NCBI GenBank assembly: GCA_903850425.1 | Contig: CAINLR010000141.1 | Location: 45,296 to 109,295, forward strand | DNA from: an uncultured Verrucomicrobia subdivision 3 bacterium | GTDB lineage: Bacteria; Verrucomicrobiota; Verrucomicrobiia; Limisphaerales; UBA11358 | Reading direction: 5' to 3' | DNA: 64,000 nucleotides | Shown: positions 1-64,000 of the stretch, one piece after another | Layout: every line of letters starts with the position of its first letter | How positions within the stretch are numbered: position 1 is the first letter of the stretch | Translations under genes and position numbers: made by a program | The notes under the pieces: model-generated | Told to the model about the DNA's origin: nothing | Databases searched by the model: none | What the model saw: only the letters and a program-made list of their open reading frames with translations

Positions 1-1527
1 GTCCAGCAGTCCGCCAACATTGACGGTGACATCGGAGGCGTTGGCAATTTGGTTGACTTTCAGCAGCTTCACGCTGCCACTGATGACCAGGTTAGCGGGG
101 ATGGCATAATCGAAACCGGGTTTGTTCAAGAGTAGTTTGGCCGGGGCATCAACCGTGGTGGTGCCCGCATAAGTGTTGGCCGCCGAGCCTTCAAAATAAT
201 GCGATCCGCTGCCGAACAATTCCAGACCGCCGGCGCCGCTGATCGGCCCGGCAATGTGCAGTTCAGAACCGGCGACCCAAGCGTCCAGCGTGGTGTTCGC
301 GCTGACGGTGACCGGTCCGGTCCAGGTGTTGATGCCGTTTTCCACATCCAAAGCGCCCCAACTGCTGTTAGCGCCAAGGCCAGCCAAGGTCAGCGCTTCG
401 TTGGTAATGACGATGCCGCCATCCAAAACCAGCGTGGCCCCGTTGGTGACCACGGTGCCGCTGCTGGTGCCCCCGAGAGCCGCCGCATTTTCCGCCCACA
501 GCCAGCCCTGGCTCACGGTCGTCAGTCCGGTATAAGTATTGGTGCCATACAAATAGAGATTGCCACCGCCCGTCTTCGTGATGGCCGCCGCGCCCTGCAT
601 GCTGTTGGAGACGATGAGACTGCCGCTCGCCACATTCATCACGCACGGCCCGGCCCCGAGTTGAAGCGTGCCCGTGCCGTAGATACTTCCCCCACCCGTC
701 ACGGTGATCGTGCTCGGTGCCACCAGCGTCAGCGGAGCGGTGCCCACATTGACACTGCCGCCGTTGTTCAAGGTCAAGCTGCCGCTGATATCCTCGTCGA
801 GATTATTCAAATCCAGCACCCCCAGGCCATTGATCGTGATGGGCTGACCATTCGGAATTTCCTGATCATACAATAGCTTGACCGTGGCACTGGCGGAACC
901 ATCACTGATGATCAAGGGGCCACCAAACGCCGCGTTTAAGGCACCGCACTGCAACAACAGGGTGCCGCCATTGACTCGCGTGGTGCCGGCATAAGCATTG
1001 GCACTGCCAGCGTAGGTCAGCGAACCAGGACCCGTTTTGATCAGTCCGACGGCCCCGCCCACATTGCCGGAGAGTTGCAAGCTGTCCGTGACCGCCACCG
1101 TCACATCCGCCGTGGTCAGAGTCAGGCTGTTTTCGATGGTGTTATTGCCGACGGCATTCGTGGCCATGATGCTGTTGGTCAGCGTGAAGGCGTTTCCTTT
1201 GATGTCAAATCCGCCCGCGAGGAAACGGATTTGGTTGAGGGTGAGGCTCGCAATATTGTTGCTGGTCACCAGCCCGACCGCGCCCTGAAAAACCAGCGAA
1301 TCCCCGTTGGCCGGAATGCCGGCGCCAAACCAATTGGCGCTGTTATTCCAACTGCCGTTGCCAGCGCCGCCGTTCCAAATCAGCGTGTTGGCCCCGGCGG
1401 GAACCGCCAGCAGACCGAGACAGAGCGTGAGTAGCACGGTCCAGCGTGCCGAAACGAAGTAGCTGCCTGACCTGAGTGATTGGCGGGAACGTGAAACAAG
1501 GGAAGCAATAATAGTGTTGGTGCTCAT
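1..1527 (-). CDS. Autotransporter-associated beta-strand (PATR) repeat protein, N-terminal part; C-terminus lies beyond the left window edge
   Basis: The reverse frame is open from the ATG at 1527 to position 1. It is absent from the ORF track because no stop falls in the window. My translation is MSTNTIIASLVSRSRQSL..TVLLTLCLGLLAVPAGANTLIWNGGAGNGSWNNSANWFGAGIPANGDSLVFQG..GLIKTGPGSLTYAGSANAYAGTTRVNGGTLLL. That is a signal peptide followed by motifs typical of PATR (TIGR02601-type) repeats. Confidence 0.7.
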   Translation of the reverse strand, partial: MSTNTIIASLVSRSRQSLRSGSYFVSARWTVLLTLCLGLLAVPAGANTLIWNGGAGNGSWNNSANWFGAGIPANGDSLVFQGAVGLVTSNNIASLTLNQIRFLAGGFDIKGNAFTLTNSIMATNAVGNNTIENSLTLTTADVTVAVTDSLQLSGNVGGAVGLIKTGPGSLTYAGSANAYAGTTRVNGGTLLLQCGALNAAFGGPLIISDGSASATVKLLYDQEIPNGQPITINGLGVLDLNNLDEDISGSLTLNNGGSVNVGTAPLTLVAPSTITVTGGGSIYGTGTLQLGAGPCVMNVASGSLIVSNSMQGAAAITKTGGGNLYLYGTNTYTGLTTVSQGWLWAENAAALGGTSSGTVVTNGATLVLDGGIVITNEALTLAGLGANSSWGALDVENGINTWTGPVTVSANTTLDAWVAGSELHIAGPISGAGGLELFGSGSHYFEGSAANTYAGTTTVDAPAKLLLNKPGFDYAIPANLVISGSVKLLKVNQIANASDVTVNVGGLLD

Positions 1528-1724
1528 GATTTCCTCGAGGGTTTGGTTTACCTACTTATGCGTTGGATTAACAAAGCAATCCTTGAGGTTACTAAAGCAA
1601 TAGTCAAGAAGTATTTAGTCTCTGATCGGAAACGCAGAATTGCCCGCATTTTGAACCTCCGCCGGGGCGAGTCTCAGACCGGTGCCGACTGAATTAATCG
1701 GCCAACATCAGGACCATGTCGCGT

Positions 1725-2207
1725 TTAATGCGGGTCTTCCCCGCGCAAGTGTGCCACGCCTTCGCGGATGGCGGGGGCTAAAATCTCCAGACATTCGCGC
1801 ACCGCGGTCGGCTTGCCCGGCAAATTCACGATGAGCGTTCGGCCGCGCGTGCCCGCCACAGCGCGCGATAAAATCGCCGTCCGCACTTTGGCGAACGATT
1901 GCATCCGCATGATTTCACCAAAGCCGGGCAACTCTTTTTCGAGCACTGCCCGCGTCGCCTCCGGGGTCACGTCCCGCGTGGAAATCCCCGTGCCGCCGGT
2001 GGTGATGACCAAATCGCATTTAGATTCGTCGGTAAAAAATTTCAGCGCCGCCGCAATCAATTCCACTTCGTCGGGCACAATCGCCGATTGAAAAATCGCC
2101 GCGTCGCCGAAAACTTCGCGCAACGCTTTTTCGATCGCCGGCCCGCTGCGATCCGCGTAAATGCCCGCGCTGGCGCGGTCGCTGATGGTGATGCGGCCGA
2201 TTTTCAT
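1725..2207 (-). CDS. mog: Molybdopterin adenylyltransferase (MogA/MoaB family)
   Basis: 160-aa ORF: MKIGRITISDRASAGIYADRSGPAIE...LVITTGGTGISTRDVTPEAT...LPGKP. This is the MoCF biosynthesis domain signature. It overlaps the moaC stop by 4 nt. Confidence 0.85.
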   Translation of the reverse strand: MKIGRITISDRASAGIYADRSGPAIEKALREVFGDAAIFQSAIVPDEVELIAAALKFFTDESKCDLVITTGGTGISTRDVTPEATRAVLEKELPGFGEIMRMQSFAKVRTAILSRAVAGTRGRTLIVNLPGKPTAVRECLEILAPAIREGVAHLRGEDPH

Positions 2208-2653
2208 TCTTTCACCTTTTCAATCACCCGGACGCCTTCGATTCGCATCGTTTTGTCCACCGCCTTGCACATGTCGTAGAGCGTCAAGGCCGCCACGCTC
2301 ACGCCGGTCAACGCCTCCATTTCCACGCCGGTCTGCGCGCAGGTCTCCGCCGTGCAAACAATCTCCACCGCGTCACGCCGCACTTTGAAAGTGAGCGCCA
2401 CATGCGTCAACGCCAGCGGATGGCACAGCGGAATCAGCTCGCTCGTGCGCTTCGCCGCCTGGAGGCCGGCAATCTGCGCCACCGTCAGCACGTCGCCTTT
2501 CGGTAGCGCATTTTTTTTCAGCGCGCGGATGGTGGCCGGTTCGCAAACCAGTCTGCCCTCAGCCACCGCGCGGCGATGCTGCACGGGTTTGGTGCCGACG
2601 TTAACCATGCGCGCCTTGCCGGCGGCGTTGAGATGGGAGAATTGTAGATTCAT
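2204..2653 (-). CDS. moaC: Cyclic pyranopterin monophosphate synthase MoaC
   Basis: 149-aa ORF with HLNAAGKARMVNVGTKP...TAELIPLCHPLALTHV...TGVEMEALTGVSVAALTLYDMCKA, a classic MoaC sequence. Confidence 0.9.
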   Translation of the reverse strand: MNLQFSHLNAAGKARMVNVGTKPVQHRRAVAEGRLVCEPATIRALKKNALPKGDVLTVAQIAGLQAAKRTSELIPLCHPLALTHVALTFKVRRDAVEIVCTAETCAQTGVEMEALTGVSVAALTLYDMCKAVDKTMRIEGVRVIEKVKE

Positions 2654-2657
2654 CGGA

Positions 2658-4355
2658 TTACGCGCCCAGCATAGCGGTCGTTGGTAAAAAATCCACCTCG
2701 GCGCCGGCGGCGAGGGAACCTTGATTTACCGGCACGCGCAACAGCGCATTGGCCGCCGCGAAACACGTCACGTCGCCGGAACTCGCCCACGCCAGCGGCT
2801 GCAACCGGATTTCACCGCCGGAAAACTCCAGGCGCGCCGGCCAGAGCGTTTCGCGCGGATTGGGTTTGTCGTCCAACTTTGCCGCCAGCGTGCCGCGCAA
2901 AAACCGTGGTGCGGCCTCGCCCACCAACCTGGCCAGCGCCGTCGCGACGGCGAAATGAAAACAGACGAAATGGGATAGCGGATTACCCGGCAAGCCAAAC
3001 GCCACGCACGCACCCTGGACGCCGAAGATGAGCGGCTTGCCGGGGCGAAGATTCACGTGGGAAAAAACAATCTCAAACCCCAGGTGCTCCAGCAACGGGC
3101 GGGTAAAATCTTTGTCGCCCACGCTGGCACCGCCGGAGATCAGCACGACATCGGCATTTGAGATTGGAGATTGGAGATTGGAGATTGCTGCCCGCGCCAA
3201 CTCGAAGTCTTCGGGCAAATGCCGCTGCACGATCTCGCCGGGCCAAGGCTGCAGCAGGCTGCGGATCAAAATGGAATTGCTGTCGCGGATTTGTCCCGGT
3301 TGCGGTGTTTGCCCGGGCGGGATAATTTCATCCCCGGTGGTGAGATGGACGACGCGCAAACGCGGACTCACGAGCGGTTGCGCGCAGCCCGCCGTTGCGA
3401 GCAGCGCCAGTTTTCCCGCGTCCAGACGTGCCCCCGCTGGGACCAACAACTGACCGGCCTTCACGTCCTCCCCGCGCCGGCGGACGTTGGGGACGAGCTC
3501 GTTCCGCACAATGTTGATGCGGTCGCCCTCGCGCTCCACATGCTCCTGCATCACCACGCGCAGGCCGCCGCACGGCAGCGGAGCACCGGTCGCCACCCGC
3601 ACGGCTTCGCCGGCTCGGAGTTGACGCGGCTGCCAGCCGGCGGCGTGAATCGTATCCACCACATGAAAATATTCGGATGCGTCATCGGCCAAAACCGCAA
3701 AGCCGTCACGGCTGGAACAATCAAACGGCGGTAAATCTTCCGGCGCGCTCACCGCCTCGCGCAGCACACGCTCAAACGCCTCGGCGAGCGGCGCGGGCAC
3801 GGCGGGCAAGGGCTGACAGCGTGATTGAATTTCCGCGATGGCTTCGTCCAGCGAGCGGAGCGCGGGACCGGAGCCCGCAGCGGTTGGCCATGAACGATCA
3901 CCGGTCTTGGCTGCAGACTTCTGAACTTCCAACGTGCCGCGGGTCACCGCCCCGCGCTCCGGCTCGAGACTCGGCCACGCCCGCCGCTTCCAAATCGGCA
4001 CATCCTGTTTGAGGCGGTCCATGAATTCGCCCAGCAAGGCAATGGCTTCCGCGCGATGTTTTGCAGCGACGCCAACATAGATCGCCGCCTCGCCCACGGG
4101 GACCACGCCGATGCGATGGAGGATGCGGGCCGCCTGACACGGGTGCCGCGCGGCAAGGGTCTCCAACAGCCGCCGGATTTCGCGCACGGCCATTTCGGGA
4201 TAAGCCTCGTATTCGAGCGCCGCAATTTGCGCGCCGTTTTCCGCCGCGCGAACCACGCCGCGAAATTCCAGCCACGCCCCCAGCGGGCCGAGGTGCGGCG
4301 GGAGCGAAATCTTTTCTGCGATGGCCGCGCCGGTCAGTTGGATTTCAATTTCCAT
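2658..4355 (-). CDS. Fusion protein: molybdopterin synthase catalytic subunit (MoaE-like N-terminus) plus molybdopterin molybdenumtransferase (MoeA)
   Basis: The first ~125 aa are MoaE-like (LEYEAYPEMA...HRIGVVPVGEAAIYVGVAAKHRAEA...DVPIWKRR). The remainder is MoeA-like (SLDEAIAEI...DCSSRDGFAV...ISGGASVGDKDF...GLPGNPLS...). It is a single uninterrupted 565-aa ORF. Confidence 0.85.
   Translation of the reverse strand: MEIEIQLTGAAIAEKISLPPHLGPLGAWLEFRGVVRAAENGAQIAALEYEAYPEMAVREIRRLLETLAARHPCQAARILHRIGVVPVGEAAIYVGVAAKHRAEAIALLGEFMDRLKQDVPIWKRRAWPSLEPERGAVTRGTLEVQKSAAKTGDRSWPTAAGSGPALRSLDEAIAEIQSRCQPLPAVPAPLAEAFERVLREAVSAPEDLPPFDCSSRDGFAVLADDASEYFHVVDTIHAAGWQPRQLRAGEAVRVATGAPLPCGGLRVVMQEHVEREGDRINIVRNELVPNVRRRGEDVKAGQLLVPAGARLDAGKLALLATAGCAQPLVSPRLRVVHLTTGDEIIPPGQTPQPGQIRDSNSILIRSLLQPWPGEIVQRHLPEDFELARAAISNLQSPISNADVVLISGGASVGDKDFTRPLLEHLGFEIVFSHVNLRPGKPLIFGVQGACVAFGLPGNPLSHFVCFHFAVATALARLVGEAAPRFLRGTLAAKLDDKPNPRETLWPARLEFSGGEIRLQPLAWASSGDVTCFAAANALLRVPVNQGSLAAGAEVDFLPTTAMLGA
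3160..3187. repeat. Tandem heptad array (GAGATTG x4) inside the moeA coding region
   Basis: Direct reading of gagattggagattggagattggagattg. It is translated in the gene frame as ..ISNLQSPISN.. immediately before the conserved DVVLISGGASVGDKD block. Confidence 0.85.
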
Positions 4356-4491
4356 TGTGTTAAGCCTCGCGCAAAGGTCGCCAAGAACGCAAAGAAAATA
4401 AACCTATTTGCAGGCCTGGCTGAGGCGGCGGAGATTTTAGTCCGAATCCTGTCCCCCCAGTTGTGACGATCCCAAATACTCGCGCCGGATT

Positions 4492-5232
4492 TCAGCGCGG
4501 GCACAAAAAACTAAGTTGCCGGCGGTCAATCCAGCCGTCGCCGTTCTGGGTGTGAACGAAACAATAGTCGCCGTGCTGGCGCAACTGGCGGACAGCTTCG
4601 CCTAGCGGCAATGACACCATCTCTTCCGCCGCCTGCGTGGGCGTCAGCCGCAGCGCCGTGTCTTTCGCCGTAACGATCGCGAGGTTGGACCGCGTGACCA
4701 AACCGACGAACGGTGCCAGGCACAACAAAAACACCCCTAACGCCAGCGCCGCCACGGTCTGGTGCCAGCCGGCTTTGCGCCATCGGAAAAATCCGGGCAA
4801 CGTCACCAGCGCCACCGCCAGCCACAAACTCCCGCCCGCGATCCACGTCCAGCTGTTGGCCGGCAGCCAGGTGGAGGTCTCCTCGAACCACGACAAGTCG
4901 GGCAGATTGATCTGGGTCATCTCCACGACATACGCCAGGTTGCTGCGCGCCGCGTGGTCAAAGGGATTCAGCCACGCCGCCTGCTCCCAAACCAAAACCG
5001 CCGCGCCCGCGTGGCCCGACCGCCATTCAGCCAGGCCAAGGTTCCGCAAGGTTCCCGCAGCGGTTTGGTTGGTGAGTGAATCTCGGAACGCCTGTGCCGA
5101 CTGCTCAAATTGTCCCGCTTCGTAGGCGGCAAGGCCGGCGCTAAAATGAGTTTCGCCCGCGCCGAAACTAATTTGGCCGCTGGCCATCAGCGCCAGCAAC
5201 AGCACCAGAAAATTTCTCAAGTGGGTCTTCAC
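4492..5232 (-). CDS. BatE-like TPR plus SH3 domain membrane protein
   Basis: The GTG at 5232 overlaps the batD stop (GTGA). The product VKTHLRNFLVLLLALMASG.. has a signal peptide, a TPR-like segment (AAYEAGQFEQSAQAFRDSL), TM helices and a C-terminal SH3-like tail (GDYCFVHTQNGDGWIDRRQL). The 462-aa track ORF is an upstream over-extension that overlaps batD. Confidence 0.6.
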   Translation of the reverse strand: MKTHLRNFLVLLLALMASGQISFGAGETHFSAGLAAYEAGQFEQSAQAFRDSLTNQTAAGTLRNLGLAEWRSGHAGAAVLVWEQAAWLNPFDHAARSNLAYVVEMTQINLPDLSWFEETSTWLPANSWTWIAGGSLWLAVALVTLPGFFRWRKAGWHQTVAALALGVFLLCLAPFVGLVTRSNLAIVTAKDTALRLTPTQAAEEMVSLPLGEAVRQLRQHGDYCFVHTQNGDGWIDRRQLSFLCPR

Positions 5233-7064
5233 AAGCGCGCCTCCAGCTTCAATAAAATTTCTTTCAACGCGGATTTTTCCGCCAGCAAACTGGTCTGGGT
5301 TCCAGCGGCCGTGGCAAACGCCGCCGCATCGGCGACGGCGAAAAAGCGCCGGACGGTTTCGCCATCTCTTCCGGCGCACTCGGTCGTCGTGAGAATTTGC
5401 AGCACATCGCCACAAACCAAGGCGCGCGGGGTCGCGGGATAATGCGGTGCGGTAGCAATCTGCAAGGCACTGATGCCGCAACCAACAAAACCAGCGGCAT
5501 TGCCATTTTGCGCCGCGAGTTCCAGCGAACGCATTTCCCGCCGCAACGCGCGCCGCGCCAGGCGGCGCCGGATAATCTCGGGATGCTGTTCGAGAAACCG
5601 GCGGCGGCGATCCCACCACCACAGTCCGCAAAAGCCCAGCGCGGGCAGCAGTTGCACGAGCGGGAACCAGCCGCGCATTTGCAGCGGCACGAGGCTGCCC
5701 GCCGTCCAACCGGGCGTCGGCGCGAGTTTGCTCAAGCTGATTTTCGCCTCCGGCTCCGCGGTGTTTTCGGAAAGCATCAGCGCCAGGTCGGCATTCGTCA
5801 GCACGTCGCCCGCCAGCACCGAGATAGGCATCGGCGCGATGGAGAGGTCCACATATTTGCCAAGCGCCGGATCGAAACAACTGAACGGAATGGCCGGCGT
5901 GGCGCGCGGATCGGTGGTCAGCGGAATCAGATTGAATTGGAAACTGGCTCCGGGATTGGTGGTTCCCAGGCCGGGAACGATCGCGCCACGCACGGCGGGA
6001 AAAACCTGCCAGCCCGGCACGCGCGGCGGCGGCGGTGGATTGATCCGGCCCAGATTTTTTTCGCCGCGAATAACCACCGTGAGCAGCACCGGCTCGCCGA
6101 CTTTCAGCACGTTCGTGGCGAGGCTCGCCGGATCGCTCCGGTAGCGGCCGACCACGCCGGTGAAACCTGGCAATATGCTTTCGGTTGGCAGCGGACGAAC
6201 ATTGATCGTGACCGGTTCCGAATCGAGCAACAGCATGCTCGGCGGCCCGCCGGGAATGGTCACTTGGCCAGAAATGACAATCTGTCCCCCGAACTGATTG
6301 CCCGAGGTGAAGCCCTGCGCCGATAGTTTCAGCGGCCCGGAAGCAATCGGCGTGACGCTGGTGTCGTAAATGAACGCCGCGCCATTGCGACCATTTCCGC
6401 CGATCATCTGAATGGATTGGCGCACCGAATTTTTGTCCACCACAAAACTGTCGCCATTGAGCTGCACCTCGGACAATCCTTCGACCGCGCCGCCCGGACT
6501 CGACAGCAGCCGCACGCTGGCGTTGAAAACTTCACCCACGAAAACATTGGTGGCAGACGACTCAATGAGAAGTTGTCTGGCCTTCGTGTGCGGCTCCGGC
6601 AAGTCCGTTTTCACTTCCAATTGGGCCGCTGGCACCACCACCGGCTGGCCGTAAACTTCCACGGGAAATGCCGGAACGGTGAACTGCCCGGCCTCCGCCG
6701 CCCGGACTTCATAATCAAATGTGGCACACATTTGGTAAGAACCGGCGACGGATTGCATCGCCTGGCCGCTCGCGCTCAGATGGCATTTCAGAGGCGCCGG
6801 CAGCGGCAGCTTTTCCGGCCAGCTGACGGAAATGGCGGTCGCGTTGAACGTCACGCGATAAACGGCTTTTTCCCCCGGCTGAACCAGCGGTGGATCGAAT
6901 GACGCGGTGGCGGAAACCGGCGCGGAAATATTCACCGCCGGTTGCGACCGCACGATCTGAATCAACTGATCCGCCGTCGGGTTCACCAGCACTTGAGCGT
7001 GCGCGGTGGGAAATTGTCGTGCGGACAAAACCAGCAGCAGCACAATGAAAAAGTGGACACGCAT
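5229..7064 (-). CDS. BatD-like oxygen-tolerance protein
   Basis: Start chosen at MRVHFFIVLLLVLSA (signal peptide), 7 nt after the upstream stop. It is a large beta-rich periplasmic region with a C-terminal TM segment (WFPLVQLLPALGFCGLWWW). Its position in the operon after the TPR protein matches the canonical bat order. Confidence 0.65.
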   Translation of the reverse strand: MRVHFFIVLLLVLSARQFPTAHAQVLVNPTADQLIQIVRSQPAVNISAPVSATASFDPPLVQPGEKAVYRVTFNATAISVSWPEKLPLPAPLKCHLSASGQAMQSVAGSYQMCATFDYEVRAAEAGQFTVPAFPVEVYGQPVVVPAAQLEVKTDLPEPHTKARQLLIESSATNVFVGEVFNASVRLLSSPGGAVEGLSEVQLNGDSFVVDKNSVRQSIQMIGGNGRNGAAFIYDTSVTPIASGPLKLSAQGFTSGNQFGGQIVISGQVTIPGGPPSMLLLDSEPVTINVRPLPTESILPGFTGVVGRYRSDPASLATNVLKVGEPVLLTVVIRGEKNLGRINPPPPPRVPGWQVFPAVRGAIVPGLGTTNPGASFQFNLIPLTTDPRATPAIPFSCFDPALGKYVDLSIAPMPISVLAGDVLTNADLALMLSENTAEPEAKISLSKLAPTPGWTAGSLVPLQMRGWFPLVQLLPALGFCGLWWWDRRRRFLEQHPEIIRRRLARRALRREMRSLELAAQNGNAAGFVGCGISALQIATAPHYPATPRALVCGDVLQILTTTECAGRDGETVRRFFAVADAAAFATAAGTQTSLLAEKSALKEILLKLEARL

Positions 7065-7071
7065 ATTCTCG

Positions 7072-8013
7072 CTACCAGGTGCGCCCGGACCGGTCCTTGG
7101 GTTTGCCTGGTTCGCCCTGCCCCATCGGCAACTGCTTCCCATCGGGTTGAATTCCCATCATGATTTGTCCCGCTTGTTCGGGCGAAAGTTTCAAGCCCAT
7201 TTCCTGTCCGCCGCCGCCTTTGTCGGATTCCTCCTTGCCGCTCAATGATTCCGGCTTGGGCTTCTCGCCGCCATCATCATCTTCCTCCCCATCGTCACCG
7301 GGAGCGCCGGGCGGCATGTTCGGCGCGGGGATTTTTCCCTTCAACTGTTTCAACAATCCCTCCAGCTCGGCTTTTTTTCCATTCATGTTCGTCGCGGCCG
7401 ACTGCATCTCGCGCAGACTGTCCACCAGTTTGGCAATCGCCTGTGCCACGACCTCCGCATTTTTCACGGCATTGGTGTCGGCGGGATTCAGTTCGGCAGC
7501 ACTTTGAAAATCGCTGAGCGCGCGCCGCCATTTCGCCAGCGTTTTGCCATGTGCTTCCATGGCCTTTTTCACCGCCGCCGTCGCCGACTTCATTTCCTTG
7601 CGCACGCCACGACCAGCGACATACGCCTCGACCATCTGCTGGACATCGTTGCTCGCCAGCGCCTCAGCGGCCTTGTCCACCGCGCCCGCGCCCGCTTCCG
7701 TCGCAGCCCGGCTGCGTTTGGCGGTGCCTTCCGGGGATTTTTTCAACTCCTGTTTGCCTAGCGTGAAGCGCACATAGCCCAGATCGTAAAGCGCCTTGGG
7801 CGCGATCTTCTCCTCGCGCTGCTTGAGCGCGGTTTCCAACGCCGGTTCCGCCTCTTTCCAGTTTCCCGCGCGCATCTTTTCAATGCCAGCGTTGTAAAAA
7901 TCGCGGGCGGTTTCAGCTCGGGCGGCCGGGGAAGCAACGGGAACTTCGGCGTTGGTCACCACATTGGTAGCCGCCGAAACAGCGGGACAATTGAAGATGG
8001 AAAAAAGGAACAT
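7072..8013 (-). CDS. BatC-like TPR-domain protein (alternative start at 8121 would read through a palindromic repeat)
   Basis: MFLFSIFNCPAVSAA.. is a signal-like N-terminus. It is followed by a TPR-like segment (ARDFYNAGIEKMRAGNWKEAEPALETALK), coiled-coil and an acidic Gly-rich tail. The ATG at 8121 forms an ATGA overlap with the batB stop and is in the same frame. Confidence 0.6.
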   Translation of the reverse strand: MFLFSIFNCPAVSAATNVVTNAEVPVASPAARAETARDFYNAGIEKMRAGNWKEAEPALETALKQREEKIAPKALYDLGYVRFTLGKQELKKSPEGTAKRSRAATEAGAGAVDKAAEALASNDVQQMVEAYVAGRGVRKEMKSATAAVKKAMEAHGKTLAKWRRALSDFQSAAELNPADTNAVKNAEVVAQAIAKLVDSLREMQSAATNMNGKKAELEGLLKQLKGKIPAPNMPPGAPGDDGEEDDDGGEKPKPESLSGKEESDKGGGGQEMGLKLSPEQAGQIMMGIQPDGKQLPMGQGEPGKPKDRSGRTW

Positions 8014-8111
8014 CCAACATCCAACATCCAACACCCAACAACGAATGGCCGAGCGGCGTCCACCTGCGCCATGATTGGATATTCGATGTTGGATGTTCGA
8101 TGTTGGATGTT
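8009..8111. repeat. Palindromic GAT-heptad element A (arms 8009-8045 and 8076-8111)
   Basis: The left arm is aacatccaacatccaacatccaacacccaacaacgaa. The right arm is ttggatattcgatgttggatgttcgatgttggatgtt, the near reverse complement. The spacer is ~30 nt. Confidence 0.85.
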
Positions 8112-8117
8112 TCGCGT

Positions 8118-9146
8118 TCATGTCACTATTCCTTTTGCGCGTCGCGTGCCGATCAGCGATTCCACCACCAGCAGCAACAGCCCCGCCGCGACCGGCCAAT
8201 AGAATCGTTCCACGCCCCGACTATGCGTGCGCTGCAAACCCGCCGCGCGATCCAGAGTCTCCACTGCCGAGCGCACTTTCGCCAGTCCTTCGCCAAGTTG
8301 GCCCAGCGGAAAATAATTCCCACCGGTCGCCTGCGCGATGGCCGTCAGCGTTTTTTCATCCAACCGACTCACCACCGGCTCACCTTTGGCGTCGCGCACC
8401 AGTTCCATTTGGCCGACCGGATTCAACATTTGAATCTCGCTGCCCGCCGGCGAACCGAGGCCCACGGTGAAAACCACCACGCCGTTGGTGGCCAATGATT
8501 TCGCGGTTGCCACGCCACCTTTTTCCAGATCTTCGCCATCGGTCAGCAGCACGACGAGTTTGCGCCGGCTGTTTTTTTCCATCGCATGATTCGCCTCGCG
8601 GAGCGCCCGGCCGATGTCGGTGCCAGGGATGGGAATCGTTTTTTCATCCAAGGCTTGCAGCGCGGTTTCAAACGCATCGTAGTCCAACGTCAACGGGCAC
8701 TGCAAAAACGCGCTGCCCGCAAACCCGACCAAACCCACACGACCGCGGCCGTGCAAGCGGACAAAATCGTTGATGGCCAGCTTCGCACGCTGCAGCCGGT
8801 TGGGCCGGACATCCGTGGACAACATGCTGTAGGAACCATCGAGCACAAAGACCACATCCTCGCCAAGCCATTGGCTGCTGGACTTTAATTCGCCCCATTG
8901 CGGACGCGCCAGCGCCAGGCCGGCCAGCGCCAATGCGAGCAACAGCAAACCATTCTTGAATCGCCGCCGCGCCGGACTGTGCGACCTTGTGAGTTCTTCA
9001 ACGAAACGCGGCGAGGCGATTTGCGCCAGTTGCTGTTTGCGCTGCACCGCCGCGCGATGATGCAGCCACGCCAGCAACGCGGGCGCGACCACCGCGAGCA
9101 ACAGCCACTGCGGCGCTTCAAAATGCGGATGTGAAAAATCCATCAT
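8118..9146 (-). CDS. BatB-like von Willebrand factor A domain membrane protein
   Basis: 342 aa with two N-terminal TM helices. The VWA/MIDAS block is DVVFVLDGSYSMLSTDVRPNRLQRAK...VVLLTDGED, and there is a C-terminal TM helix. Confidence 0.85.
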   Translation of the reverse strand: MMDFSHPHFEAPQWLLLAVVAPALLAWLHHRAAVQRKQQLAQIASPRFVEELTRSHSPARRRFKNGLLLLALALAGLALARPQWGELKSSSQWLGEDVVFVLDGSYSMLSTDVRPNRLQRAKLAINDFVRLHGRGRVGLVGFAGSAFLQCPLTLDYDAFETALQALDEKTIPIPGTDIGRALREANHAMEKNSRRKLVVLLTDGEDLEKGGVATAKSLATNGVVVFTVGLGSPAGSEIQMLNPVGQMELVRDAKGEPVVSRLDEKTLTAIAQATGGNYFPLGQLGEGLAKVRSAVETLDRAAGLQRTHSRGVERFYWPVAAGLLLLVVESLIGTRRAKGIVT

Positions 9147-9206
9147 GGAGCTAATCGCAGTTCATGGAATTGGTCCGTGCTTGAGTGACGGTTTGATTGA
9201 GAGCGG

Positions 9207-9310
9207 TGGAAAAGCGGCGGAGGGCCGCCGCAGTCCAAGACGCTTCGCGCGGGTCGCGGCGTCTGAAAACGCCACGCGTCTTGGACTGCGCCAGCCCTCT
9301 GGCACTTTGT
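9207..9310. repeat. REP doublet (inverted pair of the gcagtccaagacgc-type unit)
   Basis: ggaaaagcggcggagggccgccgcagtccaagacgcttcgcgcg...cgcgtcttggactgcgccagccctctggc. The two halves are reverse complements. The same unit flanks the RAYT gene at 35.3-36.1 kb. Confidence 0.8.
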
Positions 9311-9380
9311 GCGAGATACGAACGCCCACGAAATATCCGCTCGAACCCAAGCACGCCCTGCAATGGCAAAGCCTGATTCC

Positions 9381-9415
9381 AAATCGTAAATCGTAAATCG
9401 CAAATCATAAATGCT
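9381..9415. repeat. Tandem heptad array (AAATCGT-type x5) in the batA-batB spacer
   Basis: Direct reading: aaatcgt aaatcgt aaatcgc aaatcat aaatgct. The reverse complement gives GATTTAC/GATTTGC heptads. Confidence 0.8.
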
Positions 9416-10456
9416 TCATGGCACGCGGCGATAACGTGTGTTGGCCAAAATCAACTCCAGCGCGAGCAAGCTCACCGCCGCCAGCAGCGGCCAGTGAAAC
9501 AGCGGCTCGTAAGTCGCATACCGCTTGATTTTGACCTCGGTTTTCTCCAGTTGATCAATCTGGTTGTAAATATTCAGCAACTCGCGCCGGTTAGTCGCGC
9601 GATAAAATTTCCCATGCGACAGGTCCGCCATTTTGCCGAGCACGGAATAATTCGCCGGCTGCAACAACAGCGTCGGAATGACATTGCCATTGGCATCGAG
9701 TTTTAGTTTTCCCGTGGCGGGATCGAACGCCGGCATGTAACACGGTTTCTCAATGCCGATGCCGATGGTGTAAATCTTCGACCCCACGGCGGCGGCCAGT
9801 TGCGCGGCCGGGAAGGGTTCGATCTCGCCTTTGTTGTTATCGCCATCGGTCAGCAAAATAATGACGCGGCTCTTGCTGTTCGGCACAGCCTTGAGGCGCT
9901 TGGCCGCAACCACAATCGCATCGCCGATGGCCGTGCCCAGATCGCCAATCGTGCCGACGTGCAGCCGGTGTAAGTTCTCGGCGAGCCAGTCGTGGTTCAG
10001 GGTCAGCGGGCTGGCGAGATAGGGCACGCCCGAGAAAACGACCAACCCAATGCGATCATTGGGCCTCTTGTGGATGAAATCGCCCAGCACCTCGTCGGCA
10101 ATGTCGAAGCGCGTCACTTTTTCGCTGGGCGCACCCATGTCTATCGCCGCCATGGACCACGACAGATCCAGCACGAGCATGATGTCAATGCCCGGTGTCT
10201 CGGTTTCAACGTGGTGGTTCGCCAGTCGTGGCCCGGCCAAAGTCACAATGCCCAGCGCGACCACGAGCAGCCGCAGAAAAATTAAAATCCGTCCCGGTGC
10301 CGCCTTGGCTTTGGCTCCCGCGGCGCGTGCAATCTCCGCGCTGGAAAACTTCAGCGCCGAGAACGTGCCAACCTTTCCGCGCAGCAACGCATAGATCGGC
10401 AATAGCGCGAGCAGGCTGAGCAACCACGGATATTCAAATTCAAAATTCTCCATCAT
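9416..10456 (-). CDS. BatA-like von Willebrand factor A domain membrane protein
   Basis: 346 aa with N-terminal TM helices. The VWA block is DIMLVLDLSWSMAAIDM...RVIILLTDGDNNKGE, and there is a C-terminal TM helix. It has a 4-nt overlap with the upstream gene. Confidence 0.85.
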   Translation of the reverse strand: MMENFEFEYPWLLSLLALLPIYALLRGKVGTFSALKFSSAEIARAAGAKAKAAPGRILIFLRLLVVALGIVTLAGPRLANHHVETETPGIDIMLVLDLSWSMAAIDMGAPSEKVTRFDIADEVLGDFIHKRPNDRIGLVVFSGVPYLASPLTLNHDWLAENLHRLHVGTIGDLGTAIGDAIVVAAKRLKAVPNSKSRVIILLTDGDNNKGEIEPFPAAQLAAAVGSKIYTIGIGIEKPCYMPAFDPATGKLKLDANGNVIPTLLLQPANYSVLGKMADLSHGKFYRATNRRELLNIYNQIDQLEKTEVKIKRYATYEPLFHWPLLAAVSLLALELILANTRYRRVP

Positions 10457-11148
10457 GCGCGCCGGCCTTGAGTTGAGGTTGCGGCCAAAGGCCGGAGTTG
10501 CGCCCGCCGCTGCTCGGCGCGCTCGATCAAATTCAACGCCTGATCTACGGCCTTGATTGGGACTGAAGCTGTCGCCGATGAAAACTTTTGCGCGTCACAG
10601 GCGCGCAAGAAATCAATCGCCGTCACGGCAAGCTCCGCGCCTATTTGGTCGCGGCCGGAAAGCAGCCGACCGAATTCGGCGGTGGTGAATTCGCCCGCCG
10701 GCAGTTGAAAGGCCGCGATGAAATAATGGCGGACGACCTGAGAGACGCGACTGAGAATCGCGCCGTCCTCCGGCTGCTGTCGCAGGCTTGCCAACGCCTG
10801 GCGAACTTGTTCTTCGGGAGAAATAATGTTTTTTGATTGGGAACGGCCGATCAGCCAGAGGACCAGCGCCATTACAACAATCGCAGCAAGCCCCACTAAA
10901 ATCATAGAACTTGCATGCTGCTCGACGAACGTGGGCGGCAACTCGCCATAAGGTGGCAATAACTTCAACGGGCCACTTTTATCGGCCGCGCCGGTCTGGC
11001 CATGAAGCGGTCGTGTGATAAGAAGAAGCAAAATCATCAAGGGAAACATCCCACAACGAACATCCCACAACGAACATCCACTCAAGCCAAGGCGCGTGGG
11101 CGTTGGCTGTTGGATGTTCGTTGTTGGATGTTGGATGTTTTTCATCAT
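10453..11148 (-). CDS. Small membrane protein in the DUF4381 position of bat operons (alternative start at 11049)
   Basis: It sits between the DUF58 and batA genes. It has one TM helix (MILVGLAAIVVMALVLWLIG) followed by a helical tail. The first 33 codons are read through palindromic element B. An internal MFPLMILLLL start lies at 11049. Confidence 0.55.
   Translation of the reverse strand: MMKNIQHPTTNIQQPTPTRLGLSGCSLWDVRCGMFPLMILLLLITRPLHGQTGAADKSGPLKLLPPYGELPPTFVEQHASSMILVGLAAIVVMALVLWLIGRSQSKNIISPEEQVRQALASLRQQPEDGAILSRVSQVVRHYFIAAFQLPAGEFTTAEFGRLLSGRDQIGAELAVTAIDFLRACDAQKFSSATASVPIKAVDQALNLIERAEQRRAQLRPLAATSTQGRRA
11045..11139. repeat. Palindromic GAT-heptad element B (arms 11045-11080 and 11108-11139)
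   Basis: The left arm is aacatcccacaacgaacatcccacaacgaacatcca and the right arm is tgttggatgttcgttgttggatgttggatgtt. It has the same architecture as element A. Confidence 0.85.
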
Positions 11149-12101
11149 TACCGACGCCTCCGGCCCCGGCGGATTTCAAAAAACCGCTGCAGGGTTTGAG
11201 CAAACGGTTCGACCGTGTTCAGCCGCAAGGTATCCACCGCGGTGCGGTTCAACGACTGGTCCAGTTGCTCCAATCGTTCTTCGTTAATCGAAGCGAAGCG
11301 ATTGCGGACTGCGCTGCGACTGGAGTCCAGTTCGAGGATTTCGCCCGTCTCGGCATCTTCAATCGTGAGCAATCCGGCATCCGGCAACTGACTTTCGCGC
11401 GGATCGTGCAGATGCAAGCAGACCAGATCGTGCCGCGCGTTCGTGATCCCGAGTTCTTGGATGACGTCGCGCCCCCTCAGCCCGCCCCTTTCGCCATCCG
11501 ATGGGGAGAGGCTGGCGAAGCCGGGTGCGGGGTTCGTCGCGCTGTGCAAAAAATCCGTAAGCAGAAAAACAATCGAGCGGCGCGGCAAGGTGTGATTCAA
11601 AAACGCCAGGGCAGCGGGAATATCCGTGCCGCGCTTCTTCGGCGTGAAGGCGAGCATTTCGCGGACGATGCGCAAAATATGGCGACGGCCTTTGCGCGGC
11701 GGAATGAACAATTCCACCGACTCGGTGAACAGCAGCAGCGCGACTTTATCGCCGTTGCGCGTGGCGGAAAGCGCGAGCGTGGCGGCGACCTCGGCGGCGT
11801 ATTCGCGTTTGGAACGATCGCCCGAACCGAAGGCTGATGAGCCGGAGACATCCACCGCCAGCACGGCGGCGAGTTCGCGTTCCTCGCGGAAGCGTTTCAC
11901 GAATGGCCGGCCCATGCGATGGGTGACGTTCCAGTCGATGTCGCGCACATCGTCGCCCGGGATGTATTCGCGCAACTCCTCGAAGTCCATGCCGCGCCCC
12001 TTGAAATGGCTCAAGTAGGCGCCCACCATCGTGTCGTTGACGAGGCGATTGGTGCGCAACTCCACGCGGCGGACGGTTTCCAAGAGTTCAGTGATTGTCA
12101 T
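11148..12101 (-). CDS. DUF58 family protein (MoxR-associated, VWA-like)
   Basis: Start set at MTITELLETVRRVELRTNRL.., matching the start of the duplicated fragment at 19315. Motifs present are YIPGDDVRDIDWNVTHR and LAVDVSGS. The 34 extra N-terminal codons in the track ORF are unsupported. Confidence 0.85.
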   Translation of the reverse strand: MTITELLETVRRVELRTNRLVNDTMVGAYLSHFKGRGMDFEELREYIPGDDVRDIDWNVTHRMGRPFVKRFREERELAAVLAVDVSGSSAFGSGDRSKREYAAEVAATLALSATRNGDKVALLLFTESVELFIPPRKGRRHILRIVREMLAFTPKKRGTDIPAALAFLNHTLPRRSIVFLLTDFLHSATNPAPGFASLSPSDGERGGLRGRDVIQELGITNARHDLVCLHLHDPRESQLPDAGLLTIEDAETGEILELDSSRSAVRNRFASINEERLEQLDQSLNRTAVDTLRLNTVEPFAQTLQRFFEIRRGRRRR

Positions 12102-12616
12102 TGGGAAACGCAATAAACCCCAGGCAAACACTGTGGTTCTGCGAAGCTTTGCCGTTTGGGCAAACCTGTGCAAAAACCGGCATAACGGGGCAAAGAAGGG
12201 CAAAGAAAGGGGCCAAGGGTTTGCACCCGTTCAATTCCCGATCAGTTGTTTCTGCCGATGACATTTTGCGATATTGTTGGCCGAACGTTGCTATCACGTC
12301 GAGCTTCATTCGGCATATTTTCAGCCATTAAACGACGCGTGTCCACACCGATGCTTTGCATGGCTAAAAACACCGAGAATGAGCTGGTGAGGCACGACAC
12401 AGCCCTCGCCAAAAAATAGCGAGCGGCGGTCTTGCGAGCGCTTGGGCGGAATAGTCTCGATCTTAGCCGGTGCGGAAAGGATCAGACCTGGATTTGCCGC
12501 TTTGGCCGGAAGCGGACCAGCGGCGTGATCTGATCACGCACCGCCTGCTTAATTACGCCCGTGCATTTGCCAGCCGAGCGCTATTTTCACTGGCACACCC
12601 AGATGTCAAATCCCGG

Positions 12617-15600
12617 CTAGGGCGAAAGCCGCACCCGGTAGTAACGGCGACCAGACGAACCGGCATTGGTGTCGTTATATTGAAATGGGGTGGCGGGTGC
12701 GAGATTGGTCAGCAGATCGCTCCAGAGCGACAAATTTGTGCTGGTGGAAATGATGTAGTCCGGCCCGGTGGTGCCGTTAACCTGCAATTTAAACTGCGCG
12801 TTGGTGTAGCCAAGTGCGGTCAATGTGACCGGAGTCAATGGGCGCACGATCACGGAGAATGACTTGCTGTCGCTCAAATGCTGGCTGTTGATTGCCAGAG
12901 GACTATTGTCCGTTACTTGCACCTGAATCGTGTTCGTGGTGTTTGCCAGCGCCGTGGTTGGGCGCCAGTTGAACACCCCTGCAGTGGTGATTCCCGCGCC
13001 GGCAGGCGGACTGATGAGTGAGAATGTCAGGGCATTGGCGGGGAGGTCGGCATCCGTTGCCGTCGCGGTGAAGCTGACGGTCTGGCCTGGATTCACGCTG
13101 AAGTTAGCCAATGCCCCCAGCACCGGAGCGACATTCACTTCGTTGACCACTACGGTAAAGCTATTCGTCGCCGACAAATTGGGCGAACCATTATCAATGA
13201 CCTTCGTCGTGAAAGTATTTGTGCTCGGCCCGTCGGCTTCAGTCGTCGCCCAGGTGATGATGCCATTAGTCGAAATTGTCGCGGCGGTCGGTGCCACCAA
13301 CAGCGAATAGCTCAGCAGATTAGTGGGGATGTCCGCGTCCGTAGCAGTGTTGGTGACGAGGAGTGTTGTCAGTTCGTTGATCATCACTTGGGTTTGCGTG
13401 GGCAGCACCGGGGCGCTGTTCACTTCATTAACGACAATTTGATAACTATTGGTAACACTCAATGATTTCGCATTGATCGCCAGCGGATTCGTATCGGTGA
13501 CGCTGATCGTGACGGTGTTAGTGCTCGGTCCTTGCGCTTCAGTTGGCGTCCAGGTGATGGCGCCACTGGTGGAAACCGCGAGTCCGGACGGACCGGAAAC
13601 CAAGGCAAAGACTAATGGGTTGGAGGGTTGGTCGGCGTCGGTCGCGGTGGCCGTCGCAGAATAGAGGGCCAACTCATTGATATTCGTGTTCGCCGGCAAC
13701 GTCAGGACCGGCGCTACGTTCACCTCATTCACAAAAACAGTAAAGGAGTTGGTCGCGCTCAGGCTTTTGGCATTGACCGCATAAACATTGCTGTCCGTAA
13801 CCACGGTGGTGAAAATATTCGTGCCGGGGCCCTGCGCTTCTGTCGGCGTCCAGGTGATAATGCCGTTCGTGCTGATGACGGCATTGGTTGGCGCCACGAG
13901 CAGGCTGTAAGTCAACGGATTTACCGGCAGATCCGCATCCACCGCCGTGTTGGTCACAACCAGCGTCGTCAATTCGTTGACCGAGAGATTCGTCTGCGTC
14001 GGCAGGACTGGCGCCGTGTTGATCTCATAAACGATGACGCTGAAAGTATTCGTATCACTCAAGCTGGGGGCTCCATTGTCGGCTACTTTCATCGTAAAGG
14101 TGTTGGTGCTGGGCCCTTGCGCTTCATTGGGCGTCCAGGTAATCACACCGGCGGCCGAAAGGCTCGCATTCGTGGGTGCAGCCAGCAGGGTGTAAGTCAA
14201 ACTATCTGCCGGAAGGTCCAGGTCAGTGGCCGTATTGGTCACGACTAATACCGTTAGTTCGTTGATGGCGCGATTAGTTTGCGCCGACAAAATCGGCGCT
14301 GAGTTCAACACGGCGAGAGTGAAGATGGCGGCCCCATAATTTGTGCTCCACGCTTGTTTTGAAGGTAAAAGAAAATTGGTGAATACTCCGGTCTGCGATC
14401 CGTAGGACAGGACGTCAAAAGAATTGCCGGCAATGGGATAGTAACCATTGTTCAAAGTCACGCTGACCGTGCCGGCAAGCGTTGCGCTGCCAGACAGATA
14501 GATTCGACCGTAGTCGCTGAGAGTATTGATGCCAAAATTCAACCGGCCACCCGAGAGGTCATAAATCCCATTCAAACTGATGGTGCCCGCCTGGGCGTCC
14601 AAAGTCCCCAAATTGAAGAATGGAGCATAGATGGTCGCCGTGTCACTGCCGCTGGATTTTCGGACTGTGCCATAGTTTACCACGGAAGGTGTGCCACTAC
14701 CACTGCCGTCGTTATAATAGGCAATTAATGAACCGGTCTGTAAGTCAATCACACCTCTTTCCGCATTCACCAGCAACCCGTTGCCACCACCATAGGCAGA
14801 ATATTGAATGCAGCGGATGCCGCCATTCGTGAGCACGATGGTTCCACGATTGGTAATCACCCCAACGAATTCCAAATAACTACCATTGCCGGGATTTACC
14901 ACCAGCATACCATTCGTCGCCACAGAACCCACGCTGGTGGATGCGATCTGCCCGCTACTCCAAACCAACTGGCCCGCGATGCTGCCGTTAAGCGCCAGGG
15001 TGCCGCCGTTCAGGCCGTTCGTTCCCGCGCCTGTAATCGTGCCATCCATTTCATAGTTATTGGGGTAAGCCACGGTTGCCCCAGGTTCGGCCTGATACAC
15101 GCCGCTGCCATTGCCACCGCCGTTCAGACTGATTGTGCCGGATTGCGCGTCCAACAGGCCGGCATTGTAGAACGGGGCAGCGATGACGGTCGTATCGTTA
15201 CCATTGGATTTACGCACGGTGCCATCATTGACCAGCGAAGGAGTGCCGGTGCCGGTGCCGTCCGTGTAATAGGCAATTAAGGCTCCGGTCTGGAAGTCAA
15301 TCAACCCCCCGGCCGCATTCACCAGCAAGCCATGACCACCACCGTAGCTGGAATATTCGATGCAGCGAATGCCGCCGTTCGTCAGCACGATGGTTCCACG
15401 ATTGGTAATCACCCCAACGAATTCCACATAGCTGCCATTGCCGGGATTTACCGACAACACGGCATTCGTCGCCACCGTCAAGACGCAGCCCGCGCCAATC
15501 TGGCCACCATTCCAATCAAGCCGGCTGGCGATCACAGCATTGGTGCCCGCCAAAACCGCATCGCCCGATAGGATCGCAGCGGCCGTATTCAAGCTCCCGT

Positions 15601-17059
15601 TCACGGCAATCTCGCCATGCACAAAGGTATCCAGGCCAGCACCGGTCAGCGCGCTGCCCACTTGATAATCATTGGCGAAACTCAAGGTGGCTCCGGCCTC
15701 GGCCAAAAACACGCCGTTGCCGCTGCCACCAGCACCACTTAGGCTGAGCGTGCCGGTTTGCACATCCAAGGTTCCGGCATTAAAAAATGGCGGCTTAATG
15801 ACCGTCGTGTCCGCACTGTGGGATTTGCGGATGATCCCATAGTTGACCACCGATGGGGTTCCAATACCGCTGCCGTCCGTATAAAAATCAATGAGCGAAC
15901 CACTCTGCAGATCGATCAGACCGCTCGCGGCATTCACCAATAATCCGCGACCACTTCCATAACTACCGTATTCAATGCAACGAATGCCGCCGTTGGTCAA
16001 CTGGACTCTGCCATAGTTGGTCACCACACCGGAAAATTCCAAGTAGCTGCCGTTACTCGGATTTACCACCATCTGTCCATTGGTCGCGACGGAACCCACG
16101 CTGGCCGCGCTAATCTGCCCGCCAACCCAGAGCAGTTGACCAGTTACCTTGCCATTCAGCGTGAGGTATCCACCGGTTAACACATTGGTTCCAGCCCCGG
16201 CCATTGTGCCGTCCACCTGATAGTTATTCGGATAGACGATCGTCGCCCCCGCCTCGGCTTGATAGACGCCCCCGCCATTGCCGCCGCCATCCAAGCTGAT
16301 GGATCCCGTCTGCGCATCTAAAGTTCCATAATTATACAACGGAGCCTTAATGTCAGTAGTATCGCTGCCATTCGATTTGTGGATGGTGCCGTAATTGACT
16401 ACGGCGGGAATGCCGCTACCGCTGCCGTCCGCGTAATACTCCAAATAGCTGCCGCTTTGCAGGTCAATCAGTCCGCCAGCGTTGTTCATCAGCAAGCCGT
16501 AACCACCGCCGTAGCTGCTCAGTTCAATGCAACGAATGCCGCCATTGGTAATCGCCATGACGCCGCGGTTGGTAATGACGCCTGAGAATTCCAAGTAGCT
16601 GCCCGGGCTAGGATTCACCATCACCAAGCCATTCGTCGCTACCGCCAGAAAACAATCCCCGTTGATCCGGCCGGCGGTCCAATCCATTCGCCCATTAATG
16701 GTGAGCAGGCCGCCACCCGCCAAAACGCCGCCATTGAGCGCGAGGATGCCGTTGGTGTTTACCCGACTGGAGCTGGTCAGGGTCAGACTATTCGCTCCCG
16801 AAGAAAGGGTCTGCTTGCCACTGTTGCCGCCCAGCGTCAGGCTGGCGACGGCGGCGGCAAGATCCAGCGTGACCGAGTAGGTCCCGGCCTGAGTGACCAG
16901 GACATCATTGGTCGGTCCGGGAACCTGATTAGGCGACCAACTGGCTGCATCACTCCAATTCCCCCCGGCCAAGTTCGTCCAAGTGATGCTCGTGGCCCGG
17001 GCGGAATAACTTAAGAGAAGGAAGACGCTAAGAATAACACCTGATAATTGTTTGTGCAT
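12617..17059 (-). CDS. Large secreted repeat adhesin-like protein (4 x ~185-aa Cys-containing repeats, 5 x cadherin-like repeats, C-terminal YYRV module)
   Basis: It has a signal peptide, MHKQLSGVILSVFLLLSYSARA. There are four repeats centred on TNGGIRCIE(Y/L)SSYGGG.GLL.NA.GLID.Q(S/T)G. There are five ~100-aa units of the form APVL..QTN...NEL..L.VTNTATDADLP.N.L.Y.L...P..A.I...G.ITWTPTEAQGPSTN. The C-terminus is ...GRRYYRVRLSP. Confidence 0.8.
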   Translation of the reverse strand: MHKQLSGVILSVFLLLSYSARATSITWTNLAGGNWSDAASWSPNQVPGPTNDVLVTQAGTYSVTLDLAAAVASLTLGGNSGKQTLSSGANSLTLTSSSRVNTNGILALNGGVLAGGGLLTINGRMDWTAGRINGDCFLAVATNGLVMVNPSPGSYLEFSGVITNRGVMAITNGGIRCIELSSYGGGYGLLMNNAGGLIDLQSGSYLEYYADGSGSGIPAVVNYGTIHKSNGSDTTDIKAPLYNYGTLDAQTGSISLDGGGNGGGVYQAEAGATIVYPNNYQVDGTMAGAGTNVLTGGYLTLNGKVTGQLLWVGGQISAASVGSVATNGQMVVNPSNGSYLEFSGVVTNYGRVQLTNGGIRCIEYGSYGSGRGLLVNAASGLIDLQSGSLIDFYTDGSGIGTPSVVNYGIIRKSHSADTTVIKPPFFNAGTLDVQTGTLSLSGAGGSGNGVFLAEAGATLSFANDYQVGSALTGAGLDTFVHGEIAVNGSLNTAAAILSGDAVLAGTNAVIASRLDWNGGQIGAGCVLTVATNAVLSVNPGNGSYVEFVGVITNRGTIVLTNGGIRCIEYSSYGGGHGLLVNAAGGLIDFQTGALIAYYTDGTGTGTPSLVNDGTVRKSNGNDTTVIAAPFYNAGLLDAQSGTISLNGGGNGSGVYQAEPGATVAYPNNYEMDGTITGAGTNGLNGGTLALNGSIAGQLVWSSGQIASTSVGSVATNGMLVVNPGNGSYLEFVGVITNRGTIVLTNGGIRCIQYSAYGGGNGLLVNAERGVIDLQTGSLIAYYNDGSGSGTPSVVNYGTVRKSSGSDTATIYAPFFNLGTLDAQAGTISLNGIYDLSGGRLNFGINTLSDYGRIYLSGSATLAGTVSVTLNNGYYPIAGNSFDVLSYGSQTGVFTNFLLPSKQAWSTNYGAAIFTLAVLNSAPILSAQTNRAINELTVLVVTNTATDLDLPADSLTYTLLAAPTNASLSAAGVITWTPNEAQGPSTNTFTMKVADNGAPSLSDTNTFSVIVYEINTAPVLPTQTNLSVNELTTLVVTNTAVDADLPVNPLTYSLLVAPTNAVISTNGIITWTPTEAQGPGTNIFTTVVTDSNVYAVNAKSLSATNSFTVFVNEVNVAPVLTLPANTNINELALYSATATATDADQPSNPLVFALVSGPSGLAVSTSGAITWTPTEAQGPSTNTVTISVTDTNPLAINAKSLSVTNSYQIVVNEVNSAPVLPTQTQVMINELTTLLVTNTATDADIPTNLLSYSLLVAPTAATISTNGIITWATTEADGPSTNTFTTKVIDNGSPNLSATNSFTVVVNEVNVAPVLGALANFSVNPGQTVSFTATATDADLPANALTFSLISPPAGAGITTAGVFNWRPTTALANTTNTIQVQVTDNSPLAINSQHLSDSKSFSVIVRPLTPVTLTALGYTNAQFKLQVNGTTGPDYIISTSTNLSLWSDLLTNLAPATPFQYNDTNAGSSGRRYYRVRLSP

Positions 17060-17207
17060 AAAACTCTAATAATTAAGATGAACATTAAACACCTCGCAGG
17101 ATTTGTAAAGCCAAACCCATGTCGTTTTTCTTGGTTCAGTAACTAGTTCAATGTTCTAGCTTTTGTGGGCATGGCCGAGCGCCGCCAATGACTGTTTAGC
17201 CGCGGAA

Positions 17208-18944
17208 TCATTGACCAGCGTAGGCGACGCGCCAGAGCGTGCCATTGCCATCCTCGCTCACCAGCAACGCGCCATCGTGCGCCACGGCTACGCCCACCGG
17301 CCGCCCCCACACGCTATGGTTGTCCACCACAAACCCGGTCAGAAAGTCTTCGTAGTCGCCGGTGGGAAGGCCGTGCTCGAGATGCGCGCGCACGACCTTG
17401 TAGCCCGTGCGCAACGAGCGATTCCACGAACCATGCAGCGCGGCAAAGGCTTCCCCGCGATAGGCGGCCGGGAACACCGCCCCGCCGTCGGTGGCGGTAT
17501 AGAAGGTCATCTCCAACGAGGCCGAATGCGCTTGCTCAAGAATGTCGGGGACAATGACCTTGCCCGCGAGATCCGGGCGCTCACCGGCATGCCGTGGGTC
17601 TGCGTGGCTGCCTGAATAATACCAAGGCCAGCCGTAGAATCCGCCTTCCTTTACCCGCGTGACATAATCCGGCACCAGGTCATCGCCCAAGCCGTCGCGT
17701 TCATTGGTGGAAACCCACAAGTCGCCGGTTTCCGGATTCACCGCCAGCCCGACGCCGTTGCGAATACCGGTCGCGAATGCACGCAGCGGTGCGTGTCCCT
17801 CGGGATCGGTGACGAGAATATTCGCCCGGCGGGTTTCTGCGCCCCAAGCGGCACCCAAGCCATGCGCGGCTTCCCACTCCGCGATGGCTTGCGGATTCTT
17901 TTTGCCCATGTCCTCGGCCACATTGGAGCCAGAACCAACCGAGATAAACATACGTTTGCCGTCGCGGGAAAATGCCACGTCGCGCGTGCTATGCCCGCCG
18001 TGGCTGTCGCTGAGCTGCGGGACAACGATCTGAGCCTCGCCGCGCGCCTTCAAATCGCCGTTGCCATACGCGAAGCGGACGACCGAGTTATTGTTCGCGA
18101 CATAGACCCACTGCGGATTATCTCCGGCAGGATAAAAGGCGATGCCGAAAGGCTGATCGAGGCCGGCGGCAAAAATCTGATTTTCCGAGGGCGCGTCCGC
18201 TCCGTCGGCTGCGCGCAAGACGCGGATTCGACGCGCGCCGGTTTCCGCGAGAAAAATGTCGCCATTCGGCGCCACGCGCAACAAGCGCGGATTGGATAGG
18301 CCAGCGGCAAACTGGCGCACGGTAAAGCCGGGGGGAACCGACAGCGTGGCACCAGCGGGTTGTTTGACCACTTGCGGCCCATTGCCCGCCGAAGCGGTTC
18401 GGAACGGCGGCGGCAACGCGGCGGCGAGGATGTGGTGCTTGACTCCCGGAGCCGCATGTTGCCAAGCCCCGCCGTCCGCTTCCACCGTCGCCGGCAATAG
18501 TTGCACCACACTGTTGGAGAGCGTAACTCCGGCCGGAATCATCAGCGTCGCAAGGTAAGCAATCACATCGAGACGGTTGGTGGCCTCCGGCACGGGCAAC
18601 GGCATGGTGGTGCCCGGAACCGCCAGCAACGGATTCACCAGGAAGTGGTCCAGCGTGGCGGAATCCCAGACGATCCCTGATTCACTCAGAGCTTTCGTGT
18701 GGTTAAAACCCAAACTAGAACCAGCGCGCCGCCCCACGACGCCGACCAGCGTGGGGCCTTGTTTGATGATCACCGTGTTGCCCGGCCCCAAGTTGGGCGT
18801 GTGACAGATGGCGCAGTTCGCTTGAAAAAAAGCTTTGCCACGGCTGGAATCGCCCGCCGCCCGATCCTGGGCTGCCGCCGGATGGCCAGCCCCGGCCACT
18901 GCCAGCACGATGAAAAAAAGCCCGCGGAGAAATGACAGCTTCAT
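17208..18944 (-). CDS. Cytochrome c domain fused to PQQ-dependent (sorbosone/glucose dehydrogenase-type) beta-propeller oxidoreductase
   Basis: It has a signal peptide and a CAICH haem-binding motif near the N-terminus. These are followed by a ~400-aa region typical of soluble sugar dehydrogenases (PNGDIFLAETGARRIRVL.., DGKRMFISVGSGSN, GIRNGVGLAVNPETGDLWVSTNERDGLGDDLVPDY). Confidence 0.8.
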   Translation of the reverse strand: MKLSFLRGLFFIVLAVAGAGHPAAAQDRAAGDSSRGKAFFQANCAICHTPNLGPGNTVIIKQGPTLVGVVGRRAGSSLGFNHTKALSESGIVWDSATLDHFLVNPLLAVPGTTMPLPVPEATNRLDVIAYLATLMIPAGVTLSNSVVQLLPATVEADGGAWQHAAPGVKHHILAAALPPPFRTASAGNGPQVVKQPAGATLSVPPGFTVRQFAAGLSNPRLLRVAPNGDIFLAETGARRIRVLRAADGADAPSENQIFAAGLDQPFGIAFYPAGDNPQWVYVANNNSVVRFAYGNGDLKARGEAQIVVPQLSDSHGGHSTRDVAFSRDGKRMFISVGSGSNVAEDMGKKNPQAIAEWEAAHGLGAAWGAETRRANILVTDPEGHAPLRAFATGIRNGVGLAVNPETGDLWVSTNERDGLGDDLVPDYVTRVKEGGFYGWPWYYSGSHADPRHAGERPDLAGKVIVPDILEQAHSASLEMTFYTATDGGAVFPAAYRGEAFAALHGSWNRSLRTGYKVVRAHLEHGLPTGDYEDFLTGFVVDNHSVWGRPVGVAVAHDGALLVSEDGNGTLWRVAYAGQ

Positions 18945-19057
18945 ATTAAAATAAGTTCGGTTGCATTAAAATGCTGCGGGATGCTAATGAATTAACCTGC
19001 CGGATGTCAGTATCATTCGTAATGCGTTCCATCACCCAGAACGATGGCAGGATGCGC

Positions 19058-19315
19058 TCAAATATCCACCGCCAGCACAGCGGCAAGTTCGCGTTCCGCG
19101 CGGAAGCGTTTCACAAATGGCCGGCCCATGCGATGCCTGACGCTCCAGTCAATATCGCGCAGATCGTCGCCCGGGATGTATTCGCGCAACTCCTCGAAGT
19201 CCATGCCGCGCCCCTTGAAATGACTCAAATAAGCGCCCACCACCGTGTCGTTGACGAGGCGATTGGTGCGCAACTCAACGCGGCGGACGGTTTCGAGAAG
19301 TTCGGTGACGGTCAT
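19058..19315 (-). pseudogene. Truncated 5' fragment of a DUF58 gene (85 codons), still start/stop-coupled to the upstream gene
   Basis: MTVTELLETVRRVELRTNRLVNDTVVGAYLSHFKGRGMDFEELREYIPGDDLRDIDWSVRHRMGRPFVKRFRAERELAAVLAVDI*. This aligns without gaps to the first 84 codons of the full DUF58 gene at 11148-12101. The homology ends abruptly at ~19064. Confidence 0.75.
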
Positions 19316-19725
19316 TTTTGCGGTCTGAAGTCCTCAACGTATTTCGGCTCACCGACCAATTCTAATTTTACTCCGCGACTTTTGATTGTCACTGCGTGAA
19401 TGGAGTCGCAGACCAAATGCATCTCGGTGGGTTTTGCAACTTCAAGCGGCGTGGGAATCAAATTATTGTGCCGCTCGCCATCCACCACAATTTCACCACC
19501 CATTAAATCGCATGGCCAATCTGGAAAATTGCCGCTGATGGATGCTTCAGAAAAAATCAATCTGGCTTCCTGAACCCAACCAGTGCCAGCATCAAATGCA
19601 GGACGTCTTTCAGATTTGTGGAGATACGCTGGCTGGAAATGCACAATTACAGCGCCGTTATGCTCGATAATCTCGGCAATCGTCGAATCCTCTATTTCCA
19701 TTGTGGTATTCACAATTTCCTTCAC
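19312..19725 (-). CDS. Hypothetical protein (137 aa from GTG 19725, or 129 aa from ATG 19701), AT-richer than its neighbours
   Basis: The ORF is wedged between moxR (GTGA overlap) and the DUF58 fragment (ATGA overlap). I recognise no motif in it. Its base composition is visibly lower in GC than the flanking genes. Confidence 0.5.
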   Translation of the reverse strand: MKEIVNTTMEIEDSTIAEIIEHNGAVIVHFQPAYLHKSERRPAFDAGTGWVQEARLIFSEASISGNFPDWPCDLMGGEIVVDGERHNNLIPTPLEVAKPTEMHLVCDSIHAVTIKSRGVKLELVGEPKYVEDFRPQK

Positions 19726-20702
19726 GGCACCGGCACGGCATACAAAATCTTTTTGACGATGGCGTCGCTCGTCACGGACTGCGCCTCGGCCTCGTAAGTC
19801 AGGATGATGCGGTGGCGCAGGACGTCGGGGCCGATGCTTTTCACGTCCTCGGGAATCACATAGTCGCGGCCTTGCAGCAGCGCCCAGGCTTTGGCGGCGA
19901 TGGTCAGATAAATTGTCGCGCGCGGCGACGCGCCGAACTGGATGAAATGTTTCAGGTCGAGCTGGTAGTCCTCCGGCTTGCGCGTGGCGAAAACCAGTTT
20001 GACGATGTAATCGCGGATCTTTTCGTCCACGTGGATCTGGTCCACGATTTTTTGCGTGGCCAGAATTTCGTCAAGATCGACGACGGGCTTGATGATGGTT
20101 TCCGGCGCGGTGAACGCCATGCGATCCAGAATGTGCCGTTCCTCCGCGAACGACGGATAATCCAAAATCACCTTGAACATGAAGCGGTCCACCTGCGCTT
20201 CGGGCAAGGGATAGGTGCCTTCCTGATCAATTGGATTTTCCGTGGCGAGCACAAGAAACGGCGACGGTAGCTTGCGCGTTTCGCCGCCGAGCGTGACCTG
20301 ACGTTCCTGCATCGCTTCGAGCAGCGCACTTTGCACTTTCGCCGGCGCGCGATTGATTTCGTCGGCGAGCACGAAGTTCGCGAACACCGGCCCTTGCGTG
20401 ACGTGATATTTTCCGTCCTGCGGCGAATAAATCAGATTGCCGACAATATCGGCGGGCAATAAGTCCGGTGTGAATTGAATGCGGCGAAAGCTGGCGTTGA
20501 CGGCCGACGCGAGCGTGCGGACGGAAAGCGTTTTGGCGAGGCCGGGCACGCCTTCGAGCAGGACGTGGCCGTTGGCGAGCAGGCCGACGAGCAGTCGCTC
20601 CACCAATTGTTCCTGCCCGACAATCACGCGACCCACTTCGGTGCGCAAGGTGCGAATCCAAGCGGAAGTTTCCGCGACCTGTTCTTTTAACGGTTTGCTC
20701 AT
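19722..20702 (-). CDS. moxR: MoxR-family AAA+ ATPase
   Basis: 326 aa. Walker A is LLEGVPGLAKT and Walker B is FVLADEINRAPAKVQSALLEAMQE. It also contains LATENPIDQEGTYPLPEAQVDRF, textbook for MoxR/RavA-like ATPases. Confidence 0.92.
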   Translation of the reverse strand: MSKPLKEQVAETSAWIRTLRTEVGRVIVGQEQLVERLLVGLLANGHVLLEGVPGLAKTLSVRTLASAVNASFRRIQFTPDLLPADIVGNLIYSPQDGKYHVTQGPVFANFVLADEINRAPAKVQSALLEAMQERQVTLGGETRKLPSPFLVLATENPIDQEGTYPLPEAQVDRFMFKVILDYPSFAEERHILDRMAFTAPETIIKPVVDLDEILATQKIVDQIHVDEKIRDYIVKLVFATRKPEDYQLDLKHFIQFGASPRATIYLTIAAKAWALLQGRDYVIPEDVKSIGPDVLRHRIILTYEAEAQSVTSDAIVKKILYAVPVP

Positions 20703-20811
20703 GGCCGCAGAATTTAGGGCGTGAAATGGAGGAACTCAAGCGCCGTCGCAGCTCACAAGGTGCATTTTCGCTTTGCGCCCGGGCGCGAAAATGCTTAACG
20801 TCTGGCTGGTT

Positions 20812-20885
20812 TGTCCGATGGTGTAATGGTAACACAGCGCTCTTTGGAGGCGTTATTCATGGTTCGAATCCATGTCGGACAGCCA
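20812..20885 (+). tRNA. tRNA-Gln (anticodon UUG)
   Basis: Hand-folded cloverleaf. The acceptor stem is TGTCCGA/TCGGACA with a U1:A72 pair, discriminator G and encoded CCA. The D stem is GTGT/ACAC. The anticodon loop is CTTTGGA (anticodon TTG). The T arm is CATGG-TTCGAAT-CCATG. Confidence 0.9.
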
Positions 20886-20941
20886 CTTTTGCTAAGGAAA
20901 TCCAGGGTTCTACAAATCTTTGCACAGAGTTTGCCCGGATT

Positions 20942-21193
20942 CCCGCGCGGCAAACGGCAGGTGATCTCGCAGCGGTGTTGGAAGACATTGAGATGCCGCC
21001 AGGTGAGCACCTCCGTGTGGTCATAACAGAACACGAAGCCGCCCGCTTGCGGACAGCGCGTCAACGCCCACAGCTTGGACGTCTCGCGGATCTCCAGAAA
21101 TACCGTGCCGCTTGCCCGTTCAAACCGGCTTTCGATCACTTCCCAGTTCAGGCCCAAGCCCAGCAATTCGTGGAATAGTTTTTCAGGCGTCAT
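20942..21193 (-). pseudogene. Remnant of an ISL3-family transposase (N-terminal ~84 codons only)
   Basis: MTPEKLFHELLGLGLNWEVIESRFE...VFLEIRETSKLW...CYDHTEVLTWRHLNVFQHRCEITCRLPRG resembles the N-terminal zinc-finger region of ISL3 transposases, with the second Cys pair degraded. Beyond ~20942 the track ORF reads antisense through tRNA-Gln, so that part is not genuine. Confidence 0.6.
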
Positions 21194-21249
21194 CCCCGCA
21201 GCCTACCCAACTCATATTCCTATTCCATCGAAAACAGCGGGGAACCAGT

Positions 21250-22774
21250 CTAAGCCGTATCAATGTAGTTGAAAAGAAGCCACCGATCAGGAACTGATTG
21301 GTGGTAGATGAAAACAACACAATCGTCGGGCACACGCCCGGTTCACCAAACGGTGGCTGGGGAATTTGAAGTCAAAAGCGGCGGCAAATCAATCACGATC
21401 GGGTTCACTGATCAACGCTTGAGTCCCCACGCGGGCAGCGCCACTTTCTGGAGTTGGTTGCGGCCGCTCGACTGGGACCAGCTCCTGGCGGCCGCGTTGC
21501 CGCAGCCGTTGCCAACCTCCAACAATCATCTGCTGCCGCTGGAAACAGCGCTGGCCTTCATGCACGGCTTGCTCTGTGATGCGCGCAAGCTGACGCATGT
21601 GGCTTATCTGCGCCGCGATTCGGTGGTGCCAGAGCTGATCGGCGTGCGCCGGGTGGCCAGCCAGTCAGCGCTCTCACGGTTCTTCCAGGGTTTTGATTCC
21701 GCAGGGACCAATCTGCGGTGTTTCCGTCCGTTGTGGCATTGGGGTCTGCACCGCTTGCCCAGTGCCAAAGCGGGCTACACGCTGGACTTGGATTCGACCC
21801 GGCTCCTGCACGAGGACGGCCATCAGGAGGGCGTGGCGGTCGGTTACACCCGGCAGGGACTCAAACCGTGTCTGCATCCGCTGCTGGCGGTGATTGCCGA
21901 GGTGCGGTTGGTGGCGCAACTGTGGTTGCGACCCGGCAACGCGTCCTGTGGCGGCAACGGCACGGCGTTCTTCCTCGACTTGTGGGACAACCTGCCCAGC
22001 CATCTTCGTCTCCGGGGCGTGCGTGCCGACGCGGGCTTTTGCCTGCCGGAACTGCTGGCCTTGTGGGAACAACTGAAGCTGCCCTATGTGGTCGTGGCAC
22101 AGTTAAGTCAGCCGATTCAAAAGCTGATCAAAGGGGATCTGCCGTGGACGCGGACGGAGGTGCCAGGCACGGAAGTGACCGAACTGGCATACCAGTCCCT
22201 GAACTGGCCGCAGCCGCGCCGGCTGGTGTTGATCCGTCATCAGCTGCGGGATGCGGACGAAGGCCGTGTGGGCAAACGGCTGCTGGACGTGCCCGGCTAT
22301 CGCTTTCAAGCCTTGGTGACCAGCCTGCCGACGGCGACCCACCCGCCGTTGGCGGTGTGGCGTTACTATAATGGGCGGGCGGACTGCGAGAATGTCATCA
22401 AGGAACTCCAATCGGGTTTTGCCTTGCCGACGCTGTGCCTGGAGAAGTTCTGGGCGACGGAAGCGGCGTTGAGTCTAGCCACGCTGACTTACAACCTGAC
22501 GGTGCTCTTTCAACGGCATCTGGGCTGGCAGCAAAAGGTGACGATCCATTCACGGCGGTTCTGGCTGTTCGTGACGGCGGGCGTGTTGAGTTATGCCCAA
22601 GGCAAAACCACCATCAAACTGGCCGTGCCAGAACGCGAACGCGCTTGGTGGCGGCGCTTATGGGGGAAAATATTGAGCCCATTCCCCAACGGCAATGCAG
22701 TAGAAAACCGCCCGGCTTTCACAGGGTAAATCCGCGTGAAAAATGAACCCTCTACTGCATGGTTCCGGCTAAGG
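21250..22774 (+). mobile_element. IS1380/IS4-like insertion sequence (boundaries tentative)
   Basis: It carries a single DDE transposase gene. Candidate imperfect terminal inverted repeats are ctaagccgtatcaatgtagttga (21250-21272) and tctactgcatggttccggctaag (22751-22773), about 16-17 of 23 matched by eye. A possible 4-bp duplication, cagt, lies at 21246-21249 and 22775-22778. Confidence 0.45.
21308..22729 (+). CDS. DDE transposase, IS1380/IS4-like
   Basis: 473 aa. Candidate catalytic residues sit in TLDLDST and RADAGF. The motif YYNGRADCENVIKELQ is a Y-x2-R-x3-E-x6-K-type signature. Confidence 0.8.
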   Translation: MKTTQSSGTRPVHQTVAGEFEVKSGGKSITIGFTDQRLSPHAGSATFWSWLRPLDWDQLLAAALPQPLPTSNNHLLPLETALAFMHGLLCDARKLTHVAYLRRDSVVPELIGVRRVASQSALSRFFQGFDSAGTNLRCFRPLWHWGLHRLPSAKAGYTLDLDSTRLLHEDGHQEGVAVGYTRQGLKPCLHPLLAVIAEVRLVAQLWLRPGNASCGGNGTAFFLDLWDNLPSHLRLRGVRADAGFCLPELLALWEQLKLPYVVVAQLSQPIQKLIKGDLPWTRTEVPGTEVTELAYQSLNWPQPRRLVLIRHQLRDADEGRVGKRLLDVPGYRFQALVTSLPTATHPPLAVWRYYNGRADCENVIKELQSGFALPTLCLEKFWATEAALSLATLTYNLTVLFQRHLGWQQKVTIHSRRFWLFVTAGVLSYAQGKTTIKLAVPERERAWWRRLWGKILSPFPNGNAVENRPAFTG

Positions 22775-22948
22775 CAGTGCAGATCAGAACCGTGATGCCC
22801 TTGCGTTTGAGTTCAATGGATCAACTTTGCTTCTCGCCGCTATAGTTGGAGCGGATGACAACCGAGGTGGTAGGGCCCGGTTCGGGATTCATCTATCCAG
22901 AAACGCCGCAGGATAGATTTGGTCTAACCCTATGAAATCCAATAAAAA

Positions 22949-23025
22949 TGGCGGGAGCGGCGGGGCTCGAACCCGTAACCTCTGCCGTGACAGGGCAGCG
23001 CTCTAACCAATTGAGCTACGCCCCC
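22949..23025 (-). tRNA. tRNA-Asp (anticodon GUC)
   Basis: The reverse complement folds as GGGGGCG-TA-GCTC-AATTGGTTA-GAGC-G-CTGCC-CTGTCAC-GGCAG-AGGTT-ACGGG-TTCGAGC-CCCGC-CGCTCCC-G-CCA. It has one A/C mismatch in the T stem and one G:U pair in the acceptor stem. Confidence 0.88.
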
Positions 23026-23278
23026 GCGATGGGGAGTCAGACAATAAAAAAATAAACGGGCAGCGTCAAGGCTTGGTTGGGAAATTCGCAGAATAAAAAT
23101 CCGGGCAGCAGACGCCAAGGAGGTGGGGGTGGGGAACCCCGCTGAAGAAACGTGCTGCTACCCGAATAATGTCAATGTTACAATTTGGCAACGGCTTGTC
23201 AATCTTCTTGCGCCGGGAGCGCGCGCGGACGGGCATTTCCTGCCTTTACCCGCGCCGGGTTTTGCTTGAAGCTGCGTT

Positions 23279-24376
23279 GTGGTCGCGCTGGAATCCATTT
23301 CATTATTCCGCCAACTGAGCCGCCCTGAGCTTCAGGCCCTGCGACTCATCGCGCTGGAGCGCCGTTTTGAGGCCGGCCAGGAAATCTTCCGCGAAGGTGC
23401 GCCCGGCGACGGCGTTTACTTTGTCAAAGACGGCCTGGTGGAAATCTCCGCCGGCAGCGGCACCACCCGCCGGGTGTTTTCCCGGCTCGGTCCGGGCGAA
23501 ATTTTTGGTGAAATGTCCCTCATCGAACACCGACCGCGCTCGGCCACGGCCACGGCGGCGGCGGCGGCGGAAGTTTATTTTTTGCCGCGCGGTGAACTCC
23601 TGCCATTTATTCAACGCTCGCCGGGCCTGGCGTTTGCCCTGCTCCAACAAATCAGCCACCGCCTGCGGGAACTCAATCAACTGCATGTCCGGGAACTCGT
23701 GCAGGCGGAGAGCCTTGCGGTCATTGGCCGTTTTGCGCAGGGGATCGTGCATGACCTCAAGAATCCGTTGAGCATCATCAGTCTCGCCTCCGAGGTGTTC
23801 GAAATGCCCGGCCTCAGCGCGGAAATCCGCGCCAGCTCACAACTGCGCATCCGCAAGCAGGTGGAGCGCATCAGCGACCTGGTCAGCGACATCCTGATTT
23901 TCACCCAGGGTTCCAGCGCGGAGGCAGGACTCCAGACCAGTGATTATGGGGCGTTTGTGGTTGAATTGCTTGGTGATCTCCGGGCCGAGGCGGAACTCAA
24001 ATCGGCCCGGATTGAAATGCCGCACGCGCCACCCGCCGTGCCGGTGCGGTTTGATCCGCGCCGCTTGAGCCGCGTCTTTTTCAACCTCGTCCACAACGCC
24101 ACGGATGTGATGCTCAACGGCGGATATATTTACCTGCGCTTCCAGTGCAACGGGAATGAAATCGTCACCGAGATGGAAGACACCGGTCCCGGCATTGCGC
24201 CGCAAATTGCCGGCCAGCTTTTTGAACCGTTTGCCACGCATGGTAAAACCCACGGCACCGGGCTGGGCTTGTCCCTCTGCAAGAAGATCATTGAGGACCA
24301 CGGCGGGAACATCGCCGTCCGCAGCGAAGCCGGGCACGGGGCGATTTTCCGGTTTACCTTGCCCCTGGCGAAATGA
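23279..24376 (+). CDS. Cyclic-nucleotide-binding domain plus histidine kinase
   Basis: GTG start. The N-terminal cNMP-binding fold contains FREGAPGDGVYFVKDGLVEIS...GEIFGEMSLI..RPRSATA. It is followed by a HisKA block (GIVHDLKNPLS) and an HATPase_c domain (DTGPGI...GTGLGLSLCKKIIEDHGG). Confidence 0.8.
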   Translation: MVALESISLFRQLSRPELQALRLIALERRFEAGQEIFREGAPGDGVYFVKDGLVEISAGSGTTRRVFSRLGPGEIFGEMSLIEHRPRSATATAAAAAEVYFLPRGELLPFIQRSPGLAFALLQQISHRLRELNQLHVRELVQAESLAVIGRFAQGIVHDLKNPLSIISLASEVFEMPGLSAEIRASSQLRIRKQVERISDLVSDILIFTQGSSAEAGLQTSDYGAFVVELLGDLRAEAELKSARIEMPHAPPAVPVRFDPRRLSRVFFNLVHNATDVMLNGGYIYLRFQCNGNEIVTEMEDTGPGIAPQIAGQLFEPFATHGKTHGTGLGLSLCKKIIEDHGGNIAVRSEAGHGAIFRFTLPLAK

Positions 24377-24459
24377 AGACGTGCGGCGTGAACTGAAAGC
24401 TTCCCGGCGGTGAGCGCGCACTTTACAAATCACGTTTCCCGTTTCACGCTTCCCGCCAC

Positions 24460-26496
24460 ATGAACCGCATCCGGCTTCTTTCCGAACAGGTCGCCAACCA
24501 GATCGCCGCCGGCGAAGTGGTGGAGCGTCCGGCCAGCGTCGTCAAGGAACTCGTGGAAAACTCGCTCGATGCTGACGCTCGGAAAATCACCGTTGAAATC
24601 GGCGCGGGCGGGCGCAGCCTCATCCGCATCACGGACGATGGTTTTGGCATGAGCCGCGACGACGCTTTGCTTTGCCTCGAACGCCACGCCACCAGTAAAA
24701 TTCAGAAAGCTGAGGATCTCGCGTCCATCGCCACCATGGGTTTTCGGGGCGAAGCCGTGCCCAGCATTGCCAGCGTCAGCCGCTTCACGCTCACCACGCG
24801 CGAGCGCGACAACCCTTCCCCCGAAGGCACGCAAATCATCATCAACGGCGGCACCATTGCCGAGGTGAAGGCCGCCGGCAGCGCCCCCGGCACGAGCGTG
24901 GAAGTGCGCCAGTTGTTTTTCAATCTGCCCGCGCGCCGGAAATTTTTGCGCACGGAAGAAACCGAGGCTGCGCACATCCAGCACTATCTCACGCTGGCGG
25001 CGCTGGCGTTTCCCGAAGTCGCGTTCACTTTTGTCAAAGACGGCCGCAACGTCTGGCAATTGCCCGCCGTCAAATCCGGCGCGGCCACCTCCAGCCGCAT
25101 CGCGGCCTTGCGCGAACGCCTCCGCGCGTTGCTCGGGGATGAAAAACTGGTGCCCGTCAATTTTTCCGCCGCGCTCGACGACGACAATGCTGCCACGCCG
25201 GACGAGGCGGACATTTTTGAAACCGCCTCGCCGGAAAAGCCAGCGGCCGAGCAAATCTCAAATCTCAAATCTCACATCCGCGTCTGGGGACTGATCGGTT
25301 CGCCCGGCGTCTCGCGGGCAACCCGCGACGGCCAGTTCGTTTTCGTCAACCGCCGGCCCGTTGAAAATCGCGGCGTCAACTACGCGTTGATCGAGGGTTA
25401 TCATAATTCGCTGATGAAAGGCCGTTATCCGGTCTGCTGCCTGTTCCTCGAAATTGATCCCGCCGCCGTGGACGTGAACATCCACCCGGCCAAGCGCGAG
25501 GTGAAATTCCACCGCGAATTTGAAGTGCGGAAATTCGTGGCGCAGGCCGTGCATGAGGCGCTGCTCGCCTTTCATTCCGAGCCGGAAAAATCAAGCATCA
25601 AGCCCGGTGTCGAGACGCCGCACGCACATAGCCACCAACTGGAACATCCGCAAATCATTCCGCCCCAGCCCGCGCCCACACCGGCCGCGCCGCCAAATCC
25701 TCCGGCACCGTTCCAACCAGCGCCTGTCATTCCGGCTCAAATAGCCGCACCCGCCGCGCAAACACCTTTGAAAATGGGTTTCTCGCTGTCACCGGCGAAA
25801 GCCGAACCAGCAACGAACGCGGTGGACATGCCCTCGGCACCCGGCTATCCGCCCGCCGCAATTCCCCATCCAGCCGCCAGCCTCCCGCTGCCCGGAGCCA
25901 CGCCGTTGCTGAACGTCCCGCTCCGCCTCGTCGGCGTGGTCGGCAAACTCTATGTGCTGCTGGAATCAGATCGCGGCCTGGTGCTGCTCGACCAGCACGC
26001 GGCGCACGAGCGGATTTTGTTTGAGCAAATGTTGAACCGACTTGAAGAACAGGGGACGACGCCCTCGCAGAAATTGCTGCTGCCGGAGACCATCGAGCTG
26101 CCGCCGCGCGACGCCCAGTTCCTGCGCGAGCAGCTCACCGCGCTCACGCGGCTCGGCGTCGGCTTGAGCGAATTTGGCGAACGGACCTTTCTCCTTGATG
26201 CCCTGCCGCCGTTCGTCAAGGTGCCGGACGCGCGCCGGTTTGTGTTCGATCTGGTGGATGAACTGCGCGCCGCCGGGCGCGAAGTGAATCTCGCGCGGCT
26301 CGGCGAACACACCGTGGCCAAGACCGTCTGCCGCCATGCCGTGAAGGCCAACGACCCGCTGGGCGGCGCGGAACTGGAAAATCTCGTGGCAGATTTGCGC
26401 CGCTGCGCGATGCCTTACACCTGCCCGCACGGCCGCCCGACCTTGATTGAGATGAATTACCGTGAACTGGAGAAAAAGTTTGGCCGGGTGCAATAG
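24460..26496 (+). CDS. mutL: DNA mismatch repair protein MutL
   Basis: IRLLSEQVANQIAAGEVVERPASVVKELVENSLDA...DDGFGM; the C-terminal dimerisation domain contains LLDQHAAHERILFE and CPHGRPT. Confidence 0.92.
   Translation: MNRIRLLSEQVANQIAAGEVVERPASVVKELVENSLDADARKITVEIGAGGRSLIRITDDGFGMSRDDALLCLERHATSKIQKAEDLASIATMGFRGEAVPSIASVSRFTLTTRERDNPSPEGTQIIINGGTIAEVKAAGSAPGTSVEVRQLFFNLPARRKFLRTEETEAAHIQHYLTLAALAFPEVAFTFVKDGRNVWQLPAVKSGAATSSRIAALRERLRALLGDEKLVPVNFSAALDDDNAATPDEADIFETASPEKPAAEQISNLKSHIRVWGLIGSPGVSRATRDGQFVFVNRRPVENRGVNYALIEGYHNSLMKGRYPVCCLFLEIDPAAVDVNIHPAKREVKFHREFEVRKFVAQAVHEALLAFHSEPEKSSIKPGVETPHAHSHQLEHPQIIPPQPAPTPAAPPNPPAPFQPAPVIPAQIAAPAAQTPLKMGFSLSPAKAEPATNAVDMPSAPGYPPAAIPHPAASLPLPGATPLLNVPLRLVGVVGKLYVLLESDRGLVLLDQHAAHERILFEQMLNRLEEQGTTPSQKLLLPETIELPPRDAQFLREQLTALTRLGVGLSEFGERTFLLDALPPFVKVPDARRFVFDLVDELRAAGREVNLARLGEHTVAKTVCRHAVKANDPLGGAELENLVADLRRCAMPYTCPHGRPTLIEMNYRELEKKFGRVQ
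25252..25279. repeat. Tandem heptad array (CAAATCT x3 plus CACATCC) inside mutL
   Basis: Direct reading: caaatct caaatct caaatct cacatcc. It is translated as ..QISNLKSHI.. in a low-complexity stretch of mutL just upstream of the conserved GQFVFVNRRPVE block. The reverse complement gives GATGTGA GATTTGA GATTTGA GATTTG. Confidence 0.85.
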
Positions 26497-26698
26497 GTGG
26501 CAGACCCGCAAGATTTCATGCTGTCCGAGACGATGCCAGCCCGATTATTACTGGCGCGAACGGCAGCCAAGCCCGCCGCGCACCGCGCTCCGCCTTACCA
26601 TTTTTCAAAAATAATTTGTCCGGTGTGAAAACTACGCGACCGAAACGCGAATAATTCTTGCCTTTGCTGGCATTGTCCGCAATTTAACGGGCTTCATT

Positions 26699-27736
26699 AT
26701 GAGCAAGAAAATCTTTATCGGCACGGATAGCGGCGCAACCACCACCAAACTGTGCGCAGTTTGGGAAAACGGCGAGCCGGTTTCGAACAAAGTGTTGCAG
26801 CGCTCCACCAGTTCGGAGAACGGGCGCGGCGCCGTCATCGCCTCGTGGATTGCGGGCGTCAGCGATTTTCTCGCGCAGAATAATTTGGAATGGTCGCAGA
26901 TCGCGGGCGTGGGCCTGGCGATTCCCGGACCTTACGAGCGTTACGGCGTTTTCAGCAAGACGCCGAATTTGCCCGCCAGCTTCTCCGGCTGGGATGTGTT
27001 TTCCGATTACAGCGCGGCGCTCGCCAAGCAGGCCGACCGGCCGCTGCACCTGGTCGTTGGCAATGATGGCAATTACGGCGGCGTGGCCGAAGCCCAACTC
27101 GCGCGCGGCAAAACCCGCGCCACGGTCATGATGCTCATGCCCGGCTCCGGCCTCGGCGCGGCTTACGTCGGCGCGGACGGCCTCTGTCTCGATGGCGACA
27201 CGCTCGCCGGCATGGAAGCCGGCCACATGTCCGCCGCCGTGCATCTGCTCGGCCTCACGGGCAAGCCTTTCACCTGCGGCTGCGGCCGCGACTGGGGCTG
27301 CGTGGAAGCTTACACGACCATTTCCGGTCTGCCGCAATTGCTCGCCGAGTTCATCAAACGCCATCCCGAGCACGAACTCGCCAAATCCACCGCCCCCATC
27401 AAGGAAAAAGTTTTGTCCCTCCGCACCCGCGCGCAAAAGGGTGACGCCCTCGCGCTGGAGATTTTTGACTTTCAAGCGCGCGTCATGGGTCTGCACGTCG
27501 CCAACATGGTGATGGCGCTGGACCCCGGCATCGTCGTCATCGGCGGTGGCTTGATGGATCACGAAGCGACCACGCCGGAATTTCGCGAGCGCTACATGCG
27601 CGTGATCCGCGAGACCGCCATTCCGTATCTGTGGGCGCCGCAAAAAGGCACCATCAAGATCCTGCCAGCGGAACTCGGCGAACTCTCGCAAGCCATCGGC
27701 GCGGCGCTGGTGGCGCTGTATCAGAGCCAGAGATAA
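26699..27736 (+). CDS. ROK-family sugar kinase
   Basis: It has the N-terminal ATPase motif IGTDSGATTTKL, the block VGNDGNYGGVAEA, and the ROK zinc motif GHM....CGCGRDWGCVEAY. Confidence 0.85.
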   Translation: MSKKIFIGTDSGATTTKLCAVWENGEPVSNKVLQRSTSSENGRGAVIASWIAGVSDFLAQNNLEWSQIAGVGLAIPGPYERYGVFSKTPNLPASFSGWDVFSDYSAALAKQADRPLHLVVGNDGNYGGVAEAQLARGKTRATVMMLMPGSGLGAAYVGADGLCLDGDTLAGMEAGHMSAAVHLLGLTGKPFTCGCGRDWGCVEAYTTISGLPQLLAEFIKRHPEHELAKSTAPIKEKVLSLRTRAQKGDALALEIFDFQARVMGLHVANMVMALDPGIVVIGGGLMDHEATTPEFRERYMRVIRETAIPYLWAPQKGTIKILPAELGELSQAIGAALVALYQSQR

Positions 27737-27829
27737 TTTTTGGGGGAGCTTGAAATATTTTCAACCGGTGCAATCAGTGCCAGCTTGCGCAGTTGAACTT
27801 GCCCCACGCATCGGCTATTTTCAGAAACC

Positions 27830-28057
27830 ATGAATTCAAATCTGATTCGCGAGCGGCTGAACCGGGACACGAAACCGTTCGTGTTCCGGTTGAGCGACGG
27901 CTCGCGCGTGGCGGTGGCGCATCCGGATTTTGTGGCGGTGGCACCAGGCATCGTGGTTGTCATTGACTCCAAAACGCAGGCGCAGACGCATATTGATCCG
28001 TTGCATGTCGTTGCCATTGAAGAAAAGCGATCCACCAAATCCAACGGCAAGCATTAA
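27830..28057 (+). CDS. Small hypothetical protein (75 aa)
   Basis: The ORF has an ATG start, fills the gap between the ROK gene and leuC, and runs in the same direction. I recognise no motif. Confidence 0.4.
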   Translation: MNSNLIRERLNRDTKPFVFRLSDGSRVAVAHPDFVAVAPGIVVVIDSKTQAQTHIDPLHVVAIEEKRSTKSNGKH

Positions 28058-28078
28058 ATTTTTTCCACCAACTTTACC

Positions 28079-29452
28079 ATGACGCTTACTGAAAAAATCC
28101 TCGCGCGCGCGGCCGGCAAACCCACCGTCCAGGCCGGCGACAACATCTGGGTGAACGCCGACGTGCTCATGACGCACGATGTTTGCGGGCCGGGCACCAT
28201 CGGCGTGTTCAAACGCGAATTCGGCCAAGCCGCGAAGGTCTGGGACAAGAAGAAAATCGTCATCATTCCCGACCACTACATCTTCACCGCTGACTCCAAG
28301 TCCAACCGCAACGTGGACATCCTCCGCGATTTTTCGCGCGAGCAGGGCATCGAATATTTCTACGACGTGATTGATGACCAGAACGGCCACTGGGTTTTTG
28401 ATGCCGTCAAAGGCAACATGAAACGCCAATACGGTTCGCGCTACGCCGGCGTCTGCCACACGGCGTTGCCGCAGAAGGGCCACACGCGTCCCGGTGAAAT
28501 TCTGTTCGGCACCGACTCGCACACCTGCATGGCGGGCGCGTTCAACCAGTTCGCCACCGGCATCGGCAATACCGACGCGGGTTTCGTGATGGGCACGGGC
28601 AAGTTGCTCATCAAAGTTCCCGAGACGATGCACTTCCGGCTCGAAGGCAAATTGCAGCCCGGCGTCATGGCCAAGGACATCATCCTCCATTGCATCGGCG
28701 AGATCGGTTTCGACGGCGCGACCTATCGCGCGTTGCAGTTTGACGGCGAAGGCGCGCTCAACCTCTCGATGGACGACCGCATGACCATCGCCAACATGGC
28801 CATCGAAGCGGGCGGCAAGAATGCCATGTTTGAATTTGATTCACGCACGGCGGAATATGTTGACGCGCGTGTGAAATTGAATGGCACCAAGTCCACCTAC
28901 GAACCGGTTGCCCGCGACAAGAGCGAAAAATTTGTTTACGAACACGTCGTAGATTTGAGCCAGTTGGAACCGACCGTGGCGTGTCACCCTGATCCGGGCC
29001 AGCGCAAAAAAGCGAAGGACATGGACATGAAATTGGACCGCGCCTATGTCGGTTCGTGCACTGGTGGCAAGACGAGCGACTTCGTGGAATTCGCCCGCGT
29101 GTTGCGCGGCAAAAAAGTGGTCATTGATACCTTTGGCGTGCCCGCGACGCCGGAGATCGTGCGCGATTTGCAGTCCACCTATTGGGGCAACACGACCATC
29201 TGGGAAATTCTCGTGAGCGCCGGTGTGCAGATGACCGAGAACGCCGGCTGCGCCGCGTGCCTCGGCGGCCCGGTGGACACCTTCGGCCGCATCAACAAAT
29301 CCGGCATCAAGTGCATCAGCGCGACGAACCGCAATTTCCCCGGCCGCATGGGCGACAAGGAATCGCAGGTGTTTCTCGCGTCGCCGATGACCGTGGCCGC
29401 GAGCGCCTTGACCGGCAAGGTGACGGATCCGCGCGAGTATTTGGGGAATTAA
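28079..29452 (+). CDS. leuC: Aconitase-family dehydratase large subunit (3-isopropylmalate dehydratase / homoaconitase LeuC type)
   Basis: MTLTEKILARAAG...VLMTHDVCGPG...GTDSHTCMAGA...YVGSCTGGKTSDF...SATNRNFPGRMG. These are the Fe-S cluster Cys motifs of the aconitase superfamily. Confidence 0.85.
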   Translation: MTLTEKILARAAGKPTVQAGDNIWVNADVLMTHDVCGPGTIGVFKREFGQAAKVWDKKKIVIIPDHYIFTADSKSNRNVDILRDFSREQGIEYFYDVIDDQNGHWVFDAVKGNMKRQYGSRYAGVCHTALPQKGHTRPGEILFGTDSHTCMAGAFNQFATGIGNTDAGFVMGTGKLLIKVPETMHFRLEGKLQPGVMAKDIILHCIGEIGFDGATYRALQFDGEGALNLSMDDRMTIANMAIEAGGKNAMFEFDSRTAEYVDARVKLNGTKSTYEPVARDKSEKFVYEHVVDLSQLEPTVACHPDPGQRKKAKDMDMKLDRAYVGSCTGGKTSDFVEFARVLRGKKVVIDTFGVPATPEIVRDLQSTYWGNTTIWEILVSAGVQMTENAGCAACLGGPVDTFGRINKSGIKCISATNRNFPGRMGDKESQVFLASPMTVAASALTGKVTDPREYLGN

Positions 29453-29472
29453 TCCGAAAACTTAGTTCAACC

Positions 29473-29514
29473 AAAGCCCGGCAGAGCGTGATGCTTTGCC
29501 GGGCTTTTGTTTTT
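29473..29514. terminator. Rho-independent terminator-like hairpin between convergent genes
   Basis: aaagcccggcagagcgtgatgctttgccgggcttttgttttt. It has a GC-rich stem (gcccggca/tgccgggc) followed by a T run on the plus strand and an A run on the other side. Confidence 0.55.
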
Positions 29515-29646
29515 ATCCAGTGGCTGTGTAAAATCTTGGAAGATTCCCTTTGCGGAATTGCCGCCACCCTTGAATCGCGCACCATGGCCGTGTGCATCGC
29601 CCGCGCGGCGACTGCTGTTCAGAAAGCTTCTCAGGCCGGCTTAAGT

Positions 29647-30906
29647 TTACACCAGTTCCGTTGCCGGCAGATAGACCGTGAAGATGGAGCCTTCGCCGAT
29701 CTGGGTGTGGCAGTGCAGCGCGCCGCCGGCTTCCTTGATGAGCCGCTGGACAATGTTGAGGCCGAGGCCGGTGCCGTGTTGCGAGCCCTTGGTGGTGAAG
29801 TAAGGCTGAAATATCTTCGGCAGCACCGCCGCCGGAATCCCCGGCCCGGTGTCGCGCACCCATAATTTCACGAGCGGCGCGGTGTTGTCCAGGTTTTCGA
29901 GATTGAGCAGGCGGTCATGCGGCCCGTCTTTGAAGGTCGCCAGATTCAACGGCTGCGACAGCACTTCGCCGCCGAGGGCGACCGCATGGGACTGGGGCGC
30001 GCACTGAAACGCGTTCACGGTCAGATTGAGCAGAATCTGGATCAAATCCGTGCCGTTGATTTTTACGGCCACATCCTTCGTAAGCGGCGTCAGTTGGAAT
30101 TCATTGCCGTGCAGATTCGGATGCACGCGCACAAGTTGTTCGAGGTCGAGCAGCAACTGGTTCACGCTGACCGGCGTGCTGTCCTGGTCCTGCTGCCGGA
30201 GGAAACCGAGGTAGCGCCGCGAAATATCAATGCAATTCCCGACCTGCCGCTCGATGATGCTCAGCCGTTCGCGGATGAATTCCAAGTCTTCCAGTTCCAG
30301 TCGCGAGGCCCGGTTCAACTTCTTGTTCAACAACTGGACGAACCCGGAAATCACCGTGAGCGGGCCGTTGATGTCGTGAATGATGCTCGCGTAAATATCA
30401 CCGCGCGTCTTGGCGATTTGTTCTTCGACGCGCTGGCTTTGCAATTCGTCCACCAGTTCATTGACTTTTTCCGCGCTGGAATGGATTTCACTTTCCAGCA
30501 ACCGGCGTTGCATCGCCTGGCCCACGGCGGCGCGCATGGTCGCAATGTCAAACGGCTTGTTGATGTAGTCGCACGCGCGCAACCGCAAGGCCTGCCGGAT
30601 GGTGTCGGTCGTCTCAAACGCCGTCATCATGATCACCTCGATGTCGGGGTTCACATATTTGAGGCGCTCCAAAACTTCAATGCCCGACATGCCCGCCATG
30701 CGGATGTCCAGCACGGCCACATCAATCGGGTGTTTCTGTGCGAGTTCAATCGCGGTCGGTCCATCTTCGGCCATGAGCAGGTCATAACTGTCCTTGAAAA
30801 TCACCCGCAGCGACAGGCGCGGTCCTTCCTCGTCATCCACAATCAACAACTTGCCGCGCCGTTTCGGCGGCGGCGGCGTGATGGCTTCCAGCAAGTTGGA
30901 CATCAT
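29647..30906 (-). CDS. Hybrid response-regulator receiver plus histidine kinase
   Basis: The REC domain contains LLIVDDEEG...DVAVLDIRMAGMSG. A coiled-coil follows, then an H-box (ASIIHDINGPLT) and an HATPase_c domain (DTGPGI...GTGLGLNIVQRLIKEAGG). Confidence 0.8.
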   Translation of the reverse strand: MMSNLLEAITPPPPKRRGKLLIVDDEEGPRLSLRVIFKDSYDLLMAEDGPTAIELAQKHPIDVAVLDIRMAGMSGIEVLERLKYVNPDIEVIMMTAFETTDTIRQALRLRACDYINKPFDIATMRAAVGQAMQRRLLESEIHSSAEKVNELVDELQSQRVEEQIAKTRGDIYASIIHDINGPLTVISGFVQLLNKKLNRASRLELEDLEFIRERLSIIERQVGNCIDISRRYLGFLRQQDQDSTPVSVNQLLLDLEQLVRVHPNLHGNEFQLTPLTKDVAVKINGTDLIQILLNLTVNAFQCAPQSHAVALGGEVLSQPLNLATFKDGPHDRLLNLENLDNTAPLVKLWVRDTGPGIPAAVLPKIFQPYFTTKGSQHGTGLGLNIVQRLIKEAGGALHCHTQIGEGSIFTVYLPATELV

Positions 30907-30936
30907 CCGCCGAAACTACCGCAAAAAAAACCGGCC

Positions 30937-32241
30937 TCAAGCAGAAAGCAACTGCCGCAGCCACTCCAACCCCTGCGTCGCCGTCACCTCCTTGAAGGTG
31001 AGGCGATCCCAAGCATTCAAATATCTTCTCACCGCCACGCCGCCAGCCGAGGCCAGCGCGATGAAAACCGTCCCCACCGGTTTGTCCGCCGTGCCGCCGC
31101 CCGGCCCGGCGATCCCGGTGATCGCCACCGCCAGGTCCGCCCCGAATTGCTGCCGCGCGCCCGCTGCCATTTCCCGCGCAACCACTTCGCTCACCGCGCC
31201 ATGCGCGGCGAGCGATGCGGACCGAACCCCGAGAAATGTTGCTTTTGCCGCATTGCTGTAGCACACCACGCCGCCGAGAAAAACCGCGGATGCGCCCGGC
31301 ACATTCGTGAGCCGCTGCGCCATGTTTCCGCCGGTGCAGGATTCCGCCAACGCCAGTGTTTGCTTCTTTTGCGCCAGAAGTTTGACGACCACGGTTTCAA
31401 TTTCATCGTCGTCGAAACCAAAAATAGTTGCGCCGAGATTCTTCCGCGCCACGGCCTCGCCCGCACGGACGAGGTCCTCCGCCCCCAGCCCGCTGGCGGT
31501 CAGCCGCACGTCTACCGCGCCGGGCCGCGCACAATAGCCGACTTCCAAGCCGGCCTTCACCAGCGGTTGTAAATCGCTTTCCACCTTCTCCTGCACGCTC
31601 GATTCGCCGACGCCGGTGGTCCGCAAGGTGCGGCAGACAAAAATCTCCCTGACAAATTCACGCTTCAGCCAAGGCGCAATCGAATCATCAAACATCGGCC
31701 GCAGTTCGCGGGGCGGGCCGGGCAGCATCACGAGCCATTTTGGGGAAGCAGATGGCAGATGGGAGATGGTAGGTGGGGAGGTTTCAGCCCCAACTCCCAG
31801 CTTCCAACTTCCATTTCCTATTTTCATCGCCAGTCCCGGCGCGGTTCCATTTTGATTCAGGAAAACCAGCGCGCCTTCGGGCACAAACGTTTCCACACTG
31901 GTTTTCGCCGGGCGCGGACGATTCCGCCTCGCAAAAAAGTTTTCGATATGCGCGAGCACCGCCTGGTTCTCAATCAGCTTTTTGCCGAGCAGTTCGGCGA
32001 TGAGTTCGCGCGTGATGTCGTCCGAGGTCGGACCGAGACCGCCGGTGGTGATGACCAGATCCGCGCGGCTCAAGGCTTCGCGCACGGCCTGCTGGATTTC
32101 GTGGCCGGTGTCGCCAATGGCCACCTGCCGCGTGACGACGTGGCCGAGATCGGCGAGGCGGCGGCAAAGCCATTGCTGATGCGTGTTCAGGACGCGGCCG
32201 AGCATCAGTTCGCTGCCGGTGTTGACGAGTTCGACGTTCAT
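30937..32241 (-). CDS. cinA: CinA-family protein (MoCF-like N-domain plus nicotinamide-nucleotide amidase-like C-domain)
   Basis: Start set at MNVELVNTGSELMLGRVLNTHQ. Conserved blocks are ITTGGLGPTSDDITRE and ESCTGG. The 13 extra codons in the track ORF are unsupported. The gene contains an in-frame palindromic repeat at 31745-31826. Confidence 0.85.
   Translation of the reverse strand: MNVELVNTGSELMLGRVLNTHQQWLCRRLADLGHVVTRQVAIGDTGHEIQQAVREALSRADLVITTGGLGPTSDDITRELIAELLGKKLIENQAVLAHIENFFARRNRPRPAKTSVETFVPEGALVFLNQNGTAPGLAMKIGNGSWKLGVGAETSPPTISHLPSASPKWLVMLPGPPRELRPMFDDSIAPWLKREFVREIFVCRTLRTTGVGESSVQEKVESDLQPLVKAGLEVGYCARPGAVDVRLTASGLGAEDLVRAGEAVARKNLGATIFGFDDDEIETVVVKLLAQKKQTLALAESCTGGNMAQRLTNVPGASAVFLGGVVCYSNAAKATFLGVRSASLAAHGAVSEVVAREMAAGARQQFGADLAVAITGIAGPGGGTADKPVGTVFIALASAGGVAVRRYLNAWDRLTFKEVTATQGLEWLRQLLSA
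31745..31826. repeat. Imperfect palindromic GAT-heptad element C inside the cinA coding region
   Basis: The left arm is gcagatg gcagatg ggagatg gtaggtg ggg. The right arm is ccccaactcccagcttccaacttccatttcc. About 5 of 7 positions per heptad are complementary by hand alignment. It is translated as ..KIGNGSWKLGVGAETSPPTISHLPSASPKW.. Confidence 0.7.
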
Positions 32242-32254
32242 AAAACTCCCAGAA

Positions 32255-32323
32255 GAAACCACGAAATACACAAAACACACGAAAGAAAATTTCTTTTTCG
32301 TGTCGTTCGCGGGTTTCGTGGAT
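32255..32323. repeat. A/C-rich palindromic element in the cinA upstream region
   Basis: gaaaccacgaaatacacaaaacacacgaaagaaaa|tttctttttcgtgtcgttcgcgggtttcgtgg. The inner stem pairs acacgaaagaaa with tttctttttcgtgt, and the outer pair is ccacgaaa/tttcgtgg. Confidence 0.7.
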
Positions 32324-32328
32324 CAAAA

Positions 32329-33174
32329 CTATTTCTTCGGTGCCTTCGGCTTCGGCTTGCGCGCGTCGGCGTTGAAGGTTCCCAGCAGATAACTTCTTTC
32401 GTTGTCCGGCGTGCAGAGCCAGATTTTCCCCGGCAAACGGTTGTTGGCCAGTTCGCCGAACTCCAGCCGCATCGCGTAGCGGTCGTCGTAATTTTCCTTT
32501 TGCACCGTGCCGCCCGCGTCCTTCCAGCGCAAGGTCACTTTCGCGGCCTTGTCTGCGTTGGTCATCACATTGATGGCCTTGCCGGACAACGCCTCCGGCT
32601 GCGCACCGCCGAAATTGACCTGCACCCCAAACTCAAACTGCCCGCGCCCCTGGCGCAGCGTCAGCAACCCGTTCTGAAAACTCACGCGCTCCGCGATGAA
32701 ATCCTGGGCGTGAATCCGTCCCGCCACCGGTGTATCGGGAATCGCATTTGTGCCGAGCGCCAACAGCCAGTTCGTGTCGTTTGCGGGCGGCGCGACCAGG
32801 GCGGGTTTGGCCGGTGCCTTGACCGCTTGATTGGCGACCACCGGCTGATTTTTGGCCCATTCAGGTTTGGAGTTGTTTTTATGAATCACCAACGCTGCAC
32901 CCGCCGACAACACCAGGACCACGACGACCGCCGCCGCCAGCAGAAATTTATTGTCCGCCGCCGGCGGGGCGGGAGCGGCCACATTTGAAACCGTGGCTTT
33001 TTTTTCCACCACCTTGGAACCCGTCAAAATGAATTTCTGATCGGCGGACGCGGGTGCCTGCGGCGCGGTGATTTTCTGGAAGCACGTCGGGCAGTCCATC
33101 ACCGTGCCGGCCTGTGACGAATCACACCTCATGTGCTGGCCGCAGACGGGACATGCATATTTGAATTCGCTCAT
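32329..33174 (-). CDS. Membrane-anchored protein with an N-terminal zinc-ribbon
   Basis: Start set at MSEFKYACPVCGQHMRCDSSQAGTVMDCPTCFQKI (CxxC...CxxC). A TM helix follows (LLAAAVVVVLVLSAGAALVI), then a ~170-aa extracytoplasmic domain. The upstream 90 codons of the track ORF overlap the argH promoter and start. Confidence 0.55.
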   Translation of the reverse strand: MSEFKYACPVCGQHMRCDSSQAGTVMDCPTCFQKITAPQAPASADQKFILTGSKVVEKKATVSNVAAPAPPAADNKFLLAAAVVVVLVLSAGAALVIHKNNSKPEWAKNQPVVANQAVKAPAKPALVAPPANDTNWLLALGTNAIPDTPVAGRIHAQDFIAERVSFQNGLLTLRQGRGQFEFGVQVNFGGAQPEALSGKAINVMTNADKAAKVTLRWKDAGGTVQKENYDDRYAMRLEFGELANNRLPGKIWLCTPDNERSYLLGTFNADARKPKPKAPKK

Positions 33175-33361
33175 GCTGTGGCGCCAACATTTCACATCTC
33201 CGTGGCGCTGGCAATGCGCTTTTTTCAAACCGGCCGGCACAAAACCAAAAGCTGACGGGAAACGGCGCTGGCAAACCGCTGGGCGATTTAGAGCGACTGC
33301 AGCCGGCGGAAAAAATCTGTGTTCATCCGTGGCCATCTGTGGTTTTAATGATGGCGCAACT

Positions 33362-34762
33362 ATGAGCAAAAAATCTCCCGTTTCCCGCAGCGGCCGTTTC
33401 ACCGGCGGTCCCGCCGCCGACGTCGCCCAGTTTACCGAATCCATTTCTTACGATTGGCGGCTCTGGAAACACGACATTCTCGGCTCCCTCGCGCACGCCG
33501 CGATGCTGCGCAAAATTGGGGTGTTGACCCGGGCGGAACAGATCGCCATCACGCGCGGACTCAACACCATCGGCAAGGAAATCAAAGCCGGGAAGTTTTC
33601 GTGGAAGCCGGAACTCGAAGACATTCATATGAATATCGAGGCCGAGTTGACGAAGCGCGTTCCCGCCGGCGCAAAATTGCACACCGCCCGCTCGCGCAAC
33701 GACCAGGTCGCGCTCGACATGCGCCTCTGGCTGCGCGATGAAATCACCGCGCTGCTCGGCGACATCGCCGGCCTGCAACGCGCCCTCGTTTCGCTCGGCG
33801 AGAAAAATTCTGACGTCCTTATCCCCGGCTACACGCACATGCAGCGCGCGCAACCGGTCTATCTCGCGCACCATCTGCTCGCCTACGTCGAGATGCTCGA
33901 ACGCGATTGCGAGCGTCTCTGGGACTGCCAGTCGCGCGTGAACGTCTGTCCGCTCGGCAGCGGCGCGATCGCCGGCTCCACGCTGCCGTTGGACCGCGTG
34001 CTCGTCGCCAAATTGCTCGGCTTCGTTGACGCTAGCGGCAAGGTTCAGTTGACGCAAAATTCCATGGACGCCGTGAGCGACCGCGATTTCACCGTCGAAT
34101 TCTGCGCCGCCGGTGCGTTGCTCGCCGTGCATCTCTCGCGGCTGGCGGAGGACGTGATCCTCTGGGCCGGCGCGGAATTTCATTTCATCAAGATCGCCGA
34201 CGCCTACACCACCGGCTCGTCGCTCATGCCGCAGAAGAAAAATCCCGACATCGCCGAACTCACACGCGGCAAGAGCGGCCGCGTTTTCGGCAACCTGATG
34301 TCGCTGCTCACGCTGCTGAAGGGGTTGCCGATGACCTACAACCGCGATTTGCAGGAGGACAAGGAACGGCTGTTCGACACCGCCGACACCGTGCGCGCCA
34401 CCACGCGCCTCATGGCCGCGATGCTGTCGCACACGACGATCAACCGCGCCGCCTGCGCCGTCGCCGCGAGCGATCCGGCATTGCTCGCCACCGACCTGGC
34501 GGATTATCTCGTGCGCAAAGGCATGGCGTTCCGGCCCGCGCATCATGTCGTCGGCGCGGTGGTGGCACAGGCGGAAAAAGCCGGCAAACCGCTGAACCAA
34601 CTGACGCTCGCAGAACTGCAAACCGTGGACAAAACCTTTGGCCGCGACGCGCTGGGCGTGTTCAATCTGAAGACGGCTATGGCCAGCCGCAACCTCACTG
34701 GCTCCCCCGGAACAAAGGAAGTCGCGAAGCAACTGGCAAGATGGCGGGAACAGTTAAGTTGA
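33362..34762 (+). CDS. argH: Argininosuccinate lyase
   Basis: Start at MSKKSPVSRSGRFTGGP. Motifs are TARSRNDQV, GYTHMQRAQP and GSSLMPQKKNPD (the fumarate-lyase signature). Confidence 0.92.
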   Translation: MSKKSPVSRSGRFTGGPAADVAQFTESISYDWRLWKHDILGSLAHAAMLRKIGVLTRAEQIAITRGLNTIGKEIKAGKFSWKPELEDIHMNIEAELTKRVPAGAKLHTARSRNDQVALDMRLWLRDEITALLGDIAGLQRALVSLGEKNSDVLIPGYTHMQRAQPVYLAHHLLAYVEMLERDCERLWDCQSRVNVCPLGSGAIAGSTLPLDRVLVAKLLGFVDASGKVQLTQNSMDAVSDRDFTVEFCAAGALLAVHLSRLAEDVILWAGAEFHFIKIADAYTTGSSLMPQKKNPDIAELTRGKSGRVFGNLMSLLTLLKGLPMTYNRDLQEDKERLFDTADTVRATTRLMAAMLSHTTINRAACAVAASDPALLATDLADYLVRKGMAFRPAHHVVGAVVAQAEKAGKPLNQLTLAELQTVDKTFGRDALGVFNLKTAMASRNLTGSPGTKEVAKQLARWREQLS

Positions 34763-35196
34763 CCTTGCCAATTATGGATTGGCTATCCGCAGATCTTGAT
34801 CGTAGCGATGCCGTGAAGACTGGCATTGGGCTCCTCCTTCTGCTCCTATTCATTGCAAGTTTGATTTGGTTTGGACGTAAAAAATTGCTGATAACGATTC
34901 CACTGGTTGTGATCATTTTGCTTTTAGCTGCCATCGCCATTCCTGGCATGGTGCCTGCCCACAGTGAAGCTCGAAAGGATGGTTGCATTAATAATCTGCG
35001 ACGGATTCGTGAAGCGAAAATTCAGTGGGAGCAGGCGGTTTATCGAAAGCCAATCATTTCCCAAGAAGATCTGGTCGGCACTAACAAGTATTTTCATTTC
35101 ATGCCAGCTTGTCCAAGTGGAGGCACATACACCATTGGGGCGGTGAATCAAAACCCGACGTGCAGCTTCGCGGAACGCGGGCACACATTAGAGTAA
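34741..35196 (+). CDS. Hypothetical membrane protein with a Cys-containing C-terminal domain (start uncertain; ATG at 34774 also possible)
   Basis: It has two hydrophobic segments. These are followed by GCINNLRRIREAKIQWEQ...CPSGGTYTIGAVNQNPTCSF, which resembles the globular part of pseudopilin-like proteins common in Verrucomicrobia and Planctomycetes. The DNA is AT-richer than its surroundings. Confidence 0.5.
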   Translation: MAGTVKLTLPIMDWLSADLDRSDAVKTGIGLLLLLLFIASLIWFGRKKLLITIPLVVIILLLAAIAIPGMVPAHSEARKDGCINNLRRIREAKIQWEQAVYRKPIISQEDLVGTNKYFHFMPACPSGGTYTIGAVNQNPTCSFAERGHTLE

Positions 35197-35269
35197 ACCA
35201 GACTCGTCCCTCAAATTTTTCTTTGCGTCCGTTCTATCTGCCATTGCCTGAAAACCACCGGCCTGCCCA

Positions 35270-35378
35270 TAAAAAGCGGTAGAGGGCTACCGCAGTCCAA
35301 GACGCTTTCGCGCGCGCGTGGGTCGTCGTCATTCGCGCCAGCGTCTTGGACTGCGCCAGCCCCCTGGCGCTTTTCCAT
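35270..35378. repeat. REP doublet downstream of the RAYT gene
   Basis: agagggctaccgcagtccaagacgctttcgcgcgc...gcgccagcgtcttggactgcgccagccccctggcgcttttcca. The two halves form an inverted pair. Confidence 0.8.
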
Positions 35379-35435
35379 CGCATTACTTCACGCCCGGCCA
35401 TTGACGATGACATGAAACAATCAGTGTTCCCACAG

Positions 35436-36005
35436 TCACCAATCCGCGTCCACCTCAAATTCATCCGCCACCGCAATCCGATCCGTCTTGAACCGGTATA
35501 TTGATTTCACCATCGCTGCCGAAGCGGTGCGTTCAATCCAAGCCGCTGAGCACCACGGATATTGGCACGCGACCGACTCCAGCCCGTGTTTCACCGCATT
35601 CTGATGGACGTAGTTCAGCCGCGCCAGATACGACCGTTGATGCGTGAGCCTGGATTCCCGGAAGTTGAACCACACCTGCCGGCCTTGAGAATCATCGAGC
35701 TGGTTCACCCACTCCGCCGTTTTGACGTGCAGCATACTCAACATGTCGCTCAAGCTGGAAGCGTCTTCGGCATCGGCGGGTGAATGAGCCATGAAATGAT
35801 AATGGTTCGAGAACACCGCCCACGCCTCCAGTTGCCAGCCAAATTTTTCCGCCACTGTCAGCAAACCGCGCTGCAAAACCCGCAAGCGTTTTGCGCCGCG
35901 AAAATGGTGAGCTTTCTGATAAGTGGATGCGGTGACAAAATAGGTTCCACCAACGCAAAGCTGGTTCGTGGGTGCGTGCGGCCAAGGTGTGCTTGGTTCA
36001 GGCAT
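35436..36005 (-). CDS. REP-associated tyrosine transposase (RAYT, IS200/IS605-like Y1 HUH enzyme)
   Basis: Start set at MPEPSTPW (ATG at 36005). The HUH motif is in FSNHYHFMAH and the catalytic-Tyr helix is RLNYVHQNAVKHGL. The 378-aa track ORF runs on through a REP unit and into the divergent GT2 gene, so the extension is rejected. Confidence 0.8.
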   Translation of the reverse strand: MPEPSTPWPHAPTNQLCVGGTYFVTASTYQKAHHFRGAKRLRVLQRGLLTVAEKFGWQLEAWAVFSNHYHFMAHSPADAEDASSLSDMLSMLHVKTAEWVNQLDDSQGRQVWFNFRESRLTHQRSYLARLNYVHQNAVKHGLESVACQYPWCSAAWIERTASAAMVKSIYRFKTDRIAVADEFEVDADW

Positions 36006-36061
36006 GAATTGACAATGGTTCGCGTGAGCCAGGAAGTGAAGCCAAATTTTCTTCCCGTGCG

Positions 36062-36105
36062 TGGAAAAGCGCCAGGGGGCTGGCGCAGTCCAAGACGCTT
36101 CGCGT
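36062..36105. repeat. Single REP unit upstream of the RAYT gene
   Basis: tggaaaagcgccagggggctggcgcagtccaagacgcttcgcg is the reverse complement of the distal half of the 35270-35378 doublet. Confidence 0.8.
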
Positions 36106-36270
36106 CGGCGTGGGTCGCCAGGGATCGCCAGTCTCCAGGACCATGCTCGTATCTGCTGACCTTGCGCGGGCTGGCTAAACGCATAAGCCATACCCAAACC
36201 ATTCGCGGCGCGAATCGTGGTCGCGTTACGGCCCGGCCCTGCTAGAATTTCCCGGCTGCCTAGCCTGCCC

Positions 36271-37344
36271 ATGAGCGCCACAAAACTATCGCTGGTCATG
36301 ATCGCCAAGAACGAGGCGCGCTGCCTCGCGCGTTGCCTCCAGAGCGTCCGCGGCTTGGCCGACGAGATCATCGTCACCGACACCGGTTCGACGGACGATA
36401 CGGTGAAGATCGCCAAGGCAAATGGCGCAACCGTCTCGCACTTCACCTGGACCAGCGACTTCGCCGCCGCGCGAAACTTCGCGCTCGCACAAGCCACCGG
36501 CGATTGGATGCTCGTGCTCGATGCCGACGAATGGGCCAGCGAAACTCTGGCGCAAGAAATCAAAAATTTCATCGCAGGTCCGCCGCAGATCGGCCGCTTG
36601 AAAATCGTCAGCGACTTCCGGCACCACGGTCAAACGCAGCGTTCCAGCACCTTTGTCTCGCGCCTGTTTCCGCGCGGCGCAACATTCGCAGGCCGCATCC
36701 ACGAGCAGATTACCTCCCCCCTGCCACGCGTGAACCTGGCCGGGGAACTCTGGCACGACGGTTATCTCGAAACCAAAAAGACGGATCGCAATGTCAAGAT
36801 GTTGACGGCCGAGATTGCGCGTGAGCCGCAGAACGCCTATCTCCATTTTCAACTGGCACTTGAATACACCTCGCTCGGCCAGCCGCAAAACGCCTTTGCC
36901 AGCCTGCAAAAAGCCCGCGCGCACCTGAAGCCGTCCGACCCGTTCGCGCCAAACGTCGTGGTGGACTTTCTCTACGCCGCGATGGAGTTGAAGCAGTTCG
37001 ATGCCGGACTTGAAGTCCTCCGCGCCGCCGAAAACCAGCTCGCGGACTTCCCGGATTTTCATCACGTCTGCGGCTTGTTCTACCTGAAATTTGTGGGCAG
37101 CAATCCGGCGCAGCATATTGCCGACCTGCCGAAGATCGAACAGAGTTTTCAGCGCAGCCTCGCCCTCGGCGAAACGGACAAATACAAAAGCGTCCACGGC
37201 TCCGGCAGTTTTCTGGCGAACTATAATCTTGGCGTCTTCTACCACGTCTTTGGTGACGACGCCCGCGCCCAGAACTATCTTCAGCTTGCCGAGCAACAAG
37301 GCTACGCGCCCGCCGCCGCGCTCCTGAAAAAACTGAAGCCCTGA
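36271..37344 (+). CDS. Family-2 glycosyltransferase with C-terminal TPR region
   Basis: Start at [16 protein letters not shown]. The GT2 motifs are [12 protein letters not shown] and LVLDADE. TPR-like repeats follow ([27 protein letters not shown]). Confidence 0.8.
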
Positions 37345-37723
37345 CGTGGTTCCACGCGGCTTCCAGCCATCAGACGCAGCCAACCCACCTGACCGGAGCG
37401 CCGGTTCAATGCGGGTGGCCAAGGCGCCGCGAGCAGTATCCGGCGACGGGTGGTGGGACTGGCAAGATGCCGGTTGCACTACATTAGCCATGCCGGCTGC
37501 GCGGGCAAATCGGATCGCGTGGCGACTCAGTCCAGCGAGCTGGATTCCCGCCACCCTTGCCGCCGATTCGTCCAATTGGAAGACCCAGCTTTACATTCCC
37601 GTAGCTTTGAGCGACAACATCCGCTGCACCATGATGAAAAGATTGTCTCGTGCCAACGCCTGCTTGCTGGACGCGGCTAATGGTCGGCGCGGATTGGAAA
37701 TTCATCGGTCAGCTAGAGCATTT

Positions 37724-40504
37724 ATGAGCATTCTCAACACCAACCTGGCCCGTCTCGTGATGTCGGGACTGCTGCTGTGGATCGTCCCGGTGGCTTCGGC
37801 CGTAGAGTTCCACGTCGCCCCGGATGGCAACGACGTTTGGAGCGGCAAGCTGGTCCGCCCCAACGCAGCCCGCACTGACGGGCCGTTAGCGACCCTCATC
37901 GGTGCGCGCGATGCCATCCGTCATTTGAAGCAAGCGGGGCAACTCCTGGAACCAGTAACCGTGGTGGTGGCCGCAGGCCGCTACGAAAGCCTCACGCCTC
38001 TCGAACTGAATTTTGAAGACACCGGCACCGCGTCAGCACCGATTACCTATCAAGCCGCCAAAGACGCGCACCCGGTATTCAGCGGCGGTCGCACGATTAA
38101 AGGCTGGCAAAGAGGAACCAACGGAGTCTGGCAGGCTCAATTGCCGAAAGTCGCCGCCGGACATTGGTATTTTGAACAGCTCTGGGTGAATGGTCACCGC
38201 GCCACCCGCGCCCGAACGCCGAATCATTTCTGGTATTACCTGCGGGATGTGCAAGAGGAACCGCTCGGCATTCAAGGCGGCCGGCGCACCCAGGAGGCCC
38301 GACAAACGGTGCGTTTGCGGCCCGACGACTTTAAAGCTGTCGCTGGCCTCTCGCCGGAAGAACTCAAGGACATGAACCTGATAGTCTATCATAACTGGGA
38401 TGTGACTCGGCGCTTTATTGACAAGTTAGACGAACCCGAACAGTCGCTCTTCACCAGCGGCGAAGGGATGAAGTCGTGGAACCCGTGGCGCCAGAACGCA
38501 CAGTTCATACTAGAGAATGCCCGCCGCTTTCTGGACGCTCCGGGCGAATGGTTCCTGAGTAGGGAGGGAACACTCTACTATCAACCATTGCCGGGTGAAG
38601 ATATGAATCAGGCCGAGGTCATCGCACCGGTAGCCGAGAAGTTCATCGTCATTCGAGGTGATCCAGCAGCGGGCAAGTTCGTCGAGCATCTGACTTTCAA
38701 AGGACTGGCTTTCGAACATGCGCAGTGGCTAACGCCGCCGGGCGGCTTTGAACCAGCCCAAGCAGCGGCACCGATTGATGCCGTGGTCATGGCGGATGGT
38801 GCCCGCAAGCTCGCGTTTGAGGATTGTGCGTTCAGCCATATCGGCACCTACGGCATCTGGTTTCGGCATGGTTGCCAGGATGATGTCATTCGCCATTGCC
38901 GAATCGAAGACTTTGGCGCTGGTGGCGTGCGCATTGGTGAAACGCAAATGCCGAAAGACTCCGCTGCCAGCACCAGCCACATTATTGTTGACAACAATAT
39001 CATTCGTCACGGTGGCTATATCTTCCCGTGCGCCGTGGGCGTGTGGATCGGGTTTAGTCCAGACAACCAGATTACCCACAACGAAATTGCCGATCTATTT
39101 TACACTGGCATCAGCGTGGGCTGGCGCTGGGGTTATGCAGAGAGCAACTGCAAACGAAACGATATTTCCTTCAATCATGTCCATCATCTGGGCTGGGGAC
39201 TGCTGAGTGACATGGGCGGCATCTACACGCTTGGGCCCTCGGAAGGGACTACGGTGCGCAACAATGTATTTCATGACATCCAGGCCTATTCCTACGGCGG
39301 TTGGGGACTCTATACCGACGAAGGCAGCACTGGCATACTGTTCGAGAACAACCTGGTCTATGACACCAAGACTGGCAGCTTCCATCAGCACTACGGCAAG
39401 GAAAACATTCTGCGGAACAATATTCTGGTGAATAGCCTGGAACATCAATTACAAGTCACTCGCGTGGAAGACCACCTCTCCTTTACCTTCGAGCACAACC
39501 TTGTCTATTGGACGAACAGTAGTCCGGCGCTGGCCGGAGCCTGGCTGGAAAATCGCCAACTCACCCAGAGTAATCTCTACTGGAATGCCAATAGTTCTCC
39601 CGTCACCTTTGCCGGCAAGTCTCTCGCAGACTGGCAGCATATTTTGATAAAGGCACCGGCTACGAATGATTCAGTGGACAAACCTCAATGGGCTGGGATA
39701 GGTCGTGAACAAGGCAGTCAGATCGCCGATCCACTCTTTGTTGACGCTGCCCTACACGACTTTCATCTCCAACCAAACTCTCCAGCCTTGAAGCTTGGCT
39801 TCAAGCCCTTTGATTACTCGCAAGCCGGGGTGTATGGCGATGCTGCCTGGCGGGCGGAAGTGCAGCGGGCGACCTACCCGCCGCTGGGAATGGCACCAAA
39901 ACCAACGCCGGCACCGATGGCGTTTGATTTCGAGCACGACCGAACGGGCAAGCCACCGCGCGATTTTGAAATCAGCCTGGATGGCAGAGGCGATTCGATC
40001 CTCGTTACCGACGAGACCGCGGCAACGGGGCATCATAGCCTGAAAATAATTGACGCGCCGGGGCTCAGGAATATCTGGCAGCCGCATCTCTACCTCAAGA
40101 CGGACTACCACGAAGGACAGGTGCGAAACCGCTTTGCCCTGCGACTCGAAGCCGGAGCGAAGGTGGCCTTTGAGTGGCGCGATTGGAGCCAGGCGGAATA
40201 TCACACCGGCCCGCAGCTTACTGTGCGCGAGGGCAAGCTTAGAGTCGGCGGTCAGGAACTGCTTGAGCTGCCCGACAACCAGTGGGTGCGATTCGAAGTG
40301 ACCACCAGTCTTGGTTCGACTGACAAAGGAAGTTGGTCACTGACGGTCACGGTTCCTGGCCAGGCACCACACGAATGGAAGAACCTTGCCTACGGCAGTC
40401 CGCAATTCAAAACACTCACTTGGATCGGCTTTACGAGCGATGCCAACGAGAAAACTATATTCTATTTGGATGACTTTGTCGTGGAGTCAACATCGTCGCA
40501 GTAA
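37724..40504 (+). CDS. Secreted right-handed parallel beta-helix protein (start uncertain)
   Basis: The signal-like start is [26 protein letters not shown]. It is followed by [15 protein letters not shown] and beta-helix repeats ([11 protein letters not shown].., [18 protein letters not shown].., [34 protein letters not shown]). Confidence 0.7.
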
Positions 40505-40528
40505 CTGGGAACCAAGCTAGGACTTTGC

Positions 40529-41527
40529 TCAAGCCACATTCGCGTAGCGCGAATGTCCATCCAAGTAGGCCCAATGCCGGTAGGGTTCATACTGGCTCTT
40601 CGCCGCACAACGCTTCTCCAATGCCGCCATTTCTTCGGAGGTATATGGCTTGAAATTCGCCGCCACGCTCGCGTTCTGCTTCAGCCAGGCGAGTGAGTCA
40701 ATGCCGGAAATCAATGTTGTGATCGGCAAACTCAGGGTATAACGCAAGGCTTCCTCGGACGTGATGATGCCGTCTTTGACCGACTGACCATTGCCGCCCA
40801 ACGTTTTCATCGCCAGCGGCGCAATGCCTTGTTTGATCAACTCCGGCAACACGAGTTTTTGAAATCCTTCCGCGTGTGAGTCGAAGACCGACAACGGCAT
40901 TTGAACCGTGTCGAAAGGATATTTATGCGCCAAGACCCGCAAGTGCATCTTCGGATTCAGATGTCCCGTGAAACCGCAGTATCGAATTTTCCCCTGTTTG
41001 CGGGCCTGCTCAATAGCTTCGATGACTCCGCCGGGCGCGAAGATGGCCTCAACTTCCGCTTCCGAACCGATCTGATGCACTTGCCAGAGATCAAGGTGAT
41101 CGGTCTTCAGTCGCGTCAGGGACTGTTCCAGCATGGCCAGGGCTTTTTCCTTACCCTGCTGTCCTGGCCGGTGCGTGCAAACCTTGGTCATGAGAAAAAC
41201 CTGGTCGCGTTTGCCGGCGAGCGCTTGGCCCATCCACTCCTCGCCCCGGCCTTCGTGATATTCCCAGGCGTTGTCGAAGAACGTCACGCCATAATCAATG
41301 GCTTCATGCGCGATGCGCGTCGCCTCCTCAACCGTCTTCGCAACCGCCAGGGTATGTCCGCCGATGCCCAGCGACGAAACCTGTTCGTCATGCCGTCCGA
41401 GTTTGCGGTGGGGCACTTTTAGCTCCGGAGCGCTGGCGAGGGTGGTCCGGTTCAGCGCCACGGCAGCACCGGCAATTCCCACGGTCTTCAAAAAAGTTCG
41501 GCGGTTTTGGTAGGCTGAATGACGCAT
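40529..41527 (-). CDS. Aldo/keto reductase with a twin-arginine signal peptide
   Basis: It begins MRHSAYQNRRTFLKTVGIAGAAVAL (a Tat motif). It is followed by an AKR fold (GVTFFDNAWEYHEGRGE, HLDLWQVHQ, IRYCGFTGH). Confidence 0.88.
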   Translation of the reverse strand: MRHSAYQNRRTFLKTVGIAGAAVALNRTTLASAPELKVPHRKLGRHDEQVSSLGIGGHTLAVAKTVEEATRIAHEAIDYGVTFFDNAWEYHEGRGEEWMGQALAGKRDQVFLMTKVCTHRPGQQGKEKALAMLEQSLTRLKTDHLDLWQVHQIGSEAEVEAIFAPGGVIEAIEQARKQGKIRYCGFTGHLNPKMHLRVLAHKYPFDTVQMPLSVFDSHAEGFQKLVLPELIKQGIAPLAMKTLGGNGQSVKDGIITSEEALRYTLSLPITTLISGIDSLAWLKQNASVAANFKPYTSEEMAALEKRCAAKSQYEPYRHWAYLDGHSRYANVA

Positions 41528-41678
41528 GGTTCGATTCTGTATTTTGACAGCACAAAAGAAAGCAGAATCGCGAGCGAATCAGAAGCCGCCGCATCCAGAC
41601 ACGGAAACATCGCCGGCCGGCAGCGGAAAAAACTTCCCGGCCAGATCGTTGGTCGGGGAGGGACCAGCGAAAGGGCAA

Positions 41679-42389
41679 TTATTTATTTGAGCCGCTGATC
41701 TTGCTGAGCAGGCGCAGGAGTTCCAGATAGAGCCACACCAGCGTGATCAAAAGTCCCATGGCGCAATACCACTCCATATACTTGGGTTTCTCCGCGCGCA
41801 CGCCGTCCTCGATCATACGGAAATCAACCAGCAGATTGGCCGCCGCAATCCCGGTCGTGACCAGGCTGATGCCGATGCCAATCCAGCCCGCTTGGTGAAT
41901 GTAAGGCATGTTGACTCCGAACATGCGCAACCCCATGTCCACGAGGTAAACCACGGCCACGGCCGCGGTCGCGGCAAAAATGCCGGTCACCAAGCCGTCG
42001 GTCACTTTGACAATCCGGGAGGCGTAAAGTCCCAGCAGCACAAACAAAACCGCCGCCGTCAACAGGCCGGCATTCAGGGCGATGCCCGGGTATTTAATAT
42101 TGTAGAACAGCGCGATGCCGCCCAGCACCAGGCCTTCCAATAGCGCGTAAACCGGTGCCAGCACCGGCGTCCACTCCGCCTTGAAAGTGCCGATCATCGC
42201 GACAATGAAGCCGCCGAGGAGCGCGCCGAGGATGGCGCCGCCACTGAGGCCATGCGTCCAGGCGTAATCGCCGGCGCACAGGCAGATCACCAGAAGCACG
42301 CCCGTCCGGTTGATCGTGCCGTTGAGCGTCATGGGGCGGTCCCCTGTGCTCACTTCATCAAGGCCGCGGGTCAAAAATGGATTGCTCAT
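41679..42389 (-). CDS. Bax-inhibitor-1/YccA family membrane protein
   Basis: Start at MSNPFLTRG. There are seven hydrophobic helices, and the C-terminus (KPKYMEWYCAMGLLITLVWLYLELLRLL) is typical of the BI-1 family. Confidence 0.85.
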   Translation of the reverse strand: MSNPFLTRGLDEVSTGDRPMTLNGTINRTGVLLVICLCAGDYAWTHGLSGGAILGALLGGFIVAMIGTFKAEWTPVLAPVYALLEGLVLGGIALFYNIKYPGIALNAGLLTAAVLFVLLGLYASRIVKVTDGLVTGIFAATAAVAVVYLVDMGLRMFGVNMPYIHQAGWIGIGISLVTTGIAAANLLVDFRMIEDGVRAEKPKYMEWYCAMGLLITLVWLYLELLRLLSKISGSNK

Positions 42390-42657
42390 AATTTTTCCAA
42401 AACGAACGAAGACATACTTACGGGAACTGGGCGCGCTTGTAAATCCCACGCTGCAACCCTCGGTCGCCAGACGCGGCGCGTGACCATCCCCTGTTTCGGT
42501 GATTGGAGCCTCACCATGTCGGGGTATTGCCTCGTTTGAAGAAATAAAACTATCATCCCGCTACACATGTCATCCCAGGGCTTTGTCCCGTCAGCCCAAC
42601 GCCTGCCAATGTTCATTGGCCAGGCTTCTGGCATTGGCATGATTGGCAAACGAGCGC

Positions 42658-45576
42658 ATGACGGCGCCGAAGCCCCATCGCTCCGGCGGCCCTAAGCTGA
42701 GATCCGTGAATTCCTGCACATTATCATTCTTGGTTCGCGGCTGTCGGCAACTGGCGTCGGCAATTTGCCTGGGCCTGCTGCTGCCAGTGGCCGCCCCGCC
42801 GTCGCGGGCAGCGGCGGCCCCGGCAATGATATTTTGCAATGGCGGCATGGGCGGCGCCGCCGGGTTGACCGCTGCGCAGATCAGCGGATTGCGCGCGTCG
42901 GGCATGACGACAATGGTCATTTTCAACCTGGGCGTTGCGACCAATGGCGACTTCACGTATGGCGGCACGGTCTGCAGCAACGGCGTCTATGTGGGGCCGT
43001 CGAACTGGGGCTCGCTGCTCAGCCAATGCCGCACCCAGCCATCAAGCATCACGCGAATTGAAATCTGCATCGGCGGTTGGACCGACCCGAGCTGGACCAA
43101 CATCAAGAACCTCATCGCCGCCAACAGCACCAATGTTCTCTACCAAAACTTGCTCGCCTTGAAGAATGCGCTGGGCCTTGATGCGATTGACAACGATGAC
43201 GAAGCGGCCTACGACTCCGCATCCACCATCAAGTTTGGCCAGATGTGCGCCTCGGTTGGCTTGAAGTCTACGCTCTGTCCCTACACCAATCCCGGCTACT
43301 GGCAGGCGGTGAAGACCGGCTTGGGCACCAACTGCGACCAGGTCTATCTGCAATGTTACGATGGCGGCGCGGGCAACAGCCCCGCGACGTGGAACACTTA
43401 CTTCGGTGGATTGAAGGTGGTCACTGGCTATTGGGATTGGGAACGCGACACCACCTTTCTAACCAAAATGCAGCAAGGACAAAACGGTGGCTCCACCGGA
43501 GGCTTTCTGTGGCCTTCCTGCACCGGCTGCAATCCACCCGCCGATGGCAATGAGATGAGCCAGTATGCCGCCTGGATTCTCGACACCTTCAATCCCGTGG
43601 TGCTACCTGTAACGGCGGCGGATGTGGTAGGCAGCCAAGTTACGTTTGCCGTAGCTTTGGGCGGCAATAATACCTATCAGTGGAAGATGATTCGCGGCGG
43701 CACAACGAATACTATTCCCGGCGCAACGAATGCAGCGCTGACCCTGGTGAACCTGCAACTCACAAACACGGCAGTCTATCAAGTCGTCGTCTCGAATACT
43801 GCCGGCCTGGTGGTGAGCAGCCCGGGTTCGCTCACGGTGGCCGGCGCGCCGACCGCGGTGAACAATGTCATCGCCACCTATGCCGGGCAGACCGGCCTGG
43901 GCTATGGCATTCCGTTCACGCCCACCTGGACGCTGGCACCAGCGAGCGCGGTTGCCGGTCAGGCCCCGATCAGCACCAATGGCAACTTTAATCTGGAGAC
44001 CTTTGGCGGTGGTCGGAATGTCAATACTCTGACCGCTGGAGGCAGTCTTACGATCAGCCAGCCCGGAGGTGTGACGGGCACGAACTACCTGACCTGCGGC
44101 AATGGCAGCGGAGCTGGTTCCGCTTTGATCTACACGCTGACCAACACTTCCACCGGCGGTTACAGCGTCACGAACATCACGGTCTATGGTGGTTGGAAGG
44201 ACGCCGGCCGTGATCAGCAGGCTTACGCCGTTTACTATTCCAAGTTGTCCACACCCGCTACCTTCATCCTGCTGGGAAGTGTGAACTACAATCCGGCGAA
44301 TGCTTCCAACGCCCCATCCGCCACGCGGGCCACGCTGACAGCGGCGTCCGGCGCGCTGGCAACCAATGTGGCGGCGGTTAAATTTGACTTTACCAATCCG
44401 GCTTCGGAGAACGGTTACTGTGGCTACGCAGAAATTGCAGTCTATGGCGTGCCGGTCAGTCCGGTCGTGGCCCAGAATACGTTGCCGGCCACGGCGGCGG
44501 ATGTCGTCGGCAGCCAGGTCAGCTTTACGGCGGCATTTGCTTCCGCTAATCCGCTAGCCTACCAGTGGCTGAAGATCAGTGGTGGCACCACGAACCCGGT
44601 TGCCGGTGCGACGAATGCGACGTTGACCCTAACCAATCTTCAATTAACCGACACGGCGAACTACCAACTGCGGGCCACCAATGCGTTTGGCATGGCTTTC
44701 AGCAGTGTGAGTGCGCTCACCGTAAGCAGCGTGCCTGTGGCCGAGAACAACATTATCACTTCCTACGCCGCCCAAACAGGTCTGGGCAGTGCGGCAACCA
44801 ACTTTGTGCCAACGTGGAGTATTGCGCCGGGCAGTTTGATCGCCGGCCAGTCGCCCAGCAGCGTGGGCAGCGGTAGTTTCAGTCTCTACTTGGCAGGTGT
44901 CGTTGCGACGCTGACCGACGGCAGCTTTGGCTGGCTGAACTATTGGCCGAACACCGGGAGCAGTCCATCCGAAGTGACTTGCGGAACCGCCGTCGGCGGT
45001 GCCGGACAGTCGGTGACTTACACGCTGACCGGTTCAGTCAGCGGCTACACGCTCACTAACCTCGTAGTCTATGGCGGGTGGGGCGACGCGGGTCGCGATC
45101 AACAAGCCTATACGGTGTATTACTCCAAAGTAGCGACGCCCACGACTTTCATCCCACTCGGCCCGGTCAACTACAATCCGGCAAATCCTGCGGGCGTTCA
45201 GTCTGCCACCCGGGCGACGCTGACGCCGGTGAACGGAGTCTTGGCCACCAATGTCGCGGCGGTGAAGTTCGATTTCACCACGCCGGCCCCGGAGAATGCC
45301 TATTGCGGCTATTCGGAAATTGATCTTTACGGCTTGCCCACGCCGGTCATGGCAACGAATCCCACGAACATTACATTTCAAATATCAGCCAACGCCCTGC
45401 GGCTCAGTTGGCCGGCTGATCACACGGGTTGGCGGTTGCAGGCGCAAACCAATGACGTGACCCTGGGTTTGGGGACCAACTGGGTAGATGTCGCGGGCGC
45501 GACCGGCACCAACCAGATGGCCCTTCCCATTAATCCGGCGAGCGGCGGCGTCTTTTATCGAATGGTCAACCCGTGA
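42658..45576 (+). CDS. Secreted multidomain protein: GH18-like TIM-barrel domain, then 2 x (Ig-like plus ~200-aa beta-sandwich-like module), then a C-terminal FYRM module (start uncertain; track ORF starts at TTG 42643)
   Basis: The hydrophobic leader is ICLGLLLPVAAPPSRAAAA. GH18-like hallmarks are CIGGWTD and LGLDAIDNDDE, which fits the DxxDxDxE pattern. Ig-like units carry YQWK/YQWLK..GG...GATNA.LTL.NLQ. Two modules carry VYGGW(K/G)DAGRDQQAY. Confidence 0.7.
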   Translation: MTAPKPHRSGGPKLRSVNSCTLSFLVRGCRQLASAICLGLLLPVAAPPSRAAAAPAMIFCNGGMGGAAGLTAAQISGLRASGMTTMVIFNLGVATNGDFTYGGTVCSNGVYVGPSNWGSLLSQCRTQPSSITRIEICIGGWTDPSWTNIKNLIAANSTNVLYQNLLALKNALGLDAIDNDDEAAYDSASTIKFGQMCASVGLKSTLCPYTNPGYWQAVKTGLGTNCDQVYLQCYDGGAGNSPATWNTYFGGLKVVTGYWDWERDTTFLTKMQQGQNGGSTGGFLWPSCTGCNPPADGNEMSQYAAWILDTFNPVVLPVTAADVVGSQVTFAVALGGNNTYQWKMIRGGTTNTIPGATNAALTLVNLQLTNTAVYQVVVSNTAGLVVSSPGSLTVAGAPTAVNNVIATYAGQTGLGYGIPFTPTWTLAPASAVAGQAPISTNGNFNLETFGGGRNVNTLTAGGSLTISQPGGVTGTNYLTCGNGSGAGSALIYTLTNTSTGGYSVTNITVYGGWKDAGRDQQAYAVYYSKLSTPATFILLGSVNYNPANASNAPSATRATLTAASGALATNVAAVKFDFTNPASENGYCGYAEIAVYGVPVSPVVAQNTLPATAADVVGSQVSFTAAFASANPLAYQWLKISGGTTNPVAGATNATLTLTNLQLTDTANYQLRATNAFGMAFSSVSALTVSSVPVAENNIITSYAAQTGLGSAATNFVPTWSIAPGSLIAGQSPSSVGSGSFSLYLAGVVATLTDGSFGWLNYWPNTGSSPSEVTCGTAVGGAGQSVTYTLTGSVSGYTLTNLVVYGGWGDAGRDQQAYTVYYSKVATPTTFIPLGPVNYNPANPAGVQSATRATLTPVNGVLATNVAAVKFDFTTPAPENAYCGYSEIDLYGLPTPVMATNPTNITFQISANALRLSWPADHTGWRLQAQTNDVTLGLGTNWVDVAGATGTNQMALPINPASGGVFYRMVNP

Positions 45577-45592
45577 CTTGGAAAATGTCTCC

Positions 45593-48500
45593 ATGCTATC
45601 TGCTATGAAAAAAGTTTTGTTAGTCAGCCTGCTGGCGGTTGGTGGTCTCGCGGCGATGCTGTGGTGGCATCGGTCGCCAGTCGTGTCCAGGCAATTGCCG
45701 CAGTCATTCCAAGTCTTCGCTGCCGCGAGTGTCTCGCCGACGAATGGGTCTCTGACAGTTACCAAGTCAACGGCGGCTCAACCTGGAGCCCGCGAGATGG
45801 ACCTAGTCGTGAATCCCTACGCCGCCGGACTGCGGGAACCTGGCAAATCCAAACGGAATTGGGAAGCTGACTATATTGCTTCCTTCAAACCGGCAACCGC
45901 CGGTGACCCGGTGCGCTTTGAATTGACCGGCGGCGTCCTGGCCGAAGGTAAAGTAAAGATCATTCAAGTCGAAGGCGGCGAAGTGACTTATGTTTCCGGT
46001 GAGTTGACGGCGCCGGAGACTGGAAAGTTTTTCTTCCTGACGCCTCCGGTCGGTGGCAAGGCGGGCAAAGCCGTCGGCGTGGTGGAATTCCCGGCAAGCA
46101 AGACCGCGTATCGCATCGAACCCACTGGACCCAATGGCGACCCGGAATTATGGCAGCGCCGCATGGATGAAGTCCTTTGTCTGGACATGCCGGAAGCCAA
46201 CCCAGCGATGCTGCAAGCGGCGGCGGCGGCGACCAACGCGATGGAGAACCTTATCCCTTTGCGCCCCGACCAGGTGCCGGATTATGTGCCGAGTTACAAT
46301 GCCAACATAGTCTCGCTGCAGAGTTATCCGGGCTCACCCGCCGTGCTGTTGCTGGATTTCGCGGGAGGCTATACACCGACTTGGGGCGGCGTCACCTATG
46401 GGCGCCCGCCAGTAAGCAACGCCACCATCAAGGATATTTGGAAGCGCGTTGCGGAAGATTACCTGCCATTCAACATCAATGTGACGACCGACAGCAAAGT
46501 TTTTCAGGCCGCCGCGCAAGGTAGTCGCCAGCGTTGTTGTTTCACCACCACCCCGATTACGGCGGCCGGCGTGGCTTATGAAGGCTCGTGGAATTGGGGC
46601 GGCGACACGCCTTGCTGGTCAGTATATTATGTCGGTAAACCGGCGGCTGAAGTGGGTGCGCATGAGCCGGGCCACACGCTGGGTTTGAGCCATGAAACGC
46701 AGGATATTCCCAACGGCACGAATGCTCCAACCCATAACGAGTATTACACCGGCCAAGGTTCCGGTGCCGTCGGCTGGGCGCCCATCATGGGCGCGGCTTA
46801 CTATCAGCCGGTGACCACTTTTGCCAAGGGCGAGTATCAGTATGCCGGAAATTTGGAGGATCAATTGCACACGATTACCACTGCGAACAACAATGTCACC
46901 TACCGGACGGATGACACGGGCAGCGCGCTGGCGACTTCACGCTATCTTGAAGTCTATACCAATGGCACGACGTTTGCCGAAGGCGTGATCGAGCGCACCG
47001 ACGACACGGATGCTTTTCAATTCACCACCACAGGCGGCGCGGTGAACCTGACGGCTAATCCCGTGGGCGACTGGTCAGACCTGGCCATGATGGCCACTTT
47101 GGCGGATGCGATGGATACGGTCATTGCGAGCAATAACCCCCAGACCGTGCTCTCGGCGAACATCACGACTAACTTGCCCGCCGGAACATATACGCTCCGG
47201 GTCACGGGAGCCGGCCGCAACGACCCGGTCCTGACCGGTTTCAGCTCGTATTGCAGCCACGGATATTATTCGGTCACCGGCAATGTGGCCGGGGCGCGTC
47301 AGCCGACCCGCTTGAGCGTGGCCGAACACGCGACCAACAACACCTTGGTGGGTCCGGTTTCCGCTAGCAATCCCAACAGCAGTCCATTGGTCTATGCCAT
47401 CGTCTCGGGCAATACCGGCGCGACGTTTTCCGTGGATAACTCCGGCGTGGTCAACGTCGCGAACAATGCGCTGCTGGATTATTACAAGCTGGCCACCAAC
47501 ACAACCCTGTATGCGGCGCAGTTTGAAGTGTTCATGAACATCACCAACGTGAACAACCCGACCTTGACGGAACTGAACCGGCGAGTGGTGATCGCGGTTC
47601 AGAAATTGTATGCGCCCGTGCCGGCAGCCTTGGTTGCTTCCGTGGACACCAGTTTACGGATTGATCTTTCCTGGGTGGGTGGGATGGAAGCGGCCAGTTA
47701 CAACGTGAAGCGCTCGACGATCCATCTTGGGCCTTACACGACGGTGGCCAGTCCGACGGACACCAGTTACACCGACTCAGGATTAACCAACGGCGTGACC
47801 TATTACTATGTGGTCTCGGCGGTGAACACCAATGGCGAGAGCGCGAATTCAGCGGAATCCAGCGCGGTGGCGCAGTCGGTCGCGGGCTTCGGCTTTGAGG
47901 CGCCGAGCATAGGTTCGGGCAACTATTCTTACAACCCAACGGGAGGTTTCTGGACTTACAGCACCCAGACTGGGAATAGCGGTTCGGGCATCGTGGCGAA
48001 CGGCAGCGGTTTTTCCAATCCCAATGCACCGGAAGGAACGCAGGCTGCCTTTGTCCAGAGCTATGGAAGTATTTCCCAGACTCTATCCGGCTTTACTCCC
48101 GGAACCAGTTATACGATCACTTACTCGGCCGCCCAACGCTCCGGTTCCAGCCAGCACGGTGGGGAGTCTTGGAATGTGGTCATTGATGGCAATGTGATCA
48201 AGGTCAACAGCCCGGGTTCGACCAGTTACACGACTTATACCGCCACGTTCACCGCCACGGCCACGACCCACACGCTCGCCTTTGCCGGCACGGACTTGGC
48301 GGGCGGCGACAACACAGTGTTCGTTGACAACGTGCGTTTCAGCCCCCTCCTGCAACCGGTGGCGGCGGCTGTGGCCTTGACCGTTCCGGCCAATAATGCG
48401 GTGATGGCCGCCGCCGCGCCAGCCAACCTGACTGCTACGGTGACCACCAATGGCAACATTATTAACGGAGTGCAGTTCTACTCTGACACCATCACGTTGC

Positions 48501-51500
48501 TTGGACAGATTACGAATGCCCCTTACACATTCGCGTGGGCGAATGTCACGGCGGGAAGCCATACCGTTTTTGCCCGGGTGCTGTTCGACAACGGCAGCTC
48601 GGCGGATTCTGCCCCGGTCAAACTTACGGTCCTCAATCGCAACCTGAATTTAGGTTTTGAAGTTCCTAGCCTTGGCTCGGGTAACTATTCTTATAACCCC
48701 GGTGGCGGTTCCTGGACCTTCACCGACAGTTCTGGGAATAGTGGTTCGGGCATCGCCGCGAATGGCAGTGGCTTCGGCAATCCCAACGCGCCGCAAGGCA
48801 CCCAGGCGGCCTTGGTGCAAGGTTATGGCAGCATCAGCCAGACGTCGTCCGGCTTTGCGCCGGGCACGAATTACACCATCACTTACTCCGCCGCGCAACG
48901 ATCCGGGACCGCGCAGCATGGGGGCGAATCGTGGAATGTCGCCATTGATAACACGGTGGTCCAGACGAACAATCCGGGGTTGACCAGCTACACAACCTAT
49001 ACCGCCAGCTTCACGGCGTCGGCGGCAACGCATACCCTGTCCTTCGTGGGCACCGACCTGGCTGGCGGCGACAACACCGTCTTCATTGACAACGTAAGTT
49101 TCAATCCGCCGCTCGCGACCCTCTCAACTCCGGACTTAATCACCAATACCTGGCCGGTGACGGCGGTGGATGTGGCGGGCAATCAGGTGGCGTTCATGGC
49201 GACCTTCAGCAGCACCAATTCAACGACCTACCAATGGCAGAAAATTGTTGGCGGACTGATGGCGGACATCGCTGGCGCGACGAACACCATGCTGACTTTG
49301 ACCAATCTGCAAGTGAGTGACACGGCTTCCTATCGTTTGCAGGCCTCAAATAGTTTTGGGGTTGCCGTCAGCACCGCGAGTCCGCTGGCCGTCTCCAATG
49401 TGCCGGCGGCCGTGACGAATGTGCTCATCGCCTATGCCGCCCAAACGGGACTTGGCAGCGCACTCACGAACTTTACTCCCACGTGGCCCTTTGTCCCAGG
49501 GAGTCTGATTGCCGGCCAATCACCCAGCAGCGCCGGCAGCGGCAGCTTTGGTCAGAACATCGGCCTGCTGACCGATGGGTCGTTTGGGTGGATTACTTAC
49601 TGGCCCGGCGTTGGTCTCAGCCCGGCGGAAGTCACCTGTGGCTCCAGCGCGGGGCAGTCAGTCACTTATACTCTCGGCAGTGCTGCTAGCGGTTATAGCA
49701 TTTCCAATATCGTGGTCTATGGCGGCTGGGGTGATGCCGGTCGCGACCAACAGGCTTACACGGTTTCGTATTCCACCGTGGCCAACCCTACAACTTTCAT
49801 CCCGTTGGCGAGTGTTGACTACAACCCCGCGAATCCGGGCGCAGTCCAGTGCGCCACGCGTTCCTCCTTGAAATCTTCCACCACCGGCCCGCTCGCCACC
49901 AACGTCGCGGCTTTAATGTTTGATTTTACAACCCCGGCACCGGAGAACGGCTATTGTGGCTATACGGAAATCGCCGTGTATGGCACGTCACTCGAACCGG
50001 CGGTGATCGTGAACACGCTGCCGGCGACGGCGGCGGATGTCGTAGGCAGCCAGGTCACTTTCACCGCAGCCTTCTCCGGCACGGCTCCCTTAGCTTACCA
50101 ATGGAAGAAGATTAGTGGCGGACTAACTAACAATGTGGCCGGAGCAACCAATGCGACGCTGACGCTGGCCAACCTACAACTGGGTAACACGGCGAGCTAC
50201 CAACTCCAGGCGTCAAATGCCTATGGCGTGGCGGTGAGTTCACCCAGTTCACTCACGGTGTCCAGCGCGCCGGGTGCAGTTAATAATCTGATCGCCTCCT
50301 ATGCCGCGCAAACCGGCTTTGGGGGCAATACATTTTTTCTGCCCACGTGGACAGTCGCGAGCAGCAACAGCTTGATTGCGGGGCTGTCACCCTCCAGTTC
50401 GGCGGGCAACTTCAGCTTGAACACCGGCGGCAGAACCGTGAATTCGCTGACCGCGGGCGACAGTTTGACCATCGGGCCGACCTCCGCCACTGATACCACC
50501 ATTAACTACATCACCTGCGGAAATAGCGGCGGTGCCGGGACGTTAGTGACTTACACCCTGACCGGCTTTACCGCGGGCTACACGCTGACCAATATTACCG
50601 TCTTTGGCGGTTGGAAGGATGCCGGGCGCGATCAGCAGGCCTATACGGTTTCTTATTCCAAGGTAACGGCACCGGCGGCGTTCATTTCGCTGGGGACCGT
50701 CAATTACAATCCGGCTAACCCAGCTTCCGTTCAGTCGGCCACGCGCGCCACCCTGACGGCGGCGAACGGTGTCCTGGCCACAAACGTGGCCGCCGTGAAG
50801 TTTGACTTCACCACGCCAACTTCTGAAAATGGTTACGTTGGCTACAGCGAAATTCTTTTATCCGGAATGCCTTCAGCGCAACCCGTCAAGTGGGCGGTTG
50901 GCAATGGCAACTGGGACAACAGCTCGCCCAACTGGAAGTCGCTCGTCACCGCCGGCACCACTAGTTTTCTGGAAAGCAATCTCACCGCGTTGGACGACAG
51001 TGCGATCGGTTCCAGCCCGATCACCGTGACGCTTACCGGCAATCATGCGCCCAGCGTGCTTACAAATAATTCCACAAAGAACTACTTCCTCGCCGGCAAC
51101 TTCGGTATCACCAATGGCAACTTGGTGAAGAATGGTGTCAGCACGCTGACACTCGCCAATGGCGGGGCGAACAACTTCTCCAGTATCCAAATCAACAATG
51201 GTTCGCTGCAAGTGGGCAACAACGATACCACTGGCAGCTTGGGCGTGGGCAACGTGACCAACAATGGCACGCTGATTTTTAATCGCGCCGACAGCTTGAG
51301 CGTGGGCAACCTCATTGCGGGCACCGGCGCCGTCGTGCAGAGCGGCGGGGGCACGGTAGGATTCAGTGCGGCCAATACTTATTCTGGCCCGACCACCGTC
51401 AGCGCGGGGACCTTGGCTTTGAGCGGCGCGGGAACCATCAGTTCCAGTGCGCAAATTTTGCTGACTGGAGGAGCGGTCATAGATGCTTCAGGTCGCCCGG

Positions 51501-52111
51501 ATCAAACCCTGACTTTGGGCAATGGCCAGGTGCTCAAAGGTAGTGGCAAGGTGCAAGGCTTGTTGAATGCGCTGGCGGGTTCCACCATTAATCCCGGTGA
51601 TACCATTGGCACTTTGACCGTGCAGAGCAATGTGATCCTGCAGGGCACTCTGTTGATGGAATTGAACCGCACCAATGCGCAGGCCGCCGACCAACTGCTC
51701 AGCACTGCCGGCACCATCTCGGCCGGAGGGATCTTGACCGTTACCAATCTAGGCCCGACGCTACAGCCGGGTGACACCTTTCAATTATTTACCCAGCCCG
51801 TCAACGGCTTTGCGACGGTGAACTTGCCCGATGTCGCGCCCAATGCGTGGGTGAATCAATTATCTGACGACGGAACGATTCGCGTGCTTTCTACGGCGTC
51901 CACCAATCTCCTGGCGCAACTGGCCGAAGGAACCCTGACCTTGAGCTGGCCCAGCGATCACATCGGCTGGCGTCTTCAAGTTCAGACCAATGATTTGACC
52001 ACCGGTCTCGGCACGAATTGGTGGGATGTGGCCGGTGCCACGATTACGAACCAGATGTCCTTTCCCATCAGCCCTGACCAAGGCGGCGTCTTTTATCGTT
52101 TGCTCTTTTGA
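45593..52111 (+). CDS. Giant secreted multidomain protein with metzincin-type zinc protease motif, PPC-like, FN3, duplicated CBM-like, Ig plus beta-sandwich modules, PATR repeats and a C-terminal FYRL module
   Basis: Start set at MLSAMKKVLLVSLLAVGGLAA; the 35 upstream track codons overlap the previous gene. The zinc motif is HEPGHTLGLSHE (46661-46696). An FN3-like unit reads LSWVGGMEAASYNVKRS..YYYVVSAVN. There are two ~150-aa repeats of the form GFE.PS.GSGNYSYNP.GG.W....GNSGSGI.ANGSGF. PATR-type repeats read NGVSTLTLANGGANNFSSIQINNGSLQVGN... Confidence 0.75.
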   Translation: MLSAMKKVLLVSLLAVGGLAAMLWWHRSPVVSRQLPQSFQVFAAASVSPTNGSLTVTKSTAAQPGAREMDLVVNPYAAGLREPGKSKRNWEADYIASFKPATAGDPVRFELTGGVLAEGKVKIIQVEGGEVTYVSGELTAPETGKFFFLTPPVGGKAGKAVGVVEFPASKTAYRIEPTGPNGDPELWQRRMDEVLCLDMPEANPAMLQAAAAATNAMENLIPLRPDQVPDYVPSYNANIVSLQSYPGSPAVLLLDFAGGYTPTWGGVTYGRPPVSNATIKDIWKRVAEDYLPFNINVTTDSKVFQAAAQGSRQRCCFTTTPITAAGVAYEGSWNWGGDTPCWSVYYVGKPAAEVGAHEPGHTLGLSHETQDIPNGTNAPTHNEYYTGQGSGAVGWAPIMGAAYYQPVTTFAKGEYQYAGNLEDQLHTITTANNNVTYRTDDTGSALATSRYLEVYTNGTTFAEGVIERTDDTDAFQFTTTGGAVNLTANPVGDWSDLAMMATLADAMDTVIASNNPQTVLSANITTNLPAGTYTLRVTGAGRNDPVLTGFSSYCSHGYYSVTGNVAGARQPTRLSVAEHATNNTLVGPVSASNPNSSPLVYAIVSGNTGATFSVDNSGVVNVANNALLDYYKLATNTTLYAAQFEVFMNITNVNNPTLTELNRRVVIAVQKLYAPVPAALVASVDTSLRIDLSWVGGMEAASYNVKRSTIHLGPYTTVASPTDTSYTDSGLTNGVTYYYVVSAVNTNGESANSAESSAVAQSVAGFGFEAPSIGSGNYSYNPTGGFWTYSTQTGNSGSGIVANGSGFSNPNAPEGTQAAFVQSYGSISQTLSGFTPGTSYTITYSAAQRSGSSQHGGESWNVVIDGNVIKVNSPGSTSYTTYTATFTATATTHTLAFAGTDLAGGDNTVFVDNVRFSPLLQPVAAAVALTVPANNAVMAAAAPANLTATVTTNGNIINGVQFYSDTITLLGQITNAPYTFAWANVTAGSHTVFARVLFDNGSSADSAPVKLTVLNRNLNLGFEVPSLGSGNYSYNPGGGSWTFTDSSGNSGSGIAANGSGFGNPNAPQGTQAALVQGYGSISQTSSGFAPGTNYTITYSAAQRSGTAQHGGESWNVAIDNTVVQTNNPGLTSYTTYTASFTASAATHTLSFVGTDLAGGDNTVFIDNVSFNPPLATLSTPDLITNTWPVTAVDVAGNQVAFMATFSSTNSTTYQWQKIVGGLMADIAGATNTMLTLTNLQVSDTASYRLQASNSFGVAVSTASPLAVSNVPAAVTNVLIAYAAQTGLGSALTNFTPTWPFVPGSLIAGQSPSSAGSGSFGQNIGLLTDGSFGWITYWPGVGLSPAEVTCGSSAGQSVTYTLGSAASGYSISNIVVYGGWGDAGRDQQAYTVSYSTVANPTTFIPLASVDYNPANPGAVQCATRSSLKSSTTGPLATNVAALMFDFTTPAPENGYCGYTEIAVYGTSLEPAVIVNTLPATAADVVGSQVTFTAAFSGTAPLAYQWKKISGGLTNNVAGATNATLTLANLQLGNTASYQLQASNAYGVAVSSPSSLTVSSAPGAVNNLIASYAAQTGFGGNTFFLPTWTVASSNSLIAGLSPSSSAGNFSLNTGGRTVNSLTAGDSLTIGPTSATDTTINYITCGNSGGAGTLVTYTLTGFTAGYTLTNITVFGGWKDAGRDQQAYTVSYSKVTAPAAFISLGTVNYNPANPASVQSATRATLTAANGVLATNVAAVKFDFTTPTSENGYVGYSEILLSGMPSAQPVKWAVGNGNWDNSSPNWKSLVTAGTTSFLESNLTALDDSAIGSSPITVTLTGNHAPSVLTNNSTKNYFLAGNFGITNGNLVKNGVSTLTLANGGANNFSSIQINNGSLQVGNNDTTGSLGVGNVTNNGTLIFNRADSLSVGNLIAGTGAVVQSGGGTVGFSAANTYSGPTTVSAGTLALSGAGTISSSAQILLTGGAVIDASGRPDQTLTLGNGQVLKGSGKVQGLLNALAGSTINPGDTIGTLTVQSNVILQGTLLMELNRTNAQAADQLLSTAGTISAGGILTVTNLGPTLQPGDTFQLFTQPVNGFATVNLPDVAPNAWVNQLSDDGTIRVLSTASTNLLAQLAEGTLTLSWPSDHIGWRLQVQTNDLTTGLGTNWWDVAGATITNQMSFPISPDQGGVFYRLLF

Positions 52112-52139
52112 CCGACATAACTTTAACTCCGAAACAAAC

Positions 52140-55085
52140 ATGAACTACACAAAACGCATCCTAACCTTGGGGGCCATGCTGCTGGCTGGCCTATGTTCGG
52201 CGTCCGTCGCCACGAAAAACCTCCGCTGCGAATATCTCCCGGACCCGCTGGGCATTGATGCCACGAGTCCACGCCTGAGCTGGATTCTGGAATCCAGCCA
52301 GCGCAGCGAAAAGCAAACGGCCTATCAGGTGCTGGTGGCGTCGGCGCCGAAACTATTAAATCAGGACAAGGGCGATCTATGGGACAGCGGCAAAGTGGCC
52401 GCGGATGATAGCTCTCAGATCGTCTATGCGGGCAGCCCGTTGACTTCGCGCCAGAGTTGCTTCTGGAAAGTGCGGGCGTGGGACCGCGAGGGCAAACCTG
52501 GCAAATGGAGTTCGGTTGCCGAATGGCACATGGGATTGCTCAACCCTTCCGACTGGAAGGCGCAGTGGGTTATGGCCGAAACACCGGCAACCGCGTCCGC
52601 TGCCACATTGGTTATTCGCCGCGCCACCTACCAGGCGGGCGAGCAGAGCGGCGTGGCGGATGTGACGGCTGCGCTAGCCCGTCGGGTGAAGGGAAATCGT
52701 CTGAGCGTGCTGGTGAACAATAAATCCCTCGGCGTTGACCCGGCCCAAAATCAGGTGAAGCGCTTGCATGTAGAGTATGAATTGAACGGCAAACCGTTGA
52801 CCAAGGATATTGATGAAAACCAAACCCTAGTGCTGCCGGAAGATGCCGCCGGGATCCGGTATTTGCGGAAGCCGTTTGAACTAAAGTCATCCATCCAACG
52901 TGCGGTTCTCTATGCCACAGCCTTGGGGCTTTACGACGTGCGCATCAATGGCCAGCGCGTGGGCGATCATGTGCTGGCGCCCGATTGGACCGACTATCGC
53001 AAGCGCGTTCGCTACCAAGCCTACGATGTGACTTCGCTGCTCAAACCGGGCAACAATGCCTTGGGCGCACTGCTGGCGAATGGCTGGTTCAGCGGCCACA
53101 TTGGCAATGGCGCGAATGCCTTCTTCGGCCAAGTGCCGGCTCTTGCAGCACAACTCGAAGTGACTTACGCCGATGGCCGCACGGAGCAAGTTGTGACTGA
53201 TGCCTCCTGGAAATCGCAGCGCAGTCCGCTTCTATCCTCCGACTTTATGCTGGGCGAAGACTACGACGCTCGATTGGAAGTAAAGGGATGGGATCAACCT
53301 GGCTTGGATGACAGCCAGTGGGTTGCGACCTCGGTGCGGGATGAATCGGCGCGCAAACTGGAAGCGCAAGTCATGGAACCGGTGCGTGAAGTGATCCAAA
53401 TCAAACCCAAGTCGGTGACCGAACCCAAGCCCGGCCATTGGGTTTACGACCTCGGCCAAAACATGGTCGGCGTGGTCCAGTTGAAAGTATCCGCTCCCGC
53501 TGGAACTACGATTACTCTGCGTCATGCCGAAATGTTGAATCCCGACGGCACGCTCTACACGACCAACCTCCGCGGTGCCCCGTCGGTGGATCATTACATC
53601 TGCAAAGGCGGTGGCGTGGAAATCTGGCAACCGCGCTTTACGTTCCATGGGTTTCGGTATGCTGAAATAAGTGGGTTGGCAGGCAAGCCAGGCAAAGATG
53701 CGGTAACTGGAATCGTCATTACCTCCGACACCACGCGGACCGGCGAGTTTGCCTGTTCCGATCCGCGCATCAACCAGCTTCAATCCAACATCCAGTGGGG
53801 TCAGCGTGGCAACTACATCAGCATTCCGACCGATTGCCCGCAGCGCGACGAACGGCTGGGCTGGATGGGCGATGCCCAGGTCTTCATTCGCACAGCAACT
53901 TACAACGCCGATGTGGCCGCGTTCTTCACCAAATGGCTGGTGGACGTGGATGACGGACAGACGGCGGCGGGATCGTTCGCCGACGTGAATCCCAACACCA
54001 TGGGAGCCAACAGTGTTCCCGCCTGGGGCGATGCCGGCGTCATTTGTCCGTGGACGATCTATGAGGTCTATGGCGACAAGCGCATTTTGGAACGGCATCT
54101 GCCCGCGATGACCAAATGGGTGGACTATCTGCACTTGCACAGCCAGGATCTCATTCGCGTGAAAGATCGCGGCAATGACTATGGCGACTGGTTGTCCCAG
54201 CACGCGGATACACCCAAGGATTTGATTGGCACCGCTTACTTTGCCTACTCGACTCACTTGCTAGCTAAGTCCTATCGCGCCGTCGGCAATGAAGAACAGG
54301 CGGCCAAGTATGATAAACTGTTTCAGGACATCAAGGCCGCCTTCATCCAGCACTATGTGGCGGAGGATGGTCGCATCAAAGGTAATACACAATGTGTCTA
54401 TGCCATGGCGCTCAAGTTCGAGTTGCTCCCGGACAGCCTGCGCGCCAAAGCGGCTGACTATCTCGAAGAAGATATAAAGGCCAAGGGCGGACATCTCTCT
54501 ACTGGATTTGTCGGGGTGAGTTACTTGCTGCCGGTTTTGACTCAGGCAGGCAAAGCGGACACCGCCTACGGCTTGCTGCTGCAAGATACTTTCCCGTCAT
54601 GGCTATTCTCCGTGAAGCATGGAGCCACCACCATCTGGGAACGCTGGGATGGCTGGACTCCGGAGAAGGGCTTTCAAGATCCGGGCATGAACTCATTCAA
54701 TCACTATTCACTTGGTTCCTGCGGCGAATATCTGTTCGGCGGCATCGGTGGCATCCGACTCGCCAGCCCGGGCTTCAAGAACATTCGCATTGAACCCATC
54801 ATTCGCGACGGCTTGACTTGGGCCAAGACCAGCTTTGATTCCATTCATGGCAAGATCGCCACGCAATGGAAACGCGATGGCAACAAGCTGACGTTGGAGG
54901 TGACGGTGCCTGTGAACACGACCGCCATCGTCTATGTTCCGGCCAGTGATGTGAAAGACGTCACCGAGAGCGGCAAGCCGGTCGAGCACTTGGCTGGCGT
55001 GCAGTTCCTGAACTTCGACAACGGCCGCGCCCTGTTTGAAGTGGGCTCGGGGACTTATAGATTTGCTTCTGCCATCAAACCGTAG
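52140..55085 (+). CDS. Alpha-L-rhamnosidase (GH78)
   Basis: Start at MNYTKRILTLGAMLLAGLCSA. It continues LRCEYLPDPLGIDATSPRLSWIL, the characteristic GH78 N-terminus. Further blocks are TDCPQRDERLGWMGDA and WERW. Confidence 0.88.
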   Translation: MNYTKRILTLGAMLLAGLCSASVATKNLRCEYLPDPLGIDATSPRLSWILESSQRSEKQTAYQVLVASAPKLLNQDKGDLWDSGKVAADDSSQIVYAGSPLTSRQSCFWKVRAWDREGKPGKWSSVAEWHMGLLNPSDWKAQWVMAETPATASAATLVIRRATYQAGEQSGVADVTAALARRVKGNRLSVLVNNKSLGVDPAQNQVKRLHVEYELNGKPLTKDIDENQTLVLPEDAAGIRYLRKPFELKSSIQRAVLYATALGLYDVRINGQRVGDHVLAPDWTDYRKRVRYQAYDVTSLLKPGNNALGALLANGWFSGHIGNGANAFFGQVPALAAQLEVTYADGRTEQVVTDASWKSQRSPLLSSDFMLGEDYDARLEVKGWDQPGLDDSQWVATSVRDESARKLEAQVMEPVREVIQIKPKSVTEPKPGHWVYDLGQNMVGVVQLKVSAPAGTTITLRHAEMLNPDGTLYTTNLRGAPSVDHYICKGGGVEIWQPRFTFHGFRYAEISGLAGKPGKDAVTGIVITSDTTRTGEFACSDPRINQLQSNIQWGQRGNYISIPTDCPQRDERLGWMGDAQVFIRTATYNADVAAFFTKWLVDVDDGQTAAGSFADVNPNTMGANSVPAWGDAGVICPWTIYEVYGDKRILERHLPAMTKWVDYLHLHSQDLIRVKDRGNDYGDWLSQHADTPKDLIGTAYFAYSTHLLAKSYRAVGNEEQAAKYDKLFQDIKAAFIQHYVAEDGRIKGNTQCVYAMALKFELLPDSLRAKAADYLEEDIKAKGGHLSTGFVGVSYLLPVLTQAGKADTAYGLLLQDTFPSWLFSVKHGATTIWERWDGWTPEKGFQDPGMNSFNHYSLGSCGEYLFGGIGGIRLASPGFKNIRIEPIIRDGLTWAKTSFDSIHGKIATQWKRDGNKLTLEVTVPVNTTAIVYVPASDVKDVTESGKPVEHLAGVQFLNFDNGRALFEVGSGTYRFASAIKP

Positions 55086-55119
55086 GACAATCGCAACTTC
55101 TGTTGGATATTAAAACACT

Positions 55120-56535
55120 ATGAAACGACAACATAAGCCGCTCCCCGCTTTGATGGCTCCACTGCTCAAGACAAACCCCGTTCGTGTGGCGGCCATCGGT
55201 CTGGCAGTTCTAGCCTTCGGGCCGAGTGCCTTCGCCGACATTCAGACGACCATCGGCTATCACGCGGAGGGATTAGATTCGCCCGCCTTCACCTTCACGA
55301 ATGTTCCCTCGCCGGCACGCAACGACGCGGCTACTGACGCCAAGTTTACAATTGTAGCCGGCGAAGCCGACTCAAACGGCGGGGGCATCGAAGTTCTCCA
55401 CGATGGCAAACTTCCCGCCGAAGCAGACGAACCGGCGCGGAACTTCTTCCTGGCGGCGGGCACGAGCGGCGGCCGGATTCAGATTGATCTGGAGCACGCG
55501 CGCAAGCTCCACCAAGTGAATACTTACTCGTGGCATCCCAACACCCGCGGCCCGCAGGTCTATCAACTCTACGCCAGCGAGGGCACGGCGAGTGACTTCA
55601 ATGCCAAGCCGGAGAAGGACACTGATCCGCTCAAATGCGGCTGGACGCTGGTGGCCAAAGTGGATACGCGGCCCAGGGGCACCGAAGGCATGGGCCAGTG
55701 CGGGGTCAGCATCTCGGACACCACCGGCGTCATCGGGAACTACCGCTACCTGCTGTTTGATATTGCTCCGACGGAAACTGACGACACTTTTGGCAATACT
55801 TTCTACAGCGAGATTGACGTCGTCGAACTGAATGCTCCCGTTGAACCGGCGCTGGCGGCGGGCGCGGCTCCCTTGGTTGTGCATTCAGCGGATGGTTATT
55901 GCGAGATCAGCATTGATACTTCCAAAGAACCTGCGCTGAAGGAATGGGCTGAGCAGAAACTGGCTCCGGCCATCGTCGAGTGGTATCCCAAAATCGTGGC
56001 CATGATGCCGAGCGAGGGTTATAGCGCGCCCAGAAAATTCAGTGTGGTTATTCAGCCGGTGAATGGCGTCGCCTTCACCAGCGGCACGCGGATCGTGGCC
56101 AATTCGGTCTGGCTCGGTGGCGAACTCAAGGGCGAAGCCGTCGGCGCGATCATTCACGAAGTAGTCCATGTCGTCCAACAATACCGCGGCGGTCGCGGCA
56201 ATGGCGGCCGGGCGCCGGGCTGGCTGGTGGAAGGCATCCCCGACTATATCCGTTTCTTCAAGTTCGAACCGCAGAGCCACGGAGCCGATAACGTCTGGTT
56301 ACAACATCGCCGCAGCAATAACCTCAAATACGATGGCATGTATCGGATCAGCGCCAACTTTCTGGACTATGCCATCGAACACTATGACCCGAATAAAGTT
56401 CTTCTGACCAAAGTCAATGCGGCCTGTCGTCAGGGTAAGTATTCCGACGCCCTCTGGCAGGAACTTACCGGCAAATCGCTGGCCGACTTGAATGACGAAT
56501 GGAAGGCCGCCGCGCCCAAACCGCAGGCCAAGTAA
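55120..56535 (+). CDS. Secreted protein with an N-terminal beta-sandwich domain and a basic-secretory-protein (BSP) type putative metallopeptidase domain
   Basis: It has a signal peptide. The C-terminal half contains IIHEVVHVVQQY...PGWLVEGIPDYIRF, the pattern of the 'peptidase of plants and bacteria' family. Confidence 0.65.
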   Translation: MKRQHKPLPALMAPLLKTNPVRVAAIGLAVLAFGPSAFADIQTTIGYHAEGLDSPAFTFTNVPSPARNDAATDAKFTIVAGEADSNGGGIEVLHDGKLPAEADEPARNFFLAAGTSGGRIQIDLEHARKLHQVNTYSWHPNTRGPQVYQLYASEGTASDFNAKPEKDTDPLKCGWTLVAKVDTRPRGTEGMGQCGVSISDTTGVIGNYRYLLFDIAPTETDDTFGNTFYSEIDVVELNAPVEPALAAGAAPLVVHSADGYCEISIDTSKEPALKEWAEQKLAPAIVEWYPKIVAMMPSEGYSAPRKFSVVIQPVNGVAFTSGTRIVANSVWLGGELKGEAVGAIIHEVVHVVQQYRGGRGNGGRAPGWLVEGIPDYIRFFKFEPQSHGADNVWLQHRRSNNLKYDGMYRISANFLDYAIEHYDPNKVLLTKVNAACRQGKYSDALWQELTGKSLADLNDEWKAAAPKPQAK

Positions 56536-56581
56536 CCTTTGCCTCAACTCTTGAGTCAGTTGTTTTTCCACCTACCCGCTT

Positions 56582-58921
56582 ATGAAATCATCCCGTGCGA
56601 CCAAATTATCCCGGTCGCTTTTGTTCCTGGCCGGGGGCGCTTTAATCAGTCTTGGCCTGTCGAGCGTTGACGTCCAGGCGGCCGGCCAGGCGATGCTACC
56701 GTTGGCAAGCTATGTCCGGCCGTTTGTCGGCGCGCAAGGCGAGGGCAATACGTTTCCGGGCCCGTCTGTGCCCTTCGGCATGGTGCAGATCAGCCCGGAC
56801 ACGGACACCACCAACTGGGACACCGATTCCGGTTACGAATACACCGACCCGACCATTCAAGGTTTTAGTCTCACGCATCTCAGTGGCACGGGTTGTCCGG
56901 ATCTCGGTGATTTTCTGTTCGTCCCACAAGTCGGCACGCCGGCGGTTGAAGCCGGTCCCAAGAATCATCCCGAGCTTGGCTATCAATCGCTATTCTCGCA
57001 CGCGGATGAGTCCGCCGCGGCCGGCTATTACAAAGTGAAACTGCAAAAGTCCGGCGTCACCACCGAACTCTCGGCGGGCGAACGTTCCGGCATTTTACGC
57101 TTCACCTTTCCGGCCAGCGACGAGGCGTCCATTTTGACAGACCTGAACCATGTCATTGACGGCGGCCGCTGGCATGTGGCCGAATCGCGGTTGCGCGTTG
57201 AAGACGGTTCCACCGTGACGGGTTTCCATCTGGTCAACGGCTGGGCGCGCGAGCGGTATCTCTACTTTGCAGCGCGTTATTCCCGTCCCTTCGACGAGGC
57301 GCTCATCATCAAGGATGGCAAGCCGGTGACTTACAAGAGCTATGTCAATTATCGCTTCCGCAGCCGCAACGAAGTCGTCGGCACGAACCTGCAGCTCCTC
57401 GCCAAATACAAAACCGGCGCGGGCGAAGTCATCCAGGTGAAAGTTGCCGTCTCCGCCGTCAGCGCCGCCAATGCGCTGGAAAATCTCAACGCGGAAATTC
57501 CCGGTTGGGATTTTAACAAGGTAAGAAACACCGCCTTTGAAAAATGGAATCACGAACTGAGCCGGATTCAGATCGAAGGCTCCGAGGAACAAAAGGCAAC
57601 ATTTTACACTTCGCTGTATCACGCCTTTCTGGTGCCCAACCTGTATCAGGACGTCAACGGCGAATACCGGGGCTTGGACCAGAACATCCACCATTCTAAA
57701 AAGTTCACCAAATACACCGTGTTCTCGCTTTGGGATACCTTTCGCGCCGAACATCCGCTGCTGGCTTTGATTCAGGAGCAACGCGATTCCGACATGATCA
57801 ACTCCATTCTCGATCATTACCATCAGAGCGCAGATCACCTGCTGCCGATGTGGGAACTGCAAGGCAATGAAACTTGGTGCATGATCGGCTACCACGCCGT
57901 GCCGGTGATCGTGGACGGCTACTTGAAGGGCGTGAAGGGCATTGATGCCAAGGACGCTTACGACGCCATCAAAACCACCGCGATGAATCCGCATTACGAC
58001 GGCCTGGCTTCCTACCGCAAACTGGGCTGGGTGCCCTTTGATGAGGAAGATGAGTCGCTTTCCAAGACCCTTGAATATGCCTATGACGACTATGCCATCG
58101 CGCAAATGGCCAAGGCGCTGGGCAAGACGGCTGACTATGATTACTTTCTGAATCGCTCGGCCAGCTTCAAGAACATTTACAATCCCGACCTTGGCTGGAT
58201 GTGCGCGAAGGATTCCCTGGGTCGCTGGCGCACGAATTTCAACGCCCACATGTTCGGTGGCGGCACCAATCTGCAGGATGTCACCGAAGGCACCAGCTCG
58301 CAATACTCCTGGTTTGTGCCGCAGGATGTGCCCGGCTTGATTGCGCTGATGGGCGGCAAGGAAAAGTTCGCCGCGAAACTGGACGCGCTGTTTGATGCGA
58401 AGCAATCCGAGCTGTTCACCAGGGAATTATCCGCGAATGATCTGCGCGGCTGCATCGGTGAATATTGGCACGGCAACGAACCGGCTCACCACGTCATCTA
58501 CCTGTATTGCTATGCCGGGCAGCCATGGAAGGCGGCGGAGAAACTGCACCAGATCGTCAAGACCCAATACGGCAGCCAGCCTGGCTCGCTTTGCGGCAAC
58601 GACGACTGCGGCCAGATGTCCGCCTGGTATATGTTCACCTGCCTGGGCTTCTATCCGGTGTGCCCGACGAGCGATTATTATGTAATCGGCGCGCCGCAGC
58701 TTCCCAAGGCCGTGATGAATCTCTCCAATGGCAAGAAGTTCACGATGACAGCGGAAAATCTCTCCGACGAAAACATCTACGTGCAATCCGTCCGCGTGAA
58801 CGGCCGGAACTGGGACTCACCGTTCCTGCCTTACAAGGAAGTGAAGAACGGCGGCAAGATTGTCTTCATCATGGGCCCGCAGCCGAGCCAGTGGGGAAGC
58901 AATGCTGGCAACCTCGAGTAA
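56582..58921 (+). CDS. GH92 alpha-mannosidase
   Basis: It has a signal peptide. The N-terminal block is GEGNTFPGPSVPFGMVQISPDT, with HLSGTGC following. The C-terminal blocks are YWHGNEPAHHVIYLY and GNDDCGQMSAWY, all classic GH92 blocks. Confidence 0.9.
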   Translation: MKSSRATKLSRSLLFLAGGALISLGLSSVDVQAAGQAMLPLASYVRPFVGAQGEGNTFPGPSVPFGMVQISPDTDTTNWDTDSGYEYTDPTIQGFSLTHLSGTGCPDLGDFLFVPQVGTPAVEAGPKNHPELGYQSLFSHADESAAAGYYKVKLQKSGVTTELSAGERSGILRFTFPASDEASILTDLNHVIDGGRWHVAESRLRVEDGSTVTGFHLVNGWARERYLYFAARYSRPFDEALIIKDGKPVTYKSYVNYRFRSRNEVVGTNLQLLAKYKTGAGEVIQVKVAVSAVSAANALENLNAEIPGWDFNKVRNTAFEKWNHELSRIQIEGSEEQKATFYTSLYHAFLVPNLYQDVNGEYRGLDQNIHHSKKFTKYTVFSLWDTFRAEHPLLALIQEQRDSDMINSILDHYHQSADHLLPMWELQGNETWCMIGYHAVPVIVDGYLKGVKGIDAKDAYDAIKTTAMNPHYDGLASYRKLGWVPFDEEDESLSKTLEYAYDDYAIAQMAKALGKTADYDYFLNRSASFKNIYNPDLGWMCAKDSLGRWRTNFNAHMFGGGTNLQDVTEGTSSQYSWFVPQDVPGLIALMGGKEKFAAKLDALFDAKQSELFTRELSANDLRGCIGEYWHGNEPAHHVIYLYCYAGQPWKAAEKLHQIVKTQYGSQPGSLCGNDDCGQMSAWYMFTCLGFYPVCPTSDYYVIGAPQLPKAVMNLSNGKKFTMTAENLSDENIYVQSVRVNGRNWDSPFLPYKEVKNGGKIVFIMGPQPSQWGSNAGNLE

Positions 58922-58944
58922 GCAGATTTTTTGCCGCCAGCACT

Positions 58945-59187
58945 ATGCGCAACTTTCTACCATTCGTAGCCTTGGCGCTCAGCTTTTTATTGGTAAGTTG
59001 CAGTAACTCGAAGCCTCTTTCTGATGTTGATGTTTCAGCGCAAGTCGTAGGATCTTGGAAGGTTCACGCATGATCTCCACAAGGCGTATCATCAAGCGGG
59101 CTGGTTACTATTCTTGCGGACGGTAACGTGATTTGCTATGTCAAGTATGTTAGGGGAAAATATGAATTAGCGATGAATTATGTTTAA
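58945..59187 (+). pseudogene. Small lipoprotein gene interrupted by an in-frame TGA (codon 43, at 59071-59073)
   Basis: MRNFLPFVALALSFLLVSCSN.. carries a lipobox (LVSC). The same frame continues after the TGA as SPQGVSSSGLVTILADGNVICYVKYVRGKYELAMNYV*. It ends 8 nt inside the RCC1 gene start. Confidence 0.35.
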
Positions 59188-60208
59188 GCTTTCAACCTTA
59201 ATAATTTTATTACCGAGTCTAGCAGTTGGCCAATTGCCATCTGGCTGGGTCATTGGTTGGGGAGATAATGATTATGGAGCTGCTACCGGAATTGCTTCTG
59301 TCATTGAGAAAAACGAGATGAAACGTCACGATGCAGTCGGTGTAGTTACAGTAGCGGGCCAACTCTTAAGAGATGCAGTATCCATTTCTGCTGGAAAGGA
59401 ACATGCGCTGGCCTTAAAAAAGGACGGGACTGTGGTTGCTTGGGGTGGCAATAATGTATGTGGTGAATTATCAGTTCCAACTGGTCTCAGTAATGTTGTC
59501 GCGGTTGGTGCTGGAGTTGGCTGGAGCGTGGCTCTAAAAAAGGACGGAACTGTGATTTCATGGGGTGGCTGTGGCCAAATAGCTCAACCGTCTGATTTAA
59601 CAAACATAGTAAAAATATCTGTTGGTTGTCTTCAGGCACTTGCACTTAGGAAAGATGGCGTTGTAATTAGTTGGGGCAACACGGTCGGAAAAATACCGGC
59701 TAATTTGCATAATGTTGTGGATGTTTGTGCTGGTGGTTTCCCTGGGCCACGTAATTTAGCCATAAAACAGGATGCCACAATTAGCCACTGGGGAAGCGAA
59801 ACCACTCATCACGATGCCACCCCGCCCAAAGATTTAATCAACATACTTTCTGTTGCAGTTGGAAGGAACCATAGTTTGGCATTACAGAGAGATGGCACAG
59901 TATTTGGTTGGGGATTTAATGAGCTTGGCCAAGCAACTGGTGTGCAAACAACTAATGATTCCCTAATCTCTAGCGGCTTAGTGACCATTGGAGGAATCAT
60001 CTTGAGCAATGTTGTTGGAATTGCTGCACATAATGATTTCAGCCTTGCCCTAAAAAATGATGGAACAATCGTTGGCTGGGGAGAGAAAATATCTCCTCAA
60101 AAGAAAATCCCAGTCGGATTAACCAACTTAGTAGCATTGGCAGTAGGCGATAGATTTTGCTTAGCCATCACGACAAACGCGGCCGTTGCCGAGAAGTTCC
60201 AGCATTAA
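59180..60208 (+). CDS. RCC1-repeat (beta-propeller) protein, secreted; markedly AT-richer than its surroundings
   Basis: A signal-like N-terminus is followed by ~7 repeats of the pattern G..H.LALK.DGTV..WG.N..GQ..(P).L.NVV.(I/V)AAG. Confidence 0.8.
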   Translation: MFKLSTLIILLPSLAVGQLPSGWVIGWGDNDYGAATGIASVIEKNEMKRHDAVGVVTVAGQLLRDAVSISAGKEHALALKKDGTVVAWGGNNVCGELSVPTGLSNVVAVGAGVGWSVALKKDGTVISWGGCGQIAQPSDLTNIVKISVGCLQALALRKDGVVISWGNTVGKIPANLHNVVDVCAGGFPGPRNLAIKQDATISHWGSETTHHDATPPKDLINILSVAVGRNHSLALQRDGTVFGWGFNELGQATGVQTTNDSLISSGLVTIGGIILSNVVGIAAHNDFSLALKNDGTIVGWGEKISPQKKIPVGLTNLVALAVGDRFCLAITTNAAVAEKFQH

Positions 60209-60462
60209 GCCGTGTTCCGGCTCAAAGCCAACTTTGGAGACGATGACCAGCGCAGGCAGGAGGAAGTGGTGCTGCGACTGCTGACGGGCGGCAAGGGTCG
60301 TGACAAAGTTTTGAGTCTTGATGAGCGATAGTTGGTTTTTCAAACAGAGGCTTGGAAAATAATTTCAAAAGAGCGAAACAAATGATGGCTGCGGTGACGG
60401 ATCATGGGTTTTATATTAAGGCAACGCATGAGTTTATGTTTACAACAACTACAAGTAACGGA

Positions 60463-61701
60463 ATGACATTGCGACCGCACAACGAATTGTTTTTGAACGA
60501 ACCCGCCAGCGATCTGCAAAATTGGTTACTGGATCCGGCGGTAACTTTTCTCAACCACGGCTCCTTTGGCGCGTGTCCCCGGCGCGTGCTGGCTGTCCAA
60601 GATGAATGGCGCGCGCGGATGGAGCGTCAGCCCTTGCAGTTTCTCGCGCGCGAACTCGAGCCGGCGATGGACGCCGCCCGCGCGGCGCTGGCGCAGTTTG
60701 TCGGCGCGGCGGCGGAGGATCTGGTCTTCGTGCCGAACGCCACGCACGGCATCAATTCCGTGCTGCGCTCGCTCACGTTCGAACCCGGCGATGAATTGCT
60801 CGTCACGAACCAGGAATACAACGCCAGCCGCAACGCGCTGGACTTTGTCGCCGCGCAGTTCGGCGCTCGCGTGGTGGTGGTGAACCTCCCGTTCCCATTG
60901 CAGAACGCGGACGAAGTCATTCTCCCGATCCTCGCCGCCGTGACGCCGCGCACGCGTCTGGCCCTGCTGGATCACGTCGTCAGTCAGACCGGTCTGGTCC
61001 TGCCGCTGGAACGATTGGTGAAGGAACTGGCCGCGCGCGGGGTCGAGACGCTCGTGGACGGCGCGCACGCGCCCGGCATGGTGCCGCTGGACCTGAAACA
61101 ACTGGGCGCGGCGTATTACACCGGCAATTGTCACAAGTGGCTGTGCGCCCCCAAAGGTTCGGCGTTTTTGTTCGTGCAGCCGCACCGGCAGAAGTTGATT
61201 CGTCCGCTGGCCATCAGCCACGGCGCTAATTCCGCGCGCACCGATCGCTCGCGCTTCCTGATCGAGTTCGGCTGGACCGGCACCGGCGATGTGACCGCGT
61301 GGTTGAGCGTGCCCGCCGCGATCCAGTTCATGGCGGAACAACTCCCCGGCGGCTGGCCGGAGGTCATGGCGCGCAATCGCGCGCTGGCGCTCGCCGCCCG
61401 GAAAATCCTCTGCACCGCGCTGGCCATTCCCGAACCGTGCCCGGCGGAATTTATCGGTTCACTGGCCGCGGTGTCGTTGCCGGATGCCGCGCCCGACGCG
61501 TTGCCCCGCTTGCCGATCAACGAGTATCCGCTCCAAGACGACCTGCGTTTGAAACACGGCATCGAGGTGCCGCTGATGCCCTGGCCGGCGCCGCCGAAAC
61601 GCCTGCTGCGCGTCTCAGCCCAGCTCTACAACTCGCTGCCGCAATACGAACGGTTGGCGCAGGCGCTCCGCGCTGAGTTGCAACTGGCCGGAAAAACATA
61701 A
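60463..61701 (+). CDS. Class-V aminotransferase-fold PLP enzyme (isopenicillin-N-epimerase / cysteine desulfurase-like); start uncertain (60352/60382/60463)
   Basis: Blocks are FLNHGSFGACP and VPNATHGINSV. The block VDGAHAPGMVPLDL..LGAAYYTGNCHKWLCAPKGSAFL contains the PLP-lysine context HK. Confidence 0.8.
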   Translation: MTLRPHNELFLNEPASDLQNWLLDPAVTFLNHGSFGACPRRVLAVQDEWRARMERQPLQFLARELEPAMDAARAALAQFVGAAAEDLVFVPNATHGINSVLRSLTFEPGDELLVTNQEYNASRNALDFVAAQFGARVVVVNLPFPLQNADEVILPILAAVTPRTRLALLDHVVSQTGLVLPLERLVKELAARGVETLVDGAHAPGMVPLDLKQLGAAYYTGNCHKWLCAPKGSAFLFVQPHRQKLIRPLAISHGANSARTDRSRFLIEFGWTGTGDVTAWLSVPAAIQFMAEQLPGGWPEVMARNRALALAARKILCTALAIPEPCPAEFIGSLAAVSLPDAAPDALPRLPINEYPLQDDLRLKHGIEVPLMPWPAPPKRLLRVSAQLYNSLPQYERLAQALRAELQLAGKT

Positions 61702-61850
61702 GCATCGCGTCGGCCCGCGCTGCGTTTGAGAGCCGGAACGCCCTCCTGATTTTGCCCGGCAGCGACCAAAATATTTCAGTTGAAAATCCTGGAACCCGTC
61801 CTAAAGTGGAAGTGCTGTTTCAAGCAACAATATTTTACGAAAGGTTTGCC

Positions 61851-63035
61851 ATGAAAACTTTGTTCGCTTCCACGATCACGCGTTGCAGTTTCCGGCTGGC
61901 GCTGGTTACGATCGCCGCATCCACCTTGACCGCCTCCGCCCAATGGCTGCCAACCGGTCCGCTCGTCGTCCCGCCGGTGCGGATCACCAGCCCGGTCAAC
62001 CACGCCACGTTTTATGCGCCGGTGAACATTCCCATTTTTGCCTTCACCACCCGCGAATATTCGTTGAGCCCGATCGTTCCGACGCTTGGCTCGGTCACGA
62101 ACGTCGAGTTTTTCGCCGGCACGAATGATCTGGGTGCCGGCTTCAACCTCGGCGCGTCCGGTTCACCTTTCGCGTTGCGGCCCATCCCGGCCATCTACGG
62201 CAATATCACTTGGGGATCATCCCTCACGCGGCTCGGCAATGTTTATTGCCTGACCTGGACCAACGCCGCTCCGGGCGCGGTCGCCTTGACCGCCGTGGCC
62301 AAAGGTCCGGCCGGCTACTGCGTCACATCCGCGCCGGTGAACATCACCATCTCCACCTCGCCCACCAACACCAATCCGACCGCGCTGGTAAGCATTTACG
62401 CCACCGATCCGATTGCCATCGCCGGCACGAATGCCTATGTCTGGCGCGGCGTGACCAACGTGACGCCGGCGTGGACGAACTGGAATCCCAGCGTGTTCCG
62501 CTGGTTCACCAATTGGGGACCGAAGAACGCGCTGTTCACGGTGCAACGCCTGGGCAATGCCAACAGCGATTTGACGGTGCGCTATCGTATCGGCGGCACG
62601 GCCAGCAACGGCGTGGACTACGCCACTTTGCCCGGCTCGGTGACCGTGCCCGCCGGCGCGGCTTACACGCTCATTCCCATTGTGCCGATTGACAACGGCG
62701 TCACGAATCGCAACAAAACCGTGGTGCTGACGCTGCTGGCCGCCACCAACATGCCAGCGGATTATCTGCTGCGACCGCCCACCCAGGCCGCCGCGCTGAT
62801 CATAGAAAATGGAATTCGTCCCGCGTCCGCGCTGCTGTCCGGCGGCGGTTTTCATCTCAACGCCACCGGCCCGGACGGCGCGTGGTTCTACGTCGAGTAT
62901 TCCACCGATTTCGTCAACTGGACGACGGCCAGCACCAACCAGGTGTTCCAAGGTTCCATTGACTTCATTGACCCCGATACCACGAGCCATCCGAACTGTT
63001 TCTATCGCGCGGTGCCGCTGCCCGCGTCGCCGTAG
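61851..63035 (+). CDS. Secreted protein with a Calx-beta-like domain and a C-terminal FYRA module
   Basis: Start at MKTLFASTITRCSFRLALVTIAASTLTASA. The Calx-beta-like block is LTVRYRIGGTASNGVDYATLPGSVTVPAGAAYTLIPIVPIDNG. The C-terminus is ..FVNWTTAST...HPNCFYRAVPLPASP. Confidence 0.65.
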   Translation: MKTLFASTITRCSFRLALVTIAASTLTASAQWLPTGPLVVPPVRITSPVNHATFYAPVNIPIFAFTTREYSLSPIVPTLGSVTNVEFFAGTNDLGAGFNLGASGSPFALRPIPAIYGNITWGSSLTRLGNVYCLTWTNAAPGAVALTAVAKGPAGYCVTSAPVNITISTSPTNTNPTALVSIYATDPIAIAGTNAYVWRGVTNVTPAWTNWNPSVFRWFTNWGPKNALFTVQRLGNANSDLTVRYRIGGTASNGVDYATLPGSVTVPAGAAYTLIPIVPIDNGVTNRNKTVVLTLLAATNMPADYLLRPPTQAAALIIENGIRPASALLSGGGFHLNATGPDGAWFYVEYSTDFVNWTTASTNQVFQGSIDFIDPDTTSHPNCFYRAVPLPASP

Positions 63036-63095
63036 CCGCTACCTAACTCTTGACGAGTTTCAGTTCCCCAACCGACTTTGCGCTCGGCGCCTTGC

Positions 63096-63800
63096 TCAGT
63101 GCGGCACTTTGGAAGCCATGTAGCGAACCACCGCCTCGGTGCGGGAACTGACATGGAGTTTTTCAAACACGTGTTTCAGGTGGCTGCACACGGTATCAAT
63201 GCTGATCTCCAATTTGTCGGCGATGAGCTTGTTCGAGTAGCCTTGCGAGAGCAGGACGAGGATCTGTTCTTCTCTCACTGACAGGCGCACGGATTCATCG
63301 CGCGCCTTGGCCTTGCGCCGGAACGACTCGATGACGCGCCGGGCAATCTGACTGGTCATGGGCGCGCCTCCACCCAACACATCAAGCAGGGCGATGCGCA
63401 AATCCGCCGGCTTGGTGCGTTTCAGCAGGTAACCGTCGGCACCCGCTTCGAGCGCGAGAAAGACCAGTTCCTGGTCGTCCATGGCGGTGAGGATGACGAT
63501 CTGGACCTCCGGCAGCAGCGCCTTGAGGCGCACGGTGCATTCAATGCCGGACATGCGGGGCAGGAAAATGTCCATCAGGACGACGTCGGGGTTTTCCTGC
63601 GGAATCAGCCGGATCGCCTCTTCGCCGGTGGTGCAGGCGCAAATGCAGGTGAAATCGGGAAACGAGTTGATCAGCTTGATCCAGCTCTCGCGGACTTTCG
63701 GCTGGTCTTCCACCAACGCCACTTTGAGGGCCTTTTTACGGGCGGATTCAGCGGCATGACTGAAGCTCGCCTTGATTGGTTTAACACTTGGTGGGGTCAT
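63096..63800 (-). CDS. NarL/LuxR-family response regulator
   Basis: Start set at MTPPSV. The REC domain contains VALVEDQP...DVVLMDIFLPRMSG. The C-terminal HTH is LSVREEQILVLLSQGYSNKLIADKLEISIDTVCSHLKHVFEKLHV. Confidence 0.88.
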   Translation of the reverse strand: MTPPSVKPIKASFSHAAESARKKALKVALVEDQPKVRESWIKLINSFPDFTCICACTTGEEAIRLIPQENPDVVLMDIFLPRMSGIECTVRLKALLPEVQIVILTAMDDQELVFLALEAGADGYLLKRTKPADLRIALLDVLGGGAPMTSQIARRVIESFRRKAKARDESVRLSVREEQILVLLSQGYSNKLIADKLEISIDTVCSHLKHVFEKLHVSSRTEAVVRYMASKVPH

Positions 63801-64000
63801 GAATTTGTGAGGGGTCTTTTGGCGGCAGGTTTTTCGGATCGCTGGTCGGCTCGGCAAAGGGCCGGGAGTTCCACAGCCACCTCCACAGATAGCGGCGCTG
63901 ATGCTTGAAGGGAATTCCAAATTCTATGCGGCAGCCTTGGCCCGGGGCGCTGGTCACCTGACAGCTCCCGCCCATCTCGTGCATACGCTGGTTGATGTTG
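63781..64000 (-). CDS. Sensor histidine kinase, C-terminal end only (rest beyond the right window edge)
   Basis: The frame is open to the window edge. ..NINQRMHEMGGSCQVTSAPGQGCRIEFGIPF matches the end of NarX/DegS-type HATPase domains. It overlaps the downstream response-regulator start by ~20 nt. Confidence 0.6.
   Translation of the reverse strand, partial: NINQRMHEMGGSCQVTSAPGQGCRIEFGIPFKHQRRYLWRWLWNSRPFAEPTSDPKNLPPKDPSQIHDPTKC

Follow-up and report, generated by a model that had tools for sequence, protein, structure and literature searches.

The question raised by this locus is whether four exported proteins of an uncultured Verrucomicrobia subdivision 3 bacterium (Limisphaerales) are marked at their C-termini by a common sorting or anchoring signal. 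Subdivision 3 Verrucomicrobiota are abundant polysaccharide degraders of soil and freshwater, and their genomes are rich in giant exported proteins. In the stretch of 64,000 nucleotides analysed here (the window), the original prediction had proposed a conserved module at the extreme C-terminus of four proteins with otherwise unrelated cargo, ending in an aromatic-Tyr-Arg-aliphatic motif (the FYR element). The translations of the four ORFs matched the C-terminal sequences quoted for them. The tail quoted for the gene at 12617-17059 (gene A) was found there on the minus strand, and therefore its C-terminus lies at 12617-12620. The genes and their modules are as follows.

12617-17059, minus strand: gene A, 1480-aa predicted exported protein
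12620-12826, minus strand: module of A, generic subtype (iterated generic HMM E 7.8e-13; superfamily HMM E 3e-17)
42658-45576, plus strand: gene B, predicted exported protein with two Ig + beta-sandwich units, then the module
45364-45573, plus strand: module of B, followed by the stop codon at 45574-45576 (B/C-family HMM E 3e-43)
45593-52111, plus strand: gene C, starting 16 nt downstream of B
51899-52108, plus strand: module of C (B/C-family HMM E 2e-43)
61851-63035, plus strand: gene D, 394-aa predicted exported protein in which the module follows a Calx-beta domain
62823-63032, plus strand: module of D, generic subtype (iterated generic HMM E 5.2e-16; superfamily HMM E 7e-23)

Protein A consists of four repeats of about 190 aa (NGGIRCI motif) and at least five cadherin/Big_9-like domains in front of the module. 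A Pfam scan assigned Ig_3, I-set, and K319L-like PKD domains to B. Protein C is composed of an HExxH protease-like region, an fn3 domain (aa 685-757), two DUF642 domains, two Ig + sandwich units paralogous to those of B, and a PATR repeat region that directly precedes the module. B and C are 59% identical across the 587 aa upstream of the tail, so the description of the cargo as otherwise unrelated does not hold for these two proteins. Protein D was found as an identical protein on 8 metagenome contigs, and its module has eight database relatives with the same ending. As judged by eye, the N-terminal hydrophobic segment LASAICLGLLLPVAA...SRA of B is a putative signal peptide, the N-termini of A (MHKQLSGVILSVFLLLSYSARA) and D (MKTLF...ALVTIAASTLTASAQ) resemble signal peptides, and that of C (MLSAMKKVLLVSLLAVGGLAA) looks like a signal peptide or a signal anchor. 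The module is absent from the exported glycoside hydrolases of the same window.

The FYR motif is close to the stop in all four tails, as had been predicted, with a distance of 2 residues in C, 3 in B, 4 in A, and 7 in D. Four ORFs of the window carry [FY]YR[LMVA] within their last 12 residues against 0.1 expected, and in the window together with 79 related loci the number is 95 of 4864 ORFs against 1.6 expected. The B and C tails share 63% identity (phmmer E 5e-27). On the other hand, the comparison of A with D was not significant (E about 1.5), no link between A/D and B/C was obtained from pairwise searches or from HMM searches restricted to the window, and a first narrow hhalign comparison of A/D with B/C was merely suggestive (P 4.7e-4). 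The link was established only when related loci had been used to build a wider alignment of the family. When this generic alignment of 23 members, including A and D, was compared with the B/C profile, hhalign gave a probability of 94.3% and an E value of 1e-7 over the whole module. The insignificant pairwise results would fit C-termini that are alike by chance or composition without a common domain. However, this explanation was rejected by the motif excess, the profile-profile match, the same predicted fold in two confident AlphaFold models, and 28,050 database proteins matched at E<=1e-3, and we give it practically no weight. The module is characterised by the motif S/T-T-N-L...W...T-N. Its generic form (A and D) is loosely conserved, and the B/C form is a tightly conserved Limisphaerales subtype with the pattern WPxDHxGWRLQxQTN and invariant polar residues.

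The AlphaFold model of the B tail (45328-45573) has a pLDDT of 88.9 and contains strands A, B, C, C', E, and F, and that of the A tail (pLDDT 87.6) has six strands in the same order. The closest PDB structures of both models in Foldseek were FN3 domains (FN3con, Tencon, IFNAR1, and integrin beta4 FN3), with TM values of 0.45-0.73 and probabilities up to 1.0 but E values of at least 0.035; the best matches of the A tail were FN3con and FN3 scaffolds (TM 0.64-0.73). The module profile also cross-matched the canonical FN3 repeats of two proteins, P0158 and P0181 (per-domain E 3e-9 to 8e-4, mostly about 1e-5). FYR is aligned there to the canonical Y-x-Y-R-V, after which the FN3 arrays run on with A-x-N-x-x-G and the G strand. 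Taken jointly, it is highly probable that all four tails, despite the divergent A and D, form one domain family and that the module is a divergent FN3-like six-strand beta-sandwich of about 65 residues, as modelled. In the models, the FYR element is the F strand with a tyrosine corner. The FG loop and the canonical G strand are missing, and thus the protein ends 2-8 residues past the Arg. The view of FYR as a terminal signal is thereby replaced by that of a predicted strand of an FN3-type fold.

In comparison with the FN3 domain (Pfam fn3, PF00041), the module shares the beta-sandwich, the conserved Trp of strand B, the aromatic residue of strand C, a Tyr-x-Arg/Val F strand, and the capability to form tandem arrays with Pro-rich linkers between the copies. 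However, it has a length of about 65 aa against about 90 aa, its models and alignments stop at F whereas the canonical domain has seven strands (A-G), and it prefers the extreme C-terminus, absolutely so in the Limisphaerales sample. The Pfam fn3 profile did not match the module, even at E<=1 in tandem proteins, and the fn3 matches in C, P0159, P0165, and P0168 are all located on other, canonical domains. No family covering the module was found in the PDB or, for the four proteins, 10 tandem-copy representatives, and 36 carriers, in Pfam or NCBIfam. A sequence-profile search of the PDB with the module gave nothing significant, and its best match, light-harvesting proteins at E 0.022, was spurious. 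F5/8 type C was also rejected; it gave sub-threshold local matches at 'Y-x-x-x-S-x-D-x-x-W' with zero passing stretches.

The position of the module was determined in 1.06 Mb of Limisphaerales DNA. All 113 superfamily copies were single in their proteins and not more than 8 residues from the stop, and 92 of 92 B/C-type copies ended within 8 aa of it. The carriers have a median length of 1339 aa. Signal peptides were assessed by a crude score and by eye alone; the score gave a hydrophobic N-terminus in 67 of 85 carriers, and several of the sub-threshold ones also resemble signal peptides. The Pfam content of 36 carriers was varied, with PATR in 18, Ig_3 in 14, Laminin_G_3 in 9, and GH76 and others, and a peptidase was also seen among carriers. 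Unlike the module, the Ig, PKD, and fn3 domains of the same proteins are internal. When pairs of tails were compared, 99% could be aligned with a median identity of 59.5%, whereas only 21% of the upstream cargo pairs aligned in the nearest 150 aa and 10% in the region of 151-400 aa. The tail is far better conserved than the cargo. The B/C pattern has 504 genomic copies; 15 of the best 80 are in one MAG, and three are dispersed over one 3.3-Mb contig. The large Sec-exported surface/adhesin-like proteins and enzymes that carry the module in this lineage have it once and without exception as their last domain, and the predicted arrangement of a conserved domain at the extreme C-terminus of architecturally diverse, signal-peptide-bearing large proteins was borne out.

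Outside the lineage, the strict C-terminal location did not hold, and the refuting outcome named in the original prediction, internal modules as frequent as C-terminal ones, partly applies there. An exhaustive search of a library composed of representatives of 50%-identity clusters gave the 28,050 matches mentioned above. Among the best 147 of these representatives, 115 are multi-copy proteins with 2-11 tandem copies, and 303 domain matches are internal against 128 terminal. All 32 single-copy representatives have the module at the end, and 128 of the 147 have a copy at the C-terminus. The aromatic-aromatic-Arg motif is retained in 151 of 198 internal and 84 of 96 terminal copies. Since the internal tandem copies retain the motif, the module is a repeatable domain rather than a strictly terminal tag. 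A difference in kind between terminal and internal copies was tested and proved weak: the terminal copy had the top score in 46 of 96 proteins, where 37% would be expected. In some relatives, the module is followed by an apparent genuine T9SS CTD or a TM anchor. Word-index protein searches returned short contig-edge fragments only, which fed the profile and not the architecture, and the clusters of the wider family, when looked up, yielded hardly any taxonomic information.

The absence of known anchors was confirmed for the four window proteins: Pfam and NCBIfam scans and reading of the tails gave no PEP-CTERM (TIGR02595), LPXTG, or autotransporter barrel, and PATR repeats are present in C. 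In the 36 carriers, the only autotransporter-related family given by the same two databases was PATR, without an autotransporter barrel family. PEP-CTERM tails were detected by a regex on 8 other proteins of the loci (109-547 aa). Among the carriers are a T5SS/PEP-CTERM-associated-repeat protein (TIGR04393, 218 bits) and a GloVer protein of the 'choice-of-anchor' kind (TIGR03803, 193 bits). On such cargo types, which end elsewhere in PEP-CTERM, autotransporter barrels, or other anchors, the module takes the place of the known anchor. The T9SS profiles Por_Secre_tail (PF18962) and TIGR04183 did not match the four proteins (hmmscan E<=0.1) or 36 further carriers, a T9SS CTD was absent from the Foldseek top-50 lists of both models, and T9SS machinery genes (PorV, PorU, SprA, and others) did not recur in the 79 loci. 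The original prediction had advised a search for co-occurring outer-membrane or peptidase genes, but none emerged: across the 79 loci, in a clustering of neighbour genes dominated by shadow ORFs overlapping the carriers, no such gene recurred. The recurrent neighbours were two-component systems in 19 loci, namely propeller-HisKA_3 kinases together with LuxR regulators, and in 6 loci prepilin-type N-methylation proteins. Upstream of the module, no conserved cleavage motif was visible, and no sign of processing was found. A description of the module was not found in the literature on Verrucomicrobia C-terminal sorting, PATR, secretion signals, or choice-of-anchor proteins.

Because the module is always at the C-terminus of diverse surface proteins in this lineage, it may serve for surface anchoring or for sorting. 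We consider such a retention or sorting role plausible, with a probability of roughly 0.4. Against it speak the frequent internal tandem copies of the wider family, the relatives in which an apparent T9SS CTD or TM anchor comes after the module, and the exported glycoside hydrolases of the window, which do not have it. The proposed signal survives as a terminal folded domain with many dispersed paralogs per genome that takes the slot of an anchor, but not as the FYR motif itself, and no machinery was found with it in the 79 loci. It is quite possible, although not the reading we favour, that the module has a structural or ligand-binding function like any other FN3-like domain (for instance as a spacer, or a carbohydrate- or protein-binding module) without any sorting or anchoring, and that it is terminal through descent and through the shuffling of domains at the 3' ends of paralogous giant genes. 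Spacing and binding are generic functions of FN3-like domains, and both fold and profile tie the module to these domains. The internal tandem arrays with the same motif, the barely distinguishable terminal and internal copies, the paralogy of B and C beyond the tail, and the failure to find machinery in 79 loci point in the same direction. However, an ordinary domain does not readily account for 113 of 113 strictly terminal, single copies in proteins whose Ig, PKD, and fn3 domains are internal, for a tail much more conserved than the adjoining cargo down to its invariant polar residues, or for a module that stands in for known anchors in cargo families whose anchor varies.

A cleavable outer-membrane translocation signal, which would act as a functional analogue of the T9SS CTD for an undescribed translocon or sortase of Verrucomicrobiota and would be removed after export, is improbable. 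In their anatomy the carriers are comparable to T9SS cargo: diverse cargo regions lie between a signal peptide and a terminal beta-sandwich of about 70 aa, and each genome has many paralogs. The T9SS CTD is described in PMC11285876 as an Ig-like 3+4 beta-sandwich of seven strands. Against it are the six strands and FN3 topology of the models, the missing Por_Secre_tail/TIGR04183 match, the tandem copies, which are not a feature of translocation tags, the lineage (Verrucomicrobiota), and the lack of both a conserved upstream cleavage motif and machinery in the searches above. Identity with the T9SS CTD is excluded by sequence and by strand count. The module is not a T9SS CTD, and a functional analogy is possible. 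There is also little likelihood that the module is a C-terminal folding nucleus or cap, autochaperone-like, which after export would stabilise the long passengers made of PATR beta-helices and Ig arrays or template their folding. PATR proteins without a barrel make up half of the carriers, and in C the module comes directly after the PATR region, which would suit a cap. However, a beta-helix is missing from many carriers (A is cadherin-like, D has Calx-beta, B has Ig + sandwich units, and others have LamG or GH76), and it is difficult to see why a cap should occur in tandem arrays.

If the retention or sorting role is correct, the cargo would be exported via Sec and the terminal domain would fold. 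The folded module would then most likely be recognised or bound non-covalently by a common envelope partner, either a protein or a glycan, and this binding would retain or sort the cargo at the cell surface. The module would fill the slot of PEP-CTERM, the autotransporter barrel, or the T9SS CTD on related cargo, and it would probably not be cleaved off. Candidates for the contact sites are the edge of the F strand, which is exposed, and, in the B/C subtype, the invariant polar residues. A more specific proposal, which we offer as speculative and rather unlikely, is that Limisphaerales and other Verrucomicrobiota possess an undescribed pathway for surface sorting or attachment that recognises its cargo by the module, especially by the WPxDHxGWRLQxQTN subtype, and in which a dedicated envelope partner would dock on the G-strand-less F edge by beta-augmentation. 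Such a pathway would account for the arrival and retention of PATR giants without a barrel at the cell surface, and in function the module would then correspond to the T9SS CTD or PEP-CTERM. Should the module prove to be just a structural FN3 variant, annotation is still improved, and a warning is given not to read the terminal FYR as a linear motif for sorting. The family is very large and has no entry in the copies of Pfam-A, NCBIfam, and the PDB that were searched. Its HMM, defined domain boundary, and conserved candidate contact residues provide an experimental handle, which can be applied to annotation, phylogenetic profiling, and localisation work.

Among known systems, the T9SS CTD resembles the module as a small terminal beta-sandwich with many paralogs per genome on diverse, often very large Sec-exported cargo. 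The extreme C-terminal position on signal-peptide-bearing cargo is also shared (113/113 terminal; 67/85 hydrophobic N-termini). In contrast, the module is found in Verrucomicrobiota and the T9SS CTD in Bacteroidota, and the module occurs in tandem. The PEP-CTERM/exosortase system has the same cargo class, exported PATR and T5SS/PEP-CTERM-associated-repeat proteins of PVC bacteria (P0262). However, its signal is a short motif with a TM helix and a basic tail, whereas the module is a folded domain, and in the same genomes PEP-CTERM sits on small proteins. SLH, LysM, and choline-binding repeats are terminal, occur in one to several tandem copies, and are common to unrelated exported cargo; together with GW modules they attach to peptidoglycan or to secondary wall polymers, for the most part in Gram-positive bacteria. 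The layout of these four is like that of the module (terminal, tandem, and more conserved than the cargo), but their sequence and fold are unrelated to it. Finally, half of the carriers share the PATR (TIGR02601) repeats with autotransporters (T5SS), but they have no beta-barrel translocator, and the FN3-like module occupies the place of the barrel.

The module, an FN3-like C-terminal domain of about 65 residues ending near [FY]YR[LMVA], closes four large exported proteins of the window, encoded by the following genes:

Gene A, 12617-17059, minus strand: 1480-aa protein ending ...GRRYYRVRLSP-stop (minus-strand translation)
Gene B, 42643/42658-45576, plus strand: ends ...GGVFYRMVNP-stop
Gene C, 45593-52111, plus strand: ends ...GGVFYRLLF-stop
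Gene D, 61851-63035, plus strand: ends ...NCFYRAVPLPASP-stop

All four C-terminal ends quoted in the original prediction were found exactly in the translated ORFs. For A the tail is on the minus strand; the plus-strand reading of 12617-17059 is noise. Four window ORFs carry the motif within 12 residues of the stop, where the background rate predicts 0.1; in the window together with 79 related Limisphaerales-type loci (1.06 Mb), 95 of 4864 ORFs carry it and 1.6 would be expected. Ten further motif-bearing ORFs of this combined set, unseen by the HMM, also resemble divergent module members. A chance origin of the common tails is excluded.

With window sequences alone, homology was demonstrable only between the B and C tails (63% identity, phmmer E 5e-27); A and D gave E about 1.5, yet aligned in register. 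Database fragments yielded two narrow families (307 matches for B/C, 10 for A/D), whose initial profile-profile comparison was suggestive only (P 4.7e-4). The A/D profile was iterated across 1 Mb of related genomic loci into a generic family with the pattern G..l.l..G..g..Y.v..STNL..p..W..v.TN.....G.f.ft.......p..FYRL..P-stop, which takes in intermediates such as 'LALSWNTQTGLVYQVQYSTNL..NW'. A 23-member generic alignment including A and D matched the B/C profile over the full module length (94.3% probability, E 1e-7). AlphaFold models from the family alignments (pLDDT 88.9 for the B tail, 87.6 for the A tail) showed identical six strands in identical order. From the profile-profile match and the six-strand models, we conclude that the four tails form one superfamily with two conservation grades. 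The B/C type has nineteen invariant or nearly invariant positions, the polar ones including D, H, Q, Q, T, N, N, N and R. A divergent version, 'LQLNWSYGTLQTATNVTGPY.DVTN....QQFYRVMQN-stop', ends secreted proteins of ~480-1180 aa stop-to-stop (L039:5985-9512, L061:9343-12744 and relatives; 13 loci). The superfamily HMM (E≤1e-3) is blind to it, so the 113 module copies in the sample are a lower bound.

In Foldseek searches against the PDB, FN3 domains topped both lists. The B tail model matched IFNAR1, Tencon and integrin beta4 FN3 best, and the A tail model matched FN3con and loop-grafted FN3 scaffolds (TM 0.64-0.73, rmsd 2.3-3.8 Å) and also the FN3 domain of the pectate lyases PelI and Pel3. 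All these matches have weak E-values (≥0.035), which means that the module lacks a close solved relative; a sequence-profile search of the PDB gave nothing significant. The module profile matched the canonical FN3 arrays of two representative proteins, P0158 and P0181 (per-domain E 3e-9 to 8e-4, mostly around 1e-5). In these alignments FYR(L/V) sits on the canonical F strand 'T-Y-x-Y-R-V', whose tyrosine corner is a feature of the FN3 fold. Therefore, the element described as the last conserved one is the F strand of FN3, including the tyrosine corner. Past this strand the canonical domains continue with 'A-x-N-x-x-G-x-S' and the G strand, whereas the module stops. It is an FN3-type sandwich without FG loop and G strand. 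No Pfam-A or NCBIfam model detects it in the four window proteins (E≤0.1), in 36 further carriers, or even in proteins built almost wholly of it (E≤1).

The B/C-specific pattern [STN]WPxDH[TI]GW was searched in GTDB contigs, one genome per species, and matched 510 stretches, 504 of them confirmed. Almost all of the best 80 came from MAGs labelled Verrucomicrobia subdivision 3, Limisphaerales or Pedosphaera. Fifteen of these came from one MAG, and a single 3.3-Mb contig carries three copies (0.65, 2.08 and 3.24 Mb); the copies are thus numerous and dispersed. Several Limisphaerales-type B/C copies occur in L025, L036, L037, L040 and L079 (DATJTK01), L038 and L066 (DATHQS01), and L028 (CAZQNQ01), whose MAG labels are Candidatus Sulfotelmatobacter, Candidatus Acidiferrales and Bifidobacterium. 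These assemblies are probably mis-binned or mislabelled.

Six-frame translation of the 1.06 Mb placed all 92 B/C-type matches ≤5 residues from the stop, and all 113 superfamily matches were single-copy and ≤8 residues from it. The only additions from a looser iterated profile were two look-alikes at internal positions and a pair of domains resembling canonical FN3. In this sample of the source lineage, no module copy departs from the single, terminal arrangement. Exhaustive HMMER over 1.84 billion representative proteins gave 28,050 at E≤1e-3 and 3,808 at E≤1e-10. Among the 147 best of these that were analysed, the module stands at the extreme C-terminus of all 32 single-copy proteins, tandem arrays of 2-11 copies occur in 115, and 128 have a copy ≤8 residues from the end; the 431 domain matches divide into 128 terminal and 303 internal. 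The aromatic-aromatic-Arg motif is retained in 151/198 internal versus 84/96 terminal copies, and from internal copies a short Pro-rich linker leads on to the A strand of the next copy (P0154, P0159, P0162, P0163, P0165). Because internal tandem copies keep the motif, the module is a repeatable domain rather than an intrinsically terminal signal. Its arrays nearly always extend to the very end of the analysed representatives. In a few relatives it is followed by apparent T9SS CTDs or TM anchors. P0191, P0223 and P0276 have internal FN3-like copies and tails resembling T9SS CTDs ('...GAYWLQVGANAKKQTFKILKK'); outside Verrucomicrobiota, module relatives are therefore found together with genuine sorting domains downstream of them.

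The carriers are large, exported and diverse. Complete ones in the loci have a median of 1339 aa, and 62/85 exceed 1000 aa. A crude score found a strongly hydrophobic N-terminal segment in 67/85, compared with 155/379 long ORFs, a control that includes spurious ORFs. Several sub-threshold carriers have obvious signal peptides by eye, and the N-termini of A to D all look signal-peptide-like. Pfam domains in 36 carriers were PATR (18), Ig_3 (14), I-set (13), Laminin_G_3 (9), Big_7 (4), DUF642 (3), GH76 (2), a GH catalytic core (1) and others; NCBIfam autotransporter-associated repeats occur in 17 of them. Module-terminated representatives include a 'choice-of-anchor' GloVer repeat protein (P0154; TIGR03803, 193 bits), a T5SS/PEP-CTERM-associated-repeat protein (P0262; TIGR04393, 218 bits) and a protein with a sub-threshold choice-of-anchor C domain (P0163). 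From NCBIfam naming, we take these to be cargo families whose members end in differing sorting or anchoring signals. In pairwise comparison of 82 B/C-type carriers, the tails align in 99% of pairs (median identity 59.5%), and upstream only 21% of pairs align over the preceding 150 aa and 10% over the 250 aa before. True PEP-CTERM tails in the same loci belong to eight small proteins. The window's exported glycoside hydrolases (GH78, GH92, GH141-like) are without the module.

The cargo had been described as otherwise unrelated, which fails for B and C. These genes are adjacent and co-directional with 16 nt between, and besides the tail share 59% identity across 587 aa in two Ig + sandwich units: B aa 317-895 (43606-45342) corresponds to C aa 1188-1761 (49154-50875). 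The duplicated unit is Ig_3/I-set plus a ~200-aa beta-sandwich ending 'VAAVKFDFT.P..ENGYCGY.EI..YG', the sandwich part having no Pfam family. C carries a PATR insertion that separates this block from its tail. In its N-terminal region, C contains a zinc-metalloprotease-like motif, HEPGHTLGLSHE (aa 357-368; 46661-46696, plus strand), without Pfam or NCBIfam match, which could point to an unclassified, metzincin-like peptidase domain. A and D outside the tail are unrelated to B/C and to one another. The N-terminal half of A (aa ~130-800; 14807-16546, minus strand) has four ~190-aa repeats, each with 'TNGGIRCIE..SYGGG.GLL.N', matched only by DUF7244, weakly and below cutoff (E 1e-3).

When all ORFs ≥150 aa in the 79 loci were clustered, neither outer-membrane nor peptidase genes recurred as neighbours. 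This is a weak negative, since the substrates of a many-to-one sorting system are usually unlinked to the machinery genes. The recurrent real neighbours were propeller-type HisKA_3 sensor kinases and LuxR-type response regulators (19/79 loci), and a pair of the same kind adjoins D (regulator at 63096-63920, minus strand; locus example L023:3-3245 and L023:3235-4026). Where a LuxR regulator lies by module-bearing genes, a large propeller-containing HisKA_3 kinase is usually present too. This recurrence suggests dedicated two-component control of the giant surface proteins. In six loci a gene for a prepilin-type N-terminal cleavage/methylation protein ('GFTLIELLVVIAIIAILAAILLP') directly flanks a module gene, up- or downstream:

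L006:293-1279, L017:338-1267, L058:1601-2440, L060:2217-3056, L045:8171-9043, L054:8177-9178

Given the great abundance of this family in these genomes, the adjacency may be chance. Elsewhere in the window, gene A is directly followed, in the same orientation, by a Bat-like aerotolerance operon (5229-12203, minus strand; DUF58, DUF4381-like, two BatA/VWA genes, a TPR gene, BatD). One ORF (2658-4355, minus strand) fuses MoaE, the molybdopterin synthase large subunit, to a complete MoeA (domains I-IV), beside a separate MoCF_biosynth (MogA/MoaB-like) gene (1725-2207).

The module may retain or sort its cargo at the cell surface, a reading to which we give a probability of about 0.4. The cargo would first be exported by Sec, and the folded terminal domain would then contact a common envelope partner. 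The F strand, a free sheet edge without the G strand, is a speculative but plausible docking site. The evidence for sorting is circumstantial, and the simple export tag reading is weakened by the tandem internal copies. The main rival, only slightly less probable, sees in the module a generic FN3-like domain acting as spacer or in ligand binding; the fold and the internal copies would accord with it, and the exceptionless terminal position in the lineage would then be historical.

Terminal tandem arrays are typical of avidity-based wall- or surface-binding repeats (SLH, LysM, choline-binding) and are not known for T9SS CTDs. Because such arrays suit binding repeats, we favour, by analogy, non-covalent retention over a cleaved translocation tag. 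A T9SS-like cleaved tag, to which the strictly terminal tails of the lineage would be congenial, is improbable. A folding cap at the protein end is likewise unlikely, internal copies being common among the representatives.

No description of the module was found in the literature searched, and we rate it as an undescribed, very large FN3-like family with lineage-specific, strictly terminal deployment. The sorting hypothesis is testable and, if true, would be relevant to the cell-surface biology of Verrucomicrobia. Compared with known systems, the module differs from T9SS CTDs in profile, strand number and phylum. It is not a PEP-CTERM, LPXTG or autotransporter-barrel member, and no other anchor was detected in the four window proteins. 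The Pfam fn3 model does not recognise it, and the seventh strand is absent. Its fold and remote homology place it in the FN3 superfamily, and its anatomy is that of a C-terminal cargo domain.
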